DNA from: Vermamoeba vermiformis
Lineage: Eukaryota
Direction of reading: 5' to 3'
Length of the DNA: 64,000 nt
NCBI GenBank assembly: GCA_045837725.1
Contig: JBEWZL010000121.1
Span: forward strand, 124,001-188,000
Shown: positions 1-64,000 of the stretch, one piece after another
Numbering within the stretch: the stretch's first letter is position 1
Layout: each line of letters opens with the position of its first letter
Translations under genes and position numbers: made by a program
Notes under the pieces: generated by a model
The model's input: the letters and a program-made list of their open reading frames with translations, nothing else
Told to the model about the DNA's origin: nothing
Databases searched by the model: none

Positions 1-251
1 TGCCACGAGAACTTACATTTTAAATCTGCATGCGTTTTTTGTAACGGCTATATTCCTTGCAAACGACCAGGTCTTGCCTCGAACTGCTCGTGAACTGAGT
101 ATATATTATGCTTCTATCCTCCTTTTCCGCTAAGGGACTAACTCAGTGTCTCCTTTTTCGAGTCTTTAAAAAAAAAAAAACCGTTTCTCGATTTAATTTT
201 AAACCTGCTGCGCTACACATCACCTAATCCAATCGTATTATAGCAGCAACA

Positions 252-2933
252 ATGGAGAAGAATGGGCTTGAAGTAGACCACAACGTGCCGCACTCCATCT
301 GGCTTTACCTTCCAACAGAACTGTGGTTTCAAATATTTCAATGGTTAAGAGCTACTCGATATATAGCATTAATAGGCGCATTATCGAAAGGCTTCAGAGA
401 GTTCATGATAGAGTATTTTAAATCCGTTGGTCCGTGGATGAACAAAAATATGAACGTTGCGATTGTTGGTGCTCCTGCAGTTGGTAAGTTGATTAAACAT
501 TAATAATATAATAATATCTTTAGTATTATTTGAGTTAAAATTTATTTTTGCGAGCAATTTTAGATCAGCTGATATTTTGCGAATTTTCAAAGAATGCCAA
601 TTGTACCTTCTAACGCTTATTATAGGAAAAACCACTATGCTTGCTCACCTTTTTCTTCAATCACGCCTAAATAACATCGAGCATCGATTCGCCAATTTCA
701 TGGCAAAAAACAATAAGCTGCCCGTAACATCGCATTATAATTCGTTCCTTAATGCTCGCAATGCTAAACATCCTATAACATATACGCAACATATTCGACC
801 TTTTTACTTCGACACTAGTCTGCACCACTTTACCTTTTTTGATAGTCCCGGATGTGCACGACGATTAATCACTGCGTATCGTATTTGCTCTCAAGTAAGC
901 AATATATTACCACATTATATGATTTAAATGCTTATTTGTACGCAATTATAGGTTAATACCGCTATTTTGGTGCTTCAACGCAAACAAGAGCTCGATCTGG
1001 ACTGGTTAATCAGTGGTGTAACTGCAGTATGGACGTCATTAACGCACTCGCACTTTATTATTGCCGTCAATTATAGCCACGGTATTTTTACTCAACCTAG
1101 TAAGTACTCGCACGAAAAAAAGGATCGTACTAGTACCTTAAAAATTCATAATTTATTTTTCTTTGCTTTGAGCTTAAAAATAGTGTCATTAATATAAGGA
1201 GCGCTAATACGGCCTATATTTAATATTGGAAGGATTATTAATGATAATTTGCTTTAGATTGGGAAGCAGATCAAAAACTACTTTACGAGAAATTGGTTAA
1301 GGCAGTGCCTGCAAAGTTGCTTTCTAATATTAAACTGATTCCGATCAACGCACTTGAAGGGTTTAATGTTTACTCGCCTCATGCCGGCATCGATGACTCG
1401 AACATCTGGTAAGTCGGTTAATCAGCTTCAAAATTCAATTTTATACAGAAATTATTATTTAAGTCCTATACGTCTTAATTTGTGATATATAAATATAGGT
1501 ATAACGGCCCTACATTATATCGAGCATTACATGCTATATGGGAGAAGTTGGAATATCCTGCCGAACGGATCGAGAAGCCGTTTTCGATGACAGTCCTTCG
1601 CCCTATGAAAGTTGGTGGAGTAGGACCCATTATTGCCGGAGCAGTTAATAGTAAGGAGATTAGAATCATATTTGACGTTTAAGCCAAATCTAAAAAATAT
1701 TTCCTTTTTAGGCGGATGTCTCAAACCCGGAATGAAACTTCGCGTTTGCTGCTCTGGTTTCCCAGCGACTCCATTAGTAGTTCATTCTATCCAGCATAAT
1801 GGCAGAAATATGGACGAAGCTAAACCCTCCGATTATATTGGAATTTCATTCACATCCGCTTCAAGAACTCAAATAACCGGCTGGAACATACTCGAAAAAG
1901 TCAAATATGGCATGATAGTGGCCGATAATAATAATCCTCCGAAGAGAGTCAAGTCGTTTACGGCGGCTATTGCTATCGTAAGTAGTCACAAGAATTTCGT
2001 ACAAAAAAATATCGAATTTTATTCTCCGGAGCGTTTTTCGGCATTACAATCACGAAGTTAAATTAGCACTATGAACGGTCTATAATAATTAGTCTTTTCA
2101 AATATTTATTCCAAAAGTTTTGGTACCGCGTACCTACACTACTTTTGATGACAAAAAATCTACTGTAATTGCAAGTTGAGTACTCGCAAGTAGTTGAATG
2201 GGTAGTAGGTGCCCTTGTTAGCAAGTAGTGACCCGAACACGACGTTGCAGCAGGTCTCGGGCACGACCACACTAACAAGAATGCACCGCTTCCCGTCCGA
2301 TCAGCGAAGTTAAGCTTGTTCAGGCCTTCTTAGTACTGGGGTAGGAGACTACCTGGGAATCGGAGGTGTTGTGCTCTTTACTTTTTTGCTTTTTGCGACC
2401 GTTCATAGTGCTTTTTATTCTAAGAACCAACGAGCGCAACATGCGATCCACATCCGCATTCCGCTGACATTTTTGTTTTGCACAGACGTCTTCTAGAGCT
2501 GGTCAGCTTCGGGAAGGGCAACAGTACAAGGCTATTTATCAAGGAAATCACATCTTTGTCGTGTTCAAAACTTTTGTTCAAGTCCTCGACAAGGATCACA
2601 AAGAGGTCACTCGAAAAAACCTTCATCCAGGTAACCCTTCATTCCGATAATTATTATTATTTAATTACTCTGTTTAATTTTATTTATTAAACTATGATTA
2701 TTTGTGCAGGCGATTCGTGCTTAGCATTGTGCATCCCGACGCAAGAGATGTGGACGTACCCCAAGACCAACAACAGAAATCAAAAGAAGGACGGACGCGA
2801 TGTAATATTGTTCACCACTCAACGCCGCATATCCGCTGTTGGTCGTATTGATGCGATAACTTTCTTTGAAGATAACGAAGTTGCTCAGCAACCGAAACAA
2901 TTTGCTCATGGAAGACAACCTGAAATAAAATAA
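252..2933 (+). CDS. F-box domain fused to a divergent eEF1A/HBS1-like translational GTPase (domains I-III), multi-exon
   Basis: N-terminal F-box-like LPTELWFQIFQWL. Spliced P-loop GAPAVG|KTT (intron 484-625), DSPG (G3), IPINALEG..WYNGPTL, KPFSMTVLRPMKVGGVG, domain II VHSIQHNGRNMDEAKPSDYIG. After intron 1978-2485, domain III reads TSSRAGQLREG...LHPGDSCL...ISAVGRI, stop 2931-2933. Confidence 0.8.
2259..2377 (+). rRNA. 5S rRNA gene (copy 1), inside intron 1978-2485 of the F-box/EF1A-like gene
   Basis: 119 nt with GGGCACGAC...GTTGTGCTC terminal helix, conserved CCCGTCCGATC, GAAGTTAAGC, TTAGTACTGG and CCTGGGAAT, followed by oligo-T Pol III terminators. Confidence 0.95.
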
Positions 2934-3645
2934 GCGATGGAAAATTAGCATATTATGTAACGGATAAGTATTAATATTTATGAATAATATGAATAAATTG
3001 TAAAATAAATAAATTAAACGCACGAGACGTGTTCGTTTGTTGAGAGAGAGACAATAAAATCGCGCGTACAGACAAATAAATTGACCGTACTTAATAATGA
3101 CATTCGTCACAATTAATATTGAAGTAATATGGTTTATCGTAGCCGTATTCGTGGTTTCATTTTTAGTCAAGTTTGTTTTTATGTGCCGTTGAAGTATTTC
3201 GCATAAGGCTGTGTATATTTAAAGCACACGAGGTACGGTAATCATAGAATTATAATAACGAGGTAAATATCGTAACAGGTGTGGAATAACAGATTCGTTT
3301 TACTTGAAAAATTAGTCAGAGAGCTCCTTCTGTTATAATATTATAATATTATTTTATGCACGTAAGCAATATTCCTATTATTTAAATTAATTAATTACCT
3401 CTATGGTGGGGGTCTGTGAATCTGCAGATGCGATTATTTTAAAATCCCAATTTATTTAAAATATGAAATTGCCGGAATTATGATCACATATATTTTAGTT
3501 ATGCATTTAACTGAATCAATAATTCAAAATTATTGCAGATATTTGGCAATGCCGAAACGATTTTATTCGAAAGCTATTTACAGAGCTTATTCTTACATGA
3601 GTTCAATTTACATATCATTACATTAATATCCATCGGTAATATTAA

Positions 3646-4048
3646 TTAGTACCGCTCAGGATTGAATTCGTGCAATTTTTCAGCGAGCTCCCAAAAGTCT
3701 CGGATCTGAATAATTTGCAACAGCTCTTCAAATGATACTTGACCATTGCCATCAGTATCAGCCATCTTGAATAGCTCTTCGGGGAATTTCCAGCGCGATT
3801 CTGGCGTGTTTATCTCAACACGAGATCCTTTTCCAAGGATCTTGACAAAATCGATTGCGAATCTGCGGAACTCAGCGCTGTTTAAGAAGCCTCTATTATC
3901 TCTATCATATTGTTTAAGCACCTTCTGCACTTTATTCTTATTCGTTGGCTCTTTGACTGCCGCTGACACGACTTTCATGTCGTTACCCTACATCCGCTGT
4001 CAATTTTCTTTTCATCGCTAATTACAAATTATTTTTTATACTTACCAT
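3646..4048 (-). CDS. Small EF-hand Ca2+-binding protein, probably N-myristoylated (copy A)
   Basis: ATG-only first exon 4046-4048 and intron 3988-4045 give MGNDMKVVS. EF loops DRDNRGFLNSAE and DTDGNGQVSFEE. Confidence 0.85.
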
Positions 4049-5199
4049 ATTGTTTGATACGTTGTGTTCGTTTCAATGAGCTTTAGTAATGTATCAAAAA
4101 CGTTCAGTTTAAATTCAATTCAGTCGACACCAAATTTAGCTTCGGTTCCGTGAATTGATTTAAATTCTGATATTTGAAACAATTTATTTGAATATTCATA
4201 GATGTGTGCGATCAAGTATAATATTGCTAAACTCTTATATTATTATTAATCGTTCATCACGACGTGGTAGCAATCTTTCAAAACTGGATCTCAATCCGTA
4301 GCTCGAATTCCCAAACTTCTTTAATTGGCATTGTTAAGCAGAGTCGAAACAGTCCCTCTCATACTTAATGTACCTTTCAGGTAAGTACATATTGCATGAC
4401 GAATACTGATTGGTTTTAATCTAAATTGATTTTCGACCAGGGCCAGTCGTGCCACCAAAAGCGCTCAACCTCGCTTCTGATTGGTCGACGCAGCTGCGCG
4501 TCACCCTGCGGCAAGTTCTTTATTTCCGGGGGGAAGTAAGACTTCTAGCTGTTAAATCGCTTTAGTTGTTTTACTTCTCGATTGCACTAAGACGTTTTAA
4601 TCAGCAGCAAATAACCAACTGACTATCACTACTGATTCTTAGTATCGTTCCGAGCTCGTGGCCCAAGCTTTAGCGAAGCACTCGCCGCCAGTTGATTTTT
4701 GCACGTTATTCCGACAATAAGTAAGTGTAGGCGATTACGTTATCAATTGCAATGGATTACTAACATTATCTTATTATTGTAGCATTATGTAATCGCAAAC
4801 GAGGTCGCCTAATATGGTTAGTCGGTAAATTTAAACTTTAAATTTTAGATCACAGGCGAATTCAATATACAAACTTTCAATCTCGCCTCGCTGGTATCCT
4901 CTTGATCCATAGTCATCATTATACCTGCTGCCATGGTTAGTTTGGCATTTCGCCCCGACCGGATCCAGCGCGGTATTTTGTACGGTTTATCAAAACTAAA
5001 GCTCCAACCTGGCCCTATAGCAACTCTTATTATCACGAGGTATTGACGTTTATATGAAGTACTAATTGATAGTATTATTTGGGCCACAGGAAGGTGTGAA
5101 TTAGCTTAGCCCCAATTCGCCTGGAAGATTTTGACAAAAGCGATGGGGTATAAAGAAAGGTATTAATTTACATAAAATTACAGTAGTATACAAGCAATA

Positions 5200-5601
5200 C
5201 TAATACTTCTCTGGGCAGAATTCATGCAATTTTTCAGCGAGTTCCCAAAAGTCTCGGATCTGAAGTATGCGCAACAGCTCTTCAAATGATACTTGACCAT
5301 TGCCATCAGTATCAGCCATCTTGAATAGCTCTTCAGGGAATTTCCAAGTGGACTCTGGTGTGTTTATAGCGACGTGAGCTTTTCCAAGGACCTTTACAAA
5401 ATCGATCGCGAATCTGCGAAACTCCGAACTTTTCAAGTAGCCTCTGTTGCCTTTATCGTATCGCCTGAACATTTTTCTTATCTTTCGATCATTATTTGGC
5501 TCTTCAATGGCTTCTGAAATAACTTGCATGTCGTTACCCTGCATGCGGACGCTCTTAATTTATTTCAACACTAATTAAGAACCGAAAACGATACTTACCA
5601 T
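5200..5601 (-). CDS. Small EF-hand Ca2+-binding protein, probably N-myristoylated (copy B, tandem paralogue)
   Basis: ATG-only first exon 5599-5601 gives MGNDMQVISE. EF loops DKGNRGYLKSSE and DTDGNGQVSFEE. C-terminal half nearly identical to copy A. Confidence 0.85.
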
Positions 5602-6059
5602 CTTGTTTGTTAGGTTATTATCTTGATACAATGTTATGGAAGCAATTCGCAAGTTTAAAATTAAAACTAGACAGTGACACGTGCGAACCAGGTGAGTGAA
5701 ATTTCACTGAAGACGAAATAGCATAAAGGCAAGCCACGTCGAATGCTACTAAGTAGTTACCTTAATTACTCATTATGGTCCTTTTCGATAGGGCGTAAGT
5801 ACGGGGCATGTCGGAGGTTTGACTCGCTAATGGCACTCCCAGGTATACAAAGGTTCTTTAGGTACTATCTATGTAATTGAGTGCTCTATAAATCTTGTCG
5901 TATTGCAAACAAAACAACTGATTTTACTTTCGCTATATTGTTTCACAGGCGAATTTGATTGGGCGAATTCAAGATTACCAATAATAACTCCGCGACAAGC
6001 GATATTATTATACTACTATATTAGCTAGAGATGCACTCTAGATTTGACTATTGTCACCG

Positions 6060-8265
6060 CTACTTATTAACTCGGTTCTCTTTGCCTCTACTACGGGTGC
6101 TAGATCTGGTCACCATCGTTGGTTTGGCGGGTGATTTGGGCTTAGCTACACGTGACTTGGCTGCTGCTGGAGCACGTGACTTGGCTGCCGCTGGAGCACG
6201 TGACTGCGATAAAGCCTTTGCTGCTTGTACCGCTTGCGCTACTTTCTTGGCATTTTGTTCCGTGAAAAATTTTTCTGCCAGCGCCACGTGGTCGTCAGCT
6301 TTGTTAATCAAGTGATTGTTATAGTCCACTCGTTTGCCCTAGAATCGATTTCTTAGCTATTAGTTTTGATAGATACCATATTTAGAAATTAGTTAGGTTC
6401 GTCATAAAATTTTGAAATAAGGGTTCGAGTCTCGAAATTTTTAATCTGGATCTGGTACGTACCACAAAAGTGCACCCAAACTTGCTAAACGGACACGTGA
6501 TTGGTCGAACCGGACACACATTTTTCGAATGTTCATCACGTTTTTCACGTGTTGTGGTCGCTCCACATGATTTACACGCGACAGGAAATTTGAGGCACTC
6601 AGAAAGGTGATTCTGTTATTATTAAATATTAGTATAATTATTCTAATAATAGCGTCGTATCCGTAAAATTGTACCTCCAATTGCTCGTGCATAAAGTTCA
6701 GTTTACAGTATTTGCAAGGAACGACTCGTTTGGGACAATCTTGCGCTAAATGATCGCTGTACTTGTAGCGACGAATTTTAGCACCGCAATTTTTCCTGTA
6801 AATTATTCAGGTTATTATTCAGACTATTAATGGATTGGATTTGCCCAACTTACCCACAGCGGACGTAGGCGTACGGGCACTTGGTAAGGTGGGCACTAAC
6901 ATCCCCGCGAGTAAGCTTTGCTTTGCAACCGCGTTTAAAGTGAGGGCACTGAGCTGGAAGATTATCAACAAGCCTGGATTCAATTTTTAGCGAATCCGCA
7001 AATAAATTTCCTTCGTTGTTGCTTATTTAACAAAATTACCGTTGTACAGGAACATTTTGAGCAACACTTTTCTTGGTTATGGCTTTGCGGCAGGACGGAC
7101 AAGTCTTACTTCGCGTCATCCAGTCTGTAATGCACTCTACAGCCATAAAAAAATTAGTACTAAGCCTTATTTTAATATGGCATATTTAATATAATATTAT
7201 TTAGCCAAACAGAAGAGTTTCGGCAGGGATCTTACTCTGACAATAGCATTGATGGCAACAGAGCGTTTCATGGGCGTCATGAAGCTTATCGTGACATATA
7301 ACGCAGTCAAAATTCGTTCCGTCCATCTCCTTACTTGGTGCACGTTCGACAGTTTGAAGATGACAAAAGATTTTTTTGAGCGATCTGGTGCAATTAGGCA
7401 GCGAAGGGAATTTTCGGGTCCAATCCTGAGGTAAAGCACTAAACCGATTATACTACTATTAACTACTAAGTGGCTAAACAAACAAATTGATTTGGCTGTT
7501 AGTTTCGTCCATTGAAATTCTGAAGCTCGTTCCTCCAATGGATCCTAAATTGCAACTACCGCGCAATAGAAGAAACATATGGCACGACTTTTGCCAAGTG
7601 TGCATCAATGAGTCCCTACCGTCAGCGCCACATTGCCGCGTTGTGCGCGAGGAAGTCGCCATCCTGAAAACAATTTGATCAGATCGAGTGCAAAGTAATA
7701 ACATTAATAACACGCCTTTTGGATGGGAATATTTTTGCAATGGTTTTTTTAACCGTCAAATAAGCGGCATGTGCAGCAAGAGGTTTCCACGCGGTATTTT
7801 TAACACATCCAAATCAATTATGCACTCTGCCTAACAATTAGTACTGCCGTTTTGCTTAGTACGTATTATAGTAATTTATTAGATTATATTCTGATTTTTC
7901 GGTGCAGAAATAAAAGACAAATGGATCAAGATCAAGATCTTTTTGCTACCAACACTTGAATTGAAAATAGAGCATCTCAGATGCGCATCTTGCAAAGTAT
8001 ATTGGACTATTATTATGATGGAGAGACGTTTTATTAGCCGCTCAAAGGATACAAACTCAATTAGATCTGATCCAGCCACAGCCAGTCTCAAGCTCGTCGA
8101 ACAGCAAATACAACTACGACATAGATTTATGATAACTTCAATTTTTGTTATCGAATTGTCTTGCGATCTATCTCAACAGATATCTGGTGTCAAAAATGTC
8201 ATAAGGCAATCACCAACATCCTCGAAAGTCAGCCACTCCTCGTGCCAGCATTGAATACAAGACAT
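6060..8265 (-). CDS. RING finger plus TRAF-type zinc-finger protein (putative E3 ligase) with a basic Ala/Lys-rich tail; 5' end above ~7670 uncertain
   Basis: Spliced translation gives CVICHDKLHDAHETLCCHQCYCQECITDWMTRSKTCPSCR (RING). TRAF fingers follow: CPHFKRGCKAKLTRGDVSAHLTKCPY, CGAKIRRYKYSDHLAQDCPKRVVPCKYC, CPFSKFGCTFV|GKRVDYNNHL. The last exon is ORF 6060-6338. Confidence 0.8.
6149..6205. repeat. 24-bp coding tandem repeat (~2.4 units) encoding SRAPAAAK
   Basis: cacgtgacttggctgc(t/c)gctggag twice plus a partial unit. Confidence 0.9.
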
Positions 8266-8472
8266 ATAAATAAGTAAAGTAATAGAGAAATTGTGGCATT
8301 GAATCAATTTTGTCGGTTAAGAAGGGGACTGACAAGCTGTTGGCACCAAAAATCACAAATCAAAAGCCTCATTTGTGTCATTCAATCAAAGTGAAATGAT
8401 TGGTAATCACATAACGCCTTATTAACGCAATATTCAACCAGTTTTATGCAGATGAGAAGAAGCACATCTGCG

Positions 8473-10464
8473 ATGAAACTGATTTATCTTGTGATTACTG
8501 GCAAGTAACGGATGAATCAAATCTTTTTTTCTTAAAATACTTATATTTCTATATTAATCGATGTTCTTTTAGTATTTTTAAGCTCGGCAGTTGCGTTGGA
8601 AATAATATTCACCAGAAGATCTAGCTTCAACGGTACCGGATCAGCATAAAAATATGATCAGATAGCGCAATATAATAAGACCTAGTACTAATATATTCTA
8701 TTTAGACGTTTTTATCGCCACGTATTTGGTGGGTTGGTCCGACAGTTTGGGATTTCGACTTGACCGGCGAACTTGTTTCCATAAACAGCTCAGACGTAGC
8801 CAATAAGTAAGTATTAATCAGTTCTATATATTTATAATAATATTGATCGATTCATATTAGATTGTTTTGAGTCGCAATTATGAAAACTCAGAGATCGAAG
8901 ATCTATGGAAAAGAAATGCATTAGGAGCTGTATTATACTCAGGCCATTCACCACGTAATTATAACCAGCATTGCGCATCCAAAAATTTCGCCTTTTGAGC
9001 ACAAGATCTTAAATTCCATTTTTAGAAAAAACGTTTTCGGAGACGTTTCCGAATTAACCCGATTTGTATATCAGTGGATATACCAGGAATAACCAATTAC
9101 ATGCTCGATCGACCTCAACACGACATTCTCTTGCCAACGGTGACGATTTCAATTTTTTCTTTCGATCAGCTGCGAACCTGGATCGAGGATGAAGGCAGAA
9201 ATATTGCTATAAGAGTAACGTCACGCGGTAAGCATTAATATTATGGATTAGAATATTTTCTGGCCTGAGAAGAAAGAAAATAAATTTCTGATCTGGTTTT
9301 TGTTTTGTTAGATCCGAATCCGTGGGACGAGATGATGCAATCGGGTGCTATGATATTCTTCTCCGTATTCATGTCAGCCTTTACATTACTCTGCATTGGT
9401 CTTGCGTCGTACAAATTGGCCATGTTTGTCAAAGCGAAAGGATGTCAACAGTCGATTCCTCAAACGATGCTCATTTTGGAAATTATTGCCAATACGAGTA
9501 CGTACTATTTAAAAATATTACTAAGGAGCGAAATATAATGCTACTAATCACAATTGTAGTCCGATTTTTCTCTTGTGTTGTGGATCCGCTACAATCCCGA
9601 GGAATATTGCCTTATGCCCTCAATCAGGTCTTATTCTCCGTTCATTGGCCATTTGCATTGATGAATATTCTATTGATCAGCTTGTACTGGTACGATTTTT
9701 TTTTTGACACTTTGACACTTTGACATTTCATCGTTGACACGTTCAATTTTTAGGCACGAGTTAATGACTAAGACTTCTATGAATGTTATAACGTTCTTAG
9801 ATAAGTTAAAAATACCGTTTTGGTGCATTTTTGCGGTCATTTTGGCCTCAGAATTCACCGCAGGAATGTTACGAGGATTTGGCTTGGCTATCAAAGTGTT
9901 CAGAAACCCTTTTGTAGTGTTAGCCTGTGGATATATGTTGATTGGACTAGCATGCGTCATATTCTATATTTATACCGGTACAACGCTGACGCAAACGATG
10001 AGAAGATCCTCGGCAGAGTTGATGGCTTCGAACAAAGTCAAACGCCTCAATAGGGTAAGATATATTATTAAATTAACAATGATATCATACTGAAAGTAAA
10101 AGTTAAATCGAATCGATAATAGTAACGAAATTAAATTTCTGGATCTGATCTAAATTTTTTGCCGTTACAAAGAGACTAATATTTTCTTATTTAGACTTCA
10201 AAATATATCTACGCCAGTTCAGCCGGTGTTATTTGTTGGTTAGTCGCAATCGCCATCGGCGGACTAACAGATACGTTGTGGTTGCCTTGGGGCTATTTCG
10301 GAGTTTGGTTCGCTCAATTCTTTTTGACTACCTTCATTAGTCTCACGCAACAATTGGCCATTCAAGAACCGAATTCAATTTGTGCTCGAGTCAAGACTTC
10401 GAGAGGTAGTTCTGAGGCAACAACTAGCAAACGTAGAAAACGATTGTCAGCAAAAGCAACGTAA
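8473..10464 (+). CDS. Signal peptide + PA-like ectodomain + seven-transmembrane (GPCR-like) protein; apparent indel(s) in the 5' exons
   Basis: MKLIYLVITVFLSSAVA signal, using a GC donor at ~8501. PA-like LTGELV..IVLSR..ALGAVLY..LPTVTIS. Then DPNPW and seven hydrophobic segments up to the stop at 10464. Confidence 0.7.
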
Positions 10465-10792
10465 ATTATTGTCTTAAGTTGAAGAACAAACCCCAATATG
10501 ATTTGTTCCGTAACTGTTTTATTAATAACGCGTATTTGGCCGTATTTTTTTCCGACGGATTTTTGCAATGGAATATTCTTCGACCTTTCCTCAAATACAG
10601 CTGAGGGTTTTTATGGCCGATTAACTGGGCAACTTTTAAAGCTAACATCAATTAATTATGTGCCCGAACGGCAGAGAGTGCATCGTTCGTTCATGTCTTG
10701 GTAAAACTTTTTTTGTTTTTTGTTTTTTGTATTAAATTGCGCAACACCACAAGTCACAACAAACGCTTGCGTTCAATTAAGCTGTGACAAGC

Positions 10793-12457
10793 ATGACAGA
10801 TAACCGACCTGCCGTTAAAGAAATAAGGTTTTCGGACGGAACTCCAGTCCCACTAGATGCAGACGAATTGGTGGTGTTTGTTGGCGGCAACAATGTGGGC
10901 AAATCAACGGTCCTGAAAGATATTTTCAGCTTGATAGGAGGAAGCGAACAGAGCCATAACCCAATAGTGGTCAAAGCTGCCAGCATGCACGAAAGAGAGC
11001 CAAACTTGATAATAAAAAAGTATGCTTCTACTGAAAAAAGAACGGTTGGTGATCGCGTGCTCCACTTCATAAATGGAACAGCTCTTCAAGTGCTTGACAA
11101 CTACTCTATGGCCAACGTGAGGGGCATCATGCGCGTGCTGGTGGACTACCTTGACAGCCCTAAACTCAGTGGAATCTGTTCTCCCAGCATCGAAGCCATT
11201 GGAGCCGATCGCACCAACGAGGCCCAAAACCCTTTTCAACTTCTCTTGCATAATACTTCCCTTCGAAACCAGTTCTACGAGCAGTGCGAGGCAATTTTTG
11301 GTGCAGGTCCCTTGATTGACGCCCTGCATGGTAACCCTCTCACAACCTATTGGGGAAAAAGACCTTCAGATACTACAGACCCAAGCGACCCCCACTCTGC
11401 AAGGATTCGACAATTTCCCAAATTACACGAGCAAGGGGATGGTACAAAGAGAGTCGTAGCAATCTTGGCATCGCTTTTGGTGCGCAAAAAAGCCATGTAC
11501 TTTGTCGACGAGCCTGAGATTCATCTTCACCCCCCACAGTGTGTTAAGTTGGCAAAGGAGATTGCAAGCAGTGCCAGGGACTGCCAGATGTTCATCGCCA
11601 CGCATTCAATTGACTTCTTGCACGGACTATTGGATTGCAAGGATATCAAGTTGAAAATCATTCGCATAACAAGAGAAGGAAACATCAACAAACCATTTAT
11701 CTTGTCTCCAGATGAGCTCAAAGAATTGTGGACTGACACCTATCTGCGCTATTCGAAAATACTCGATGGCATCTTTTACGACAAGCTTGTGCTTTGCGAA
11801 GCCGATGCTGACTGCCGATTTTACCAATTTGTGTATGACAACAGGATTGCTACCGATCAATCAGCCCTCTTTTGCCCAGTTGGTAGTAAAGATAAATTCA
11901 AACAACTGGTGGCCCCACTTCGATCAATTGGGTTAGCTCCAAAGATTATCGTTGACTTAGATGGACTGAATGGCAGTACTTTAGGAGATATTCTTAAAGG
12001 ATTAGACTTGACTACTGAACGGAAATCAATCCAAAATGATTTACAGCACGTCAAAGAAGCAATTGAAGCAAACAAAAAATCAGTCATCATCAACGACGTG
12101 AAACAGACTCTATTGTCTTATTTTGGTAGTATTTCAGAGGAAATTGCAACAAAGGACAATTTAAAGAAACTAAAAGAGCTGATTCCGTCACCATCAGCAT
12201 GGACAGAGGTTAAACACAAAGGTGTCGCATGCTTTAGCGATATTGAACAAAAGACCAATAAGCCACTTATCGCACCATTTGAACGAGTTAACAACATATT
12301 GCTGAAGTGTGGTATATTACTCGTTACAGTAGGCGAGTTAGAACGTTGGTTGAAGTGCGGAAAAGGGCCAAAAGCTGTTTTGAAAAAGATGGGAGAGCAT
12401 CCCGACGTAAACGACAAAATTTATGACGAGGTTACCGAATTTTTAAAGAAACTCTAA
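10793..12457 (+). CDS. Intronless OLD-family (GajA/P2 Old-like) ABC-ATPase + TOPRIM nuclease
   Basis: Walker A VFVGGNNVGKS, signature-like QGDG, Walker B/D-loop YFVDEPEIHLHP, H-loop FIATHS. TOPRIM LVLCEADAD...GSKDK...IIVDLD, distal GELE. Single uninterrupted ORF, first ATG 10793, AATAAA at 12481. Confidence 0.88.
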   Translation: MTDNRPAVKEIRFSDGTPVPLDADELVVFVGGNNVGKSTVLKDIFSLIGGSEQSHNPIVVKAASMHEREPNLIIKKYASTEKRTVGDRVLHFINGTALQVLDNYSMANVRGIMRVLVDYLDSPKLSGICSPSIEAIGADRTNEAQNPFQLLLHNTSLRNQFYEQCEAIFGAGPLIDALHGNPLTTYWGKRPSDTTDPSDPHSARIRQFPKLHEQGDGTKRVVAILASLLVRKKAMYFVDEPEIHLHPPQCVKLAKEIASSARDCQMFIATHSIDFLHGLLDCKDIKLKIIRITREGNINKPFILSPDELKELWTDTYLRYSKILDGIFYDKLVLCEADADCRFYQFVYDNRIATDQSALFCPVGSKDKFKQLVAPLRSIGLAPKIIVDLDGLNGSTLGDILKGLDLTTERKSIQNDLQHVKEAIEANKKSVIINDVKQTLLSYFGSISEEIATKDNLKKLKELIPSPSAWTEVKHKGVACFSDIEQKTNKPLIAPFERVNNILLKCGILLVTVGELERWLKCGKGPKAVLKKMGEHPDVNDKIYDEVTEFLKKL

Positions 12458-12575
12458 ACGTCATTATGTACACTTGCTTTAATAAACATAACTTTATGGA
12501 TCAGTAGTAACGATTACGGGTGAAACGCGCACGTTTTGAACGCCAGTGCCGAGACCAGTATTTATTCATCCTAAT

Positions 12576-15500
12576 CTACTTCAAAGTTACGATAAATGTC
12601 TTGATATCCATAGGATTCAAGGTTACAACGAAGGCGCTGGCAGATCCAAACAACTCAGCAGCGGATCTTTGTCTCTCGGATTCGACATTCCAACGAGGCA
12701 ATTGCACTTCATTTACAGGCAAAGCACCAGTCAATGACATCTCCTCAACCTTGCTGAAGGACAAATTGACGAATAGTTGCGAGATATCGATGGACACTGG
12801 CTTAGACAGGCGCGAGTCCTCATCCACACCTTGAAGAAAAAATTAAGTTTAAATGAATCTTTTACGACAATGTTATAAGACTTACTGTAAATATGATGCA
12901 ATCTGAACAAAATTTTCTTCTCTTCGATGAATTCAGCGTTGAGAATTTTGACGTTCTTCGGAAGTGCCTCCGGTTTGAGCGGAGCAAAGCTAGTTTTGTA
13001 TTGATTGGTCCACAAATTAATATCATCAGTAGTGCTGAAGAATAACAACACGGGGTTTTGCAATTGCTCGGTCAAGTTTCTGTAACGGCTTGCGGCAAGT
13101 TGGACGGGGCTGTAAATCAACTTTTGGTGCGTGAGAATAGGCACAGTCTCGTTAAGAGGCTCGCCAACACCACGACCATCATCGACTAAGCAACGACGAT
13201 GCATCATAACTTCAAACTGACCGTCGACAATGCTCGATCCACCTTGACTGCGATCCGTCAACAAACTGTTCCAGAAGATATTAGTATCATTATCATTATG
13301 CTATAAAGTATATCTATGACTTACGTCAATTGAGTGGCTTTGTCTTTGATCGAAATGATAGAGTTGACAGGAGCGTAGTTGCCGCTGACAGGCTCAGTGT
13401 TGACAAAAGGCCACGTGGCACGATAATTTCTCTGACGAGTGATGAGCTCGAGGCCATTAGAGTCTGTGTAGAAGTAGCCGTGTGTGTTCATGTCTGATGT
13501 ATATTGAGTGATCACTTCCTTGCCAGTGTTGTCGCTGATATCTGTCATACCACTGTGTTAGCACGTGAATTACCATATTAGGCAATAGTTCATACCAATA
13601 GGACCGACATGATTGAACACGTCTAGATGGTCACGATCGTTGTAGAGTCTGAAGACTTGCCAGTTCCACGCGTACTTGAGCTGGACCTCGTTGAACAAGG
13701 GACCATTCAACACTTGCGCGCTGACTGGCTTGAGAACTGTCAAGTTGCCAGTGGGTCTGAAGATGTAAGCGCCAGAGGCTTGGCTCGAGTCCATATCACC
13801 AACGTTGCTAGTGTAGTACGCGAGACGTTGAGTGATGTCAACCTAAAAGCAACCAATCAGCAACAAGCATTTAAGACTAAAATACGACGTACATCTTGGT
13901 CAGTGTTCTTGTTCACGATCTGCTTGAGGTTCAATTGACTGTCGAACACAACCTTGATATTGTCGTTCTCCAAAACAGTGTCTAAAATACAGATGTTAGA
14001 GGTCACATGCATTCCAAGCAATCGATTCACCTCCAAATGGCTTGGTAACTTTAGATTCCGTCTCAGGCTTGCTGTTCGAGGCAGGAGCAATGAAGTACGT
14101 GCTGAAGCCCAGTGCTGGGATTTGAGCCTCGAAGGCAACAGTATTTACGTTGTGAATGTTTCTGTATTGTTGGAAGGGCAAGGGATTGCCTGCCTGGTCA
14201 AAGACTATTTACAGTGGTTAGAACGCGTCATAAAGTATCTGTTTGGCAGTACCTTGAACTTGACCAGCGACAGGAATGTCCAGCCATTCAGCACGAGGCC
14301 ACGAAGTAGGGTTGTAGACTACAACTGGCACGATCTTGCCCTTGATCAAGTTATCAGTGACGGCTGGGCAGAAGGTCTCGTTGAGCAACGGACACGCCTT
14401 GAATGAAGGAACATCACCCTTGGGGTCGCTGGAGATCTACAACAAATTCTTAGTTTGCATCAATTACCCGGTTAACGCGAGCTCGTTGATTCGTACCAGC
14501 TTGCCAATAAGAGTTCCCATGACATCAAAACTGTTGAACATGCCAATGGAGAGCCGCTTAGTATAGTCGTAATCAACGTGTTGCTTGGCAGTACCGCTTC
14601 AAAGATGTCAAAATCAGTCGCGTGTCAAAAGTTCGAATTTTCAGACGATAGCTTACGTGACACTGTCGTGATGTTGTGCGATGCCCATAGCCTCTTGCAA
14701 AGTGAAAATCTTCTCGGCGAGTGATTTACGATCGATCACACTGTCGGGCAACGATGACGTGGCAAACAGACCTTGAACAGAGTGCAACAAACTGCTCATT
14801 TGACGCACGTATCCTTTGTAAGCAGATCTGCTCGTGAAATAACCAGTCCAGAAAGCGTGAGGGTTATCAGCGTATGGGAAGAAGTCGTCGTACTTGATAG
14901 GGAACGAGGCATTAGAAGACTTGTGGATGGCGTCAACATATTGAGAGGGCGTGCTGTAGAACATCTTGACGTTGTATTCGCTCGCGTGGTCATTAACATA
15001 GTTCATGAGCTTGTCCAAGTTCTGGAAATTTCATAGAAAAATGATTATTTAGGATTAGAGCATCCAGGTTAATAAACAAATGAGAAAATCTCGTGTAGTA
15101 GTCGTATAGTTAAAGTTATTAATTTCAAATATGATTGTTTCGTGCAAAGCTTTTACCTTGAAATTCAAACGAGCGTTGCTGAACTGGAAGTCGCAGCCCC
15201 AAGGAATAAACAATTCGTTCGTTTTGAATGACTTAGCGCGGTCGAGCATTAATTCTACGAATTTGTCGGCGCGCTGCTTGACGTTCATATCAAACAAACG
15301 AGGGTCATCTTGAATTGGCGGATCACCCTACAAAAATTGGAAGATTAGTTTGAAGCTCAGAAAGGGTACTATACATTTAGTAGATCGCTTGCGATGTGTT
15401 TTAAGATCAAAATGCATTTGTAGACAAAAATAGCAATGTCTAAACAAGCCATAAATAGAGCTATTTTTCGGGATCCCTGCGTCGGCGTAATCTCCGCCGA

Positions 15501-16748
15501 AAAGATCCAAATCTAGATAAAATTGAGCTTACCCATTCAAAGGCAAAACCGCCAAACCCGTAGCAATAGGTCGTAGCGTACATTGAGTGCGTAAAGATCT
15601 GCGCCTTGTTGCCCATACTTCGGCTAGGCTGCCAAATCATTTCCAAACCACGTACAGACGGGTCAGAACGTACATTATAGTCTTCGTAGTCAATTCTAGC
15701 GAAGAAAAATGCTCGGAAGATTTGTGCGAAGAGCGCTGCTTGGGTTGAGGAATGCCCAAACGGATCTGCATCAACAAGTAAATACAATACTCTCAAATAT
15801 CATAATGATATACAGTACTCCTATATCATATGGAAGTGGCTGAAACTTACCAATGTGCCAGCCAATTACAGGGATCGCGTGCTTGCCAAACTCGCTCAAC
15901 AAAAATCGATGACCAAGGGTTAATTGATCAACAATATCCGTATAATAAGTAGCTGCCTCATCATTCATGGACCAGCCACCATTAATGAACTCCAAGCGGC
16001 CTTCTTTAACGAGTTTTCTAACGAGATCTTTTGTATCGTCCGTCTGCTCGTTCCACCAACGCCAGAAAAATGCCATTTCGACGTATATAAACTTCTTATT
16101 AGGATCCTTAGAGAGTTCAGTGATGACCTAAAACAAATAAGAGAATCAGAAAAACAGTGTAACGGTTTGAATCCGGATTTGTTACATTATCAATAATCAT
16201 CTGCACGTTAGCATCTTGAATGCTCGCATTAGAGCCAATATAATATTCATCGACAGTTTTCAACCAGCCAACATCCTAATGAAAGAAAATTGAATCAATA
16301 AAAATCAGGCACTTGCTTCGCATCATTTAATTAATTACAAAATCATGCAAAAAATAGTTCGTAAGCAATAATTAAATGAAATTAATATTAATAGTAATTA
16401 GTGTGGATCAACAGGTGAACACAGACGAAGTGTCAACCGGAAAAAATCTCTTAATTAATTAAATATTTATGCAGGCGAATATAACGCATAGCATTACATA
16501 AATTAAGTATTAATTTATATTATGGGCTTACTGATTTAATTTTATAAATAAAATTAAAGGTCCAAACGTAAAAAAATTACTGAGTGCTTTCTGGCCAAGT
16601 AAAAAATACTTACATCGTGAGTATGAGCCACAATATGAATATTAAGTGGCTGAGTAAGTTGTTTTTTCGGTTTTGACTTTGCAAAACAAAGATCGCATCC
16701 GGCCAAGAGCACCACAACGAACAGTAGTACTGATATAGCCCGTGACAT
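12576..16748 (-). CDS. Lysosomal-type alpha-mannosidase (GH38), multi-exon
   Basis: Signal peptide, [111 protein letters not shown]. Confidence 0.95.
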
Positions 16749-18658
16749 AATGTCGTATTAATAATCAAATAAGAACAGCAATAAATCTTATGTGGCTATC
16801 AATACTCGGATCAAACTCAAAAGACGACGAAAGATTTTTTTGTTTAAAATGAGGTACATAAACGCTTCCATGCCGAGCGTTCCCAGACTTGTACGAATAG
16901 GCCCAGTACTTCGTTAAATCCTCCTACACTAACGTAATGGAGTTAAAAACAAGAGAGGAATTGCAGCGAACGTACCGCAGGCGAAATCTCCGCGATCATC
17001 GAAAAGAAAATTTCAGTCTATAATAACCGTAGCAATAGTCCTTCTAATTATACGTTGTACTCAACTCCGTGTACAATGTTTGAAATTCAGTATATGTTTG
17101 TACTCGTCGAGGAATTCGGTTTCAAATTCAAAGTCCTAAATTTACGCACCTTAGCTGACTTGTGTTTCTGCCGCAGATTCATGATCACTCGTAAATATGC
17201 GTATTATAATCTATTTTGCAGTCAATTAGGCCTATTGAGGTATTTACCGATGTAGATGACTGATTCCTTAATTTGGTAATAAATTAGTATTATTTGACTG
17301 CATCGACCAATGCGCAAACAAGAAACCTAATCATTAATCAAGCAAGACCTTTTAAAGTTGTCGATGAGCTGTTCTTCGCCTTGTCTCCCCAAGCCAACGC
17401 CAATAAGTTTTTCCGTGCTATGGGCCGAAGTTAATTCCTACCATGATTTTTCCGTAGCTCTACCTCACATCGCTGATTATGAATGACATGATTAGTCGTT
17501 TGATGGCTTACTAAACCCGAGTAGAGACTTGGAAGTCGTTGATAAATTAACGAAATGTCAATGACATACTCGTATGTCTGAATGAGTATTTATCGAAACC
17601 AAAGCCGCTTCGCATTTTGGTCAAAATGAGCGATTGTGATCGCTTGCAATTCATATGCAAGTGGACAGTTGTGCTTGACATGTGCACGCAGATCTGAGGC
17701 ACAATAACTGGTTAGTTGTGCCCTCTTACGATAACACCGACTCAGAATAGTACTGCCTATTACTAATATTTTCGACCGATCATTCGGTTGGCTGTCATCC
17801 ATGTCAAGAAAAAAACATCGATGGAACGAATGCAGGACCAAAGTCTTCCTATAAACAGTAAAATTTAAATAGCCTATTGAAAACTACGCGAATTTGTGCG
17901 TCGTCTTAGGAAGCAGATGAATAATCTGGCGAGGTTAGGCGGAGATTGCCCATTACTTTGGTAAACTGCACTAATTCTTCCGAGTCGTTACGAATATTTT
18001 TGGCAAGGCTCACAAAGCACTGCTTGCCATAAAGACTCATAAGGAAATTAGATGCACAAAGGGATTGTGAGCAAGCAATCGGTAAATTGGCATAAGCTGG
18101 TTATTCCTGCGATAATTTCGATCTTTGGGCTTGTCAACCCTTGCTATTCTGCCGAAGCGTCTATTTAACATCTGCTTACGGCTCGATAAGAGATCGGCGA
18201 AGTAGTTAACCGTGATCGTCTCCTGTGTTTGGCAGGCGATGTACGATGTCAATCGGTAAGCTATGATCCATCGATCAGAGTTAATACCCAATTGACGCAG
18301 CTCATGATTTAAAGCATTAAAGATCTTCCCATTCTACTCGCTATGAGTTTGTTTGAGATTTCTACGAAAGCAGCGGATTGCATCCCAGCGCGTGCCCGAA
18401 GCGGATTATCGTCGCTTAATTTAGCTTTAAACGGTAATTCTCGATGATAGAACTAAAGTTGTCAATTTTCCAGCTCACATATAATATTCCACCGGAGACA
18501 CGTGTAATGCCAAAAATACCATTTTTGAAAGGATATAAATAATTAAGCTTTCATCACTTTAATTCCAGCTTCAAGTGAAAGCCAACACAAGGCAACATTA
18601 AACGACTTCGGCTTCGTATCGTAAAGACTCATATATATTATTCTCTGAACTTACCGAA

Positions 18659-19978
18659 ATGGAACACGGATACGGATCTGCTTTTTTCATGGACGAAAGT
18701 ATCTACGCACCTTGCTCTCCTCCTAGACACCACCTGATGAAGACCAAGAGCACTCCACGTGTCATTGACGACAATCGCTTCCGGATGCAACAAGAACAAG
18801 CCAAGGCTATGTTGGGAGTAGTCCCGCTCATGTCATTCTACCCAAATAGAACCAATCCTCGCGAAGACCTCATCAAACGCGTGCGTGCTATCATCACTAA
18901 GGGCGTCATGTCACAGAAGCGTATTGCTGAAGAAATCGGGCTAAGGTTAGTTATCTTCTACTAATATAGAAAACAATTTTCAATTGGTCAAATTTCAGTC
19001 CAGCTTCTGTTCAAACGTCACACTAGACTTACCTTTCATCTTTTTTTGCTATTCAATCTTTCACGGTTAAATTCTTCTTCTCCAATTGTTTGCGGATGCC
19101 GATCGCTAGTTTCAAATTTATCGGCGGGGAAAAATCTGTTTGAAGTAATTAATGTGGACGGTTTAACTACAAACATATCTATATAATCGCTTACCGTTTG
19201 CTTCGATTGCACTCCTAGTCGCGAGAGGTTGGGACTCCAGTCCTGCGGCTAAATATAACTTAAAGTTTATCTAAATATGGCTCATAACATTTGTTTTGTG
19301 CAATTTCTCGTAAAATCGTTAAAGCAAGATATGGTTTCTCTAAATATGCCTTAAAAGTTAATCTTATTTCTTGACATGAGACAAATTGGTTAGCAAATTT
19401 CATCGAGCTTTTGCATTCTGCAGTTCTCGCCTCACATTCATCGCCCCGCACATTTCTTTATACTTACCTATATTAAGTTAATCATACTGACTTAATGCTT
19501 TGACAGCCAAACCAAAATGAGTCAGTTCATGAACGGAGCTAAGCGCCTGAAAGGCTGGAAGCCTGTAGAAAAGATTATCGAGGAGTGGCTCATCATCGCC
19601 GAGCACGAGCAAGCCATGGTCGATCAGTTTGAGAGCGAGGAACAATTCAGTTCTTACAGCTCGAGCGAATCCATCTCATCTTCTCCTCGAATGGTGAAAC
19701 GCGAGCCCGCTGTGCGCAACGTGTACAATCAGAACCAATCTGAGCCGGTTCAAGTCACGATGCACAGTAACGTTGTTATTCCTGAGTGCCGACAAGATCT
19801 GATCCACGAAGCACATCCCATCCCTGCCTTTGCAACTCCGACTTATACTATGCCTTACCAAGAATACTACGTCTACAATAGCTTCGCTACGGAAGATCTC
19901 AATAGCTCGTCTGAGGCCACTTGGAACTATGATGCCGGATTTGAAAACTACTACTCCTCTCCAGAAAATTTCTATTAA
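18659..19978 (+). CDS. Putative transcription factor with a Cro/Xre (lambda-repressor-like) helix-turn-helix and an acidic/aromatic low-complexity C-terminus
   Basis: Intron 18946-19506 joins to MSQKRIAEEIGLSQTKMSQFMNGAKRLKGW..IEEWL. Ser/Glu/Tyr-rich tail. TATA-like TATAAAT at ~18534. Confidence 0.7.
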
Positions 19979-20348
19979 AGGGTAAATTAGTAATAATATT
20001 CACTTGTAATATAAATGTAAATAGATTGTAAAATAAATTTATACCCAAATAATTAAAGAAAAATCGATCTCTCATACGTTCTTTGTGGCTTTGCAGCAAC
20101 ACATTAAAGCAGTTATAATTATTCTTGCCTGATTATCTTAGCGGTCATGTAAGCTTTTAGATTTGAATCTGAGTTTAATTGAATTGTAAATGCACACGGT
20201 GAGGCAAAGGGTTGCTGATCGACGCCTTCTTCAACGAAGGAGCTAAAAGAAGAATAACTGTTGTCATCAGTTGATCTCACACATTAAAATTGATAGGTCT
20301 TGGTTCAAGCAGAAGGCTTTTTGGTTCAAGCAAAAGCAAAAAAGAAAT

Positions 20349-20421
20349 TGCGCCCGACGGGACTTGAACCCGCAGCCTCCTGGTTCGTAGCCAGACACTC
20401 TACCACTTGAGCCACGAGCGC
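20349..20421 (-). tRNA. tRNA-Arg(ACG)
   Basis: Reverse complement GCGCTCG TGGCTCAAGTGGTAGAGT GTCTGG CT-ACG-AA CCAGG AGGCT GCGGGTTCAAGTCCCGT CGGGCGC A, with a T-run downstream. Confidence 0.95.
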
Positions 20422-20480
20422 TTGTTGATTTCCACGAGGCGAAATTTTATCAAACTGTGGGTACCAACCATTGCAGCACT

Positions 20481-21761
20481 TTATTTCTGCTTGTTCTCGA
20501 CAATACCAAGGGCGATCAGGCTTTCGATGGTATCCTTGAGTGTTTGTTCATAAGGAATGAAGTTTTCGTGTCCAAGAGACTTGAGAACTGACGTGTCGAC
20601 CGAGTAATTGCCTCCTCCTTGAGGAAAATCGGCGGGATCAACAACAGGGTACTGAGGGTATTGAGCTTTAAGGTACTCTGCCATACTCTTCCACGGCTGA
20701 ATTGATCCACAAGCGAAGATCCTGTCACAAATATTAGAGCCAGATTTTAACGTGCATGATCTCAAGTGCCTTCTTACCGTTTACCAACTGCATCAGGGTG
20801 CTCGGCAGCAATGACAAAGGCAGCAGCGACATCACGCACATCGACAACAGCTGCTTTGCCAGGGAAAAGGCCCATACTCTTGTCACCAAGCAAATAACTC
20901 TTCAAGCGTGCAATGCTTTGGTTCAAAAAAGTGGATTTGATAGGCCCTAACACAAAGAACGGATTGACCACTGCAAGTTCAATTTTGTCTTTCTTTTCTT
21001 CCCACAACTTCCACGCTGCTTGTTCTGACAGCTTCTTTGACAAGAAATAAGGGTTGTTGGTCAACGTCGAAGTTTCGTTCCAGCTCTTTTGAAATATATT
21101 AGATACCATAATTATAATGCCATGCCAATATAACGAGCTGTACCTTTTCGGTAACGACAGTACCGTCAGAAACAGGCAGGCCAGCAGCAGCACCACCAGA
21201 AGAGCAAATAATTACTCTCTTCAAGCCATTTTCAATCGAAGCGTTAATTGCATCAACAGTGCCTTTGATAGCGGGATCAACTATGTCACGTTGCGGATCG
21301 GGGGCCGTGTAAATGTAAGGCGTGGCAGTGTGAATCAATATATGAGCACCTGAAGTCGCAAATTAATAAATTTGTTAGAAGATTAATAATAAGTAGCTGT
21401 ACCTTTTAAGGCATCGCCATAAGCTCCGTCTTCAATTTTGGCGCTTTTGAAAGTGAGTTGACCGCCCTTTTGAGGCAGTTTCTTCAAATGAGCAACTTTG
21501 TCTTCGTTGGAAAGGTCACGAACAATTGCTCGAACTTGATATCCCTTTTTCAAGAGGAGTTCGATGATGTGGCTAGCGATGTAACCAGATCCACCTTTTG
21601 AATAAAATTTGTCAATGCAATTTCGCTTTATTATATTTTTAACGCTTACCTGTTACAGCGACGATAGTCTCGGAATGATTTGAAGCTAAAATTGCAAATA
21701 AATAAATTAATAAAAATATTTTTAAAATTTCGCTGGATTAGCTCTTTAGCTCACCTGACAT
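20481..21761 (-). CDS. NAD(P)-dependent epimerase/dihydroflavonol-reductase-like extended SDR
   Basis: VAVT|GGSGYIASHII, IHTATP, DPAIKGT, YFLSKKLSE, VVNPFFVLGP, VDVRDVAAA. Confidence 0.9.
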
Positions 21762-22013
21762 GTCGTGTCAAATATTAATAATGTAGTAGTGTTGGATTTG
21801 TGTTGTTCACTTAGTGAGTTGATTGTAAAATGCCCGTTTTGTCAGTTTTTATGGTCCTTCGGACCTCGGCGAAATGCACTGAGAAACGGAAAAATAGGCA
21901 GCAATACACAAATTAACGACCGCAGCCTCGGCAAAGAAAGAATTTCGATAATCTGATATTGCGACTTACCGCGAAGCTTATGTACAACAAGCTGTTTATT
22001 GCTGATCGCAGAT

Positions 22014-24818
22014 TTACACTGATGGATTCGCGTGTGGATGTGCTTGAGGCGGACCACTAGGCTTCACTCCTTTGACTAATGAAGCTTGTAGTGACATCAT
22101 CTTTTGCCTAAAGTCGTCTTTTTCGGGTGGCATCTGAAGTCGGTAGATCAGCTCTTCTTTTGAAATATTTTCAGCAATGCTCTAATATCAAAATATTATT
22201 AGTATATTATAAGACTAACACATTCAATATTATTATAGTATTTTGTACCTCGAGGGTATCAAAGACGACTCGCATAGCGTTCGGCTTGACTTTGTCAGTA
22301 CGCAGCGTCATGTACTTCCAAAAACCGGTCCAAGGGTCATATACAAACTCGCCTATAATATGCTTCAAGTTCGGGTGCCCAGCGATGTCTTTCTGCATTT
22401 GATGACGATCTCGTTCAGAAAGACTAACGACCTTGCATTCTACTTCGCCGGTATCAGCCAAGGCCAAAAACGTAAACTCTGCTTCATTTTTTGTCGGTCT
22501 GACTCTAAAATCAGCGGACAATTTGTCGGTGTATTTCCACTTGAACAAATTGTTCGTAGTTCGGATGTTGTAGTGCTCATCTGGAGTGAAGATAATGCCG
22601 TCCGTCTTATGGTACCTCTTATCGTCTGTATAATATCGGTGGCCCGTCTTCTCATCTTTCTTAATTCGTTCAAATACCTAAAAAAGGAAATAATTAAAAT
22701 TTCTTTTTTTAACCGGATAGCTTACCTTATCGAGCTTTTCTTTCGGGAAGAATACTTTGCCCATAATAAGGAATGGGTGTTCTTTTGGGACCTTGCCCTC
22801 TTGAACGGCTTGTCTATACGGCGTTACCACGTGTTTGCCAATAATTTGCAGCCGTTCAGAAAGAGTTTTATCGCCGTAATATTGATTGTGCATGGTGACC
22901 ACATCAAACACCATGAAAATAGGCTTGCCAGTCAATGTATGTCTCACTAACTCACCATCGATCAATGACGGACCTATACAATAAGATTACTATCATAAAC
23001 AAAGATTTCTACTAGTAAATCTTTTTCGTACCTTGAGATCCGTAAAGTTCAGTCAAGGCCTCAAAGTCAGTAATAAAATTGAACGAGAATTTTCTGTCAA
23101 TGAAGAAGGCCCCGTTGTCTAACACGAGCATCAAGTATCGAATGCCATCTGTCTTTTCACTGACGTAATACGGAACGCGTTGAATAGTGGGGAAGTGCCT
23201 TCGACTAAATGTCACCGGCATTGAACCAGGGAAGTCATCGAAGCCTGTAAATAGTAGAATTAGCATACGATATGATAATAACGGTGATTTTACGTACTGG
23301 AATTCATTCGCAAGCAAGCTCTGACGTGCGCTTTTAGCTGATCCAAATCATCACCGGATTCGATGCGCTCAGTGTTGATATCGGGGAAAGGATCAGACCT
23401 AACGATATAATGATGAATATGCATATTATAGTTATGGTATTTAGAGTACGTACTGAGCTTTCATTAATCCTTGAATTGTTGTTACTAACATGTTGTAGAA
23501 TTCTTCGGCAGTGTCTTTTAAATAGCTAAAAATTAATAGAATTAATACTTGGAATTAATATAAGTGCTTATTATATAATAAAGTACGTACTATTCGTTTC
23601 CAAAGGCCAAGAGAGTATGATTCAGTACTTCAAACTCGACTTCATAAACGGTCGCGTACTGACTCTTGCCTTCGTCCTCGGCATTATCTTCAATTGAAAC
23701 GACTTTTGTCATATCAATGCGCCATCTGTTGCCTGCACTTTCATTCAAGAACGAATAACGAGTCTAAAAACGTATTCGTTAGAAACAATTTGGATCTGGA
23801 TCCGTCAATAATGTAATTAGTTTTCTACCTTTTTTCGTTTTTTCTCGTAATTCGAAGGCAATACTTCGGGCATTGGAACCGAAATTTCGCTCGAGACACT
23901 CAATCGCAGATCGTAAGGGAAATCACCAAACTGCATCGTTTGGTTTCTTGTCCTATTCTTGATTGTAGCTCGAATAGCCGTCTGCTCTTCATAATCGAAC
24001 GTTACACGCATATTTCCCTAATTTGGAGCATGTTAGAGAATTACAAGTTGGATGTACGAGGTCGCGTACTGGCATCTCAGCAATAGGACTGGTGTAGATA
24101 AAATCGGTCTCTTGAATCATATCGCACTCTCCTTTGTTTTGCGATTGGAAGAATCGTACTAAGTAATCGAATTCTTGCTTTGTAACACCGGATTTGAAAC
24201 CCTATCCACGACGAATAGTTGTTAACACTTCTATTCATCAAATTAACATCTTATGTTATAATATACGCACCGTGCCAGTATAACTGCCGATTCTAGCCTC
24301 AATTTCAACTTGAGTAGTTTTTGGAGCGTCTGTTGGATGAAAAGGGAATCAGATCTGGTCCAAATCAAATCTTATGCGATGATTCGTACCTTTCGCCGAT
24401 AAATATGCGTTCAAAAATAAATTGTGAAGGTCATCTACATTTTTTTGCTTCATTTCAGCCAAGCGATCCCTGTCATAATCAATTATTAGGTTAAAATAAT
24501 TTTAGGAAACGTTAGAATATATGATCCGCTGTAGCAATCGTTAGATCATAATATATAATATTATTTAATATTGTGGACATAATTTTGAACATCATCAGAT
24601 CTCGAATAATATCAGATGGCGATTTTGGATCCAAAAAAACGAAACAAAATCTGAAAATTAAAGCGGACTTACACTTTCTTCGGAGTGTGCTCCGTAATGT
24701 CAGAAAGAATGGAGTCAAGCAACGAATCTGTTTTGGCCTTCTTGCGGACAGATGGCTGTCTCAAATCTGTGCTTAGTACTCGCTTTTTTTGATGAGGATC
24801 AGGCTTATCTCCGTCCAT
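22014..24818 (-). CDS. Bifunctional mRNA capping enzyme: CYTH/TTM RNA triphosphatase fused to guanylyltransferase
   Basis: N-half QVEIEARIG, MRVTFD, YDLRLSVSSE, KKRKK|TRYSF, WRIDMTKV, YEVEFEV. C-half FPGSMPVTF, VSEKTDGIRY (motif I), IDGELV, FMVFD, DGIIF, FKWK, RTDKVKPN. Confidence 0.9.
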
Positions 24819-25440
24819 ATTGTACACGAGTTAATAAGACAAACGAATTTTAATAATAGTTGGTGAATCAAGATAAAATTTTCGGCCTAATTTGCTTGGC
24901 TCAAATTTCTTGGGCCTTTATTTTTTGTCAGATCTGACACCATGTATTATTGTTGCAGCAGTGACTGACTAACACTGTAGTGCATTTCGTATTATTATCA
25001 AGCAAATCTCGTTGCAACAGCTACTGGCTATGGTGTTATTTATAGCTCATCTCCAATAAAATATTGGAACTCACTCTACTGCAGCGCAATTAATCAATCT
25101 ATACTCAATTAATACTATATGTAAGTAATAATGCGAATATTATGCATGAATAGTTTCGGCAGAGCAACGGATTTCAAGTAATAGAAACTGTTCCCAAATC
25201 TAATGTTTTGCCGCTCCCAAAATTCTCTTCATTAATATTTAGTGCTGCGCTATGCATTATATTAATAATTAAATATAATTCTCGAAATTGTAGTTGATAC
25301 GCCAGCGTACCAACACGAAAAATTAAAAACGGTAAATCCACTCGATAATCTCTGTCTATTCAATTCAATATATTACCATCATACAAAACTAATTTAATTA
25401 TTTTATAATAGATTTGAAGCGAACTATTGTCGAATAACGG

Positions 25441-28400
25441 ATGTCGTCATACAATCTCTCTCCGCGAGACTACTTGCCTCACTTGCACGAAAGAAGATTA
25501 CTTATATTGAACCATGTTAATATAGGCGAGGAAATATTAGTTAAAATATTCTCGTTCCTCACTAGAGTCGAAAAACTCAAAATCTGTAGAGTTTGCGAGT
25601 AAGTTCAAATCCACGAAGCGCAGTGTTAATAATTGATTTCGCAACGTGCTTGGCATATCATATGAATGCTATACAGCGAAGAATGTTCGATTATATCGTT
25701 AAAATTGATTATATTTTATTGAATCCGAAAGATTTCCATTATCTTCGAGATTGCAATCCGAATGGGACTGTGAATTCCAAATGTGGACTAACGTATGATA
25801 CTTCAATAGGACCTTCAATGAACTGGTCAACTCTGCACGATTCTGGAGGAACGTGGACCTGACGGGCAATCTGGATCAACTGCGGATGAAAGAACTTTTG
25901 CTGATGACTGAGCCAAGGTAATAATTATTTAATAGATTAAATATAAAACAGTCTAAATACAAAGTATTATTCAACGTCTGTTGTTCGCTACTTTGTGAAT
26001 TGGTGCGGAGCGTGATCTCGTTTATATAATTCGAGCAGATCAACAATGCTAATGCTAATTAACCTTCCATTTATAGAAAGCATTTGATCGAGAATTTAAT
26101 TCTTGACGGTTGGGAAGAGATCGAACCCGATAAGCTCGTCGAACGGTTGCCAAATCTGCGATCGCTCGATCTTACCTCAACAGTCTTGCACTCGAGATGG
26201 TTTGATAAGCCTCGCAATCAAGTCACTTTACGTAAGTCTTAGAATATACAAACCAAGCAAATACTTTGCGTGCACGAGCAGTCAATTAATAATTTTTTCT
26301 GTCTAGCGGCTATGAGAAAGAACCACCAGAAGTTGGAGACGATTTATTTTACGAACTGTCGTTACCTCTTCAGTCACTTTTTGACTCCGTTCTTGCGCAT
26401 GACTCCTGCTGTCACCAAGTTCTACGTCGGAAATACTAATGTCAGCTCAATTGAAATGGAAATCATTTCAAAGGTACGCGAGATTTCTTCAATTATATTT
26501 TGATATGGTACTAATTATACCACATTTTTAGTCTTTACGCCAATTAGAGGCCATTGACGTGAGCTACACTGACCCGCAAAACATTACCCGTGTCACTCCC
26601 GCTCAATTCCCGAATATTTCCACCATCTATTACACTCCCGATGAGCGTAGACGAGAAAAAGATCCCGAACTTTCCAAGTAAGCTTTATTCGTGCTATTAT
26701 TCTTGCAGTGATTAACACGTGTATTGTCAGGTTGTTCCCCAACTCGAACATTTTCGATCAGTCATTCCACGACTGGGTGGAAGACATTCTTGAAGACCCC
26801 TCAGGCTTAGACACCGTGTCTGCTATTGAAGGCATTAAAGACTTGATTGCTTCTGGCGCTGATAAGAACCTTGAGGGCGGCAAATTCAAATCAACTGCTT
26901 GGATTGCCTCGCTGACCAACTTAAAAGACCACACTGAATTCAACACTATTATCAAGAACGTTGTTACTAAGACCGTAGATGATAGGCCGAATTGGGTAAA
27001 GACTGACAAATTCAATGTAAAATCTCGAGCTCTATTGACCGTATTTAATTTTTGCTACTAGGCAACCTCAAAAATCATCAATCATCGTGTCAACGGAACG
27101 ACGCTTTTGAACGAGTTTGCGAAGTTGAACGATCAAGAGATGGTCTTGTTTTTGTTAGCACATGGCGGAGAGCCTGATTTGCCTATTGGAGAGTTCTCAC
27201 GTGATTATATTTTGAGCACGGCAATTCAGTTGAATCACTGGGACATGGCCGAGATTATCTTCCGCTATTGCAGACCAAAGAACTTGCCTCATCAAGTAGG
27301 TCCCACTGACCTTATAATCATGGTTTAGCTAACCCAAATTATTATTTTCTAGTTGTTCAGATGTTTGCTCGATTGCAAGTTTGACGGAGAAAAGGCGTTC
27401 AAAATCGCGGAGATGGCGCAAGTCAAGGGCATCAAATTCACCGATATTAAGGGCATAGAGGGCACTACTTTATTGCACGCTGCTATTGAAAGCTATAACG
27501 TGAAGGCCGTTGAGTCTTTGGTACGTTCAAAACTGCATCTCGAATCTGGATCTGAACTCACTTTGTTTTACGTAGCTTACCAAGCATATGGTCGACCCTA
27601 ACGAAATTTCTTGCGAGATGCTCGATCCCACGTCACCGTATGCCAAGTACCTTTCAAATTTAACCCGCGCATCTGTTTTGTACTTTGCACTTCATCAGCC
27701 CGCCAAAGACGGTGTTTCGGAGAAAATGATCGATCTTTTGCTGACCCATGGAGCCAGTGCCAATGAAATTGTTCTGCCTGCTAATAGTGAAATGGATCCG
27801 CTGATGTTGTCTACCTCAGTCGAGCATCCAACTCACGTGCAGAAGAAAAAGGCTAAGGGTGGCAAGTACGCCCTCTTGGACGTAGCAGATAAGGTGTCTG
27901 GTTCTGGTGAGCTGCCTCCAAAGAAGAAGCCAATTCTCCCGCCAATTTTCTACGCTCAAACTCCGGAAATATTGGAGGTCCTCTTGAAGCATGGAGCCAG
28001 TAAGTGACTCGTTGAAACCTTACACTAATGCGATACTAATTATTTTCTTGGTAGATATTAATGCCAGAGACAATAACGGTCGCACGTTGTTGTGGTCAGC
28101 GATCAAGAAACGTGATCCTGAATTTGTCAAGGTCGTGCTCGAACGTGGAGCTCATATTGATAACATTGGTGGTCCCTCTGGTGAGCCCACTAATGCATTC
28201 CAGGTAAGACATCCGTTAAACTAGCGTACCAAGAAATTCAAATCCGACAAAACGTACACTAACTTCGCCTTTCAGCTTTCCCTGAACTTCTTCAAGCCCG
28301 GAAAGACTATCGAGATTATCAAGCTCCTGCATCAGCACTGCAAGAACCCTGAATTGCTTTCAATTCCTTTGATGGATGTGGTTAACTTGGGCTCGTTAGA

Positions 28401-29438
28401 ACTCCTAAAGCAGATGGTTGACTTGCGTATGGTGAAGGTTCCTATCATTCCTAAGGGTCGATTAAGTATAGGTACGTTAATTATATGATATGGAGTTCAT
28501 TGTAGCTCACCTTACCCTCAGAAATGTCGCGTGCCGATCTAGAATCATCTTTAAAGAAAGTTAAAGACGAGAACAAGCAAAAAGAGAAAAAGAAGGACAA
28601 GAACTTGAAAAAGGAGATGATGCTCAACATGACACCTCCTAACGCGAGCTATTTGGGCAACAAAAACTCGCTTTCGATGGATTCGCATGTTCGTAAGGCT
28701 CTGAAAGAGGAACAGAAGGAGATCTTGATCAGTATTGTCGTTAGAGGCAAATACGACATTCTGCAATATATGATCGATCTCGGTTTCTTCAACTTCGATA
28801 TTTCGAAGGTACGTTTACATCCACCTTGCGAGCGTTAGATCTCGCTTACCCCGAACTCCTTATTAATGCCATGTTATATAGGTCGTAGATAGCGAAGGCA
28901 ACAACTTGTTCCACTATGCTGCTCGTACTTGCCACGATCCCAAGCTCTTCGAGTACCTCTACAGCAGACGTGTCAGCGTCGTTAAGAAGAACGACCGTGG
29001 CCAAACACCGTTCATTATCTCGTGCATGCACGGCAACACGATTATGATCGATCACTTCTTGGCCCTGAATAGCACCGACACGCTCTGGCACGATTTTATT
29101 GACGATGCGGACGACGAAGGAAACACCGGTCTGCATTACGCCGTTAGCAACGGAGACCTTAAGAGTACGTTATCAATAGGTTTATTGGCATTTGTATAGT
29201 AGTCTAACCGTTACTATTTACAGTGGTCCTGTTGTTGATCGCCAAGGGACATCCAGCCGATGTGCCAAACAAAGCCGGCCAAACGCCCATGGATCTTTGC
29301 GGCAATAAGGACGGTAAAATTTACAAGGCGTTACAAGCGAAGATCGAGGGAGGACTTCATCACCACGATCACGCAAAAGATCACGACAACCACGATCCTG
29401 AGACTAAGAAGAACTGCTTCGCTAGTCAGGTTGTTTAG
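25441..29438 (+). CDS. F-box + LRR-like + ankyrin-repeat protein
   Basis: IGEEILVKIFSFLTRVEKLKICRVCETFNELVNSARFWRNVDL (F-box). LRR-like HQKLETIYFTNC. Many ankyrin motifs (GTTLLHAAI, GRTLLWSAI, GQTPFIISC, GNTGLHYAV, GQTPMDL). Confidence 0.85.
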
Positions 29439-30070
29439 AGGTCGTCGAAATAGTAACCCTTGTTCGTATTATAATTTGTAAATAATAATATTAATTTTTG
29501 AGTGCATGAAATAAAGTTGAGACAAATTTAAGAATTCTTAGCGAGCTTTGTAATCAATGCAAACTCGCTTGCCTTCGTTCATATTGGCATTAACTCACGA
29601 CCGTAGTGATACTATTAAAGTTTAGGACTGCTATTGATGCGTTTGTAACGACCTTCTGTTCGAGTTTGAAACCCTTAATGGCGCTCCAATGACCGCACGA
29701 TGCGTTTAGTCGCTTCCACCAACAAACAAGAAAAATTTGTTGGTCCAGGTTCGAAGCTCGGCTGACACTTCCCTTTGGCAGGTTGCAAGTCGCCGCTAGC
29801 TTGCCGCACAACGCTGTGCGGTGTAAGGGCTTCGAATCAATACGCCTTTGAAAAGCAGAAAAGTAAGAGAAGTCGACACATCACGAGTAGCTTACATCGA
29901 ATTTGTCTACTAGTGATAAAAAAATGCATTTGGACTCAATCGCCACTTTTTTTGCCTGTTCGTTCCATCTGCAACGTTCATTTCAATAATTTTTTGATAG
30001 TTTTCTCAGCTTGCATTATTTTTTATTTTTAACACCGAGCACATAAGCGAATAATAACCAGCTCATCAAA

Positions 30071-32209
30071 ATGCTGCGTACTGCTTCACTTGTTGCCCGA
30101 TCTCTCAGCAAGAAGAAATCCGCTATTGGTATTAATAACAATTTTTTATGGCTCAATAATATCAAAAAAAATAACGTATCACGTGTAGGTGCCACGGTTT
30201 TATTAAAGACAAATAAGACTCACAGATCAGAAAAGGTAAAAAAATATCAATAGCTCAATTATTTATATAGACGTATTTTCACATATAAAATATGTAATAA
30301 TTATTACAGTAATGCTAATGATATTATACTGTTTAAATTAGCAATTTACAGGCTTTCCAAGCGTAGCTATTTAATTATTGTGTTAAATCCAAGATAATTA
30401 TAAAACCCGGGTCAATGACTTATTCAAATTTATTAAATAATTATTTTATAGAGAAACGTATATGCCTTGACTGATGGTGGTCGTTCTTCTGTCAGTGGTA
30501 TCGTCGCCACCGTTTTTGGTAGCACTGGATTTCTCGGACGATATGTCGTGAACAACTTCGGTAAGTAATATTATTTCATTATATAATTATTATAATTATC
30601 CATGATATAATTAAATCAATATGAACGCAAGATATGAATTTCGACATCCAGATCATCTGAAGGCAAATGTAATTGACAATTGTTACTGTTAGGTCGTATG
30701 GGTTCACAAGTTTTTGTTCCTTACAGAGGCGAAGAGCACGCCACCAACCATCTCCGAGTAAGTCTATTGACTATTTAGTTACGATTGTTTCGAGTCTCAC
30801 TTACACGTGCACTAGGTGATGGGTGACGTCGGTCAAGTTGTCGCTGTTAAATACAATATTCTCGATAAAGAATCTATCCGACGAGCTATGAAGAATAGGT
30901 ACAATGTCACAATATAACTGAAATAACAAAGAAAATTATATCGCTTACAAGTACCCGATCCGCACCATAAATTGATCGAGGCCGCTTCTTTAAAACAAAA
31001 TTATTTTAAATTATATAATATACATAGTATTTCATTCACATCTTTAATAGCTGGATATTGGTTACTAATCAATATTTTAATTTGTACAGCAACGTCGTTA
31101 TCAATCTTGCTACTCAATGGTGGCCCAGCAGAAATTTCAATCCTCACTCAGTCAACGTAGTCGGTGCTCGCAATATCGCCGAAGTTGCCGCTGAAATGGG
31201 CATTGACAGATTCGTGCACTTCTCGAGCACGGCTGCCAGCCTCCAATCAGACTCTGAATACTGGAGAACAAAGGCTGAAGGTGAACTCGCTGTCAAGAAG
31301 GCCTTCCCTGAGGTCACTATCATGAAGTAAGTCCATACGTTATATTTGTAATTACTAGCCTGCTTAAGAACCAGAAGGATCCAATTCGCTAACAAACATG
31401 CCTTTATGTCGCGTTGAGCATATCTTTCTCGTGCGTTTCCGAGTACTAAATACTGGTTATATAGGCCCACTATTGTCACTGGTATGGAGGACAAATGGTT
31501 GAACAGTCACGGTTCCATGATCCACTACTGGCCCGTGTACCCTGTTTGGGAGAAGAACAGACGTTACCAACCCATCATGGTACGGCTTATACATAGCATA
31601 ATGTGGTCTCGTTGCCGTGTACTAATAGCTATATAGGCCGAGAGCGTTGCTGAAGCTGTTGTTGCGGCTGTGACTAACCCTGATACTGCCGGTCAAACTT
31701 ACGAACTTGGTGGCCCTAAGGTCTACACTATGCAAGAGTTGATGGACCTTATGCTCATTGTTACTCGACACAAGCCTACTATGATTAACTTGCCTTTGGG
31801 CGCTATGAAGTAAGTCAAAGTCAGATCCATTCTGTGTAGTGTTCTAACACGCTTGTTTAGGGCCTTTGCTAAAGCGACCGCATGGCACAGAAACCCCAGA
31901 TTCACTGAGGACTTGTTGGAGGATACCACCGACAGAGTATGTATATAGTCCTCTGATCTATATTTACGCTACATACAGTTATTATATCGTGCGAAGATCT
32001 GATCTCGCAACTTTTTTTGGATCGCATAATAACGTTTCTTTGGATAGGTTGTTTCGGATGACCCTAATACTAAGACTCTTGAAGACCTTGGTGTTAAGCA
32101 CAAATACCTTGAAGACTATATTCAAATGATTATGCGAAGATACAAGAAGCAAATCCGCTTTGAAGAACTTGTTGAACTCCCCAACGAAGGTGTTGAGAAG
32201 CACAAATAA
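30071..32209 (+). CDS. NDUFA9: NADH dehydrogenase [ubiquinone] 1 alpha subcomplex subunit 9 (39 kDa)
   Basis: Basic presequence, [65 protein letters not shown]. Confidence 0.93.
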
Positions 32210-32466
32210 GAGCGTATTATATTATAGATATTTAAAAAAGCTGTAATAGCGATATTCAAATAACATTGATTTCAAAAGTACATCCAATCGTCTTTCTTTG
32301 CTTCAAAATTTGAAATTTTCTCGATTAAGTGAAAATTACGTAAACAAGATCTTGTTTTAATTAATGCTGTGATTCGTGAATCATTCGTGACTCAGCAAAG
32401 TGACAGCGGTCAATTTTGGTTTTTTTTTTTTACGTCAGATCTTTGAATTTACAAACATAAACACAA

Positions 32467-33268
32467 ATGAAGGTAGCAACACCAACAGCCAAGTCTTGGG
32501 CACGAAGATTATTCTTCTTGCACGCTCTTCTTGCCTTAATCATTGGCATAGCTTTGTATGCCGAAAATGAACAGTTTTTGAAAGTGCTGAGCGCTAAAAT
32601 ATCTGCGAGCCATTATCACGTAATTAGTACATTAAAAATGATAGAATTTATTGTCAAGACTGCTTCTGGATGCCGAGCAAAAATATTTATTAAATTTGAA
32701 TAGAAATTTTCTAATATTTTATTTTATTAGCGCGTCTTGGGAATGTTCTTCTTGATGCTGAGTGGTATTAATTTAATGGCTTTGTTCTGCAGAACTGAGC
32801 AATCTAGTCTTCGGTAAGTGACAAGTAGCCGTCGGTAGATATTTTATTGAGTTTCTGAACTCGAATCAAAAAGCCTTAAACATTAATTATTCTATTGGCT
32901 ATAGTTAGCGCAATCTATATATTAAACTATGCCTTATTTAATTTGATTTAATTACGGAGTCAATTCTTTTTTTCTGAACGCGGAATTGCGGATCTAACAT
33001 TTTTCTTTTTCCCTTAGGTATCAATGCGTTGCACTTATTCGCCGTTTTATCCAATATATTCGTCATGGCTCAGTATTCATATGAAGCTAGTAAATTCGAA
33101 GTTAACGCGTAAGTGGCTCACAAAGTTAAATCTGAAGAATTCAACCACATCTAACAGATTCTTTTTAGCATGTTGATCTATGGTGTTATTGTAGTCTCAT
33201 TAGGCAATATCATTGGTATTTCTGTTCAATTGAGATCGATTGAAAAGAGCGAAAAGAAGAAAGAATAA
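32467..33268 (+). CDS. Small multi-pass membrane protein of unknown function with a C-terminal di-lysine motif (KSEKKKE)
   Basis: Several short hydrophobic exons with canonical splice sites, stop at 33266-33268. Confidence 0.55.
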
Positions 33269-33904
33269 GGATCCAGGTCACATCAACTCCCTTTTCACTG
33301 AACAGTGTAATTATATAAACTTATTAATTAACATTACCAATATACTATAATACCAATATACGTTGAGCGCGATAGTTATATCTAATCTAGACGAAAAAAA
33401 AACGGTCATTTAGAGCACGTGACACATTGACACGCCAGTACAGTTCGTGAAAAATATCGCGAGTGCGCAGATATTTGTTATTGTTTTTTTTATTATATTC
33501 AATTGATATCAATAGTTACAGATCACAACAAATTGTGTTTATACCAATGAGGTACCAAAGAATGACGAGTGCCAGTCAGATCTGGGTTATTTTTTTTACG
33601 TTAACGACAATAATTAGCTCAGTAATGTCATACCAACTGACCAATGATACAGTAGTATTAGTAGAAGCACCGCCTATTCACTCTCACTTGCCTGAAGTCG
33701 CGTCCAATGCAGCCGCTATTTTGGATCTTGTTCCAGTTTACTTTGTTTCATTTCTCCTCTGGCTATTTAATTATGTTTAATATTAAATAAGTAAATAGAG
33801 GCAATAAATGTAAATTTAGCGAAAAGCGTTGGAACCTCCAAGCCAAAAATCATTTATTTTAGTTCTGAACAACAGATCAACAAGGACAATCAAGTAACAA
33901 TAAA

Positions 33905-35597
33905 ATGAGCAAGAAAATTACGAATAATAATGTACCTTTTGATATGAAAACGGCGTCAAGCGTAAATCCGACGGTATGATAAGTAGATCTGATTCCCATA
34001 TGTCTGCACTAAGTAGAAAATGATAATTTGAATAACTATTATCTTATATTATAGGACAAAACAGAGGAATCGGTGTATACTGAACGATTAAACGAGAAAG
34101 GATTAAAAATAATATTAAAATACAAATTTGATCCGGTCATGTGGCTTCAATTTTACGAAAAATATACCCACAATCCTGCATTTAAGCGTTTAATGCGGTG
34201 TATGGTTCAAATAGGCACGATAGACGCTTGTTTGAGTAAGCGAAATTTGATGGAATGACATAATATCAGAGAATTTATATCGAATTCAAATTAGGAGGCA
34301 AATATTTCTTGCCTGAAGGCGAAGGAGTTAATTTAAATAAGAAAGAGATGGAAAAGATATCAAAGTAAGCCTTTTTAATTTAAAATAACAAAAATTAAGT
34401 TTTTATCGCCAGATCGACACGGATGTACACAGCCGACAATAAATTTAAAGCAGCACCACAATTTGATAATACAATCTTTCGTGTAGTTAGGTGCGTTATA
34501 GCATAATAATTGGCGTTTATTAATAACACAACAGAGGTGATTGTTTGGAAGCTGCATTGCACTTAAAAACGATTTCCATAAAAGGAAATTTACTTAATCC
34601 AGCGACTCTAATTATGGCATCAGCATCATTGCCTGGCGGTGGATATCGATCAGGAGCTGGTGCTCAAGAAGGCAAGTCTTCGGTAATGCTAATGACACCC
34701 GGATCTGACACTTTCCTTTTATAGAAAATTTGCATCGTCGAACCAACTTGTTCCAATGCCTAGAAGATCCATATGATATGAATCCTAATCGATCGTGGAG
34801 TTATCCTTTGCCTGAATTCGGTACGCAATTTTTTCACAGTTAAATTATCTGCTTTTCATCTATCATGGCCGCATTTATAAAATAATATACTAAAATTACT
34901 ATAGGCGGTGTTTATGTACCTGAGGCATATGTCATTCGTGGTAGCGAACCACGTGGTTATCCTTTTTTGGAAAACCCGCAACGGACGTCATTCATCGCCG
35001 TCGCTGGTAAGTTTATTCGTCGATTATGAATTGATGGTGTACTATGAACCTGGTTTCCTAATTTGGAAATGTCTCCAGCTTACAAGTCTCCACCAACTGA
35101 GACCGTTAACGGCAAGCTGAAGTTATCGAAGAAGATCGCTCAAAGTACCCAGAAAAAGATTCAAACGATTCTCAATATCGCACTCGATAATGGCCATGAT
35201 AGCATCGTATTAGGTGCTTTTGGATGTGGTGCTTACGGTACGTAAAAAACGAAAAATTACTACCAAAAAAGTTGCGGATCTGACTTTTCAACGAACAATT
35301 TTTACACTCTATTATCTCCTCGATAAGATTATATCATTATAAATATACAAGACTGAGACCTCTTACAATTTACCTAATGTTTTACGTGCAGCCAATCCTC
35401 CCGAACACATGGCCGAGTTGTTCAAAGAGGTGATTCAAAGCGATTTCCGCAACTGTTTCAAAGCAGTACTGTTCGCTATTCTCGACACGCAATCACCGCA
35501 AGATCACAATCCTGAAGGCAACGTGGCACCATTTGCTAGTGTATTTAATACTGAACCGATTGATATCGATGACTTTATTCAATTAAACGAACTGTAG
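33905..35597 (+). CDS. Microbial-type PARG / TIGR02452 (DUF2263) macrodomain protein
   Basis: GDCLEAA, LNPATLIMASASLPGGGYRSGAGAQE|ENLHRRTN, VAAY, GHDSIVLGAFGCGAY|ANPPEHMAELF, FKAVLFAI. An additional upstream exon near 33561 cannot be excluded. Confidence 0.88.
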
Positions 35598-35833
35598 TAT
35601 AGATACGACACATTTGCAAGGCATGCCTTTTATTCTCAAAAAATTGAAATTAGTTAGTCTAACCGTTGGTTGGTGCTCTGACTGTCAAAAAACTAAGCAC
35701 TTCGTATGTGATCGAAAAAATAACTTTATAACGACGAGCTTTGGCGCGTTAGACGCAAATCTTACTCCTGATACGACGCGCTATATCCGGTAAGTATCCT
35801 TCAATCAACAGGATCGAGCAAAAAAAGAAGAAT

Positions 35834-35904
35834 AGGCGCCACCAAGAATCGAACTTGGACAATCGACTCATGAGACCGAGGCTCTACCACTAAGCTATGG
35901 CGCC
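35834..35904 (-). tRNA. tRNA-Met(CAT), elongator-like
   Basis: Reverse complement GGCGCCA TAGCTTAGTGGTAGAGCC TCGGT CT-CAT-GA GTCGA TTGT CCAAGTTCGATTCTTGG TGGCGCC T, with T7 terminator. Confidence 0.88.
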
Positions 35905-36225
35905 GTTGTTGTAAGTTTAAGGCACGAGTCATACGAGGTCGTCAAAAAGACAAAGATATTTTGCAATGGCGACACTAAGGCGTAATAACGAAGCACAAAT
36001 TGTTCTTGTTTTCTTAAAAATTTCACCAGGCTAAAAAAATGTCTGTTTCAGTTTCATAAATTATTTACCTTACAAAAAAGAAGTATGGCGTTATTAGATC
36101 TAAATCGCGAACATTAGTTAAAGTTGATGAATCTGATCCCGTTTCTTCTTGCCAAAAATTTCGTATTTCAATTTTGCTCTGAGGAGCCATTTGGCCCATA
36201 GACAGAGTCGGAGCCAAAAAGATAC

Positions 36226-36299
36226 TAGCCGTTCCAGGCTTCGATCCTGGGCCCTTCGACTTATGAAAACGACGCTCTAACCTTCTGAGCTAAACGGCT
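36226..36299 (-). tRNA. tRNA-Met(CAT) with initiator-like A1:U72 and AUCG T-loop, atypical anticodon stem
   Basis: Reverse complement AGCCGTT TAGCTCAGAAGGTTAGAGCG TCGTT TT-CAT-AA GTCGA AGGGC CCAGG ATCGAAG CCTGG AACGGCT A, with T5 terminator. Confidence 0.82.
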
Positions 36300-36635
36300 G
36301 TCGTCGAGAAAAGAGCACTCGAATTGAAAGAGGCCGTCAAAAAGACGAACTCCAAGTGCGGTCCACGGCGCGAAGGGCAGGACCAGAGCGGCGGATGATT
36401 GATTCGTCGGTGAAGAGCAGCCAGACCGAAATTGGAAACGCACAAGTGACAGCAAGGCACATGCCTCACGAAAAAAACAGCAGTACAAATTAGATCCAAT
36501 ATAGTATTTGAACGACAGCTGTCACTTGATTGTTGAGAAAAAGGTAGGAAATTGGATCCGAGATCTGCGAGAAAAGTACGTATGTGACTTACGTCTTATA
36601 AGCAAGCATAGACAGTGTCGCTAATGTTGTTTTGT

Positions 36636-38439
36636 TTATTTTTGAGCTGTTTTCGCGTTGATCAATTCTTCAACGAACGATACTGGCCAGTCCATTGGTC
36701 CGTCGTTGCAGATCACAACATCGAACACTAAAACAACAATAAATTAGCAACTATTACTGCAAACTACCGTTATAATAATAATTCAGTATTAAAGTATTTT
36801 CGATTGCGTTTTTTTTACCTTTTTTGTAATGTTCGAGCAACTCGTCCACTTTATCGTTCAAGAATCCAATTCTCAAGCAGGTCTTAATGTCTTTAACACC
36901 CTCAGCCATATCAACGTCGTGAAGACTATCGCCCATCAATATAACGTTCTTTTTCTTCTCAATCTTTTTGAACCACGCCACGTTCTTTTCATTGGCAATC
37001 GCTTGTTCTTTTTTATTCAAAACATGAATAATAGGACCTGCAAAGATCATTTCCAAAATTAGAAATTGCCATATATGGTAATATAGTTAGTTTTAAACTT
37101 ACCGTCAAATCCGCTGATTAATCCTTGCTCGTTTTGTACTAAATGATTTGACACGACGTGCATGTTGGGATAAATAGCACCGGTACGTTGTCTATATAAT
37201 CCATATATTAGTATCATAGTATATATTGTAATAGTAGTATTATATTATGTTGTTACGTACGTAATAACCATCTCGATCAATTGAGTAATTCCTCCCGAGA
37301 AGATCAAAATGGGAATGTTGTGCTCGTTTGTCAATGAGAACAGCTTGTTGCAGCCTGAATATAGATCATTGTTAAGAAAATTTGCAATATTTACATATGA
37401 CGCGAGTCCTTCATGATAAATGAACTCGTGTTAAATTTACTTTACCTTTTCGAAGATCCAGCGGTGCTTCACGTACCATTTCTTCGAGCCAAGAAAACGA
37501 GATCTATATTAAACAATATTATTAGGAATGATGTAGGTATAAAAAGTAGAAGAAGGCTAGGAAGTGATTTGAGCGGTTTCGGTTGGTCACGTGATCCAGC
37601 CGAAACAAGCGAATAGAACTCATTTGAAAGAATGACTGTTCAAGATCGAGGAATACCTTTTCAGACACAATGAGGTCCTCAGCTTTCTGCCACCATTCAA
37701 CCATCTTTTTGAATTTTTCCTGCGAATAGTCGTTAGTCTCAAGAGGTTCATACACGTGGATCTGACGACACGTTAGAATAAGAATAACTTACTTCGTACG
37801 GATAATTAGGATCGACTTCAATAGGATAATATGTGTTGAAGAGTTCTTTAGTAGCTACGGAGTAACCAGGGCTTAATCGAGGAGATCGCTGAAGATCGTA
37901 CGTTAGTACCGTATTTTATTAGACTCGTGATTCTTTTCGAGAAAAATATCGAAATAAATTAAAAGCAAATATTTGAAATAAATTAAATAATTTTAGAAAA
38001 TATTGAACGAATTTTCGACTTCCAGGATCTTAGATCTTACCTCCAAAATTCCAAAAGTCGACAAGCTAGTCCTTCCATCGTCTAATTTATGTCTAGAAAC
38101 AGTTCTATCGAAGTCCAAGACCATTTGAATGCTGTCCAAGCCATCCGCGATCAACTGCTGCTTCTTTTGGTTGAACACCTCAGGGTTTGAAATAATGACT
38201 GGGAATTTATCGGTGGAAGGGTTGCTTGTTGCCATGGTGATGGGTGAATAAGATTGCTGCGTGGTGTTGCGAACAGATGTAGAATAAATTTTACGAGGAT
38301 AACTCGCGTGCCCCAAAAAATACCGTGTTCGGCTTGCTGGTTGTTCTATTGCCTCGCGATGCTTATTACCACGTGTTGTTATTGTTGTACTATTATGTCG
38401 TGATGCAAGCAACTGAGAGAACAAACGCAAGCTCCGCAT
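36636..38439 (-). CDS. NT5C3: Cytosolic/pyrimidine 5'-nucleotidase 3 (HAD family)
   Basis: MVLDFDRTVS, KMVEWWQKAE, IFSGGI, VVSNH, IIHVLNK, ILMGDSLHDVDMAEG, IGFLND, FDVVICND. Two in-frame ATGs (38439, 38235). Confidence 0.9.
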
Positions 38440-39257
38440 CGAAGGCTCGATGGCTGACAAAACAGATGAATATCTCCAAGGAGCTTATAGACCTCCCCAA
38501 CACAGCAATATAAATACCAAAAGGTAGTTGAATATCTATCGGGAGTGTTCGTTGAAAAGAGACTCGTGGTAATGTTTCCGTTGCAATTTAATTTTAATTT
38601 TTAAAAATCTTGATCAAATTATAAAAAATCTGAAACAACACCCCTTTTCGTTCCTCTAACGCACAATTAAACAGCAATATTATTAGCATGTAATCATACA
38701 TATGGCAAGCCAATTTGCTTCGGTACTGATTTCTTTTAGCGCATGCAAATTCTACTCTTTAACATCGTTTCTAAAGCGCATAAATAGCTCGGTTTCCATT
38801 AATTGTGTTCATATTCACCTAATTGCACGTTGACAACCTAGATAGATCCGTCACAGTGACGTGCGTTGCTAAATCTGCTGTTTGTTCCTCTAAAGCTCCC
38901 ATTTAAATTTCAATAACGTACACTCTTATCAATTCAACAATAGTACCGTTCTAGGAACTACAGCTAATCCACTTCGTTGAAGCGAGTTTAAAGTAACCAC
39001 GTGACAACTCTTGCCTAAAACAGGAAAAAAGATTCACTGTCAACTTAAATTTTGACTGGCTGTCAGCAAAGAAGATTTCATTATTCAACGAAAGCGTCAT
39101 TATTCAAAGCGCTTATCATAACGAATCAACGTCACGGTGAGTTAAACAAGTATTTAAACCTCAATTTGCATCAGTTTCTAATTAAGACTTTTGTAAACGA
39201 TAGCAAAACCACTTCACAAGCTCAGTTAGGTGGATGCGTATCATGCGACTTCATTCG

Positions 39258-42200
39258 ATGCGCTCATCACTACGGCTAGCACTACTCATGGTAGTGTTGG
39301 CAGTTGCTGTTAATGCTGTCACATTGAACTACAAAAGCGGTCAGATCTACTCTTACAAGTATCGTGCTGAACATATCACTCGAGATCGAGATGATCAAGG
39401 TGGTTTTCAGACCAGCTCTGGCACAGCACACGAGGTACGTATTAACTCACTAAATATTATGCTAATTAGCAACTTATTTATTTATTTTGGTTCCTTTAGA
39501 TCCTCGCGGATATTCTCATCGTCGGCAGTTCTTCATCGGAGTTTTATTGCCAAATGGACATTATTGGCATGAAGATATTCTCCTATGAGAACGTTTCTAA
39601 GCGCTTTGAGGAAGATTACGAGCATAGCCCAGTTCTCGAATCGATGATGAAACAATACTCGTTGTATTTTTCATTAACGATTAATGGCGAGATCTTCAAC
39701 ATTCTAGCGCACGACAGCGAGCCTTTGACGACGCTGAACTTGAAGCGTGGCCTTCTTAGCTCCTTGCAGACTAAGCTCTTGTCTGGCGAAGAGCTGAAGA
39801 AGCGATCTGCCGGAGAAAATGGTCTTGAACCTCTTACTGCTCAGGAGACCGATGTGGCTGGTAAGTCTTAGTAAATGATCCTTCGTTGGACAAGTCTATA
39901 ATGTTTTAGAATTCGGTCATGTTTCAAAATCCTCGTTGACGTTTTGACTTACTGGATCTGTGCATCTAGGTGAGTGTCCGACTTCATTCAACTATGAGGA
40001 AGACCAAAACACCAACCACTTGGTCATCAAGAAGCAGAAGAATCCTGTCAACTGCTCTCGCCGCCCTTTGAAAATCAAATCGAAATCCCGATCTCAGTTC
40101 AACGAGCCTGAAGTCCGTTCGAACATTGAGGGATATCATAAAGTCGATTTGAACTCACAAGTCATCACTCGTTCAACTATGAAGGAAGAGCACGTGATGA
40201 CTCCCATCGAACAGGGCATCCGTGGCTTGTCTACTCACGTCTCAACATTCTTGAAGCTTCTTAAAGTCAAAGAGTCTCCCAACAAACGTAGCTTGGCCGT
40301 GCATTCTGACTGGAATTCACTCCTCAAGTTTGTCAAGAGATCGCATCCGATCAAGGTTGCTGACTTGGTTTTCGAGCACGAAGATGAAACCGACGAACCT
40401 CCTAAGTGGCTCAAGTAAGTACTCAAAAAAAAGATTCGCTACCGGTATACTGCCGTAATGACTGAAAATTAACTAACGATTGCACAACAGACGAAATGTC
40501 GAGGACGAATCGGAGAAACTTGAGCAAAACTGGTTGTCAGTGAAAGAGCTCGCTGAAATCTCTGTCCTTCATCCCAGATCCGACCTTAGCCGCGCTAACT
40601 TCGAGAAGATTGTTGCTGCCTTCAAGCAACAGCCTGGCCTCGTTTCATATGCTGTCGAGCAAGTGAAACAAGACTGCTGCAACAACGGCACTATTGCAAT
40701 CTTAATCGATGTGTTCGTGCGGATCAATACTAAGCAGTCCATCGATGCAATCATTAACGAGTTCTACATTTCTGGTAAGTCGGTATCATTGATTTAAGAT
40801 ACGATGAACTTTTGACAGCCATCAAACTTTTGCAAATAATTTGTGATCTGATTCGGTCTATTTTTAGAAACCTTTTCGGAAACCATCCGAATTCGCGCCA
40901 TTCAAACACTTAGCTTCGTGTTGCGCCCTTCGATTGATTGGCTCGAGCCTCTCTATCAACGCATCTCCTTCCCTATGGAATCGATCCTCGAAAAGCAATT
41001 GGTCTTGACTGTTGGTGGTTCTATTCGCCGCTTCCTTCACAGCAATCCTGACAAGTTCTCGTCTGTCCAACCAATGATTGACGGTCTTCTTAAGGTCATG
41101 AAGTCAACGCAGATCATCAGCGGACAAGATTGTTCTGATTCGTGCCCTCGGTAACACGGCCTCCGACTACGTGATCAACGACATCATCCCGGCTTTAGAG
41201 AGCTTTGACGAGCCCCGTCTTCAATTGGCAGCGATCAGTGCCTTAGACAAAGTGCTCAAAGACGCTACTGAGAAGAAATCCATCGATAAGACCAAGGCTG
41301 CTTTGTTAGAGACCTACTTCGATCGCTTGAACACGTTGGAAGTGCGCATGCAAGTCATCAAGGTCTTGTTGCACTCCAACCCTCAAGTGTTGAGCGGTGA
41401 AGACATTGAGTACTTGGTGGACTCGCTCACTATTGAGGCACAATGGGAGGCTGGCGAGTACTTGATTAGCAGTCTTCGCTCGGCATCTCAGAAGGAAGTC
41501 ATCGTTGCTTCTCATCTCCGTAGATTACACGACAACTCGACTTCAATTTGGCGCCATGACATTCAGATCCCTCGTGACCAGTACTTCATGCAACTTCAGA
41601 GCAGAAAGCGTGACATTATCAATGAGCTCCTCGGTGACGTAAGTCTTCAATAGGTTTCGTATTGAATGTGGATTGACACGTGTCACTAGGCTATCGGCAA
41701 GGACCGGTTCAACGTCGACTTTGGCGAGTGTAATGCCAAGAACCTCAAGATTGGTGGTAACGCCTTCGGTGCTAGTTTCAGTGCTAGTAAGTACAGTTTG
41801 CAGTTACAATGTTCGGTTCGAGATCTAATACATTTGATAGCCTTCTGTAACGTCGCCAAGGCCAAGTGGCCCATCTTCGGTTTCCCCACTGTTCTATTGA
41901 AAGCTGAAGATCGTGTCACTGCCGAAGCACATGCTCTCGGTTTCAAGATCACTTTCTGCGACATTGGTGTTGATATGGGTGCTCAAACTGGTACCTGGAT
42001 CCCAGGCATTGAGACGATGAAGAAACGAGCAGCCTTGCCCGCGAAGCGCTCCATTGAAGAGGTCCAAAAGAACTTGTTTGGCTTCAGTGGCCCCGAGATC
42101 TCGTGCCCTTCACAACTTCCTGTCAACTGCGGTGTTGGCAAATGCACTTCCACAGTTGAAGAGTGTATCATGGTCCGCGGTATTGAGCTCGCTAAGGCCG

Positions 42201-45200
42201 GTAAGTATAATATTGTACGACTTCGTAAGCCAAGCACTAACCGATCGCTTAGCCCAATGGAACTTCTTGACGGACATTACTTCGATCACCTCTTTCAAGT
42301 ACTGCACTCCTAAGAATAACGGTGCAACTGATTGCACGAGCGTGAACTCAACCAAAACTGATCTCGATGAGTGGTTGCCCGAAGGGTACGTCGACAACTT
42401 CCTTTGCGCTTGTGATGCAATTCCTGATGACACGAACCTGGCTAATTGTAAGTCACTAACGGCTTATTTATTTTGATCAATACTGACTTAACTTGAAGCC
42501 TCGTACATTGGCTCCAACATTTGCGTCAAGAAAGCCATTCAAGACAGGTTGTTGAACGGCTATGACGCAGACAAGGCCGGCTACAAGCAATTGAAGGACG
42601 ACTTGGCCAAAGACATTGCCAAGGTCAAGCAAGATTATGACGACTTGGTTGCCTTGAACCCTGACTTCGCCAATCCCTTCATGCTCGAACTCTCTATTCG
42701 AGCATTGAAGGACCTCTACTTCGTTCAAATCACTCCTCTGATGACTCAATTGGCTCAAGACTGGATTGATGCCTACAAGGACTGTTGTTGCACGACCTCA
42801 CCGTAAGTGTTGTGCCTTGACTCACCCCGCGCTCGACATTTTGCTAATGATCTTTGTAGGACTTGGTTCTCGGCTTGGCTCGCTGCTGTTCGAGTAAACT
42901 TGAAGAAAGAACTCGGTACTCCTGGCTGCGACTTCATCAAGAAGAACTTCGAGACATTCGCGTGGTGCGATGACAAGCGTACTCTGATCAACCCTGTCAT
43001 CAAGGACGAGTACTTCTTCGTCATTCTCGAAGTTGATATGATCGAGCAGCTCTTCGACTTGCCGGGTGATGCTACTGGCCATCACCATCTGTTCAAAGGC
43101 AAGCGATCTGGCGACAACGATTTGCCCGACATCAACCCCGATGACTTCAAGGACGGCTGCTTGACTGGCAAGTTGAAGGGTCCTGATGAGGTGACCGGAA
43201 ACATCCAATTGTTCCACTACTCGTACTCCATTCCTGTCTACTCTGGCATCTTCCTCGACTTCGATTTTGGTGCTGGCTTGAACTACGGCATCAACTTCAC
43301 TGTTGACTTCTGCTTCCTGTCGATGCAAGCCAGCGCCCGAGGAGGACCTTATGGTGCTGTCACTGCTTCCGTCTCAGCTGCCATCTCATTCTTCATTATT
43401 CGAGCTGGTGTTGAAGTCCAAGCGACACTTCTTGCCACCCAAATCCCCGCTACTGCCTCTATCAAGCTCTTGGAATGGCCTTTGCAAATGTGCTTCACTT
43501 TAGATCGCATTACAACCCCACTATCAGTGACGGTCTCAGTCTTCTTCCAAATCAGATGGAAGATCGTCTTCCTTGGCTTAGACTGGGGTGACAAGATCAA
43601 GTACCCAATCGGAGGTTGGTCCATGGATCCAATTGCCGACAACATCCTCACTACCTGTCAAAAGAAAGAGGCTCCTGTGCCTAAGGGCATCACTAAGCTC
43701 ATCGAGTTAGACGAGGACGAGCTGCTACAGGATGTGCACGTGGACATGCAAGACGATAAGCGTGGCAGTGTATTGTTACACGCTCGTGGTGCTGGTACCG
43801 TGACGATCAAGGATTCCAATCAAGGCACTTTTGATTACAAGCCCGTTGCCTTCAGCGACAAGGCTGTAAGTTATATCATCTAGTACGCTTTTGTTCCTAA
43901 CATTCATGTGCAGGACCAATTCACCTTCGTCGCCACGGACGGTGAAGTGACATCTCCTCCTACAACCGTAAACTTCAAGATCTATCCTATCGCCAACACT
44001 CCCAAGATTTCTGTGAAGCAAGCACAAGGCTGGGAAGGTAAGTCTTGAGCTCGATTGTCATCGTCTTATATTGCACGCGTTCTAATACTGTTCTCAGACG
44101 CTGGACCAATCTCCTTGAATGTTGTTGCAAACCTCACGGACGTTGATGGTTCCGAAAGCTTGTCTGTCGTTATTTGCAACTGCTTCGAGTCCAATCAAGA
44201 CAACGACGTCAAGGGTGATCGTTGCGACAACTGCCCGTTTACCGCTAACGACGATCAAGTCGACACTGACGGCGATGGCGTTGGTGATGCTTGCTGTGAA
44301 AGCAAGTTGCGAGCTTGGTGGAAGTTCGACGAGACTATGGGCACGTACGCCGCTGACTCCAGTCAGTTCGGAAACCACATGAAGATTATGGGTGGTCGCT
44401 GGAACCAGACTGATGCCAGAAGCAAGGGCAGCTTGAATATGGCTTATACTAAGACTAAGGTTAAGCCCAACGAGATCAACTCGCTCGGCTTTAACTATAC
44501 CTTCTCCATCTCTCTTTGGCACAAGATTGACACTACACGAGCCCTATCACATGCTTCTATCCCTCTCATTCGAAGGTACGCCGCAGAGCAAGATATTATA
44601 TTTGCGGAGTCCTAATTAAATGCTCAGAGTGCATTCTGATCGCGGAGATGCCTGGTCTTTAAGCGTCACGCAAATATCTGGCTTCATTTGGTACAGCTTC
44701 TATGGTGGTGGAGGCGGATGGAATTCAGACACGATCTACCCTGTCAATCCAACGCAATGGCACCACGTAGTTTTGACTGTTACTCCCGGTCAACAACCGT
44801 TGTTTTATTTTGACGGTCAATTGAAGACTAGCTCGAACGCACCAGTGTTCAATGGCCCGTTGAACTCCCGTCCCAGTGATTACATGGTCTTGGGCGATCA
44901 ACAAGCCTTCTTCGGTCAGTTGGACGATGTTCAAATCTACCTTGACTTCCTGCCTGCCAATCACGTCAGATTCTTGTATCAATATCCTGGCAAGCGCTTG
45001 GCTGCTGGCGACGTCGATAAGGACGGCATTGGTGATATGTGTGGTACGTAGATGGAATTGGATTTAGATTGTAGCTAACTCTTTGCACCTGCAGACACGT
45101 GCCCTGGCCGATACAACCCTGATCAAGGAGACGTCAAGGACGCGTGCTGTTTGCGAGTAGCTCACGTCTTCTCTGAAGAGAAATTTGGCACTGACCAATC

Positions 45201-48200
45201 AGGCTTCAACAACGACATTGTTACCTACCACACTTCGTTCACTGACAACGCACCCAACAGCAACGTACGAGCCTTGAAGTTGAATGACACGTACTCCTTC
45301 GCGTACATTCAGAACGGTCCTGACTCCAGCTTCTCGTTCTCTGGCGTTGCTTCAGTTTCGCTCTGGTACAAGATTGACTCGGACGCTAAGGTGTTGCCTG
45401 GAACTGATATGAACTTGGCTTACTATCTTAACCCCACAAGTAAGTTGCATAACGAAAGCTATTGATATTTCCGGTACTAATCAATATGCAGCTAACTTGG
45501 GTTGGGTTATTGGTCTCCGTTTCTACAACGACTCTCTGCAATATCGCATTGTGATCAAGTCCTACCGCGGCTATGTCAACAATCAGTCGGCCATACTCGA
45601 GATTCTCCGCCCTGAAAGAGAGCTCTACTTGACAATGAAGTTCGGAGAATGGAACCACCTCGTGGTCAACATGCCTGGCAACGATCCGAACGTTGTAACC
45701 GCCGTTGTAGCCGCTGTTCCCGATGTTTACTTGAACCAGCAGCTCTTGCTTGGCAGAAGCAGACAGTTGCTTAAGAACGAAGACAACTGGCCTTACAACA
45801 TCATTCTCGGTGGCAACTTCTACGTCAACACCTCTGTCGCAAGACTTTCACTCGATGAGTTCTTGCTCTTCAGCAGACTAATGAACGCAACTGACGTCGG
45901 ATACCTTTACGGCAGCAAATGGCCTTGTCACGGTAAGCGAATGCAATCAATCAGCAGTAAGTGCATTAGATTAATCTCGTGCTTCAGATCCTATCGTGTC
46001 GGGTGGTAACAAATGGAAGAAGCGCGATGTCCAAGGAGAGGACTTGGATAACCCCAAGAACACGCTCTGCGGTTGTGGCTTGTACCTCGATGAAGGTGCC
46101 CAGTTCTTGTCCAACAACGTGCCAATTGACCCCTCAAATGTTTCTCCTGCTCAACTCGCTCATCTGCAGTTCAAGGCTGCACCCGATGCTTCTGGAGATT
46201 TCTGCTTCATGATGAATGCAGTTGCTGAGGAAGCTAACGAGCCTCAGATCCACAAGAACAAATGGGCGACTACTGGCAAGCCTCTGCAAATCACTATCTT
46301 CCCCGTCAACGACGCACCTAAGATTAAACCCGATTCTGCCGCTCTCATTCAGAGAAACGGTACATCTGGCAATCCTTACTACGAGTTCTACGACCTTTCA
46401 ATTGAAGACGTGGACGCAGAAGAAGGCGCTATTACCGTTCAGATCCAGACCTCAGATCCGATTAGCAACTTCTACTTCAATCAAGACGGCAGTCTTTACT
46501 ACACCTTCCACCTTGACTCGTCTAGCCGAGTGTTGACTTTGATGGTAAGAGCTTAAGAATGACTCAACATTCGGATGCTAACACGTGTAATAGGGATCAT
46601 TGGAGTCAATTAATGACGCATTGTACGGCTTTTCTTTGACTTGGAACAGTTCTTCAGTCACTACGACAACGGTCACTATCAGTGTTCACGACAACGGAAA
46701 TACTGGCTTCGATAGCGCTCCTGGGCCTAACAGCAAGCGCTCAGTTGAGGCTGATTTGAGTGACGCGCAACAGTTCTACCTTTCTGCCGTCAACCCGTTC
46801 TTCCCTGTTCCTGCTGCGAAGGTTTTCGACGCCAACAGCACTAACTTCAATGGTGTCATTTTGCTCGTAAACGGCTGGATTAGCGGCTCGTTGATGCAAA
46901 CGATTGGCGTTCCCGTCCAGATCCAAGTCAACAGACCTGATCTCCTTGACAGCAAAGTCATGCTCCGATTGTGGTGCGGTAACGATGGCTTACTCACGCT
47001 GAACGTTACCAACACTCCTGGCCTCACTCTCGAAACTTGGCCTTCCCAACTCCGCTTGTCTGGCACTGTTTCAACCCTCCAATCAATTCTCTACGGCTTG
47101 AACTACCAGCCCAAGGGACTGTTCTGCGGCTCTGACAAGATCTTTGTTGAAATGAACGATGTCGAAGGCCACCCTCTCATGAGCAATGCCATCGAAGTGA
47201 CTGTTTTGTGCATCGCTTCGCCTCCTGAACTTCTGGTCAACAACACTACTGGCGACGAAGACCAGCCTTTGAAATTGACTTCGTTGCAAGTTAATCCTTC
47301 TAATCCTGGCCAGGTCATCAGCGTCGAGCTCTACAACGTGCCTGAAGGTTTCAAAGTCGCTCCTGCTCATTACGACGCTTCTCGCAAGAAGTGGAACTTG
47401 CAGCTTAAGAATGTCGCCACGCCTAACGACAAAATCGTAAGTCGAAATCTTCTTCTTTCGTTCCAACATCTGACACGGATACAGGTTATCAATCCCAATG
47501 TTATCATTCCCGACTTGAACCCGAAGTTCCGTCTGGATTGGATCTGGGACTCTACCCCTCGAGTCATTCCTCCTCCCAACTTCAACGGTCAAATCACTAT
47601 CAACATCACGGCTATTGGTCAACAGAAGGGTATTCCTAGCGACGTCATGACGAGCAAGTTGGTCACGCTCACTTTCGCTCCTGTGAACGATGCTCCTTCG
47701 GTCTTCACTCCCCTTCATTTGTTCGTCACTGAGAACTTGGACACGCCTGTCAACAAGATCACGATTGCTCCTCCTTACACCCAGAACTCCATTCAGTTCT
47801 CTGACTTGGACTTGACTCCCGCTCAATACTCTGATCCCAGCTTCATCTTCACATTGAGATTCAAGCCTGGTCTTATCAACGGACCTTGGTGGACTTACGT
47901 CTTGTTCATGGACACGGCCTCTGGTACTTGGACCGTTGGCGATCAACCCGACGTTGTTTACGACGGTAAGTCACACGTACTTTTGGTGTACTTCAACGTT
48001 GCTTAATGAATTCTTTTATAGCCACTGGTTTCACGATGAACGGAACATTGGCACGTATCACCGAAGTGATGGCCAATCTGACCTTCACTCCGGACCCACA
48101 CAGCTTTGGTATTGTGCGACGTGACATTGAGCTCACGGACAACGGCAACTTCGGTTCAGGTCCTTCGTTGACGTACACTGGTCACATCGCCATTCAAGTC

Positions 48201-51200
48201 CAACAAGTCAACGACCCGCCATTCTACACTTCTCTTCCCGCTGCTGTTCCTGATGTTGAAATGTTGCCTTGCCCTGAATACGACACTTTGGCTTTCTGCC
48301 CAGTGATTGCTATTCTCGATGAGGACTCAAACATTGCAATCAATCCTGGCTTCTCTATTGGCAATTATGATCCTTACCGTAAGTCATTAAAGTTACTGAA
48401 GCAGCTTCACCACGGTCTAATACTCATCCAGATTACATCGAGATTCAAGCCGATCTGTTGCAGCAACTACGAGCTTATGCCAAGAACGAGTACAAGAGTA
48501 AGTCTTAGAATGAATTGATTTGCATTTGAACGCATTTTGACGTGTTACAGACGTCTTGGTTAACAACGGCACGAAGCCAATGAGCGGCGGAAAGACTGGT
48601 GGTGGCAGCGGTAGTTTCTTGAAGTTTAATCCCAACGCCGCAGTCACTGTCTCTCAAGGCAATGTCACGGAAGGCTCGTCCTCGTGGGTCATGTCCGTTG
48701 AACACAACCTCGCTGCCATCAACTCGAGCTTGCAAGACATTAAATACATCCCGTTCTTGAACTTCAACGGCTACGAGACCTTCATCTTCCGGTTGAAAGA
48801 TCACTTTGTTGAAGATGCACGTGGCTTTGTGATTCAAGTTGACGCTGTCAATGACGCTCCGATCATCAGTTTGATGAACGTCGTAAGTAGTCATAAAAAT
48901 AATTTTTCCACCGATGTTCTAATGGCTCGTATTAGCCGTATTGGGGCCTCTTGCCTTCAAATGATGACTGGATGCAAGGCGCTGAAGATATCGTCTATAA
49001 TATCAGCTACATCTACCCCATGAACACTCCTATCGAGATCCGCAGCATTATTATCGACGATGCTCAAGAAGATCCTAACGCCGCTTTGCACGTTCAAATC
49101 AACGTGACTAACGCCAGAGTTAAATTGCCGTACGTCTTATTCTTGAATTATTAGGCGAATGCAATCCTAAATTATGATTTTTTGACAGTACTGCCAACGG
49201 TCTTGTTTTCTTGAACTCGACGTCTAACGGTGACAAATTCTTCATTTTCACTGGTCCCTTCAAGTCCATCCTCGCTGCAATGAACACTTTCACCGTGGTT
49301 CCTGACACGAACTACATCGGTTACATTGACTTGCGTGTCGACGTCAACGACAACGGCTTCACTGGCAAAGGTCTGCCACAGTCTGCTTTCGTCAACTTGA
49401 CCTTCTTGATGGAGGGCGATGTCATGGGCTGCTGTCTGCCTGAAGGCTGCTTCGATAACTTATCGCCAACTGTCTGCTCAACTGTCGGTGGCCGTCCTAC
49501 CAAAGATTGCAAGTCAGCTACTTTCTGTGAACCAGTAAGTCTTAGATAATCTTCAAAGATATCAATAGTTATATCTAACGTTCTATAGCGTACTCCTGAA
49601 TTCCCTGGTGCCTGCTGCTTGTCTTCGAGCAAACAGTGCCTTGATCAGGTCTCGTCTGAAACTTGTGCCCTGCTCGGCGGTGTGTTCGAGTACAAGGGCC
49701 AATGTTCGCCTGACCGAGTTTGCACTCCTGTAGCTGCGTAAGTACTTCACTTTAATCGACCTATAAAGTACTAATTCAATGCTCTAGTCCTCCTCCACCA
49801 AATCCGCCAGTCTATGTTCGTCCTCCTGTCGAACAAGTCGGCCCTAAGATTGATCCTACTTGGCAACGAGAGTGCAAAACACCACTCAAGCCTCCTACTC
49901 GTGATGGTTTCAAGGTCTACGAAAGCGTCATTGAGACCCTTGCTGGCGCCTACGTTCAAGTTGAAATCTACGCCCCGAACTATCCTGACCGAATCATCAA
50001 CGCCTATTTGACTAACTGGGATGGCAAGCGCTGTGACGTGAAGATCGAATGGACCAAGTACTACTCACACGATTGCAGCACTGTCATTCTCGTGGCTTAC
50101 TTCCGCTACAACCAAATCATTGACACCTGTCCTACTCTCGTCAACGTAAGTTTTAACCATGGTTTACAAATAGGACACAGGCTCATTAAGTTCATTTAGG
50201 CCACGCAATACAACGGCAATCCAGTCTGGATGTACTTCTACAAGTGGTTGATTCGCACGACAGATAATCTTCTCATGCCCGATGGCACGCTCAAGCAGAC
50301 CAGCGCAAGCGCTCAAGCAGTATGGCGATTGATCTTGCCTCGCAGCACTCTCGCCAAGCCAATCATGCGCACCATGTCCAACGTCGTGGGCTACCTCCCC
50401 GCTGACTTCATTTTGCAACGCAGCAGATCCGTGAACGCGATTCATCAAAGCGATGCTTCAGTCTCGGCTCAGACCACCTTTTCCAACGCCAAGCTCCTGA
50501 CCGATCCCAATAGAGTCTCGTACACGGCTACAACTGTCGTCGGGTATCCCTATCAAGTGTCACAAACCTACTTCGTCTTGTCGTCTGATGAAGTTTTGGC
50601 ACCGAACGTCACTGCGGACACTAAACAAAGCTGCGGCACTGATCAAACCTCTTGCACGCAGACTTGGAGCGTGGAGGTCACTTTGGAGGACAATCAATGC
50701 GACTTCTTGTTGATTGGTTACTTCGTCAGCGAGTTAGAATGCGCCGTTCAAAACGCACAAGCATGCCCTGCCGCTGGATCTAAGGTCTTGACTGTAGTCA
50801 GCTTGGGTGTGAAAGACAGTAACGCCTTGTGTCCTCAGCCTATGAATGGTAAGTCACTCTCTTTGACATTTTTGACGCGTGTCTAACTTGACATTTTTAG
50901 ACTACCCCGAGACTATGAACATGGAACTTCACTCATGGCACGACGCTAATTTGACTGAGCCTAAACAAGACTTCAATGTGGGCGAGGACAGCTTCTGGAA
51001 CCTCAAACTTGACTTCGATCCACCCTTGGTTGGCGCGTCAGTGAGCAAGGTCTACTTGTGCATTGACGACGAGTCTGTTAAGGTCGCCGAACAAGGCTGC
51101 CAAGCTGGTCAACGCCGTGTTGATGTCACCGACTACGACATTGATGACAGCGAGTTCTCATCGTCGCAACAGATCAAGGTGCGCGTGCACGTTGACAGCT

Positions 51201-51541
51201 CCTTTGCGACATCACTGGTCGAAGCTGAACTGCACGTATTGTTCAGTGTCGAGCGCCGATTGACTAACGCCAACTACGAGCAACAACTGTACTACAAGTT
51301 GACTGACAGTGATCTCGCCATGAGTGCCCCATTCACCGTCAATGTGTTGCCCGACGGACCTTCGACGAGTTTCACACCAGATGGCAGTACGAATGCTGAC
51401 AAGTTCCCTGACTGGGCCATTGCAGTTATAGTGATTGGCAGTGCCTTGATCATTGGTGGCGTGATTACGTTGACCGTGTTGATGGTGAAACGAAGAAACA
51501 ATAAGAAGAGCTCCTCAGACACCAAGATCGAAATGAAGTAA
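39258..51541 (+). CDS. Giant type-I membrane protein (roughly 3,300-3,500 aa, estimated): vitellogenin/LLTP-like N-terminus, TSP type-3 repeats, two LamG-like domains, cadherin/Ig-like VNDAP repeats, Cys-rich repeats, ZP-like region, TM; apparent frameshift near 41110
   Basis: Signal MRSSLRLALLMVVLAVAVNA. LNLKRGLLSSLQ, ETDVA|GECPTSF, KIVLIRALGNT (vitellogenin-N-like). DRCDNCPFTANDDQVDTDGDGVGDAC (TSP3). WKFDE..WHHVVLT..GQLDDVQIY (LamG). Repeated VNDAP/VNDPP and DNGNTG/DNGNFG/DNGFTG. GCCL/GACC repeats. TM WAIAVIVIGSALIIGGVITLTVLMV followed by KRR. Confidence 0.8.
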
Positions 51542-52047
51542 CAAAGTCATTTCAATTTCATCACTTTGCATTTAATTTACGACCAATAATAAAGCTTATT
51601 AAGCTATTAGTAGATTCTTTCAATTACGAACTACCGTGCGATCTAAATTTAGACACCTGCCCACAAAAACTTCCGCGAGAATTCTCAACTCATTTTTTTG
51701 TCAGCTACTGCTATCACCACAGCAGATATTGTTTGTTGTTATATCTTATATATTTGATTACCTTGCCACCTTAGCTTCGATCGGTAAGTTGTTCGTTTGA
51801 AGACACCGCCAAATAATTTTGCTTTACATATGTTCTTAGCTGCAATTATCTGACGGATATAGTGTATTACAACGGCATTTAATACGTGTATTCTGTGAAT
51901 ATTCCAATTTTTATTTTGATTTTAGTCTTTATCGATTGTATTTTTCTAATATCTTACTAATTGCCAGGCCGATCTTATTTAATTTAATAAGTGATGAGAT
52001 TCTAATATCATTATTTTTTATTTTCACAGCCAATTCAATTTCACAAG

Positions 52048-52803
52048 ATGTCCTCATCCGATACTGTTCAATCACTTCAAGAGTTGCTCAATATGGGCTT
52101 TATTCAGCAAGAAGAATTTAACAAAAGACGTGCTGCTTTAAATTCATCAAACTCAATTCCAGTGCAAGACTTCAAATCCATCAAACAAGCAGCACCTGTA
52201 CCTACCTCTAGCAACTCCGGATCTACAATTTATTTCAACGATCCGACTGGCAGATACGCATGCTTCTCTAACCACTATATGACATCTATTTATATTGACG
52301 GCAAACAATGGCCCTCAACGGAACATTACTTCCAGGCCATGAAATTCACTACGCCGCTGTATCAAGACAAAATCAGAATGGCGAGCACCACAGAAGAGGC
52401 TAAGCAATTAGGCTACGCTAAGAGACCAGATTTCCGCGCTAATTGGGATGTAAGTAGTTTTCATGAATCGGATCGAAATCCGTTACAAAGTCGTTGAACG
52501 GCGGATTAATGTCACATTTTTATATAGACGTCGAGAATATCATTCATGCGTAGTGCTCAAGAGGCTAAATTCGATTTGGACGAATGCAGAGAAGTGTTAG
52601 TGAGCACTGGTAATGCACCTCTCGTTTATAGAAGCGACACCGGTAAGAGTTATTGAAACCTACATTAATGAGCTTATTATTAACGATATTAATATTTAGA
52701 TGACTATTGGGGCGATGGATCGAACAGACAAGGTCAAAATATGCTCGGCAAATTGTTGATGGAGATCCGAGAGAACTTCAGCGACTCTGCTTACATCAAT
52801 TAA
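52048..52803 (+). CDS. NADAR (YbiA/DUF1768) domain protein with an N-terminal SHOCT-like segment
   Basis: LQELLNMGFIQQEEFNKRR (SHOCT-like), YACFSNHY, WPSTEHYFQAMKF, RPDFRANWD, LVSTG, DDYWGDG..GQNMLGKLLMEIR. Confidence 0.9.
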
Positions 52804-53106
52804 TGTAGTTTAATACTGTACGATACTTAAGGAACGTAAAAATAGATTTTATAATGCCAATGTAGCGGTACATTACGATATCAGGTCTATGTCAGACTGT
52901 AACAAAACTAGCTTGCCTCGCCGTAGTAAAAATGATACATTAAGATGTACTTTTGATATACAGCGTTTGTTAATTATCATTTTTGTCCGAGGTGCTTTTT
53001 CGATCGAGTAAACAACAGAATTATCTTTTCTGTTGCTCGGATAGAGCAACACTTGAACTTTTATGCGTGCAACCAAGCTCGATTAATTATATCTCAGACA
53101 GAACTA

Positions 53107-54376
53107 ATGGAGGTACGATAACACGCTACAAAATTGCTAAACTGAGATAGAGTACTTTAGAGTGATCTCGGTCTCATGTTTTTTCTTGACGCTGAAAAAA
53201 TTAAAACTTGCTTCGATTATTGCTATAATATTATTTCTCGGCACTTAGAGCGCTACAAAAAAATTGATAAATTAATTATTTATTTTTTCGCTATTTCTGA
53301 CTTGACTCAAGTTATTGACGATCGTTATATTCGCAGCGTTTTCCATGGAACGCGACTAATACGACTTATTATGCACAACCACCGACAGTTATCGATGTTG
53401 ACATGGATTTGGAAGATGGCCAAGTCCCTTCTACAAATAATACTAATGGAGTAGCTGCGGGTGCCTATTATCCACATTATGCATATGTAGCACCAGTAGC
53501 ATCGGTTACGCCATCTTTCATCATTCCAGAGGCCCCAGATACATACGATCCGTCGCACGATTATTTTGACGTAAGATCTGACCACCAATGAAAATCTTAC
53601 GCGGGATTATAACAATTATGAATAGGAATTCAAGTTGAAAGCTACAGCAGACGAGTTTGATCCTAACAGGACGTACAGATCTGTTTCGTTGGCGCCAACT
53701 ATCGATGGACGAACAGTGCTATCGCTCGACACTTCCAAATCGTTCTATAAATCCTGGAAATCATTTGTCAACGGTACTTTATTCGCTGGATCACTAGAGA
53801 AGAAGTGGCACGGCAATTTTAGGATTGGAAATGATCAAGTCGATCAGATCGCAGTCTATCATTTCTCAGAATCAGTTGGCAATGAAATTAATACAATATT
53901 GTAAGCAATATGCTAATTACAAGCGTGCAGGAATCGAAATTTATGTTAAAATTCCGTTACGGATCGCGATCTTCTGACGTCTTATGCATACTTACATTTA
54001 ATTTCCTATAGGAGAAACGATGCGGCGCTTATTGTAACAGGCACCTTGTCGCTAGAAAAATTATCGGTTTTGTTGCCGTCTGATTTCTGCATCGTCATGC
54101 TGGCCATGGGTCCAACGCCTCAAAAACGAATTTTTGACAATTTTCTGACTTACCTAGCGAAAAACAAACAAGTAAGTACTGCCAATATTACTATTATATA
54201 TTATATATTATATATAGTATATTTGTATTTACTTTTTGTTTCGTTAGGCTGGAGTCGCGTACTTGCCAACCAACGACATTTTGTACATAATTCCGCCAAT
54301 GTCAGACTTCATGAGTCGCGTGTTTGGTATTAAGACCGATAAAGTATTCGGATTATTGCAGTACGCGCCGTCGTAA
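53107..54376 (+). CDS. Small SPOC-domain-like protein
   Basis: Spliced C-terminus KWHGNF...IVTGTL...FDNFLTYLAKNKQ|AGVAYL..LYIIPP matches the SPOC pattern. The first exon (ATG GAG) is uncertain. Confidence 0.65.
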
Positions 54377-54498
54377 GCAGATCCAGGAATTGAGTTTCTT
54401 TCATGAAACTGAAAAATGTAAATAAAATTGTACTATTAATTTACAAGGCTGTTTATTATTTGTTTAATATATACAAGGCGTTAATAATTACAATGGTA

Positions 54499-54874
54499 TT
54501 ATTTGTCTTCATTTTCTAGCTCGACTTGCTCCTCTATTTCAGTTTGTGTCAAGTTTTTCGTGCTCGCATTTGTGGCCTCGGATCGGTATCTATAAATAGT
54601 GCCCATTTGCATAATTAACGCACCTGCGCCCAAGAACGATAAAAAGAGCACGGAGAACTGAAGGGCAAATAATTAGAACTGAATTTTTTATATTTTCAGA
54701 ATCAAAGTGTTTCTGGATTCAGTTGAATAACGTGCTATTTTGCTCACTATGCTAATTGCGTAATTTAATTTTTATTATTAACTTAACTAACGGATCTGAT
54801 CGACACGCAATACTTACTAGCTTCGATCTCGGCTTTGGAGGTGGTCTAGACTTGTATTTAGGTTGTGAGTTCAT
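54499..54874 (-). CDS. ~71-aa single-pass membrane microprotein
   Basis: Two exons give MNSQPKYKSRPPPKPRSKL|FSVLFLSFLGAGALIMQMGTIYRYRSE...ENEDK*, with canonical gtaagt donor and ttcag acceptor. Confidence 0.55.
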
Positions 54875-55226
54875 ATTATTTATTTTGTCTGTGTTATATC
54901 GTGTAGTGATAAGGCAACAATTGACTCCCGAAAAGACGACCAAATTTTGACCGGCAAAAATCTGCCTTGACCGGTTCCCGCGCAAAATTAAAGTTCTAAT
55001 TTGAAACTCAGAGACCACTATAGAGTTTCATTTTGCTTGTAAATATATTTATACTTGTGTTATTACTCATATATAAACGCTATAGCCAAACCAAGTTAAC
55101 TCGATCAGGTAAATCTAGCTTGGGAAACGCTTGGTGTGCTTATAATTATATTATTATTTTAGAATTAAATATTAATTGAATATATAGTGACTAATTAACA
55201 ATATTTGAATAAAAGCGAGATCAAGA

Positions 55227-58200
55227 ATGTCTGGAGATTATTCATCAAAGTCAGAACAGGCGTGGGCCTCGAGCAAAGAGGACATTTATATGAAAAAGCC
55301 CGAGCCTGTTGATCATATAATAGAAGAGTTTGAAAAGAGACGAAATTTAAAACGCAGACGAGAAGCGGAAGAGGAAGAAGAGACTAGTAAGCTCCTATGC
55401 AATTGATTTTATGATGCTTTAATCCACATATTATTTTGAATATAACGGACGCTAAATCGCAATTATTCGTTCGAGATCTAACGTATTTGTAAAGGACGAA
55501 AGCGAGCCAGGATCGAAGAGGAACGCAGCGCCTTCTTCTCCAAGAAAGGTACGATCATTATAAGTATAGATAATTACTAATAGTATGCCTAGGCTATTCG
55601 TTGAAACCTCCAACCGGATCGTGCTTGCACGTAACGTCAAAGAACGGATCGCGCGTCTACGTTGAAATTGCCGATACTGATAAAGAGAATGACAACGAAA
55701 ATAACGCAAAATCAATATGGATGACATCAGGACAAGTGCTTGGTGTTTCAATGCAAGAACTAAGAAAGAGAATAGACGAAGAGGTAAGCTGACCCTGTTA
55801 CGAAACGCTGGATCTGAGCCTGGTCGTTCGGTTTGTGGAAGTAGTGACCCGAACTCTGAGTTGCGGAGCGTCTCGGGCACGACCACACTAACAAGAATGC
55901 ACCGCTTCCCGTCCGATCAGCGAAGTTAAGCTTGTTCAGGCCTTCTTAGTACTGGGGTAGGAGACTACCTGGGAATCGGAGGTGTTGTGCTCTTCTCTTT
56001 TTGCTTTTTGCGACCTTCATAGTGCTTTTTATTCTAAGAGCCAACGTGTGCAACATGCGATCCACATCCGCGTCTGATCTGAGCTTGTCCAATAATAATT
56101 CTTAATTAATTTTTTAGGACAAATTCGAATATTTTGCGCTGAAGGAGAAAGAAGAGCAAAAATTGCTGAAAGAGGCACAAAAGAAACTCGAACAAAGCGA
56201 GGTCGATCCTAATGCACCTCGTGTTCGCGAATCCGAGTTGTGGGTCGACAAGTTCTCTCCCAAACATTTCATGGAACTGCTGAGCGATGAAGTACGTACT
56301 TGTTGCACGAGAGATCTTATTCTATACAGTAACTAACTGATATGACATTAAGAAAACTAATCGCTCCGTCTTAACTTGGTTGAAAGAGTGGGATCCATAC
56401 GTGTTCAACAAACCCTTCGTCAAGCCCTCTACTGGCTCGAGATACACCGCTGGCACAGGTACGAATCAATCAGTCCCAAATGAGCGAGCTCTAACGCGTT
56501 GTCTAGGTGAGGATGGTGGTGCTGTCGAGGCTGATAAGAAGTCACGTCCGTTGAAGAAAGTCATTTTGATCTCTGGTCCTCCTGGCATCGGCAAGACCAC
56601 ATTGGCTCATGTAGTCGCTCGTCACGCTGGCTACGAGCCTATTGAATTCAATGCTAGGTACGAGCTATAAGCCCATATCCAATTAGATACTTATTGACAC
56701 GTGTCATAGTGATGATCGTACAGCGGCTTCGTTCATTCCGAAAGTCATGGACGTCATTGACACACAAACTAGCTTTTCAAAGTCGAACAAGCCTCGTTGT
56801 TTGATTATTGATGAAATTGACGGTGTTGCTGGTGGCGAGAAAGGATCGATCGAATCACTAGTCAAGATTATTGATGAAGTTGTTGACCCCGCAAAAGCGA
56901 GCAAAAAGGTAAGCTATAAATGCAATATCTGATCGTGAGACTAATGCTCGTGCAAATAGAACTATCGTGCACCCAAGGTTCGTCGACCAATCATCTGCAT
57001 TTGCAATGACTTGTACGCACCTGCCTTGAAGCCATTAGTCGAGCGAGCACTCTTGTTCAGATTAGAACCTCCTTCCGTCCAATCTCTCGTCACTCGTCTT
57101 GCATTCATTTGCAAGAAAGAGAATGTTCAGGCTGACTCGCGAACATTGCACGCACTTTGTGAATTGAGCAACAACGACATCAGAGCTTGTTTGAACACAC
57201 TTCAGGTACGTGCTAATAGGCATTATAATATCATATTAACCAGTACTGCAGTTCTTGAGCAAAAAGAAAGAAAAGTCGGTGACAGGCAGCGTTCTTATCT
57301 CGTCAACTTTCGGTCAAAAAGACATTTTAATGAACGTGTTTGACATTTGGCGCGCTGTCTTTTTGAATCAAGAAAAGAGCTCGGCACTCAAATCACTCTT
57401 ACAAGAAGAATTGCGAAACCAACGAAAGAACGAGAAAGGTACGTGGGACATTTTTGACACGCTTTAGAGTCTCTGTATTAACCGTTTCTATAGAGGCTAT
57501 TGGTGCTCCTGTTGCCAAGCCCAAGATCCAGCTCAGCGATTTTGAACGGATCTACAATATGACGGTCAGCAGCGGTGAGCCAGATATTATCATTGATGGT
57601 TGTTTTGAGAACTATTTGGACGTACGGTACTCGGATCACATGATGCAAAAGGTACGTTGAACTAGCCCTTGTAGTGGTTGGCCTCGCGCTAATGCTTCAT
57701 GAAAGACCGTGCACACCATTGACATGATGGAGTTCTATTCTATGATGCAAAAATCTTCGCGCGAAGAAATGTTTTTCAATTTGGAACAGTACACGCCCAT
57801 CGTACCTGTCGCGACGAACATGAACTGTTCTGTGGCACATTTGACCAATAGAATCAACTTCCCGAAGAGCAATCAGCAAGCAAAGTACGCGCAACAAACG
57901 ACAGAAAATATTTTGAAGTCGTTGTTGGACGGCACTAATGCCTTGACACGTCTATTTTTGACACGTGACAACTTGACACGTGACTTCATCTCGGACTTCT
58001 TACGCATAATTTCACCTCATAAGATCCGTCCTGTAAGTACTGCTTCCGATATATATTGCACAAGTAGGTCTCACACCGCGATCCAGGTCTCGGAACATTT
58101 GCTCGAGCCCGAAGAAAAAGAAACGATTCAAAAGTTAGTCAATGTTTATTTGAGCTATGGCTTGACGTTCAAAGAAGAAAAAATCAATTTGGGCCACGAA

Positions 58201-58884
58201 GAAATTGAAAAGAACTTTGTTGAGGAGTTGACCGCGGATGCATCCGGTGAGGGCGAATATGGCAACAAAGCTGCTGTTGGCTCTATGCTGTCTACTGCCA
58301 CCACACCATTCGTATTGGCTCCGTAAGTACCATCTCATAAATTTTTTGCCAAGTTAAACTAATGTCAATATTCTTTAGGCCTGTTGATCGTATTGCTCGC
58401 TTTGAGTCACAACCGATTGAACTTGATCGTTCGAACAACATTCAACGCGAAATTATTGCCGGTCATGTTCTTAAAGAACGTATGGGCAATACTGAGAAAC
58501 GACAGCAAAACCAAGTGTAAGCCAAAAATAGAAAATAATACAAAAATTGGATCTTGATCCAGTAATTTCAGAACTAACATTGCTTGTGTACCTAGTGTTA
58601 AGCCTATTCAACAGAAGGTCGAGCCAGTTGCTGAAAAGAAGCCAGAAGTCAAGCTCGTCGATACTCAATCGGCCATTGCTACAGCTGCAGCACCGAAGAG
58701 TGAAGCGAAGAAAGATCGGATTAAAGACTTCTTTACTAAGTCAACGCCTGCTAGTCAAGCTGCGAAAGCGAAGGCTAGTCAAGCTGCTGCTGCTAAAGCT
58801 GCATTGCCCGTTACATTTAAATTCCAGGAAGGTTTTACCAATGCAGTACGACGTAGCGTGTACGTCAAGGACTTTTTGAATTAG
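55227..58884 (+). CDS. CTF18: Chromosome transmission fidelity protein 18 (alternative RFC large subunit)
   Basis: LWVDKFSPKHFMELLSDE, WLKEWD, LISGPPGIGKTTLAHVVA, EFNA|SDDR, CLIIDEIDG, RRPIICICNDLYAPAL, NDIRACLNTLQ, C-terminal FKFQEGFTNAVRR. Confidence 0.93.
55875..55993 (+). rRNA. 5S rRNA gene (copy 2), inside CTF18 intron 55784-56117
   Basis: Identical by eye to 2259-2377, followed by oligo-T terminators. Confidence 0.95.
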
Positions 58885-59018
58885 TATAGTATATATAATT
58901 AGTATGTTATGTCTTACCTTGTTTTTTTGTCAGTAAGACGGCAAATAAACAATTTTTAAATTTAGCGTTCATTTGTAACGGCGGATCTTGTGCTAATTTC
59001 GACTGTGCATCGTGTAAT

Positions 59019-59931
59019 TTAATCGTCTACGTCGTTTATTACAAATCCTATTAGACATTTTTCCAGCAACGCCTCGCCGTTGACCCAAGGATGAAATTTA
59101 TCTGCGGATCCAAAATTAAAATATTAATGCTGAGCTTAAATAGCCAATAATAGTATAAAATATATATTACCGTATAGTTTAGTGCCATCTCTACCTGCGC
59201 CCTTCATTAAATAATCAACGCCTAAAGATTTAATTAAGCACTTGTTTGGATCTGACGTTCGTTAGTAGCATTACGTACCACCAGGATGAAAGTTCATATA
59301 AGGAGTAATATTATACACTTTTCCACGAAATACCATCCATGCATCGTCTTTTTTATTATGTTTTTTGACTTCGCTCATTGGTACGCGTCTGATCTGTCCT
59401 CCAGTGCCTGCCAAATCCTTGCCTATTATAAAATCATATTAATGTATGTAATGAATATATATTTGATTATTTGACGAAAAGTATTGTTATTGGAAAGTAG
59501 ATTCGGTGTTTTGGATCTGGGATCTCGTACCAGAATGGCTCAATTTAACCCAATCCATTTGAGAATAGCCAGGCTGCAATATAACTTTAAGATTTTTTCT
59601 TCGAACTACGACTGGTGGCTTTTTGAAATTTTTGTCTTCTTTTTCATCGTCAGATCCCTCCATGTTTGGCCCGTTATTGTTATTATTAACAACTGTTTCG
59701 ACAGTAATAGTTGGTGTGGTATTATTTACAGTGATTTGTACAGAATTTACTTCGATGGTTGGCGCCGCATCTGACTTGTTTCTAAAAATAATTAAAATTA
59801 AAATTATATTATCGCCAAAATAAGTCAATATCAATAAAAGTAACAATAATATGCATAAATATTAATTATTTACAGCAATATAATTAAAAATAATTCGAAC
59901 TGTCGGGATGGGCTTACTCTTCGGATGCCAT
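59019..59931 (-). CDS. Cytochrome b5 heme-binding domain protein (Irc21 / CYB5R4-N-terminus-like)
   Basis: [69 protein letters not shown]. Confidence 0.88.
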
Positions 59932-60087
59932 TTCGGTTGCTATTATTTACAATCCTAATTATCGCAATATATACGACTAATATATAAAATACAAATAATA
60001 CACGGGCACCGTTACTTAATCGCGTGGTGCTCTCGTGACACAAAATTGTTAAAAAAGATCGAAACAATTTTATCACGTTAAGCCACA

Positions 60088-60670
60088 ATGAGCAGCACTG
60101 GTTATGTACTATCTCTTTATAGGTCTATATTAAAGGTAAGTGGAGGATAAATAATATAGCTGGAGCTAGTAGTCAGATCTCGTAATATTTTTCCACGTGG
60201 AGCCGCTCAATGCTTCCAAAATATTTTTAAAATTATCTGTACAATTTTATACTATGTATATATAATATTTTAGTACGGATTATTGAATTAGATAAAGCAC
60301 ATTAATTTATAATGATATTATTTTCAGGAGGCCAAAAAAATTCCGACTTACAACAAGCGTCAGTATGTATTAAAGCGTACGAAGCACGAGTTTAGGCTAT
60401 TTAGAGTACGTAAATATAAAATAATACCGATTACTAAGAATTTGGTTCAGATTTAATTTTTTGTTGGTAGATCCCGGATCTAATTTGTTCATTTCTTTTC
60501 AGAACGAAGGTAGTGCAGTTAAGGTCCAAGAACAAATAACGTTCGCAGAAGATAGTCTCGAAAATATTAAAGTCCAAGCTGAACATCTAAGCACAATTTT
60601 GGATCGCGAATCTGACGAGCTGCCAAAAGTAGAAAAATTCGTTGCAAAAGAGAAAAAGACATCTAAATAG
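60088..60670 (+). CDS. LYR-motif (Complex1_LYR) protein
   Basis: Three exons give MSSTGYVLSLYRSILK|EAKKIPTYNKRQYVLKRTKHEFRLFR|NEGS... Confidence 0.8.
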
Positions 60671-60863
60671 ACTACGTATGTATTGTTGTAATTAATTGTA
60701 ATATAAATCCACTAATTCCGCCCTCGATCTGTCCGGGGAGTTCACCGCAAGCAAAAACAAATTTATCAAAAAACAAAGGTACGACCTTCAATTATTAATA
60801 AGTAATCTTAGTCCCTTGCATTATTAATAAGCTACAATAATAGATTGCTTTATTAGCACGTGC

Positions 60864-62413
<1,550 letters not shown>

Positions 62414-62951
62414 GACTATAAATTAATCTAATTTGTGTATTTCCTCGCAAGTTGCTGGCTAAAGTATTTCTTTAAAAATATCGATGAACAAGAACTATTA
62501 GCTGCGGCTTTCAATGAAAAATCATTTCAGTTATTTTTCGCAGTACATTTGGCAATCTGCTCTTAAATTAGCTCAATTAATATCGGAAATGATGCTATGC
62601 TCTCTCGTTGATTTCTGTCCTAGATAGGGGTTCGTTTTGTGTTCTCTCTCTGGCTCCCTTTATTTTATGTCGTTGAATACCATTATATGAAATTAGTCTT
62701 AATGACTTGCCTTCCTCGGCAGTTGACTCAAAAAAAACTGACACAAAATGTTTCTGGTGATAGAATTGACTCGTTTGCTTCCTGTAATCAAACAACATGC
62801 AGCACTAGGATCAGGAACAGTTAGCGACTAATGAGTGGTGCGACTCGTCGCGACATCATGAGTATTTATGAAATTTCAAAGGACACTGTTTGGCACACAA
62901 CGCGTGAATCATTTTCTTGAAAGAACACAATAGACATACACAAATAGTATT

Positions 62952-64000
62952 ATGGCTAGTTTAAGTAGGCATATTTTTCGTGTGAAACGGAAAGCAAGAG
63001 GACTTTTATCGAACGTTAATAAAAGGATTGGATGTTGTTATTCGACACTGGTTCCGAAAGTAGATCCAGTTGAGCAACATACTATAGATGAATTAGCACG
63101 ATTTATTAACGACAAGAAACGACTATTAGTCATTACTGGAGCCGGATGCAGGTAAAAAATACAAAAAAAGGATAAATAAGACTAATTAATTGCTAATAAT
63201 TATTGTATTATTTTTACATAATACACGTGTAATTTTTACGATTAATTCCCCGAGTATTTAATTATTTTTAACGGTTAGTACCGAATCTGGCATTCCTGAC
63301 TACCGCGGACCAAACGGCAGTTATTCAAAGGGCCACAAGCCTGTACAATACGGCGACTTTGTAAAGAATTATGCGACTAGACAACGTTATTGGGCCCGCA
63401 ATATGCTTGGCTGGCACTTTTTCAAATCACTCAAACCGAACAGAGCTCACGCGGCTTTATCGGAATTAGAAAAAATGAACAAATTGAACTATTTAATTAC
63501 GCAGGTACGTTTATAATAATGTTGCAATATTATCACTCTACATTTCGCTCAAATTATAAAATTTCCTAATTTGGCCAAAACACTAACTTTTTCGCATTGA
63601 ATTGCAGAATGTCGATAATCTGCATCAAAAAGCAGGCAATACTAAAGTACTAGAGCTCCATGGCTCCAATTACCACGTGGTTTGCATCTCCTGTCAAGCC
63701 ACCGAACCGCGTGCCAATTACCAAGAAAGGCTGTTGCAAGCGAATCCGAAATTCTTTTCAGAAGAAGTTTTAAGTAAGGCGATTAAGCGCTAATATACTA
63801 TAATAGTATAGTGTAGTAATATTATCGGATAATAGCACGTGTGGATGATGATCGAGCAAGTCGACCGGATGGAGATGCAGAATTGATCGTTGATTACGCC
63901 AAATTCAATACACCTCCCTGCTTAAAATGCGGCGGTGTCGTTAAGCCAGGTACACTACAGTTCTTTTATATAATATGCAAGCTGAACATTAGTGCTAAAC
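62952..64000 (+). CDS. SIRT4: Class II sirtuin (SIRT4-like), truncated by the window end
   Basis: Presequence, LVITGAGC|STESGIPDYRGPNG, RQRYWARNMLGW, ITQ|NVDNLHQKAG, LELHGS, RPDGDA, CLKCGGVVKP. Confidence 0.9.

Follow-up and report, generated by a model that had tools for sequence, protein, structure and literature searches.

An F-box joined to a degenerate EF1A-like body in a Vermamoeba vermiformis protein: a candidate SCF substrate receptor

Introduction

Ski7, Hbs1 and eRF3 are paralogues within the EF1A family that carry N-terminal adaptor extensions. Ski7 lacks the catalytic histidine and is an example of a translational GTPase that has become a pseudo-GTPase adaptor. Links have also been drawn between eEF1A itself and degradation that is ubiquitin-dependent or co-translational. 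F-box proteins of the FBXO ('other domain') type are SCF substrate receptors; they carry an F-box, with an LPxE...IF..L core, at the N-terminus and a binding domain at the C-terminus. Several F-box proteins have SCF-independent roles. No FBXO class whose body is EF1A-like or of the translational-GTPase type is known to us, and a literature search gave no description of an F-box fused to EF1A; part of that search was swamped by FBXO papers and is weak evidence of absence.

Here we describe an amoebal protein in which these two kinds of module are combined. It shares with eEF1A and aEF1A (GTP_EFTU, GTP_EFTU_D2 and GTP-eEF1A_C) the same three-domain fold in the same order, finds its best sequence and structure matches among them, and keeps the P-loop and the DxPG motif. 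It differs from them in having an N-terminal F-box, in its low identity (about 25%), in the replacement of the catalytic His by Cys and of NKxD by NYSH, in the loss of the GRF motif, and in a basic insert in domain III. Like Ski7, Hbs1 and eRF3 it pairs an EF1A-like docking module with an N-terminal extension of a kind that recruits another machine, and like Ski7 it lacks the catalytic His; here, however, the extension is an F-box rather than a recruiter of the exosome/Ski complex or of PABP, and so points to a ubiquitin ligase. It also differs from Hbs1 and eRF3 in that its group stands apart from the clade of P0017, and in that the PDB scores of its relative P0002 against them are no better than those against EF1A. 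The arrangement is that of FBXO proteins, but the body is EF1A-like and the protein's own F-box falls below Pfam cut-offs. The same F-box plus EF1A-like architecture is found in proteins of Balamuthia (P0056) and Cavostelium (P0086), and in P0117 and P0030, all of which are less degenerate than the protein described here.

Results

The gene is intact and spliced

The 64-kb stretch of DNA that we analysed (the window) contains, at 252-2933 on the + strand, a gene of eight exons with a CDS of 1587 nt and a predicted product of 528 aa; all seven introns are GT..AG. The start codon is the first in-frame ATG past a stop, and the five initial residues are the same as those of the relative P0002. The features of the locus are as follows.

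252..483, + strand: exon 1, with the start codon, F-box, linker, first G-domain strand and first half of the P-loop
297..419, + strand: F-box coding stretch (residues 16-56), with the LPxE...IF..L core at 309-338
484-625, + strand: intron 1, which interrupts the P-loop GAPAVGKT
626..894, + strand: exon 2, with the P-loop remainder, switch I region and G3; X1 contigs lie over 711-888
952..1099, + strand: exon 3, with the G-domain core and degenerate G4
1258..1408, + strand: exon 4, with the end of the G domain and a G5-like NAL at 1347-1355
1499..1650, + strand: exon 5, with the domain I-II linker (WYNGPTL) and the start of domain II
1712..1977, + strand: exon 6, with the domain II beta-barrel; an X13 contig lies over 1715-1973
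2259..2377, + strand: 5S rRNA gene (Rfam RF00001, 104.7 bits against a gathering score of 38), within intron 6 (1978-2485) and outside the protein
2486..2630, + strand: exon 7, with the first half of domain III
2710..2933, + strand: exon 8, with the rest of domain III, the basic insert, VILFT at 2802-2816 in place of the GRF motif, and the stop codon

Contigs from run X1, whose status as RNA is recorded by guess only, lie on exons only and carry the joints 482->625 and 1650->1712, both GT..AG, so that introns 1 and 5 are absent from them exactly as in the gene model. The first of these joints crosses intron 1 and thus connects the F-box exon to the GTPase exons. The connection, on which the initial annotation depended, is borne out also by collinearity with P0002 (530 aa) from end to end: residues 1-523 of 528 align, with 347/531 identities (65%), and the alignment is unbroken at every exon junction. 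A further relative, P0003, is 47.9% identical to the window protein and 48% identical to P0002, and single exons are matched by database fragments, among them P0007, which is 98.6% identical to exon 8.

RNA-seq runs X17 and X19, which bear the same species label, gave no reads that fit the window gene along its exons; the matches in these two runs were partial and came from paralogues, and expression of the window copy may therefore be low. A tblastn search with the spliced protein found no second copy of the gene in the 64-kb window. The only match from this search (14471-14247, 28 bits, E 0.035) lies inside another gene, which by eye is alpha-mannosidase-like. Exon 6, used as a query for longer proteins, gave no match. 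The spliced window protein was analysed directly in local comparisons, while single exons and P0002, as a stand-in, were used for other searches.

An EF1A-like body of three domains

We found that the body of the protein resembles EF1A in all three domains, far beyond chance, with an EF-Tu-type G domain followed in order by EF1A-type domains II and III. In a blastp comparison the spliced window protein matched P0037, a canonical eEF1A-type protein, over residues 66-468 (E 5e-28), and its identity to canonical eEF1A is about 25%. P0002 passes the Pfam cut-offs for GTP_EFTU (PF00009; 38.5 bits, cut-off 26.5) and for D2 (32.5 bits, cut-off 30.3), its domain III falls below the cut-off (14.4 bits vs 27), and P0003 reaches 38.7 bits for GTP_EFTU (cut-off 26.5). 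Even single exons of the window gene lean in the same direction: exon 6 matches GTP_EFTU_D2 at E 0.23, and in a phmmer search with exon 5 the five best PDB matches are all to archaeal EF1A, at the corresponding position (E 0.17-0.44). When P0002 was compared with the PDB by phmmer, a/eEF1A came first (6e-17), residues 66-469 aligning to yeast eEF1A 7-409; the scores were 64.4 bits for EF1A, 45.6 for Hbs1 and 21.7 for eRF3, and the same order, EF1A above Hbs1 above eRF3, holds for the less diverged members P0056 and P0117.

Structure prediction agrees with these comparisons. The AF2 model of P0002 (pLDDT 78.7, pTM 0.81) matched eEF1A and aEF1A in Foldseek with E values of 1e-30 to 4e-32 over about 480 columns, and its TMt was 0.79-0.84 to GTP-state or ribosome-bound forms as against 0.41-0.47 to GDP forms. 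In the ESM Atlas the closest clusters resemble EF1A; several come from giant viruses and no score exceeds 0.85, and we treat these as leads only.

Family evidence points to an F-box at the N-terminus

The initial annotation had read the N-terminus as an F-box. Judged by gathering scores for the two Pfam families tested (PF00646 and PF12937), the window protein itself stays below both cut-offs: exon 1 scores 16.8 bits for F-box-like (E 0.0058, cut-off 24.3) and 12 bits for F-box (cut-off 20.5). Its close relatives P0002 (15.6 bits) and P0003 (14.1 bits) are likewise below the F-box-like cut-off, as are the family's N-terminal fragments, all six of which match F-box-like (best E 1.1e-4). The assignment is upheld instead through more distant members. 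P0056 (29.4 and 27.7), P0117 (31.4) and P0030 (25.1) pass a Pfam F-box cut-off, while P0086, at 21.6, is below it. An HMM built from the N-termini of these four proteins, with the window group left out, finds the window protein at E 7e-4 among 167 sequences, and in the same set P0002 at E 3.7e-5 and P0154 at E 2.6e-6. An hhalign comparison of the window-group N-terminus with the four distant N-termini gave a probability of 91.4% (E 9e-7, 34 columns). By these two comparisons the N-terminus of the window protein is homologous to accepted F-boxes.

The F-box core L-P-x-E-[IL]...I-[FC]..L and the later [SN]-[KR]-x-[FW] are present in window residues 20-48; across 12 family sequences there is no variation at L20, E23 and I28 and almost none at F29 and L32. 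Against the PDB the family profile matches one entry only, the Cdc4 F-box (E 1.3). AF2 predicts three N-terminal helices (22-31, 34-41/43 and 46-59/66) at low pLDDT (52-72). Modelled in isolation, the N-terminus reaches a pLDDT of just 57.9, a low confidence; with this model, Foldseek returned no significant match (one row, E 9.7), and the best hits of a VIA wide search were unrelated helical proteins (best Z 5.0), with the F-box regions of cyclin F and Cdc4 at Z 3.6 and 3.3, within noise. Drawing as it does on family evidence, the call of a putative F-box in the window protein itself is weaker than the EF1A call.

GTPase motifs are degenerate under continued constraint

All of the motifs that the initial annotation quoted are present in the window protein, at the following places.

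468..633, + strand: P-loop GAPAVGKT (residues 73-80), across the exon 1/2 junction
760-780, + strand: switch I NAKHPIT (residues 123-129)
841-855, + strand: G3 DSPGC (residues 150-154)
1069-1080, + strand: G4 NYSH (residues 207-210)

The P-loop and DxPG are intact, but three elements are gone: the catalytic His, NKxD and, in domain III, the GRF motif. The position of the catalytic His is occupied by Cys in the window protein and by Trp in P0002, and G4 reads NYTR or NYKP in relatives. Across seven F-box/EF1A-like proteins, GxxxxGK[ST] is kept in all seven, the catalytic His in two and NKxD in one. Because the window protein does not carry the canonical set of G1, G3 with the catalytic His and G4 NKxD, we class it as a homologue within the EF1A family and not as a canonical GTPase member. 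The parts with which EF1A holds its ligands, namely the PLQDVY-type stretch of domain II, GRVETG and the domain-III GRF, are also altered.

Conservation is uneven along the protein. Between the window protein and P0002 the F-box (84%) and the P-loop stretch (82%) are best conserved, compared with 65% overall, whereas domain II is among the least conserved parts (53%) and, against P0003, is at 35% the lowest of the structured regions. The X1 and X13 contigs, the latter from a root metatranscriptome, differ from the gene at eight positions, six of them synonymous and two non-synonymous. A metagenome scan by protein alignment, for DNA of relatives that would allow dN/dS and intron comparisons, yielded 175 pattern matches, none of them confirmed, and a search for the WMNKNMNVAI motif with a degenerate DNA pattern yielded no matches. 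The combination of lost motifs with signs of constraint (P-loop conservation and mostly synonymous differences) would mark the window protein, as judged from sequence, as a pseudo-GTPase.

The architecture recurs in other protists

The combination of an F-box with an EF1A-like body is found in other protists as well. An F-box followed by GTP_EFTU, D2 and D3 is carried by Balamuthia mandrillaris KAL6049269.1 (P0056), Cavostelium apophysatum EukProt P020681 (P0086), P0117 and P0030, and the named carriers are amoebozoans. These proteins are distant from the window group: identity to window exon 1 is 18-22% for P0056, P0117 and P0086 and 34% for P0030, and all four show 20-21% identity to P0002 over full length. 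They are nonetheless less degenerate than the window protein, with GRF kept in all four, the His kept in P0056, and GxxxxGKS, DTPGH and NKCD kept in P0117. Nearer to the window protein, the family is multi-copy and diverging, with at least the window protein, P0002, P0003, P0016 and two expressed paralogues seen in reads; in databases its members are named 'translation elongation factor EF-1alpha' or 'hypothetical'.

A free tree search placed the seven F-box members in two groups. In an AU test the tree that unites them in a single clade had the higher likelihood (AU p 0.845), and a single origin of the fusion, on this phylogenetic evidence, is not rejected. We note that long branches may help to draw the F-box members together in the tree. 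The window group falls neither in the eEF1A clade nor in the clade with P0017, the one row with an Hbs1-like name.

Discussion

The architecture proposed in the initial annotation, an F-box followed by three EF1A-like domains, proves correct on the gene model, the family evidence for the F-box and the EF1A matches. We consider it somewhat better than an even chance that the protein is an SCF-type substrate receptor with a hydrolysis-impaired EF1A paralogue as its recognition module. The F-box would dock on Skp1 in a cullin-RING ligase of the SCF type. To go by its motifs, the EF1A-like body probably still holds nucleotide and would be unable to hydrolyse it in the way that translational GTPases do on the ribosome; held in this state, it could offer a fixed surface for binding and so present a putative target for ubiquitination, and domain II, as the least conserved part, would be the likeliest specificity surface. 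The earlier reading as a pseudo-GTPase substrate adaptor is reasonable in view of the retained P-loop and DxPG and the loss of the catalytic His and NKxD. Its further idea of eEF1A mimicry fares worse, since the changes in the PLQDVY-type stretch, GRVETG and GRF argue against a faithful mimic.

A specific form of the substrate-receptor reading, which we regard as rather unlikely, is that the EF1A-like body, as in Hbs1, eRF3 and Ski7, binds to the factor site of the ribosome or to a ribosome-bound partner, and that the F-box thereby recruits SCF for quality control coupled to translation, at ribosomes or nascent chains. Factors that contact the GTPase centre of the ribosome have this fold, the model is most like ribosome-bound, GTP-state forms, and the full canonical motif set of P0117 suggests that in its ancestral form the fusion was still active as a translational GTPase. 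The AF2 preference for a closed state, however, may be a property of the method, and the loss of the catalytic His, NKxD and GRF in the window group, together with a domain II that is the fastest-changing part, is not what would be expected for a conserved ribosome contact. That same rapid change in domain II, in a multi-copy and diverging family, could instead be taken to suit a decoy, an eEF1A mimic fused to an F-box that would trap partners of eEF1A, for instance pathogen effectors or viral factors, for degradation. Amoebae are hosts of intracellular bacteria, and the named carriers of the architecture are amoebozoans. Yet with about 25% identity to real eEF1A and with conserved eEF1A surface motifs replaced, mimicry would be poor, and we think a decoy very improbable. 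It is also possible, at low probability, that the EF1A-like part holds the primary function and that the F-box serves outside SCF, either by linking an EF1A-like NTPase with Skp1 in a complex that is not a ligase or mainly by controlling the protein's own turnover. SCF-independent roles of F-box proteins are the subject of a review (PMC3814724), and the strong conservation of the P-loop suggests that the nucleotide state matters; nothing speaks specifically against this possibility, but an N-terminal F-box with a C-terminal binding domain is the standard arrangement of a substrate receptor.

Two other explanations deny the fusion a role of this kind. Database names of relatives ('translation elongation factor EF-1alpha') and the passing Pfam scores of P0002 for GTP_EFTU and D2 might suggest an ordinary translation factor, an orthologue of eEF1A, Hbs1 or eRF3 with an N-terminal extension, but the substitution of Cys for His and NYSH for NKxD, the loss of GRF, the low identity to canonical eEF1A and the position in the tree outside both the eEF1A and the P0017 clades leave this barely credible. 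Long branches, degenerate motifs and little or no expression of the window copy in X17 and X19 might likewise indicate a duplicate that is decaying without function. Such a duplicate would not be expected to keep its frame intact over eight exons, to be represented by spliced RNA-like contigs, to be conserved over its full length with P0002 and P0003, most highly in the F-box and P-loop, or to show six synonymous against two non-synonymous polymorphisms, and we give this explanation very little weight.

The substrate-receptor reading may have a wider counterpart, which we offer as doubtful. Protist cullin-RING receptors with a nucleotide-locked EF1A mimic might couple SCF to the translation machinery, whether at the ribosomal factor site or through capture of partners of EF1A-type factors, among them perhaps factors of intracellular parasites; an active F-box GTPase like P0117 would then have given rise to the hydrolysis-dead adaptor of the window lineage.

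F-box proteins and EF1A paralogues are each well known, and their fusion is not described in the literature that we searched. Being a gene fusion, it leads one to expect that SCF ubiquitination is functionally tied to whatever the EF1A-like body binds. The long-standing but vaguely defined relation of eEF1A to ubiquitin-dependent degradation thereby becomes testable in one protein, and the graded natural series that runs from the canonical P0117 to the degenerate window protein should help in studies of the way in which a pseudo-GTPase adaptor arises from a translational GTPase.

Structure of the gene

The window is eukaryotic DNA with a GC content of 34-49%, and the gene at 252-2933 on its forward strand comprises eight exons and seven GT..AG introns (57-508 nt), with a coding sequence of 1587 nt that specifies a protein of 528 aa. 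The start codon lies at 252 and is the first ATG in frame downstream of a stop. The gene model is backed by three independent lines of evidence. The close relative P0002 (530 aa) aligns with residues 1-523 of the spliced window protein (347/531 identities) with every exon junction undisrupted, and a second relative, P0003 (520 aa), is 48% identical. Short database fragments, which originate in prokaryote-style gene calls on genomic contigs, match single exons of such genes, and one of them, P0007, shares 98.6% identity with exon 8. Lastly, of the four sequencing runs that we aligned to window 150-3100, X1, which we can only guess to be RNA, gave contigs with coverage confined to exons and with joints at 482->625 (intron 1) and 1650->1712 (intron 5), both GT..AG, and exon 6 is covered by a contig of X13, a root metatranscriptome. 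The X1 joints and the collinearity of P0002 thus show that exon 1 is joined to the GTPase exons, on which the initial annotation had depended. Among the reads placed for X17 and X19 (121 and 80, respectively), two runs of raw RNA reads that share the species label, none fits the exons of the window copy, and depth lies almost entirely on the 5S gene of intron 6.

An EF1A-like body follows the F-box

P0002 served as stand-in for the window protein in Pfam searches, phmmer searches of the PDB and AF2 modelling. Single exons score weakly, the five best PDB matches of exon 5 alone being archaeal EF1A at the right position (E 0.17-0.44). Pfam finds GTP_EFTU (38.5 bits, cut-off 26.5) and GTP_EFTU_D2 (32.5 bits, cut-off 30.3) in P0002, and GTP-eEF1A_C at 14.4 bits, under its cut-off of 27. 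With phmmer, 32 distinct PDB sequences are matched at E <= 0.01, led by a/eEF1A (6e-17), then eEF1A and Hbs1 (~3e-11), then EF-Tu, eRF3 and SelB; residues 66-469 align to 7-409 of yeast eEF1A. The AF2 model (81-row alignment, pLDDT 78.7, pTM 0.81) matches eEF1A/aEF1A in Foldseek at E down to 4e-32, with TMt of 0.79-0.84 against GTP-state or ribosome-bound structures and 0.41-0.47 against GDP forms. The window's own spliced protein aligns with P0037, a canonical eEF1A-type protein, over residues 66-468 (25.9% identity, E 5e-28). All three EF1A-like domains that had been proposed are thereby confirmed.

The N-terminus of the window protein scores 16.8 bits against the Pfam F-box-like cut-off of 24.3 (E 0.0058), and those of P0002 and P0003 likewise fall under Pfam F-box cut-offs. 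When the whole library was searched with P0002 by HMMER, 489 matches were obtained at E <= 1e-3, and among the best 150 of these, which were listed, are at least four more distant full-length proteins of the same architecture: P0056, a hypothetical protein of Balamuthia mandrillaris; P0086, from the transcriptome of Cavostelium apophysatum; P0030, from a different EukProt transcriptome; and P0117, from JGI/IMG data, as are P0002 and P0003. P0056, P0117 and P0030 each clear a Pfam F-box cut-off, whereas P0086, at 21.6, stays below it. An HMM of these four N-termini, built with the window group (the window protein and its P0002/P0003-type relatives) excluded, recovers the window protein with E 7e-4, and hhalign of the same four against the window-group N-termini gives 91% probability. 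F-box-like is matched, at scores under its cut-off, by all six N-terminal family fragments, and no other family consistently; the core LPxE...IF..L is invariant or nearly so in the family. The window-group profile returned a single row from 177,635 PDB sequences, the Cdc4 F-box, at E 1.3. AF2 predicts three helices here with low confidence, and structure searches with the isolated N-terminal model were uninformative. Although the window's own score is below the cut-off, we accept homology to the F-box on this convergent family evidence, with Skp1 binding as a putative function.

GTPase motifs and constraint

The four altered motifs singled out by the initial annotation (GAPAVGKT, NAKHPIT, DSPGC and NYSH) are all found in their places.

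GTPase motifs in the seven F-box/EF1A-like proteins, aligned against canonical eEF1A-type rows
P-loop GxxxxGK[ST]: intact in 7/7
DxPG: intact in 6/7
Catalytic His: retained in 2/7 (P0056, P0117); its place is taken by Cys in P0003 and the window protein and by Trp in P0002
NKxD: retained in 1/7 (P0117, as NKCD); the window protein reads NYSH
Domain-III GRF motif: retained in 4/7; the window group has other residues here, beside a basic insert

Because the P-loop and DxPG are kept and the His and NKxD are lost, the window protein retains the phosphate-binding half of the pocket and lacks the residues that confer guanine specificity and ribosome-triggered hydrolysis. The domain-II stretches PLQDVY and GRVETG of EF1A-type rows are also changed in it; in EF1A these stretches are contact sites for aminoacyl-tRNA and for partners of the eRF1/Pelota type.

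Identity by region between the window protein and its relatives P0002 (first value) and P0003 (second value)
F-box: 84%, 55%
Linker and P-loop: 82%, 64%
Domain III: 70%, 39%
Rest of G domain: 62%, 53%
Domain II: 53%, 35%
Whole protein: 65%, 45%

In this pattern the ligase handle and the nucleotide pocket are conserved and domain II changes fast, as would be expected of a working F-box receptor and not of a copy in decay. Of the 8 differences that separate the window from near-identical contigs of X1 and X13, a small sample, 6 are synonymous.

Family and evolution

Against PDB sequences, less diverged members score EF1A > Hbs1 > eRF3, so that "eEF1A-like" is the right label. A tree of 55 rows was built on 437 core columns, which leave out those of the F-box. 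In it the seven F-box proteins split into two long-branched groups, neither of which lies within the canonical eEF1A clade or that of P0017, the sole row named Hbs1-like. One clade for all seven is not rejected by the AU test (p 0.845; log-likelihood +22.45 for the tree joining them). The simplest reading is that the fusion arose once, although attraction between long branches may contribute to the grouping.

Several copies make up the family (the window protein, P0002, P0003 and the P0016 lineage), with one copy within the 64-kb window. X17/X19 RNA reads match window 435-477 only, then diverge, and encode P-loop variants; since they run on without a break into sequence resembling exon 2, they derive from spliced transcripts of paralogues. 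We note that these 43 nt (end of exon 1, WMNKNMNVAI..G) match paralogue reads at >=90% with both flanks divergent, an unusually strong nucleotide conservation for which gene conversion, an RNA element or the most constrained peptide are possible explanations.

A 5S rRNA gene in intron 6 and neighbouring features

Intron 6 (1978-2485, 508 nt) is the longest by far and holds a 5S gene.

2259-2377, forward (sense to the host gene), complete 5S rRNA gene, 104.7 bits, inside intron 6
55875-55993, forward, second, identical 5S copy, 53 kb away

The shared unit of 237 bp (2223-2457 and 55839-56071, 94.5% identical) is larger than the 5S gene, so conserved flanks travel with it; many other 5S flanks are carried by RNA reads, which points to a dispersed 5S family. 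In two X17 reads a run of 19 A directly follows the 5S 3' end (window 2378); either polyadenylation of 5S RNA or an artefact could account for it.

Other features of the window are as follows.

3646-3987, reverse, EF-hand protein exon (EF-hand_1, E 2e-13)
5218-5461, 248-bp duplicate of that exon, 86% identical, 1.5 kb off
10781-12457, forward, intronless 558-aa ORF, AAA_21/AAA_15 ATPase matches (E 3e-15 / 2e-14)
12700-16800, reverse, multi-exon gene, ORF translations GH38 alpha-mannosidase-like by eye
20349-20421, 35834-35904, 36226-36299 (-), three tRNA genes
40000-52000, G+C 46-49% vs 34-44% elsewhere, strong negative GC skew, many long forward-strand ORFs
42807-43883, ORF, borderline MTP lipid-binding domain match (26.6 bits, cut-off 27)
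60864-61871, reverse, ORF matching Glyoxalase (E 2e-15) and the HPPD N-terminal domain (E 4e-5), similar to 4-hydroxyphenylpyruvate dioxygenase or to a protein of the glyoxalase fold

AAA_21/AAA_15 families are typical of bacterial AbiEii/OLD-like systems; the 558-aa ORF is odd amid an intron-rich eukaryotic region and may reflect transfer or a mobile element. The high-G+C block is probably a large lipid-transfer protein gene.

A candidate substrate receptor

On balance, we think it somewhat probable that the window protein is an SCF-type substrate receptor, whose F-box would dock on Skp1 and whose EF1A-like body would act as the recognition module. The body would probably be nucleotide-bound and incapable of the hydrolysis typical of translational GTPases, with domain II as the probable specificity surface. 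Our data establish the architecture, the splicing, the state of the motifs, the fold and the conservation pattern; engagement of Skp1/SCF, binding of a nucleotide and a substrate to be recognised are predicted from these. That such a receptor is directed to the ribosome seems unlikely, and we give the same low weight to an F-box used independently of SCF or for self-regulation.

The initial annotation had proposed a pseudo-GTPase adaptor that mimics eEF1A as a decoy for eEF1A-binding proteins or effectors. Motif losses around a conserved pocket are consistent with the pseudo-GTPase adaptor, but the window protein resembles real eEF1A poorly at conserved ligand surfaces, and the decoy is accordingly very improbable. 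We would put decay of a duplicate equally low, given that the F-box and P-loop are conserved as in a working receptor, and an ordinary translation factor is the least credible reading of all.

Full-text literature searches, partly swamped by unrelated FBXO papers and with supplements outside their scope, returned no description of an F-box/EF1A-type GTPase fusion, and family members lie in the databases unannotated or mislabelled. The window protein would be novel on two counts, as the body of an FBXO-type protein and as an EF1A-paralogue adaptor comparable to Ski7 and Hbs1.

Follow-up and report, generated by a model that had tools for sequence, protein, structure and literature searches.

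Single 5S rRNA genes scattered through the genome have been described in Neurospora crassa, Schizosaccharomyces pombe and Acanthamoeba castellanii (PMC1635290), and tRNA-5S dicistronic genes with 1–3 bp between the tRNA and the 5S in Yarrowia and Trichomonascus (PMC13130702). In C. elegans 44% of the tRNA genes are intronic, which is the chance level, and 56% of these are in sense (PMC4999229). An antisense MIR in intron 1 of Polr3e represents a single conserved mammalian SINE (PMC5358760). In a literature search limited largely to open-access listings and abstracts, we met no account of 5S genes lying as a set, in sense orientation, inside introns; the available part of PMC9296135 contains no passage on 5S rRNA, and the available parts of PMC13578239 and bioRxiv 2022.12.06.519325 contain nothing on intronic 5S. 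Scattered 5S genes are known, as are tRNA genes within introns, and in the best-studied case their orientation is close to random; the arrangement for which we met no description is that nearly all 5S copies and most sampled tRNA genes are nested co-directionally with their hosts. The parts are ordinary, and the orientation rule is unusual and testable.

A 5S rRNA gene within a predicted intron

The window analysed here, a stretch of 64,000 nucleotides of Vermamoeba vermiformis DNA (GCA_045837725.1 JBEWZL010000121.1:124001-188000), contains two 5S rRNA genes. Both are full-length matches to RF00001 (104.7 bits against a gathering score of 38, model positions 1–120). Their features, in window coordinates, are:

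252..2933, + strand: host gene of copy 1, 8 exons, 528 aa, F-box-like N-terminus and EF1A-like body (gene model, open joined frame, paralogue)
252-483, 626-894, 952-1099, 1258-1408, 1499-1650, 1712-1977, 2486-2630, 2710-2933, + strand: host-gene exons
1978..2485, + strand: intron 6, 508 nt, phase 0, GT-AG, encloses the 5S gene (gene model, paralogue)
2223..2258, + strand: upstream promoter-like element of copy 1, core AAGTAGTGAC at -36 to -27, CTC at -3 to -1
2259..2377, + strand: 5S rRNA gene copy 1, 119 nt (Rfam RF00001, 104.7 bits)
2378..2394, + strand: oligo-T tracts of copy 1, Pol III terminator-like
2378..2457, + strand: 80-nt tail common to the window copies only, with a GATC-rich motif at its end
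55784..56117, + strand: 334-nt intron of an AAA-ATPase gene, enclosing copy 2 (gene model)
55839..55874, + strand: upstream element of copy 2
55875..55993, + strand: 5S rRNA gene copy 2, identical to copy 1 (Rfam)

An earlier examination of this DNA (the sequence-only reading) had placed copy 1 in an unusually long spliceosomal intron of an F-box/EF1A-like gene. The predicted nesting is borne out by the Rfam match, by GT-AG borders (donor GTAAGT at 1978; acceptor CACAG, last base 2485), by one continuous 528-aa frame through the 8 joined exons, and by the C76 paralogue, in which seven introns each have the same phase as their host-gene counterparts. At 131 nt and without a 5S, intron 6 of this paralogue interrupts the same codon, and the exon 3′ of intron 6 aligns with the paralogue's next exon (E 3e-8). 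Since the paralogue has the same intron and aligned following exons, the downstream exons are part of the same gene and not of a separate one; since its intron 6 lacks a 5S, the intron either predates the 5S gene or arose independently of it. At 508 nt the intron is indeed exceptional, as background introns have a median of 62 nt and just 6.6% of 519 reach 250 nt or more. The matches behind the family labels are weak (F-box-like Pfam match, E 0.006, below cut-off; EF-1 alpha PDB match, E 0.28), and the EF1A resemblance is otherwise assumed. A homologue search with exon 6 and PDB searches with exons 7 and 8 gave no match. The fold of the whole intron 6 (z -2.8) is uninformative, since the 5S lies within it.

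Four of 19 sequencing runs from relatives were compared with the window, with word sharing of at most 0.18. Contigs from one of them (X2, a related strain, guessed to be RNA) contain joints at introns 1, 2, 3, 5 and 7 of the host gene; the joints listed for X2, whose contig stops at 1970, do not include 1977/2486. X2 depth was 8.3, 0 and 12.1 in bins 1601-2000, 2001-2400 and 2401-2800, respectively.

The host of copy 2, which we take to be CTF18-like, has AAA/Rad17 Pfam matches on one downstream exon, and no Pfam domain was found across the copy 2 junction. The two window copies have 36 nt upstream and 80 nt downstream in common, as had been noticed earlier, with 8 of 36 leader sites differing and 73 of 80 downstream positions identical (91%). 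The earlier statement that there is no target-site duplication is true of copy 1, where the best candidate was 5 nt; copy 2 is flanked by a 9-nt GATC-type repeat that is ambiguous as a target-site duplication. No tRNA gene was found near either window copy. Elsewhere in the window, on the - strand, a short coding region is duplicated locally (3647-3996 and 5201-5547, 75–86%, 1.55 kb apart).

Genome census and orientation of 5S genes

Searching the 43.3-Mb assembly with a 27-nt pattern gave 63 5S matches (control, 0 matches), and a 64th copy, which carries a one-base insertion, was recovered via its leader. Fifty-five of the 63 are identical to the window 5S. All copies are single, with 0 of 64 in tandem in the assembly (from which a collapsed array could be missing), and the nearest two on one contig are 18.6 kb apart, in agreement with the dispersal proposed from the window alone. 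For all copies, the cassette was masked and orientation called by a strand-symmetric gene finder that was self-trained. It placed 58 of 63 copies sense-intronic, 2 antisense and 3 intergenic (58:2, p 3e-15). After hand checks, which include the 64th copy as sense-intronic, 59 of 64 copies are sense-intronic, none is antisense and 5 are intergenic, in agreement with the earlier idea that the copies land in introns. At L054 and L077 the finder had falsely fused a Ctf4-like gene with a methyltransferase gene, and both copies were reassigned as intergenic, as was that at L037, which lies upstream of a CAF1-family start. The copy at L088 is flanked by PH and C2 exons encoded on the same strand as the 5S and is sense; that at L038 is sense in an Fe-ADH gene with a Pfam match on the upstream side only, the gene presumably continuing downstream. 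Four sense pairs (L042/L089, L056/L086, L070/L029 and L082/L084) sit in near-duplicate hosts, whose exons are 94–100% identical across contigs with introns more diverged; these hosts are possibly uncollapsed alleles, and ~55 independent introns remain when this is allowed for.

The enrichment in introns as such is moderate (60/63 against 0.77 expected, p 9e-5). By finder calls, 20 arbitrary 10-kb stretches consist of 61.7% exon, 29.4% intron and 8.9% intergenic DNA. Because introns make up 77% of the non-coding DNA in these calls, an intronic position is partly expected, but the orientation bias is not. The 5S introns are 269–1515 nt long (median 416). None of 58 5S hosts and none of 39 tRNA hosts carries the gene in its first intron, against 51 of 519 background introns that are first introns (Fisher p 0.006 for 5S), and last introns hold the 5S in 12 of 58 hosts against 52 of 519 in the background (p 0.025). 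Avoidance of first introns may be an effect of the gene finder, with short first exons missed.

Several loci have features of their own. The 5S at L054:2971-3075 has an internal deletion of ~14 nt and is likely a pseudogene; its duplicate at L077 is intact. A DEAD-box helicase C-terminal fragment (L037:3101-3256, Pfam E 0.005) lies directly behind the terminator of an intergenic 5S. At L039:1830-3344, tRNA-Asn, -Ile and -Met genes and a 5S are co-directional in one 1.5-kb intron, and L034, L068 and L078 likewise have several co-directional Pol III genes per intron.

Controls for the orientation calls

We considered whether the copies are truly intergenic, or the strand call is driven by T-rich flanks. 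In favour of such an artefact, the finder was self-trained partly on 5S loci, it made the fusions at L054 and L077, and in 10 of the 58 sense calls one flanking exon scored <10 (both scored ≥10 in the other 48). Against it, results were unchanged with reverse-complemented input and with a wider mask, and 100 random spike-ins were called symmetrically (38 plus, 33 minus, 29 intergenic). Protein domains provide further support. Among the 53 loci with both flanking exons ≥20 aa, the same Pfam family was matched on both sides of the 5S intron in 17. In 14 of these the domain is not a repeat and its two parts are collinear (among them thymidylate synthase 35-167 and 169-266; glycogen synthase 426-461 and 463-525; kinase 80-166 and 167-244). 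Adding further exons at 15 loci gave 6 more, so that Pfam domains cross 23 5S introns in total. A model-free test, which asked for a donor and an open frame 45–300 nt upstream of the 5S, was positive for 48 of 64 copies in sense against 20 of 64 in antisense (background 56/200 and 78/200).

The same pipeline was also applied to a metagenome 5S set on which the finder had not been trained (60 matches; 58 loci, one more left out). The metagenome scan gave distant 5S types only, with 24–34 differences where full length, which we take to be Acanthamoeba-type. These were called 14 sense, 10 antisense and 36 neither, and the model-free test found no asymmetry (32/49 against 30/47). An artefact is thus hardly credible as the source of the bias. 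We conclude that the predicted nesting of 5S genes, sense in introns, holds genome-wide, with the joint 1977/2486 as the splice junction predicted for the window.

tRNA, U6 and U2 genes

The sequence-only reading had missed that tRNA genes follow the same sense-nesting pattern as 5S. A sample of 58 nuclear tRNA genes was chosen independently of 5S from 63 best Rfam matches and their loci, leaving out 4 organelle-like C309 genes and duplicates. Thirty-nine were sense-intronic, 2 antisense and 17 intergenic (39:2, p 8e-10), and 18 more within 5S loci comprised 17 sense and 1 antisense. A Pfam match on one flanking exon was present for 13 of 29 tRNA introns (12 sense, 1 antisense), and a Pfam family on both sides for only 1 of 29. 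The antisense intronic tRNA gene at L183, beside a Peptidase_M24 exon, looks real. The window holds a tRNA-Arg and two tRNA-Met genes (20349-20421, 35834-35904 and 36226-36299, - strand), all called intergenic and all co-directional with the nearest upstream gene.

U6 is also a Pol III gene. The four canonical U6 genes comprised 1 sense, 1 weak antisense and 2 intergenic, and the three canonical U2 genes show no clear nesting either. Beside the canonical U6 there are three divergent U6-like genes (L224-L226) with altered 5′ stem and 3′ end; a box near -65, shared with canonical U6, is presumably DUSE-like. A divergent U2-like family of 219 nt and ~57 bits (L230-L233; G000 C202, C49), 3 of 4 called sense-intronic, differs from the three canonical U2 genes in having a TATA-like box and ending in oligo-T.

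Anatomy of the 5S unit

Positions from about -38 to -1 are conserved in the leaders of the 5S copies. The leader core, AAGTAGTGAC at -36 to -27, is present with ≤2 mismatches in 56 of 63 copies, and C stands at -1 in 62 of 63. Genome-wide the core has 48 matches, nearly all before 5S. The element near -30 is not a TATA sequence, and a leader of similar sequence occurs in reads of a more distant relative. A run of T4 or longer lies ≤15 nt from the 5S end in 63 of 63 copies. Intergenic copies have the same upstream core and T-run as intronic ones. The leader is probably a promoter-like element, to judge from its conservation and position. The terminator and the upstream element are as in a type 1 Pol III gene, and by comparison with known 5S promoters we infer that the copies are Pol III genes whose upstream element is of a non-TATA kind.

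A nine-finger C2H2 gene at C73 is a candidate TFIIIA. It is the only gene with a PF22110 match, which scores 24.1 bits, below the cut-off of 27, and TFIIIA is among the best PDB matches of its exon 1, not ahead of others; C2H2 arrays are generic. With this TFIIIA-like candidate present, the idea that TFIIIA had been lost, which would have pointed to intron processing, was rejected.

No pile-up of 5S starts was found in relatives' reads. A-tails are joined to the 5S 3′ end (window 2378) in two X17 reads, which is consistent with oligoadenylated 5S in that relative. GATC/CGGATG-rich motifs peak at -120 to -60 and at +60 to +100 over all 5S loci (21–38 per 20-nt bin against 2–16 in neighbouring bins), and more weakly around tRNAs. 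Looping-out of the unit by pairing of upstream and downstream flanks was rejected, cognate flanks pairing better in only 19 of 46 cases (mean -31.3 against -32.9 kcal/mol).

Flank sharing and route of spread

Over the 1953 pairs of 63 copies, the common flank has a median of 36 nt upstream and 15 nt downstream. The common unit is therefore ~175 bp, comprising the promoter-like leader, the 5S and the terminator. Some unrelated hosts share 55–107 nt upstream or 70–80 nt downstream, and the best upstream partner of copy 1 is L059 (58 nt), not copy 2. Among the 1953 pairs there was no case of unrelated hosts sharing sequence up to the splice sites, and no shared body was found across copies beyond ~17 nt downstream of the 5S. 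The flanks have the look of a mosaic such as copying or conversion at the DNA level would leave, and not that of a uniform mobile element.

The sequence-only reading had proposed a recently copied ~235-bp module, for which the 36 nt upstream and 80 nt downstream common to the window copies speak. A recently mobile module with defined ends is very improbable, however, because that tail is present in the window pair only, downstream sharing has a median of 15 nt, the leaders of the same pair differ at 8 of 36 sites, and the end motif is also present in the empty paralogous intron; this part of the earlier account does not survive. A SINE3 or other 5S-derived mobile element was rejected, there being no body beyond ~17 nt, no duplication at copy 1 and an intact 5S. 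Introner-like intron transposition was rejected as well, given that sharing ends short of the splice sites and that the paralogue already has the intron.

At L088:2120-3020 (G000 C300, ~562.0–562.9 kb), a ~0.9-kb insert parts the upstream element from the 5S start. It has a 10-bp duplicated target, and its antisense strand is open for ~290 codons, for which Pfam gave no match; it resembles a truncated retro-like element that inserted where a Pol III transcript would start.

Why are the nested genes in sense?

Our preferred explanation, to which we give a probability of about 0.55, is that autonomous Pol III 5S genes spread singly and are kept only if co-directional with the host, a head-on Pol III unit blocking Pol II. 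Each copy would be a self-contained Pol III 5S gene with the element at -36 to -27, an internal promoter and an oligo-T stop. Single copies would spread through copying or gene conversion at the DNA level, and the untranscribed leader and flanks of variable length would travel with them. Landings would be mostly intronic because introns are most of the free non-coding space of a compact genome, and selection would retain only copies pointing the same way as the host gene. The cause would most likely be that Pol II elongation is stopped by a much-used Pol III unit met head-on, while a co-directional unit is tolerated. The same filter would act on tRNA genes. A precedent is a reporter whose host expression was lowered by an antisense, not a sense, Pol III unit (PMC5358760). 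Head-on blocking need not be strong enough, as C. elegans tolerates antisense tRNAs (PMC4999229) and Pol II also accumulates at sense units (PMC5358760). The antisense tRNA at L183, the intergenic window tRNAs and the U6 genes, which are not clearly sense-nested, also count against a co-directional filter.

Selection at the RNA level would likewise leave the genes as Pol III units and differ only in the cause of the bias: an antisense copy would pair with abundant 5S or tRNA, leading to silencing or mis-splicing, or its T-run, read in reverse, would serve as a decoy for polyadenylation or splicing. This accounts for a strict sense bias of exactly the most abundant RNAs, and in 30 kb of long introns A-runs and AATAAA are indeed rarer than their complements (A5+ 93 against T5+ 157; AATAAA 32 against TTTATT 74). 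A roughly twofold under-representation of A-runs is too little alone for 59:0, though, and the avoidance of first introns is left unexplained; we consider such selection unlikely as the main cause. Entry of the copies via an RNA intermediate (intron or pre-mRNA), reverse-transcribed or used as a repair template in a transcribed gene, would make them sense by construction and would explain orientation, intronic site and carried flanks together. The longer flanks shared by some unrelated hosts fit this, and the retro-like insert at the L088 5S start makes reverse transcriptase activity plausible. Yet no unrelated host pair is alike up to the splice sites, the paralogue has intron 6 without the 5S, so that the whole intron did not move, and copy 1 has neither a poly(A) tail nor a target duplication, which leaves an insertion bias quite improbable.

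Sense orientation would also be required if production were coupled to the host, with 5S and tRNA partly cut from Pol II intron RNA or the Pol III unit activated by passage of Pol II. The bias is near-absolute, as this predicts, and relatives' reads (X17, X19) extend from the 5S into the upstream and downstream flanks; these reads could be unspliced pre-mRNA or DNA, however, and the library is unstranded. In C. elegans the promoter of the host has an effect on the expression of intronic tRNAs (PMC4999229), and TFIIIA-independent 5S is made from tRNA-5S fusions in yeasts (PMC13130702). The terminator on every copy, the fixed-distance upstream element on most, the same anatomy in the five intergenic copies and the existence of a TFIIIA-like gene (below the Pfam cut-off) argue the other way, and we regard host coupling as distinctly unlikely. 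Hardly more probable is its stronger form, in which 5S and much tRNA depend on host-gene transcription, being cut from introns as snoRNAs are or made by Pol III firing after co-directional Pol II passage. If true, it would wire ribosome and tRNA supply to ~55 unrelated housekeeping genes, with each unit marked by a lineage-specific non-TATA element and a GATC-rich border, and a 5S output tied to the host gene would add a new route of rRNA production.

The ~55 introns are independent natural replicates for two questions: by what means Pol II gets past a Pol III gene in heavy use, and whether selection acts on orientation. They also bear on how identical 5S copies stay uniform without an array, and they make the sharing of one gene by two RNA polymerases directly testable in this intron-rich microbial eukaryote.

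Comparison with known systems

Intron-encoded snoRNAs are nested sense-only and are cut from Pol II intron RNA, without a promoter and terminator of their own. The 5S genes resemble them as stable RNA genes nested sense-only and differ in keeping a promoter-like leader and a terminator. The presumed Acanthamoeba-type metagenome 5S genes, on which the finder was not trained, lack the sense-intron bias of the present set. For the genome of the window, the 5S type, the presumed DUSE-like box before U6 and a STAT gene suggest an amoebozoan lineage.

As in Neurospora crassa, S. pombe and Acanthamoeba, the 5S genes are non-tandem and outside the rDNA, with near-identical coding regions and unrelated flanks (PMC1635290); in the available part of that source, the scattered 5S genes are not placed in introns, unlike the present set. 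Dispersed 5S, some beside same-direction tRNA genes, are shared with Yarrowia and Trichomonascus (PMC13130702). Unlike there, a tRNA lies within ~0.6 kb at only 8 of 60 fetched loci, with gaps >70 nt and a leader for each 5S; a tRNA-5S dicistron was accordingly rejected, given these gaps and the window copies with no tRNA nearby. The Polr3e MIR exhibits the orientation-dependent Pol III/Pol II interference on which the mechanism proposed here is based (PMC5358760); it is one antisense SINE, whereas here a whole essential gene family avoids antisense. In C. elegans, too, Pol III genes lie within introns of protein genes to which they are unrelated, with 56% of the intronic tRNA genes in sense (PMC4999229), in contrast to the 59 of 64 5S copies that are sense-intronic here, with 0 antisense, and the 39:2 ratio of the tRNA genes.
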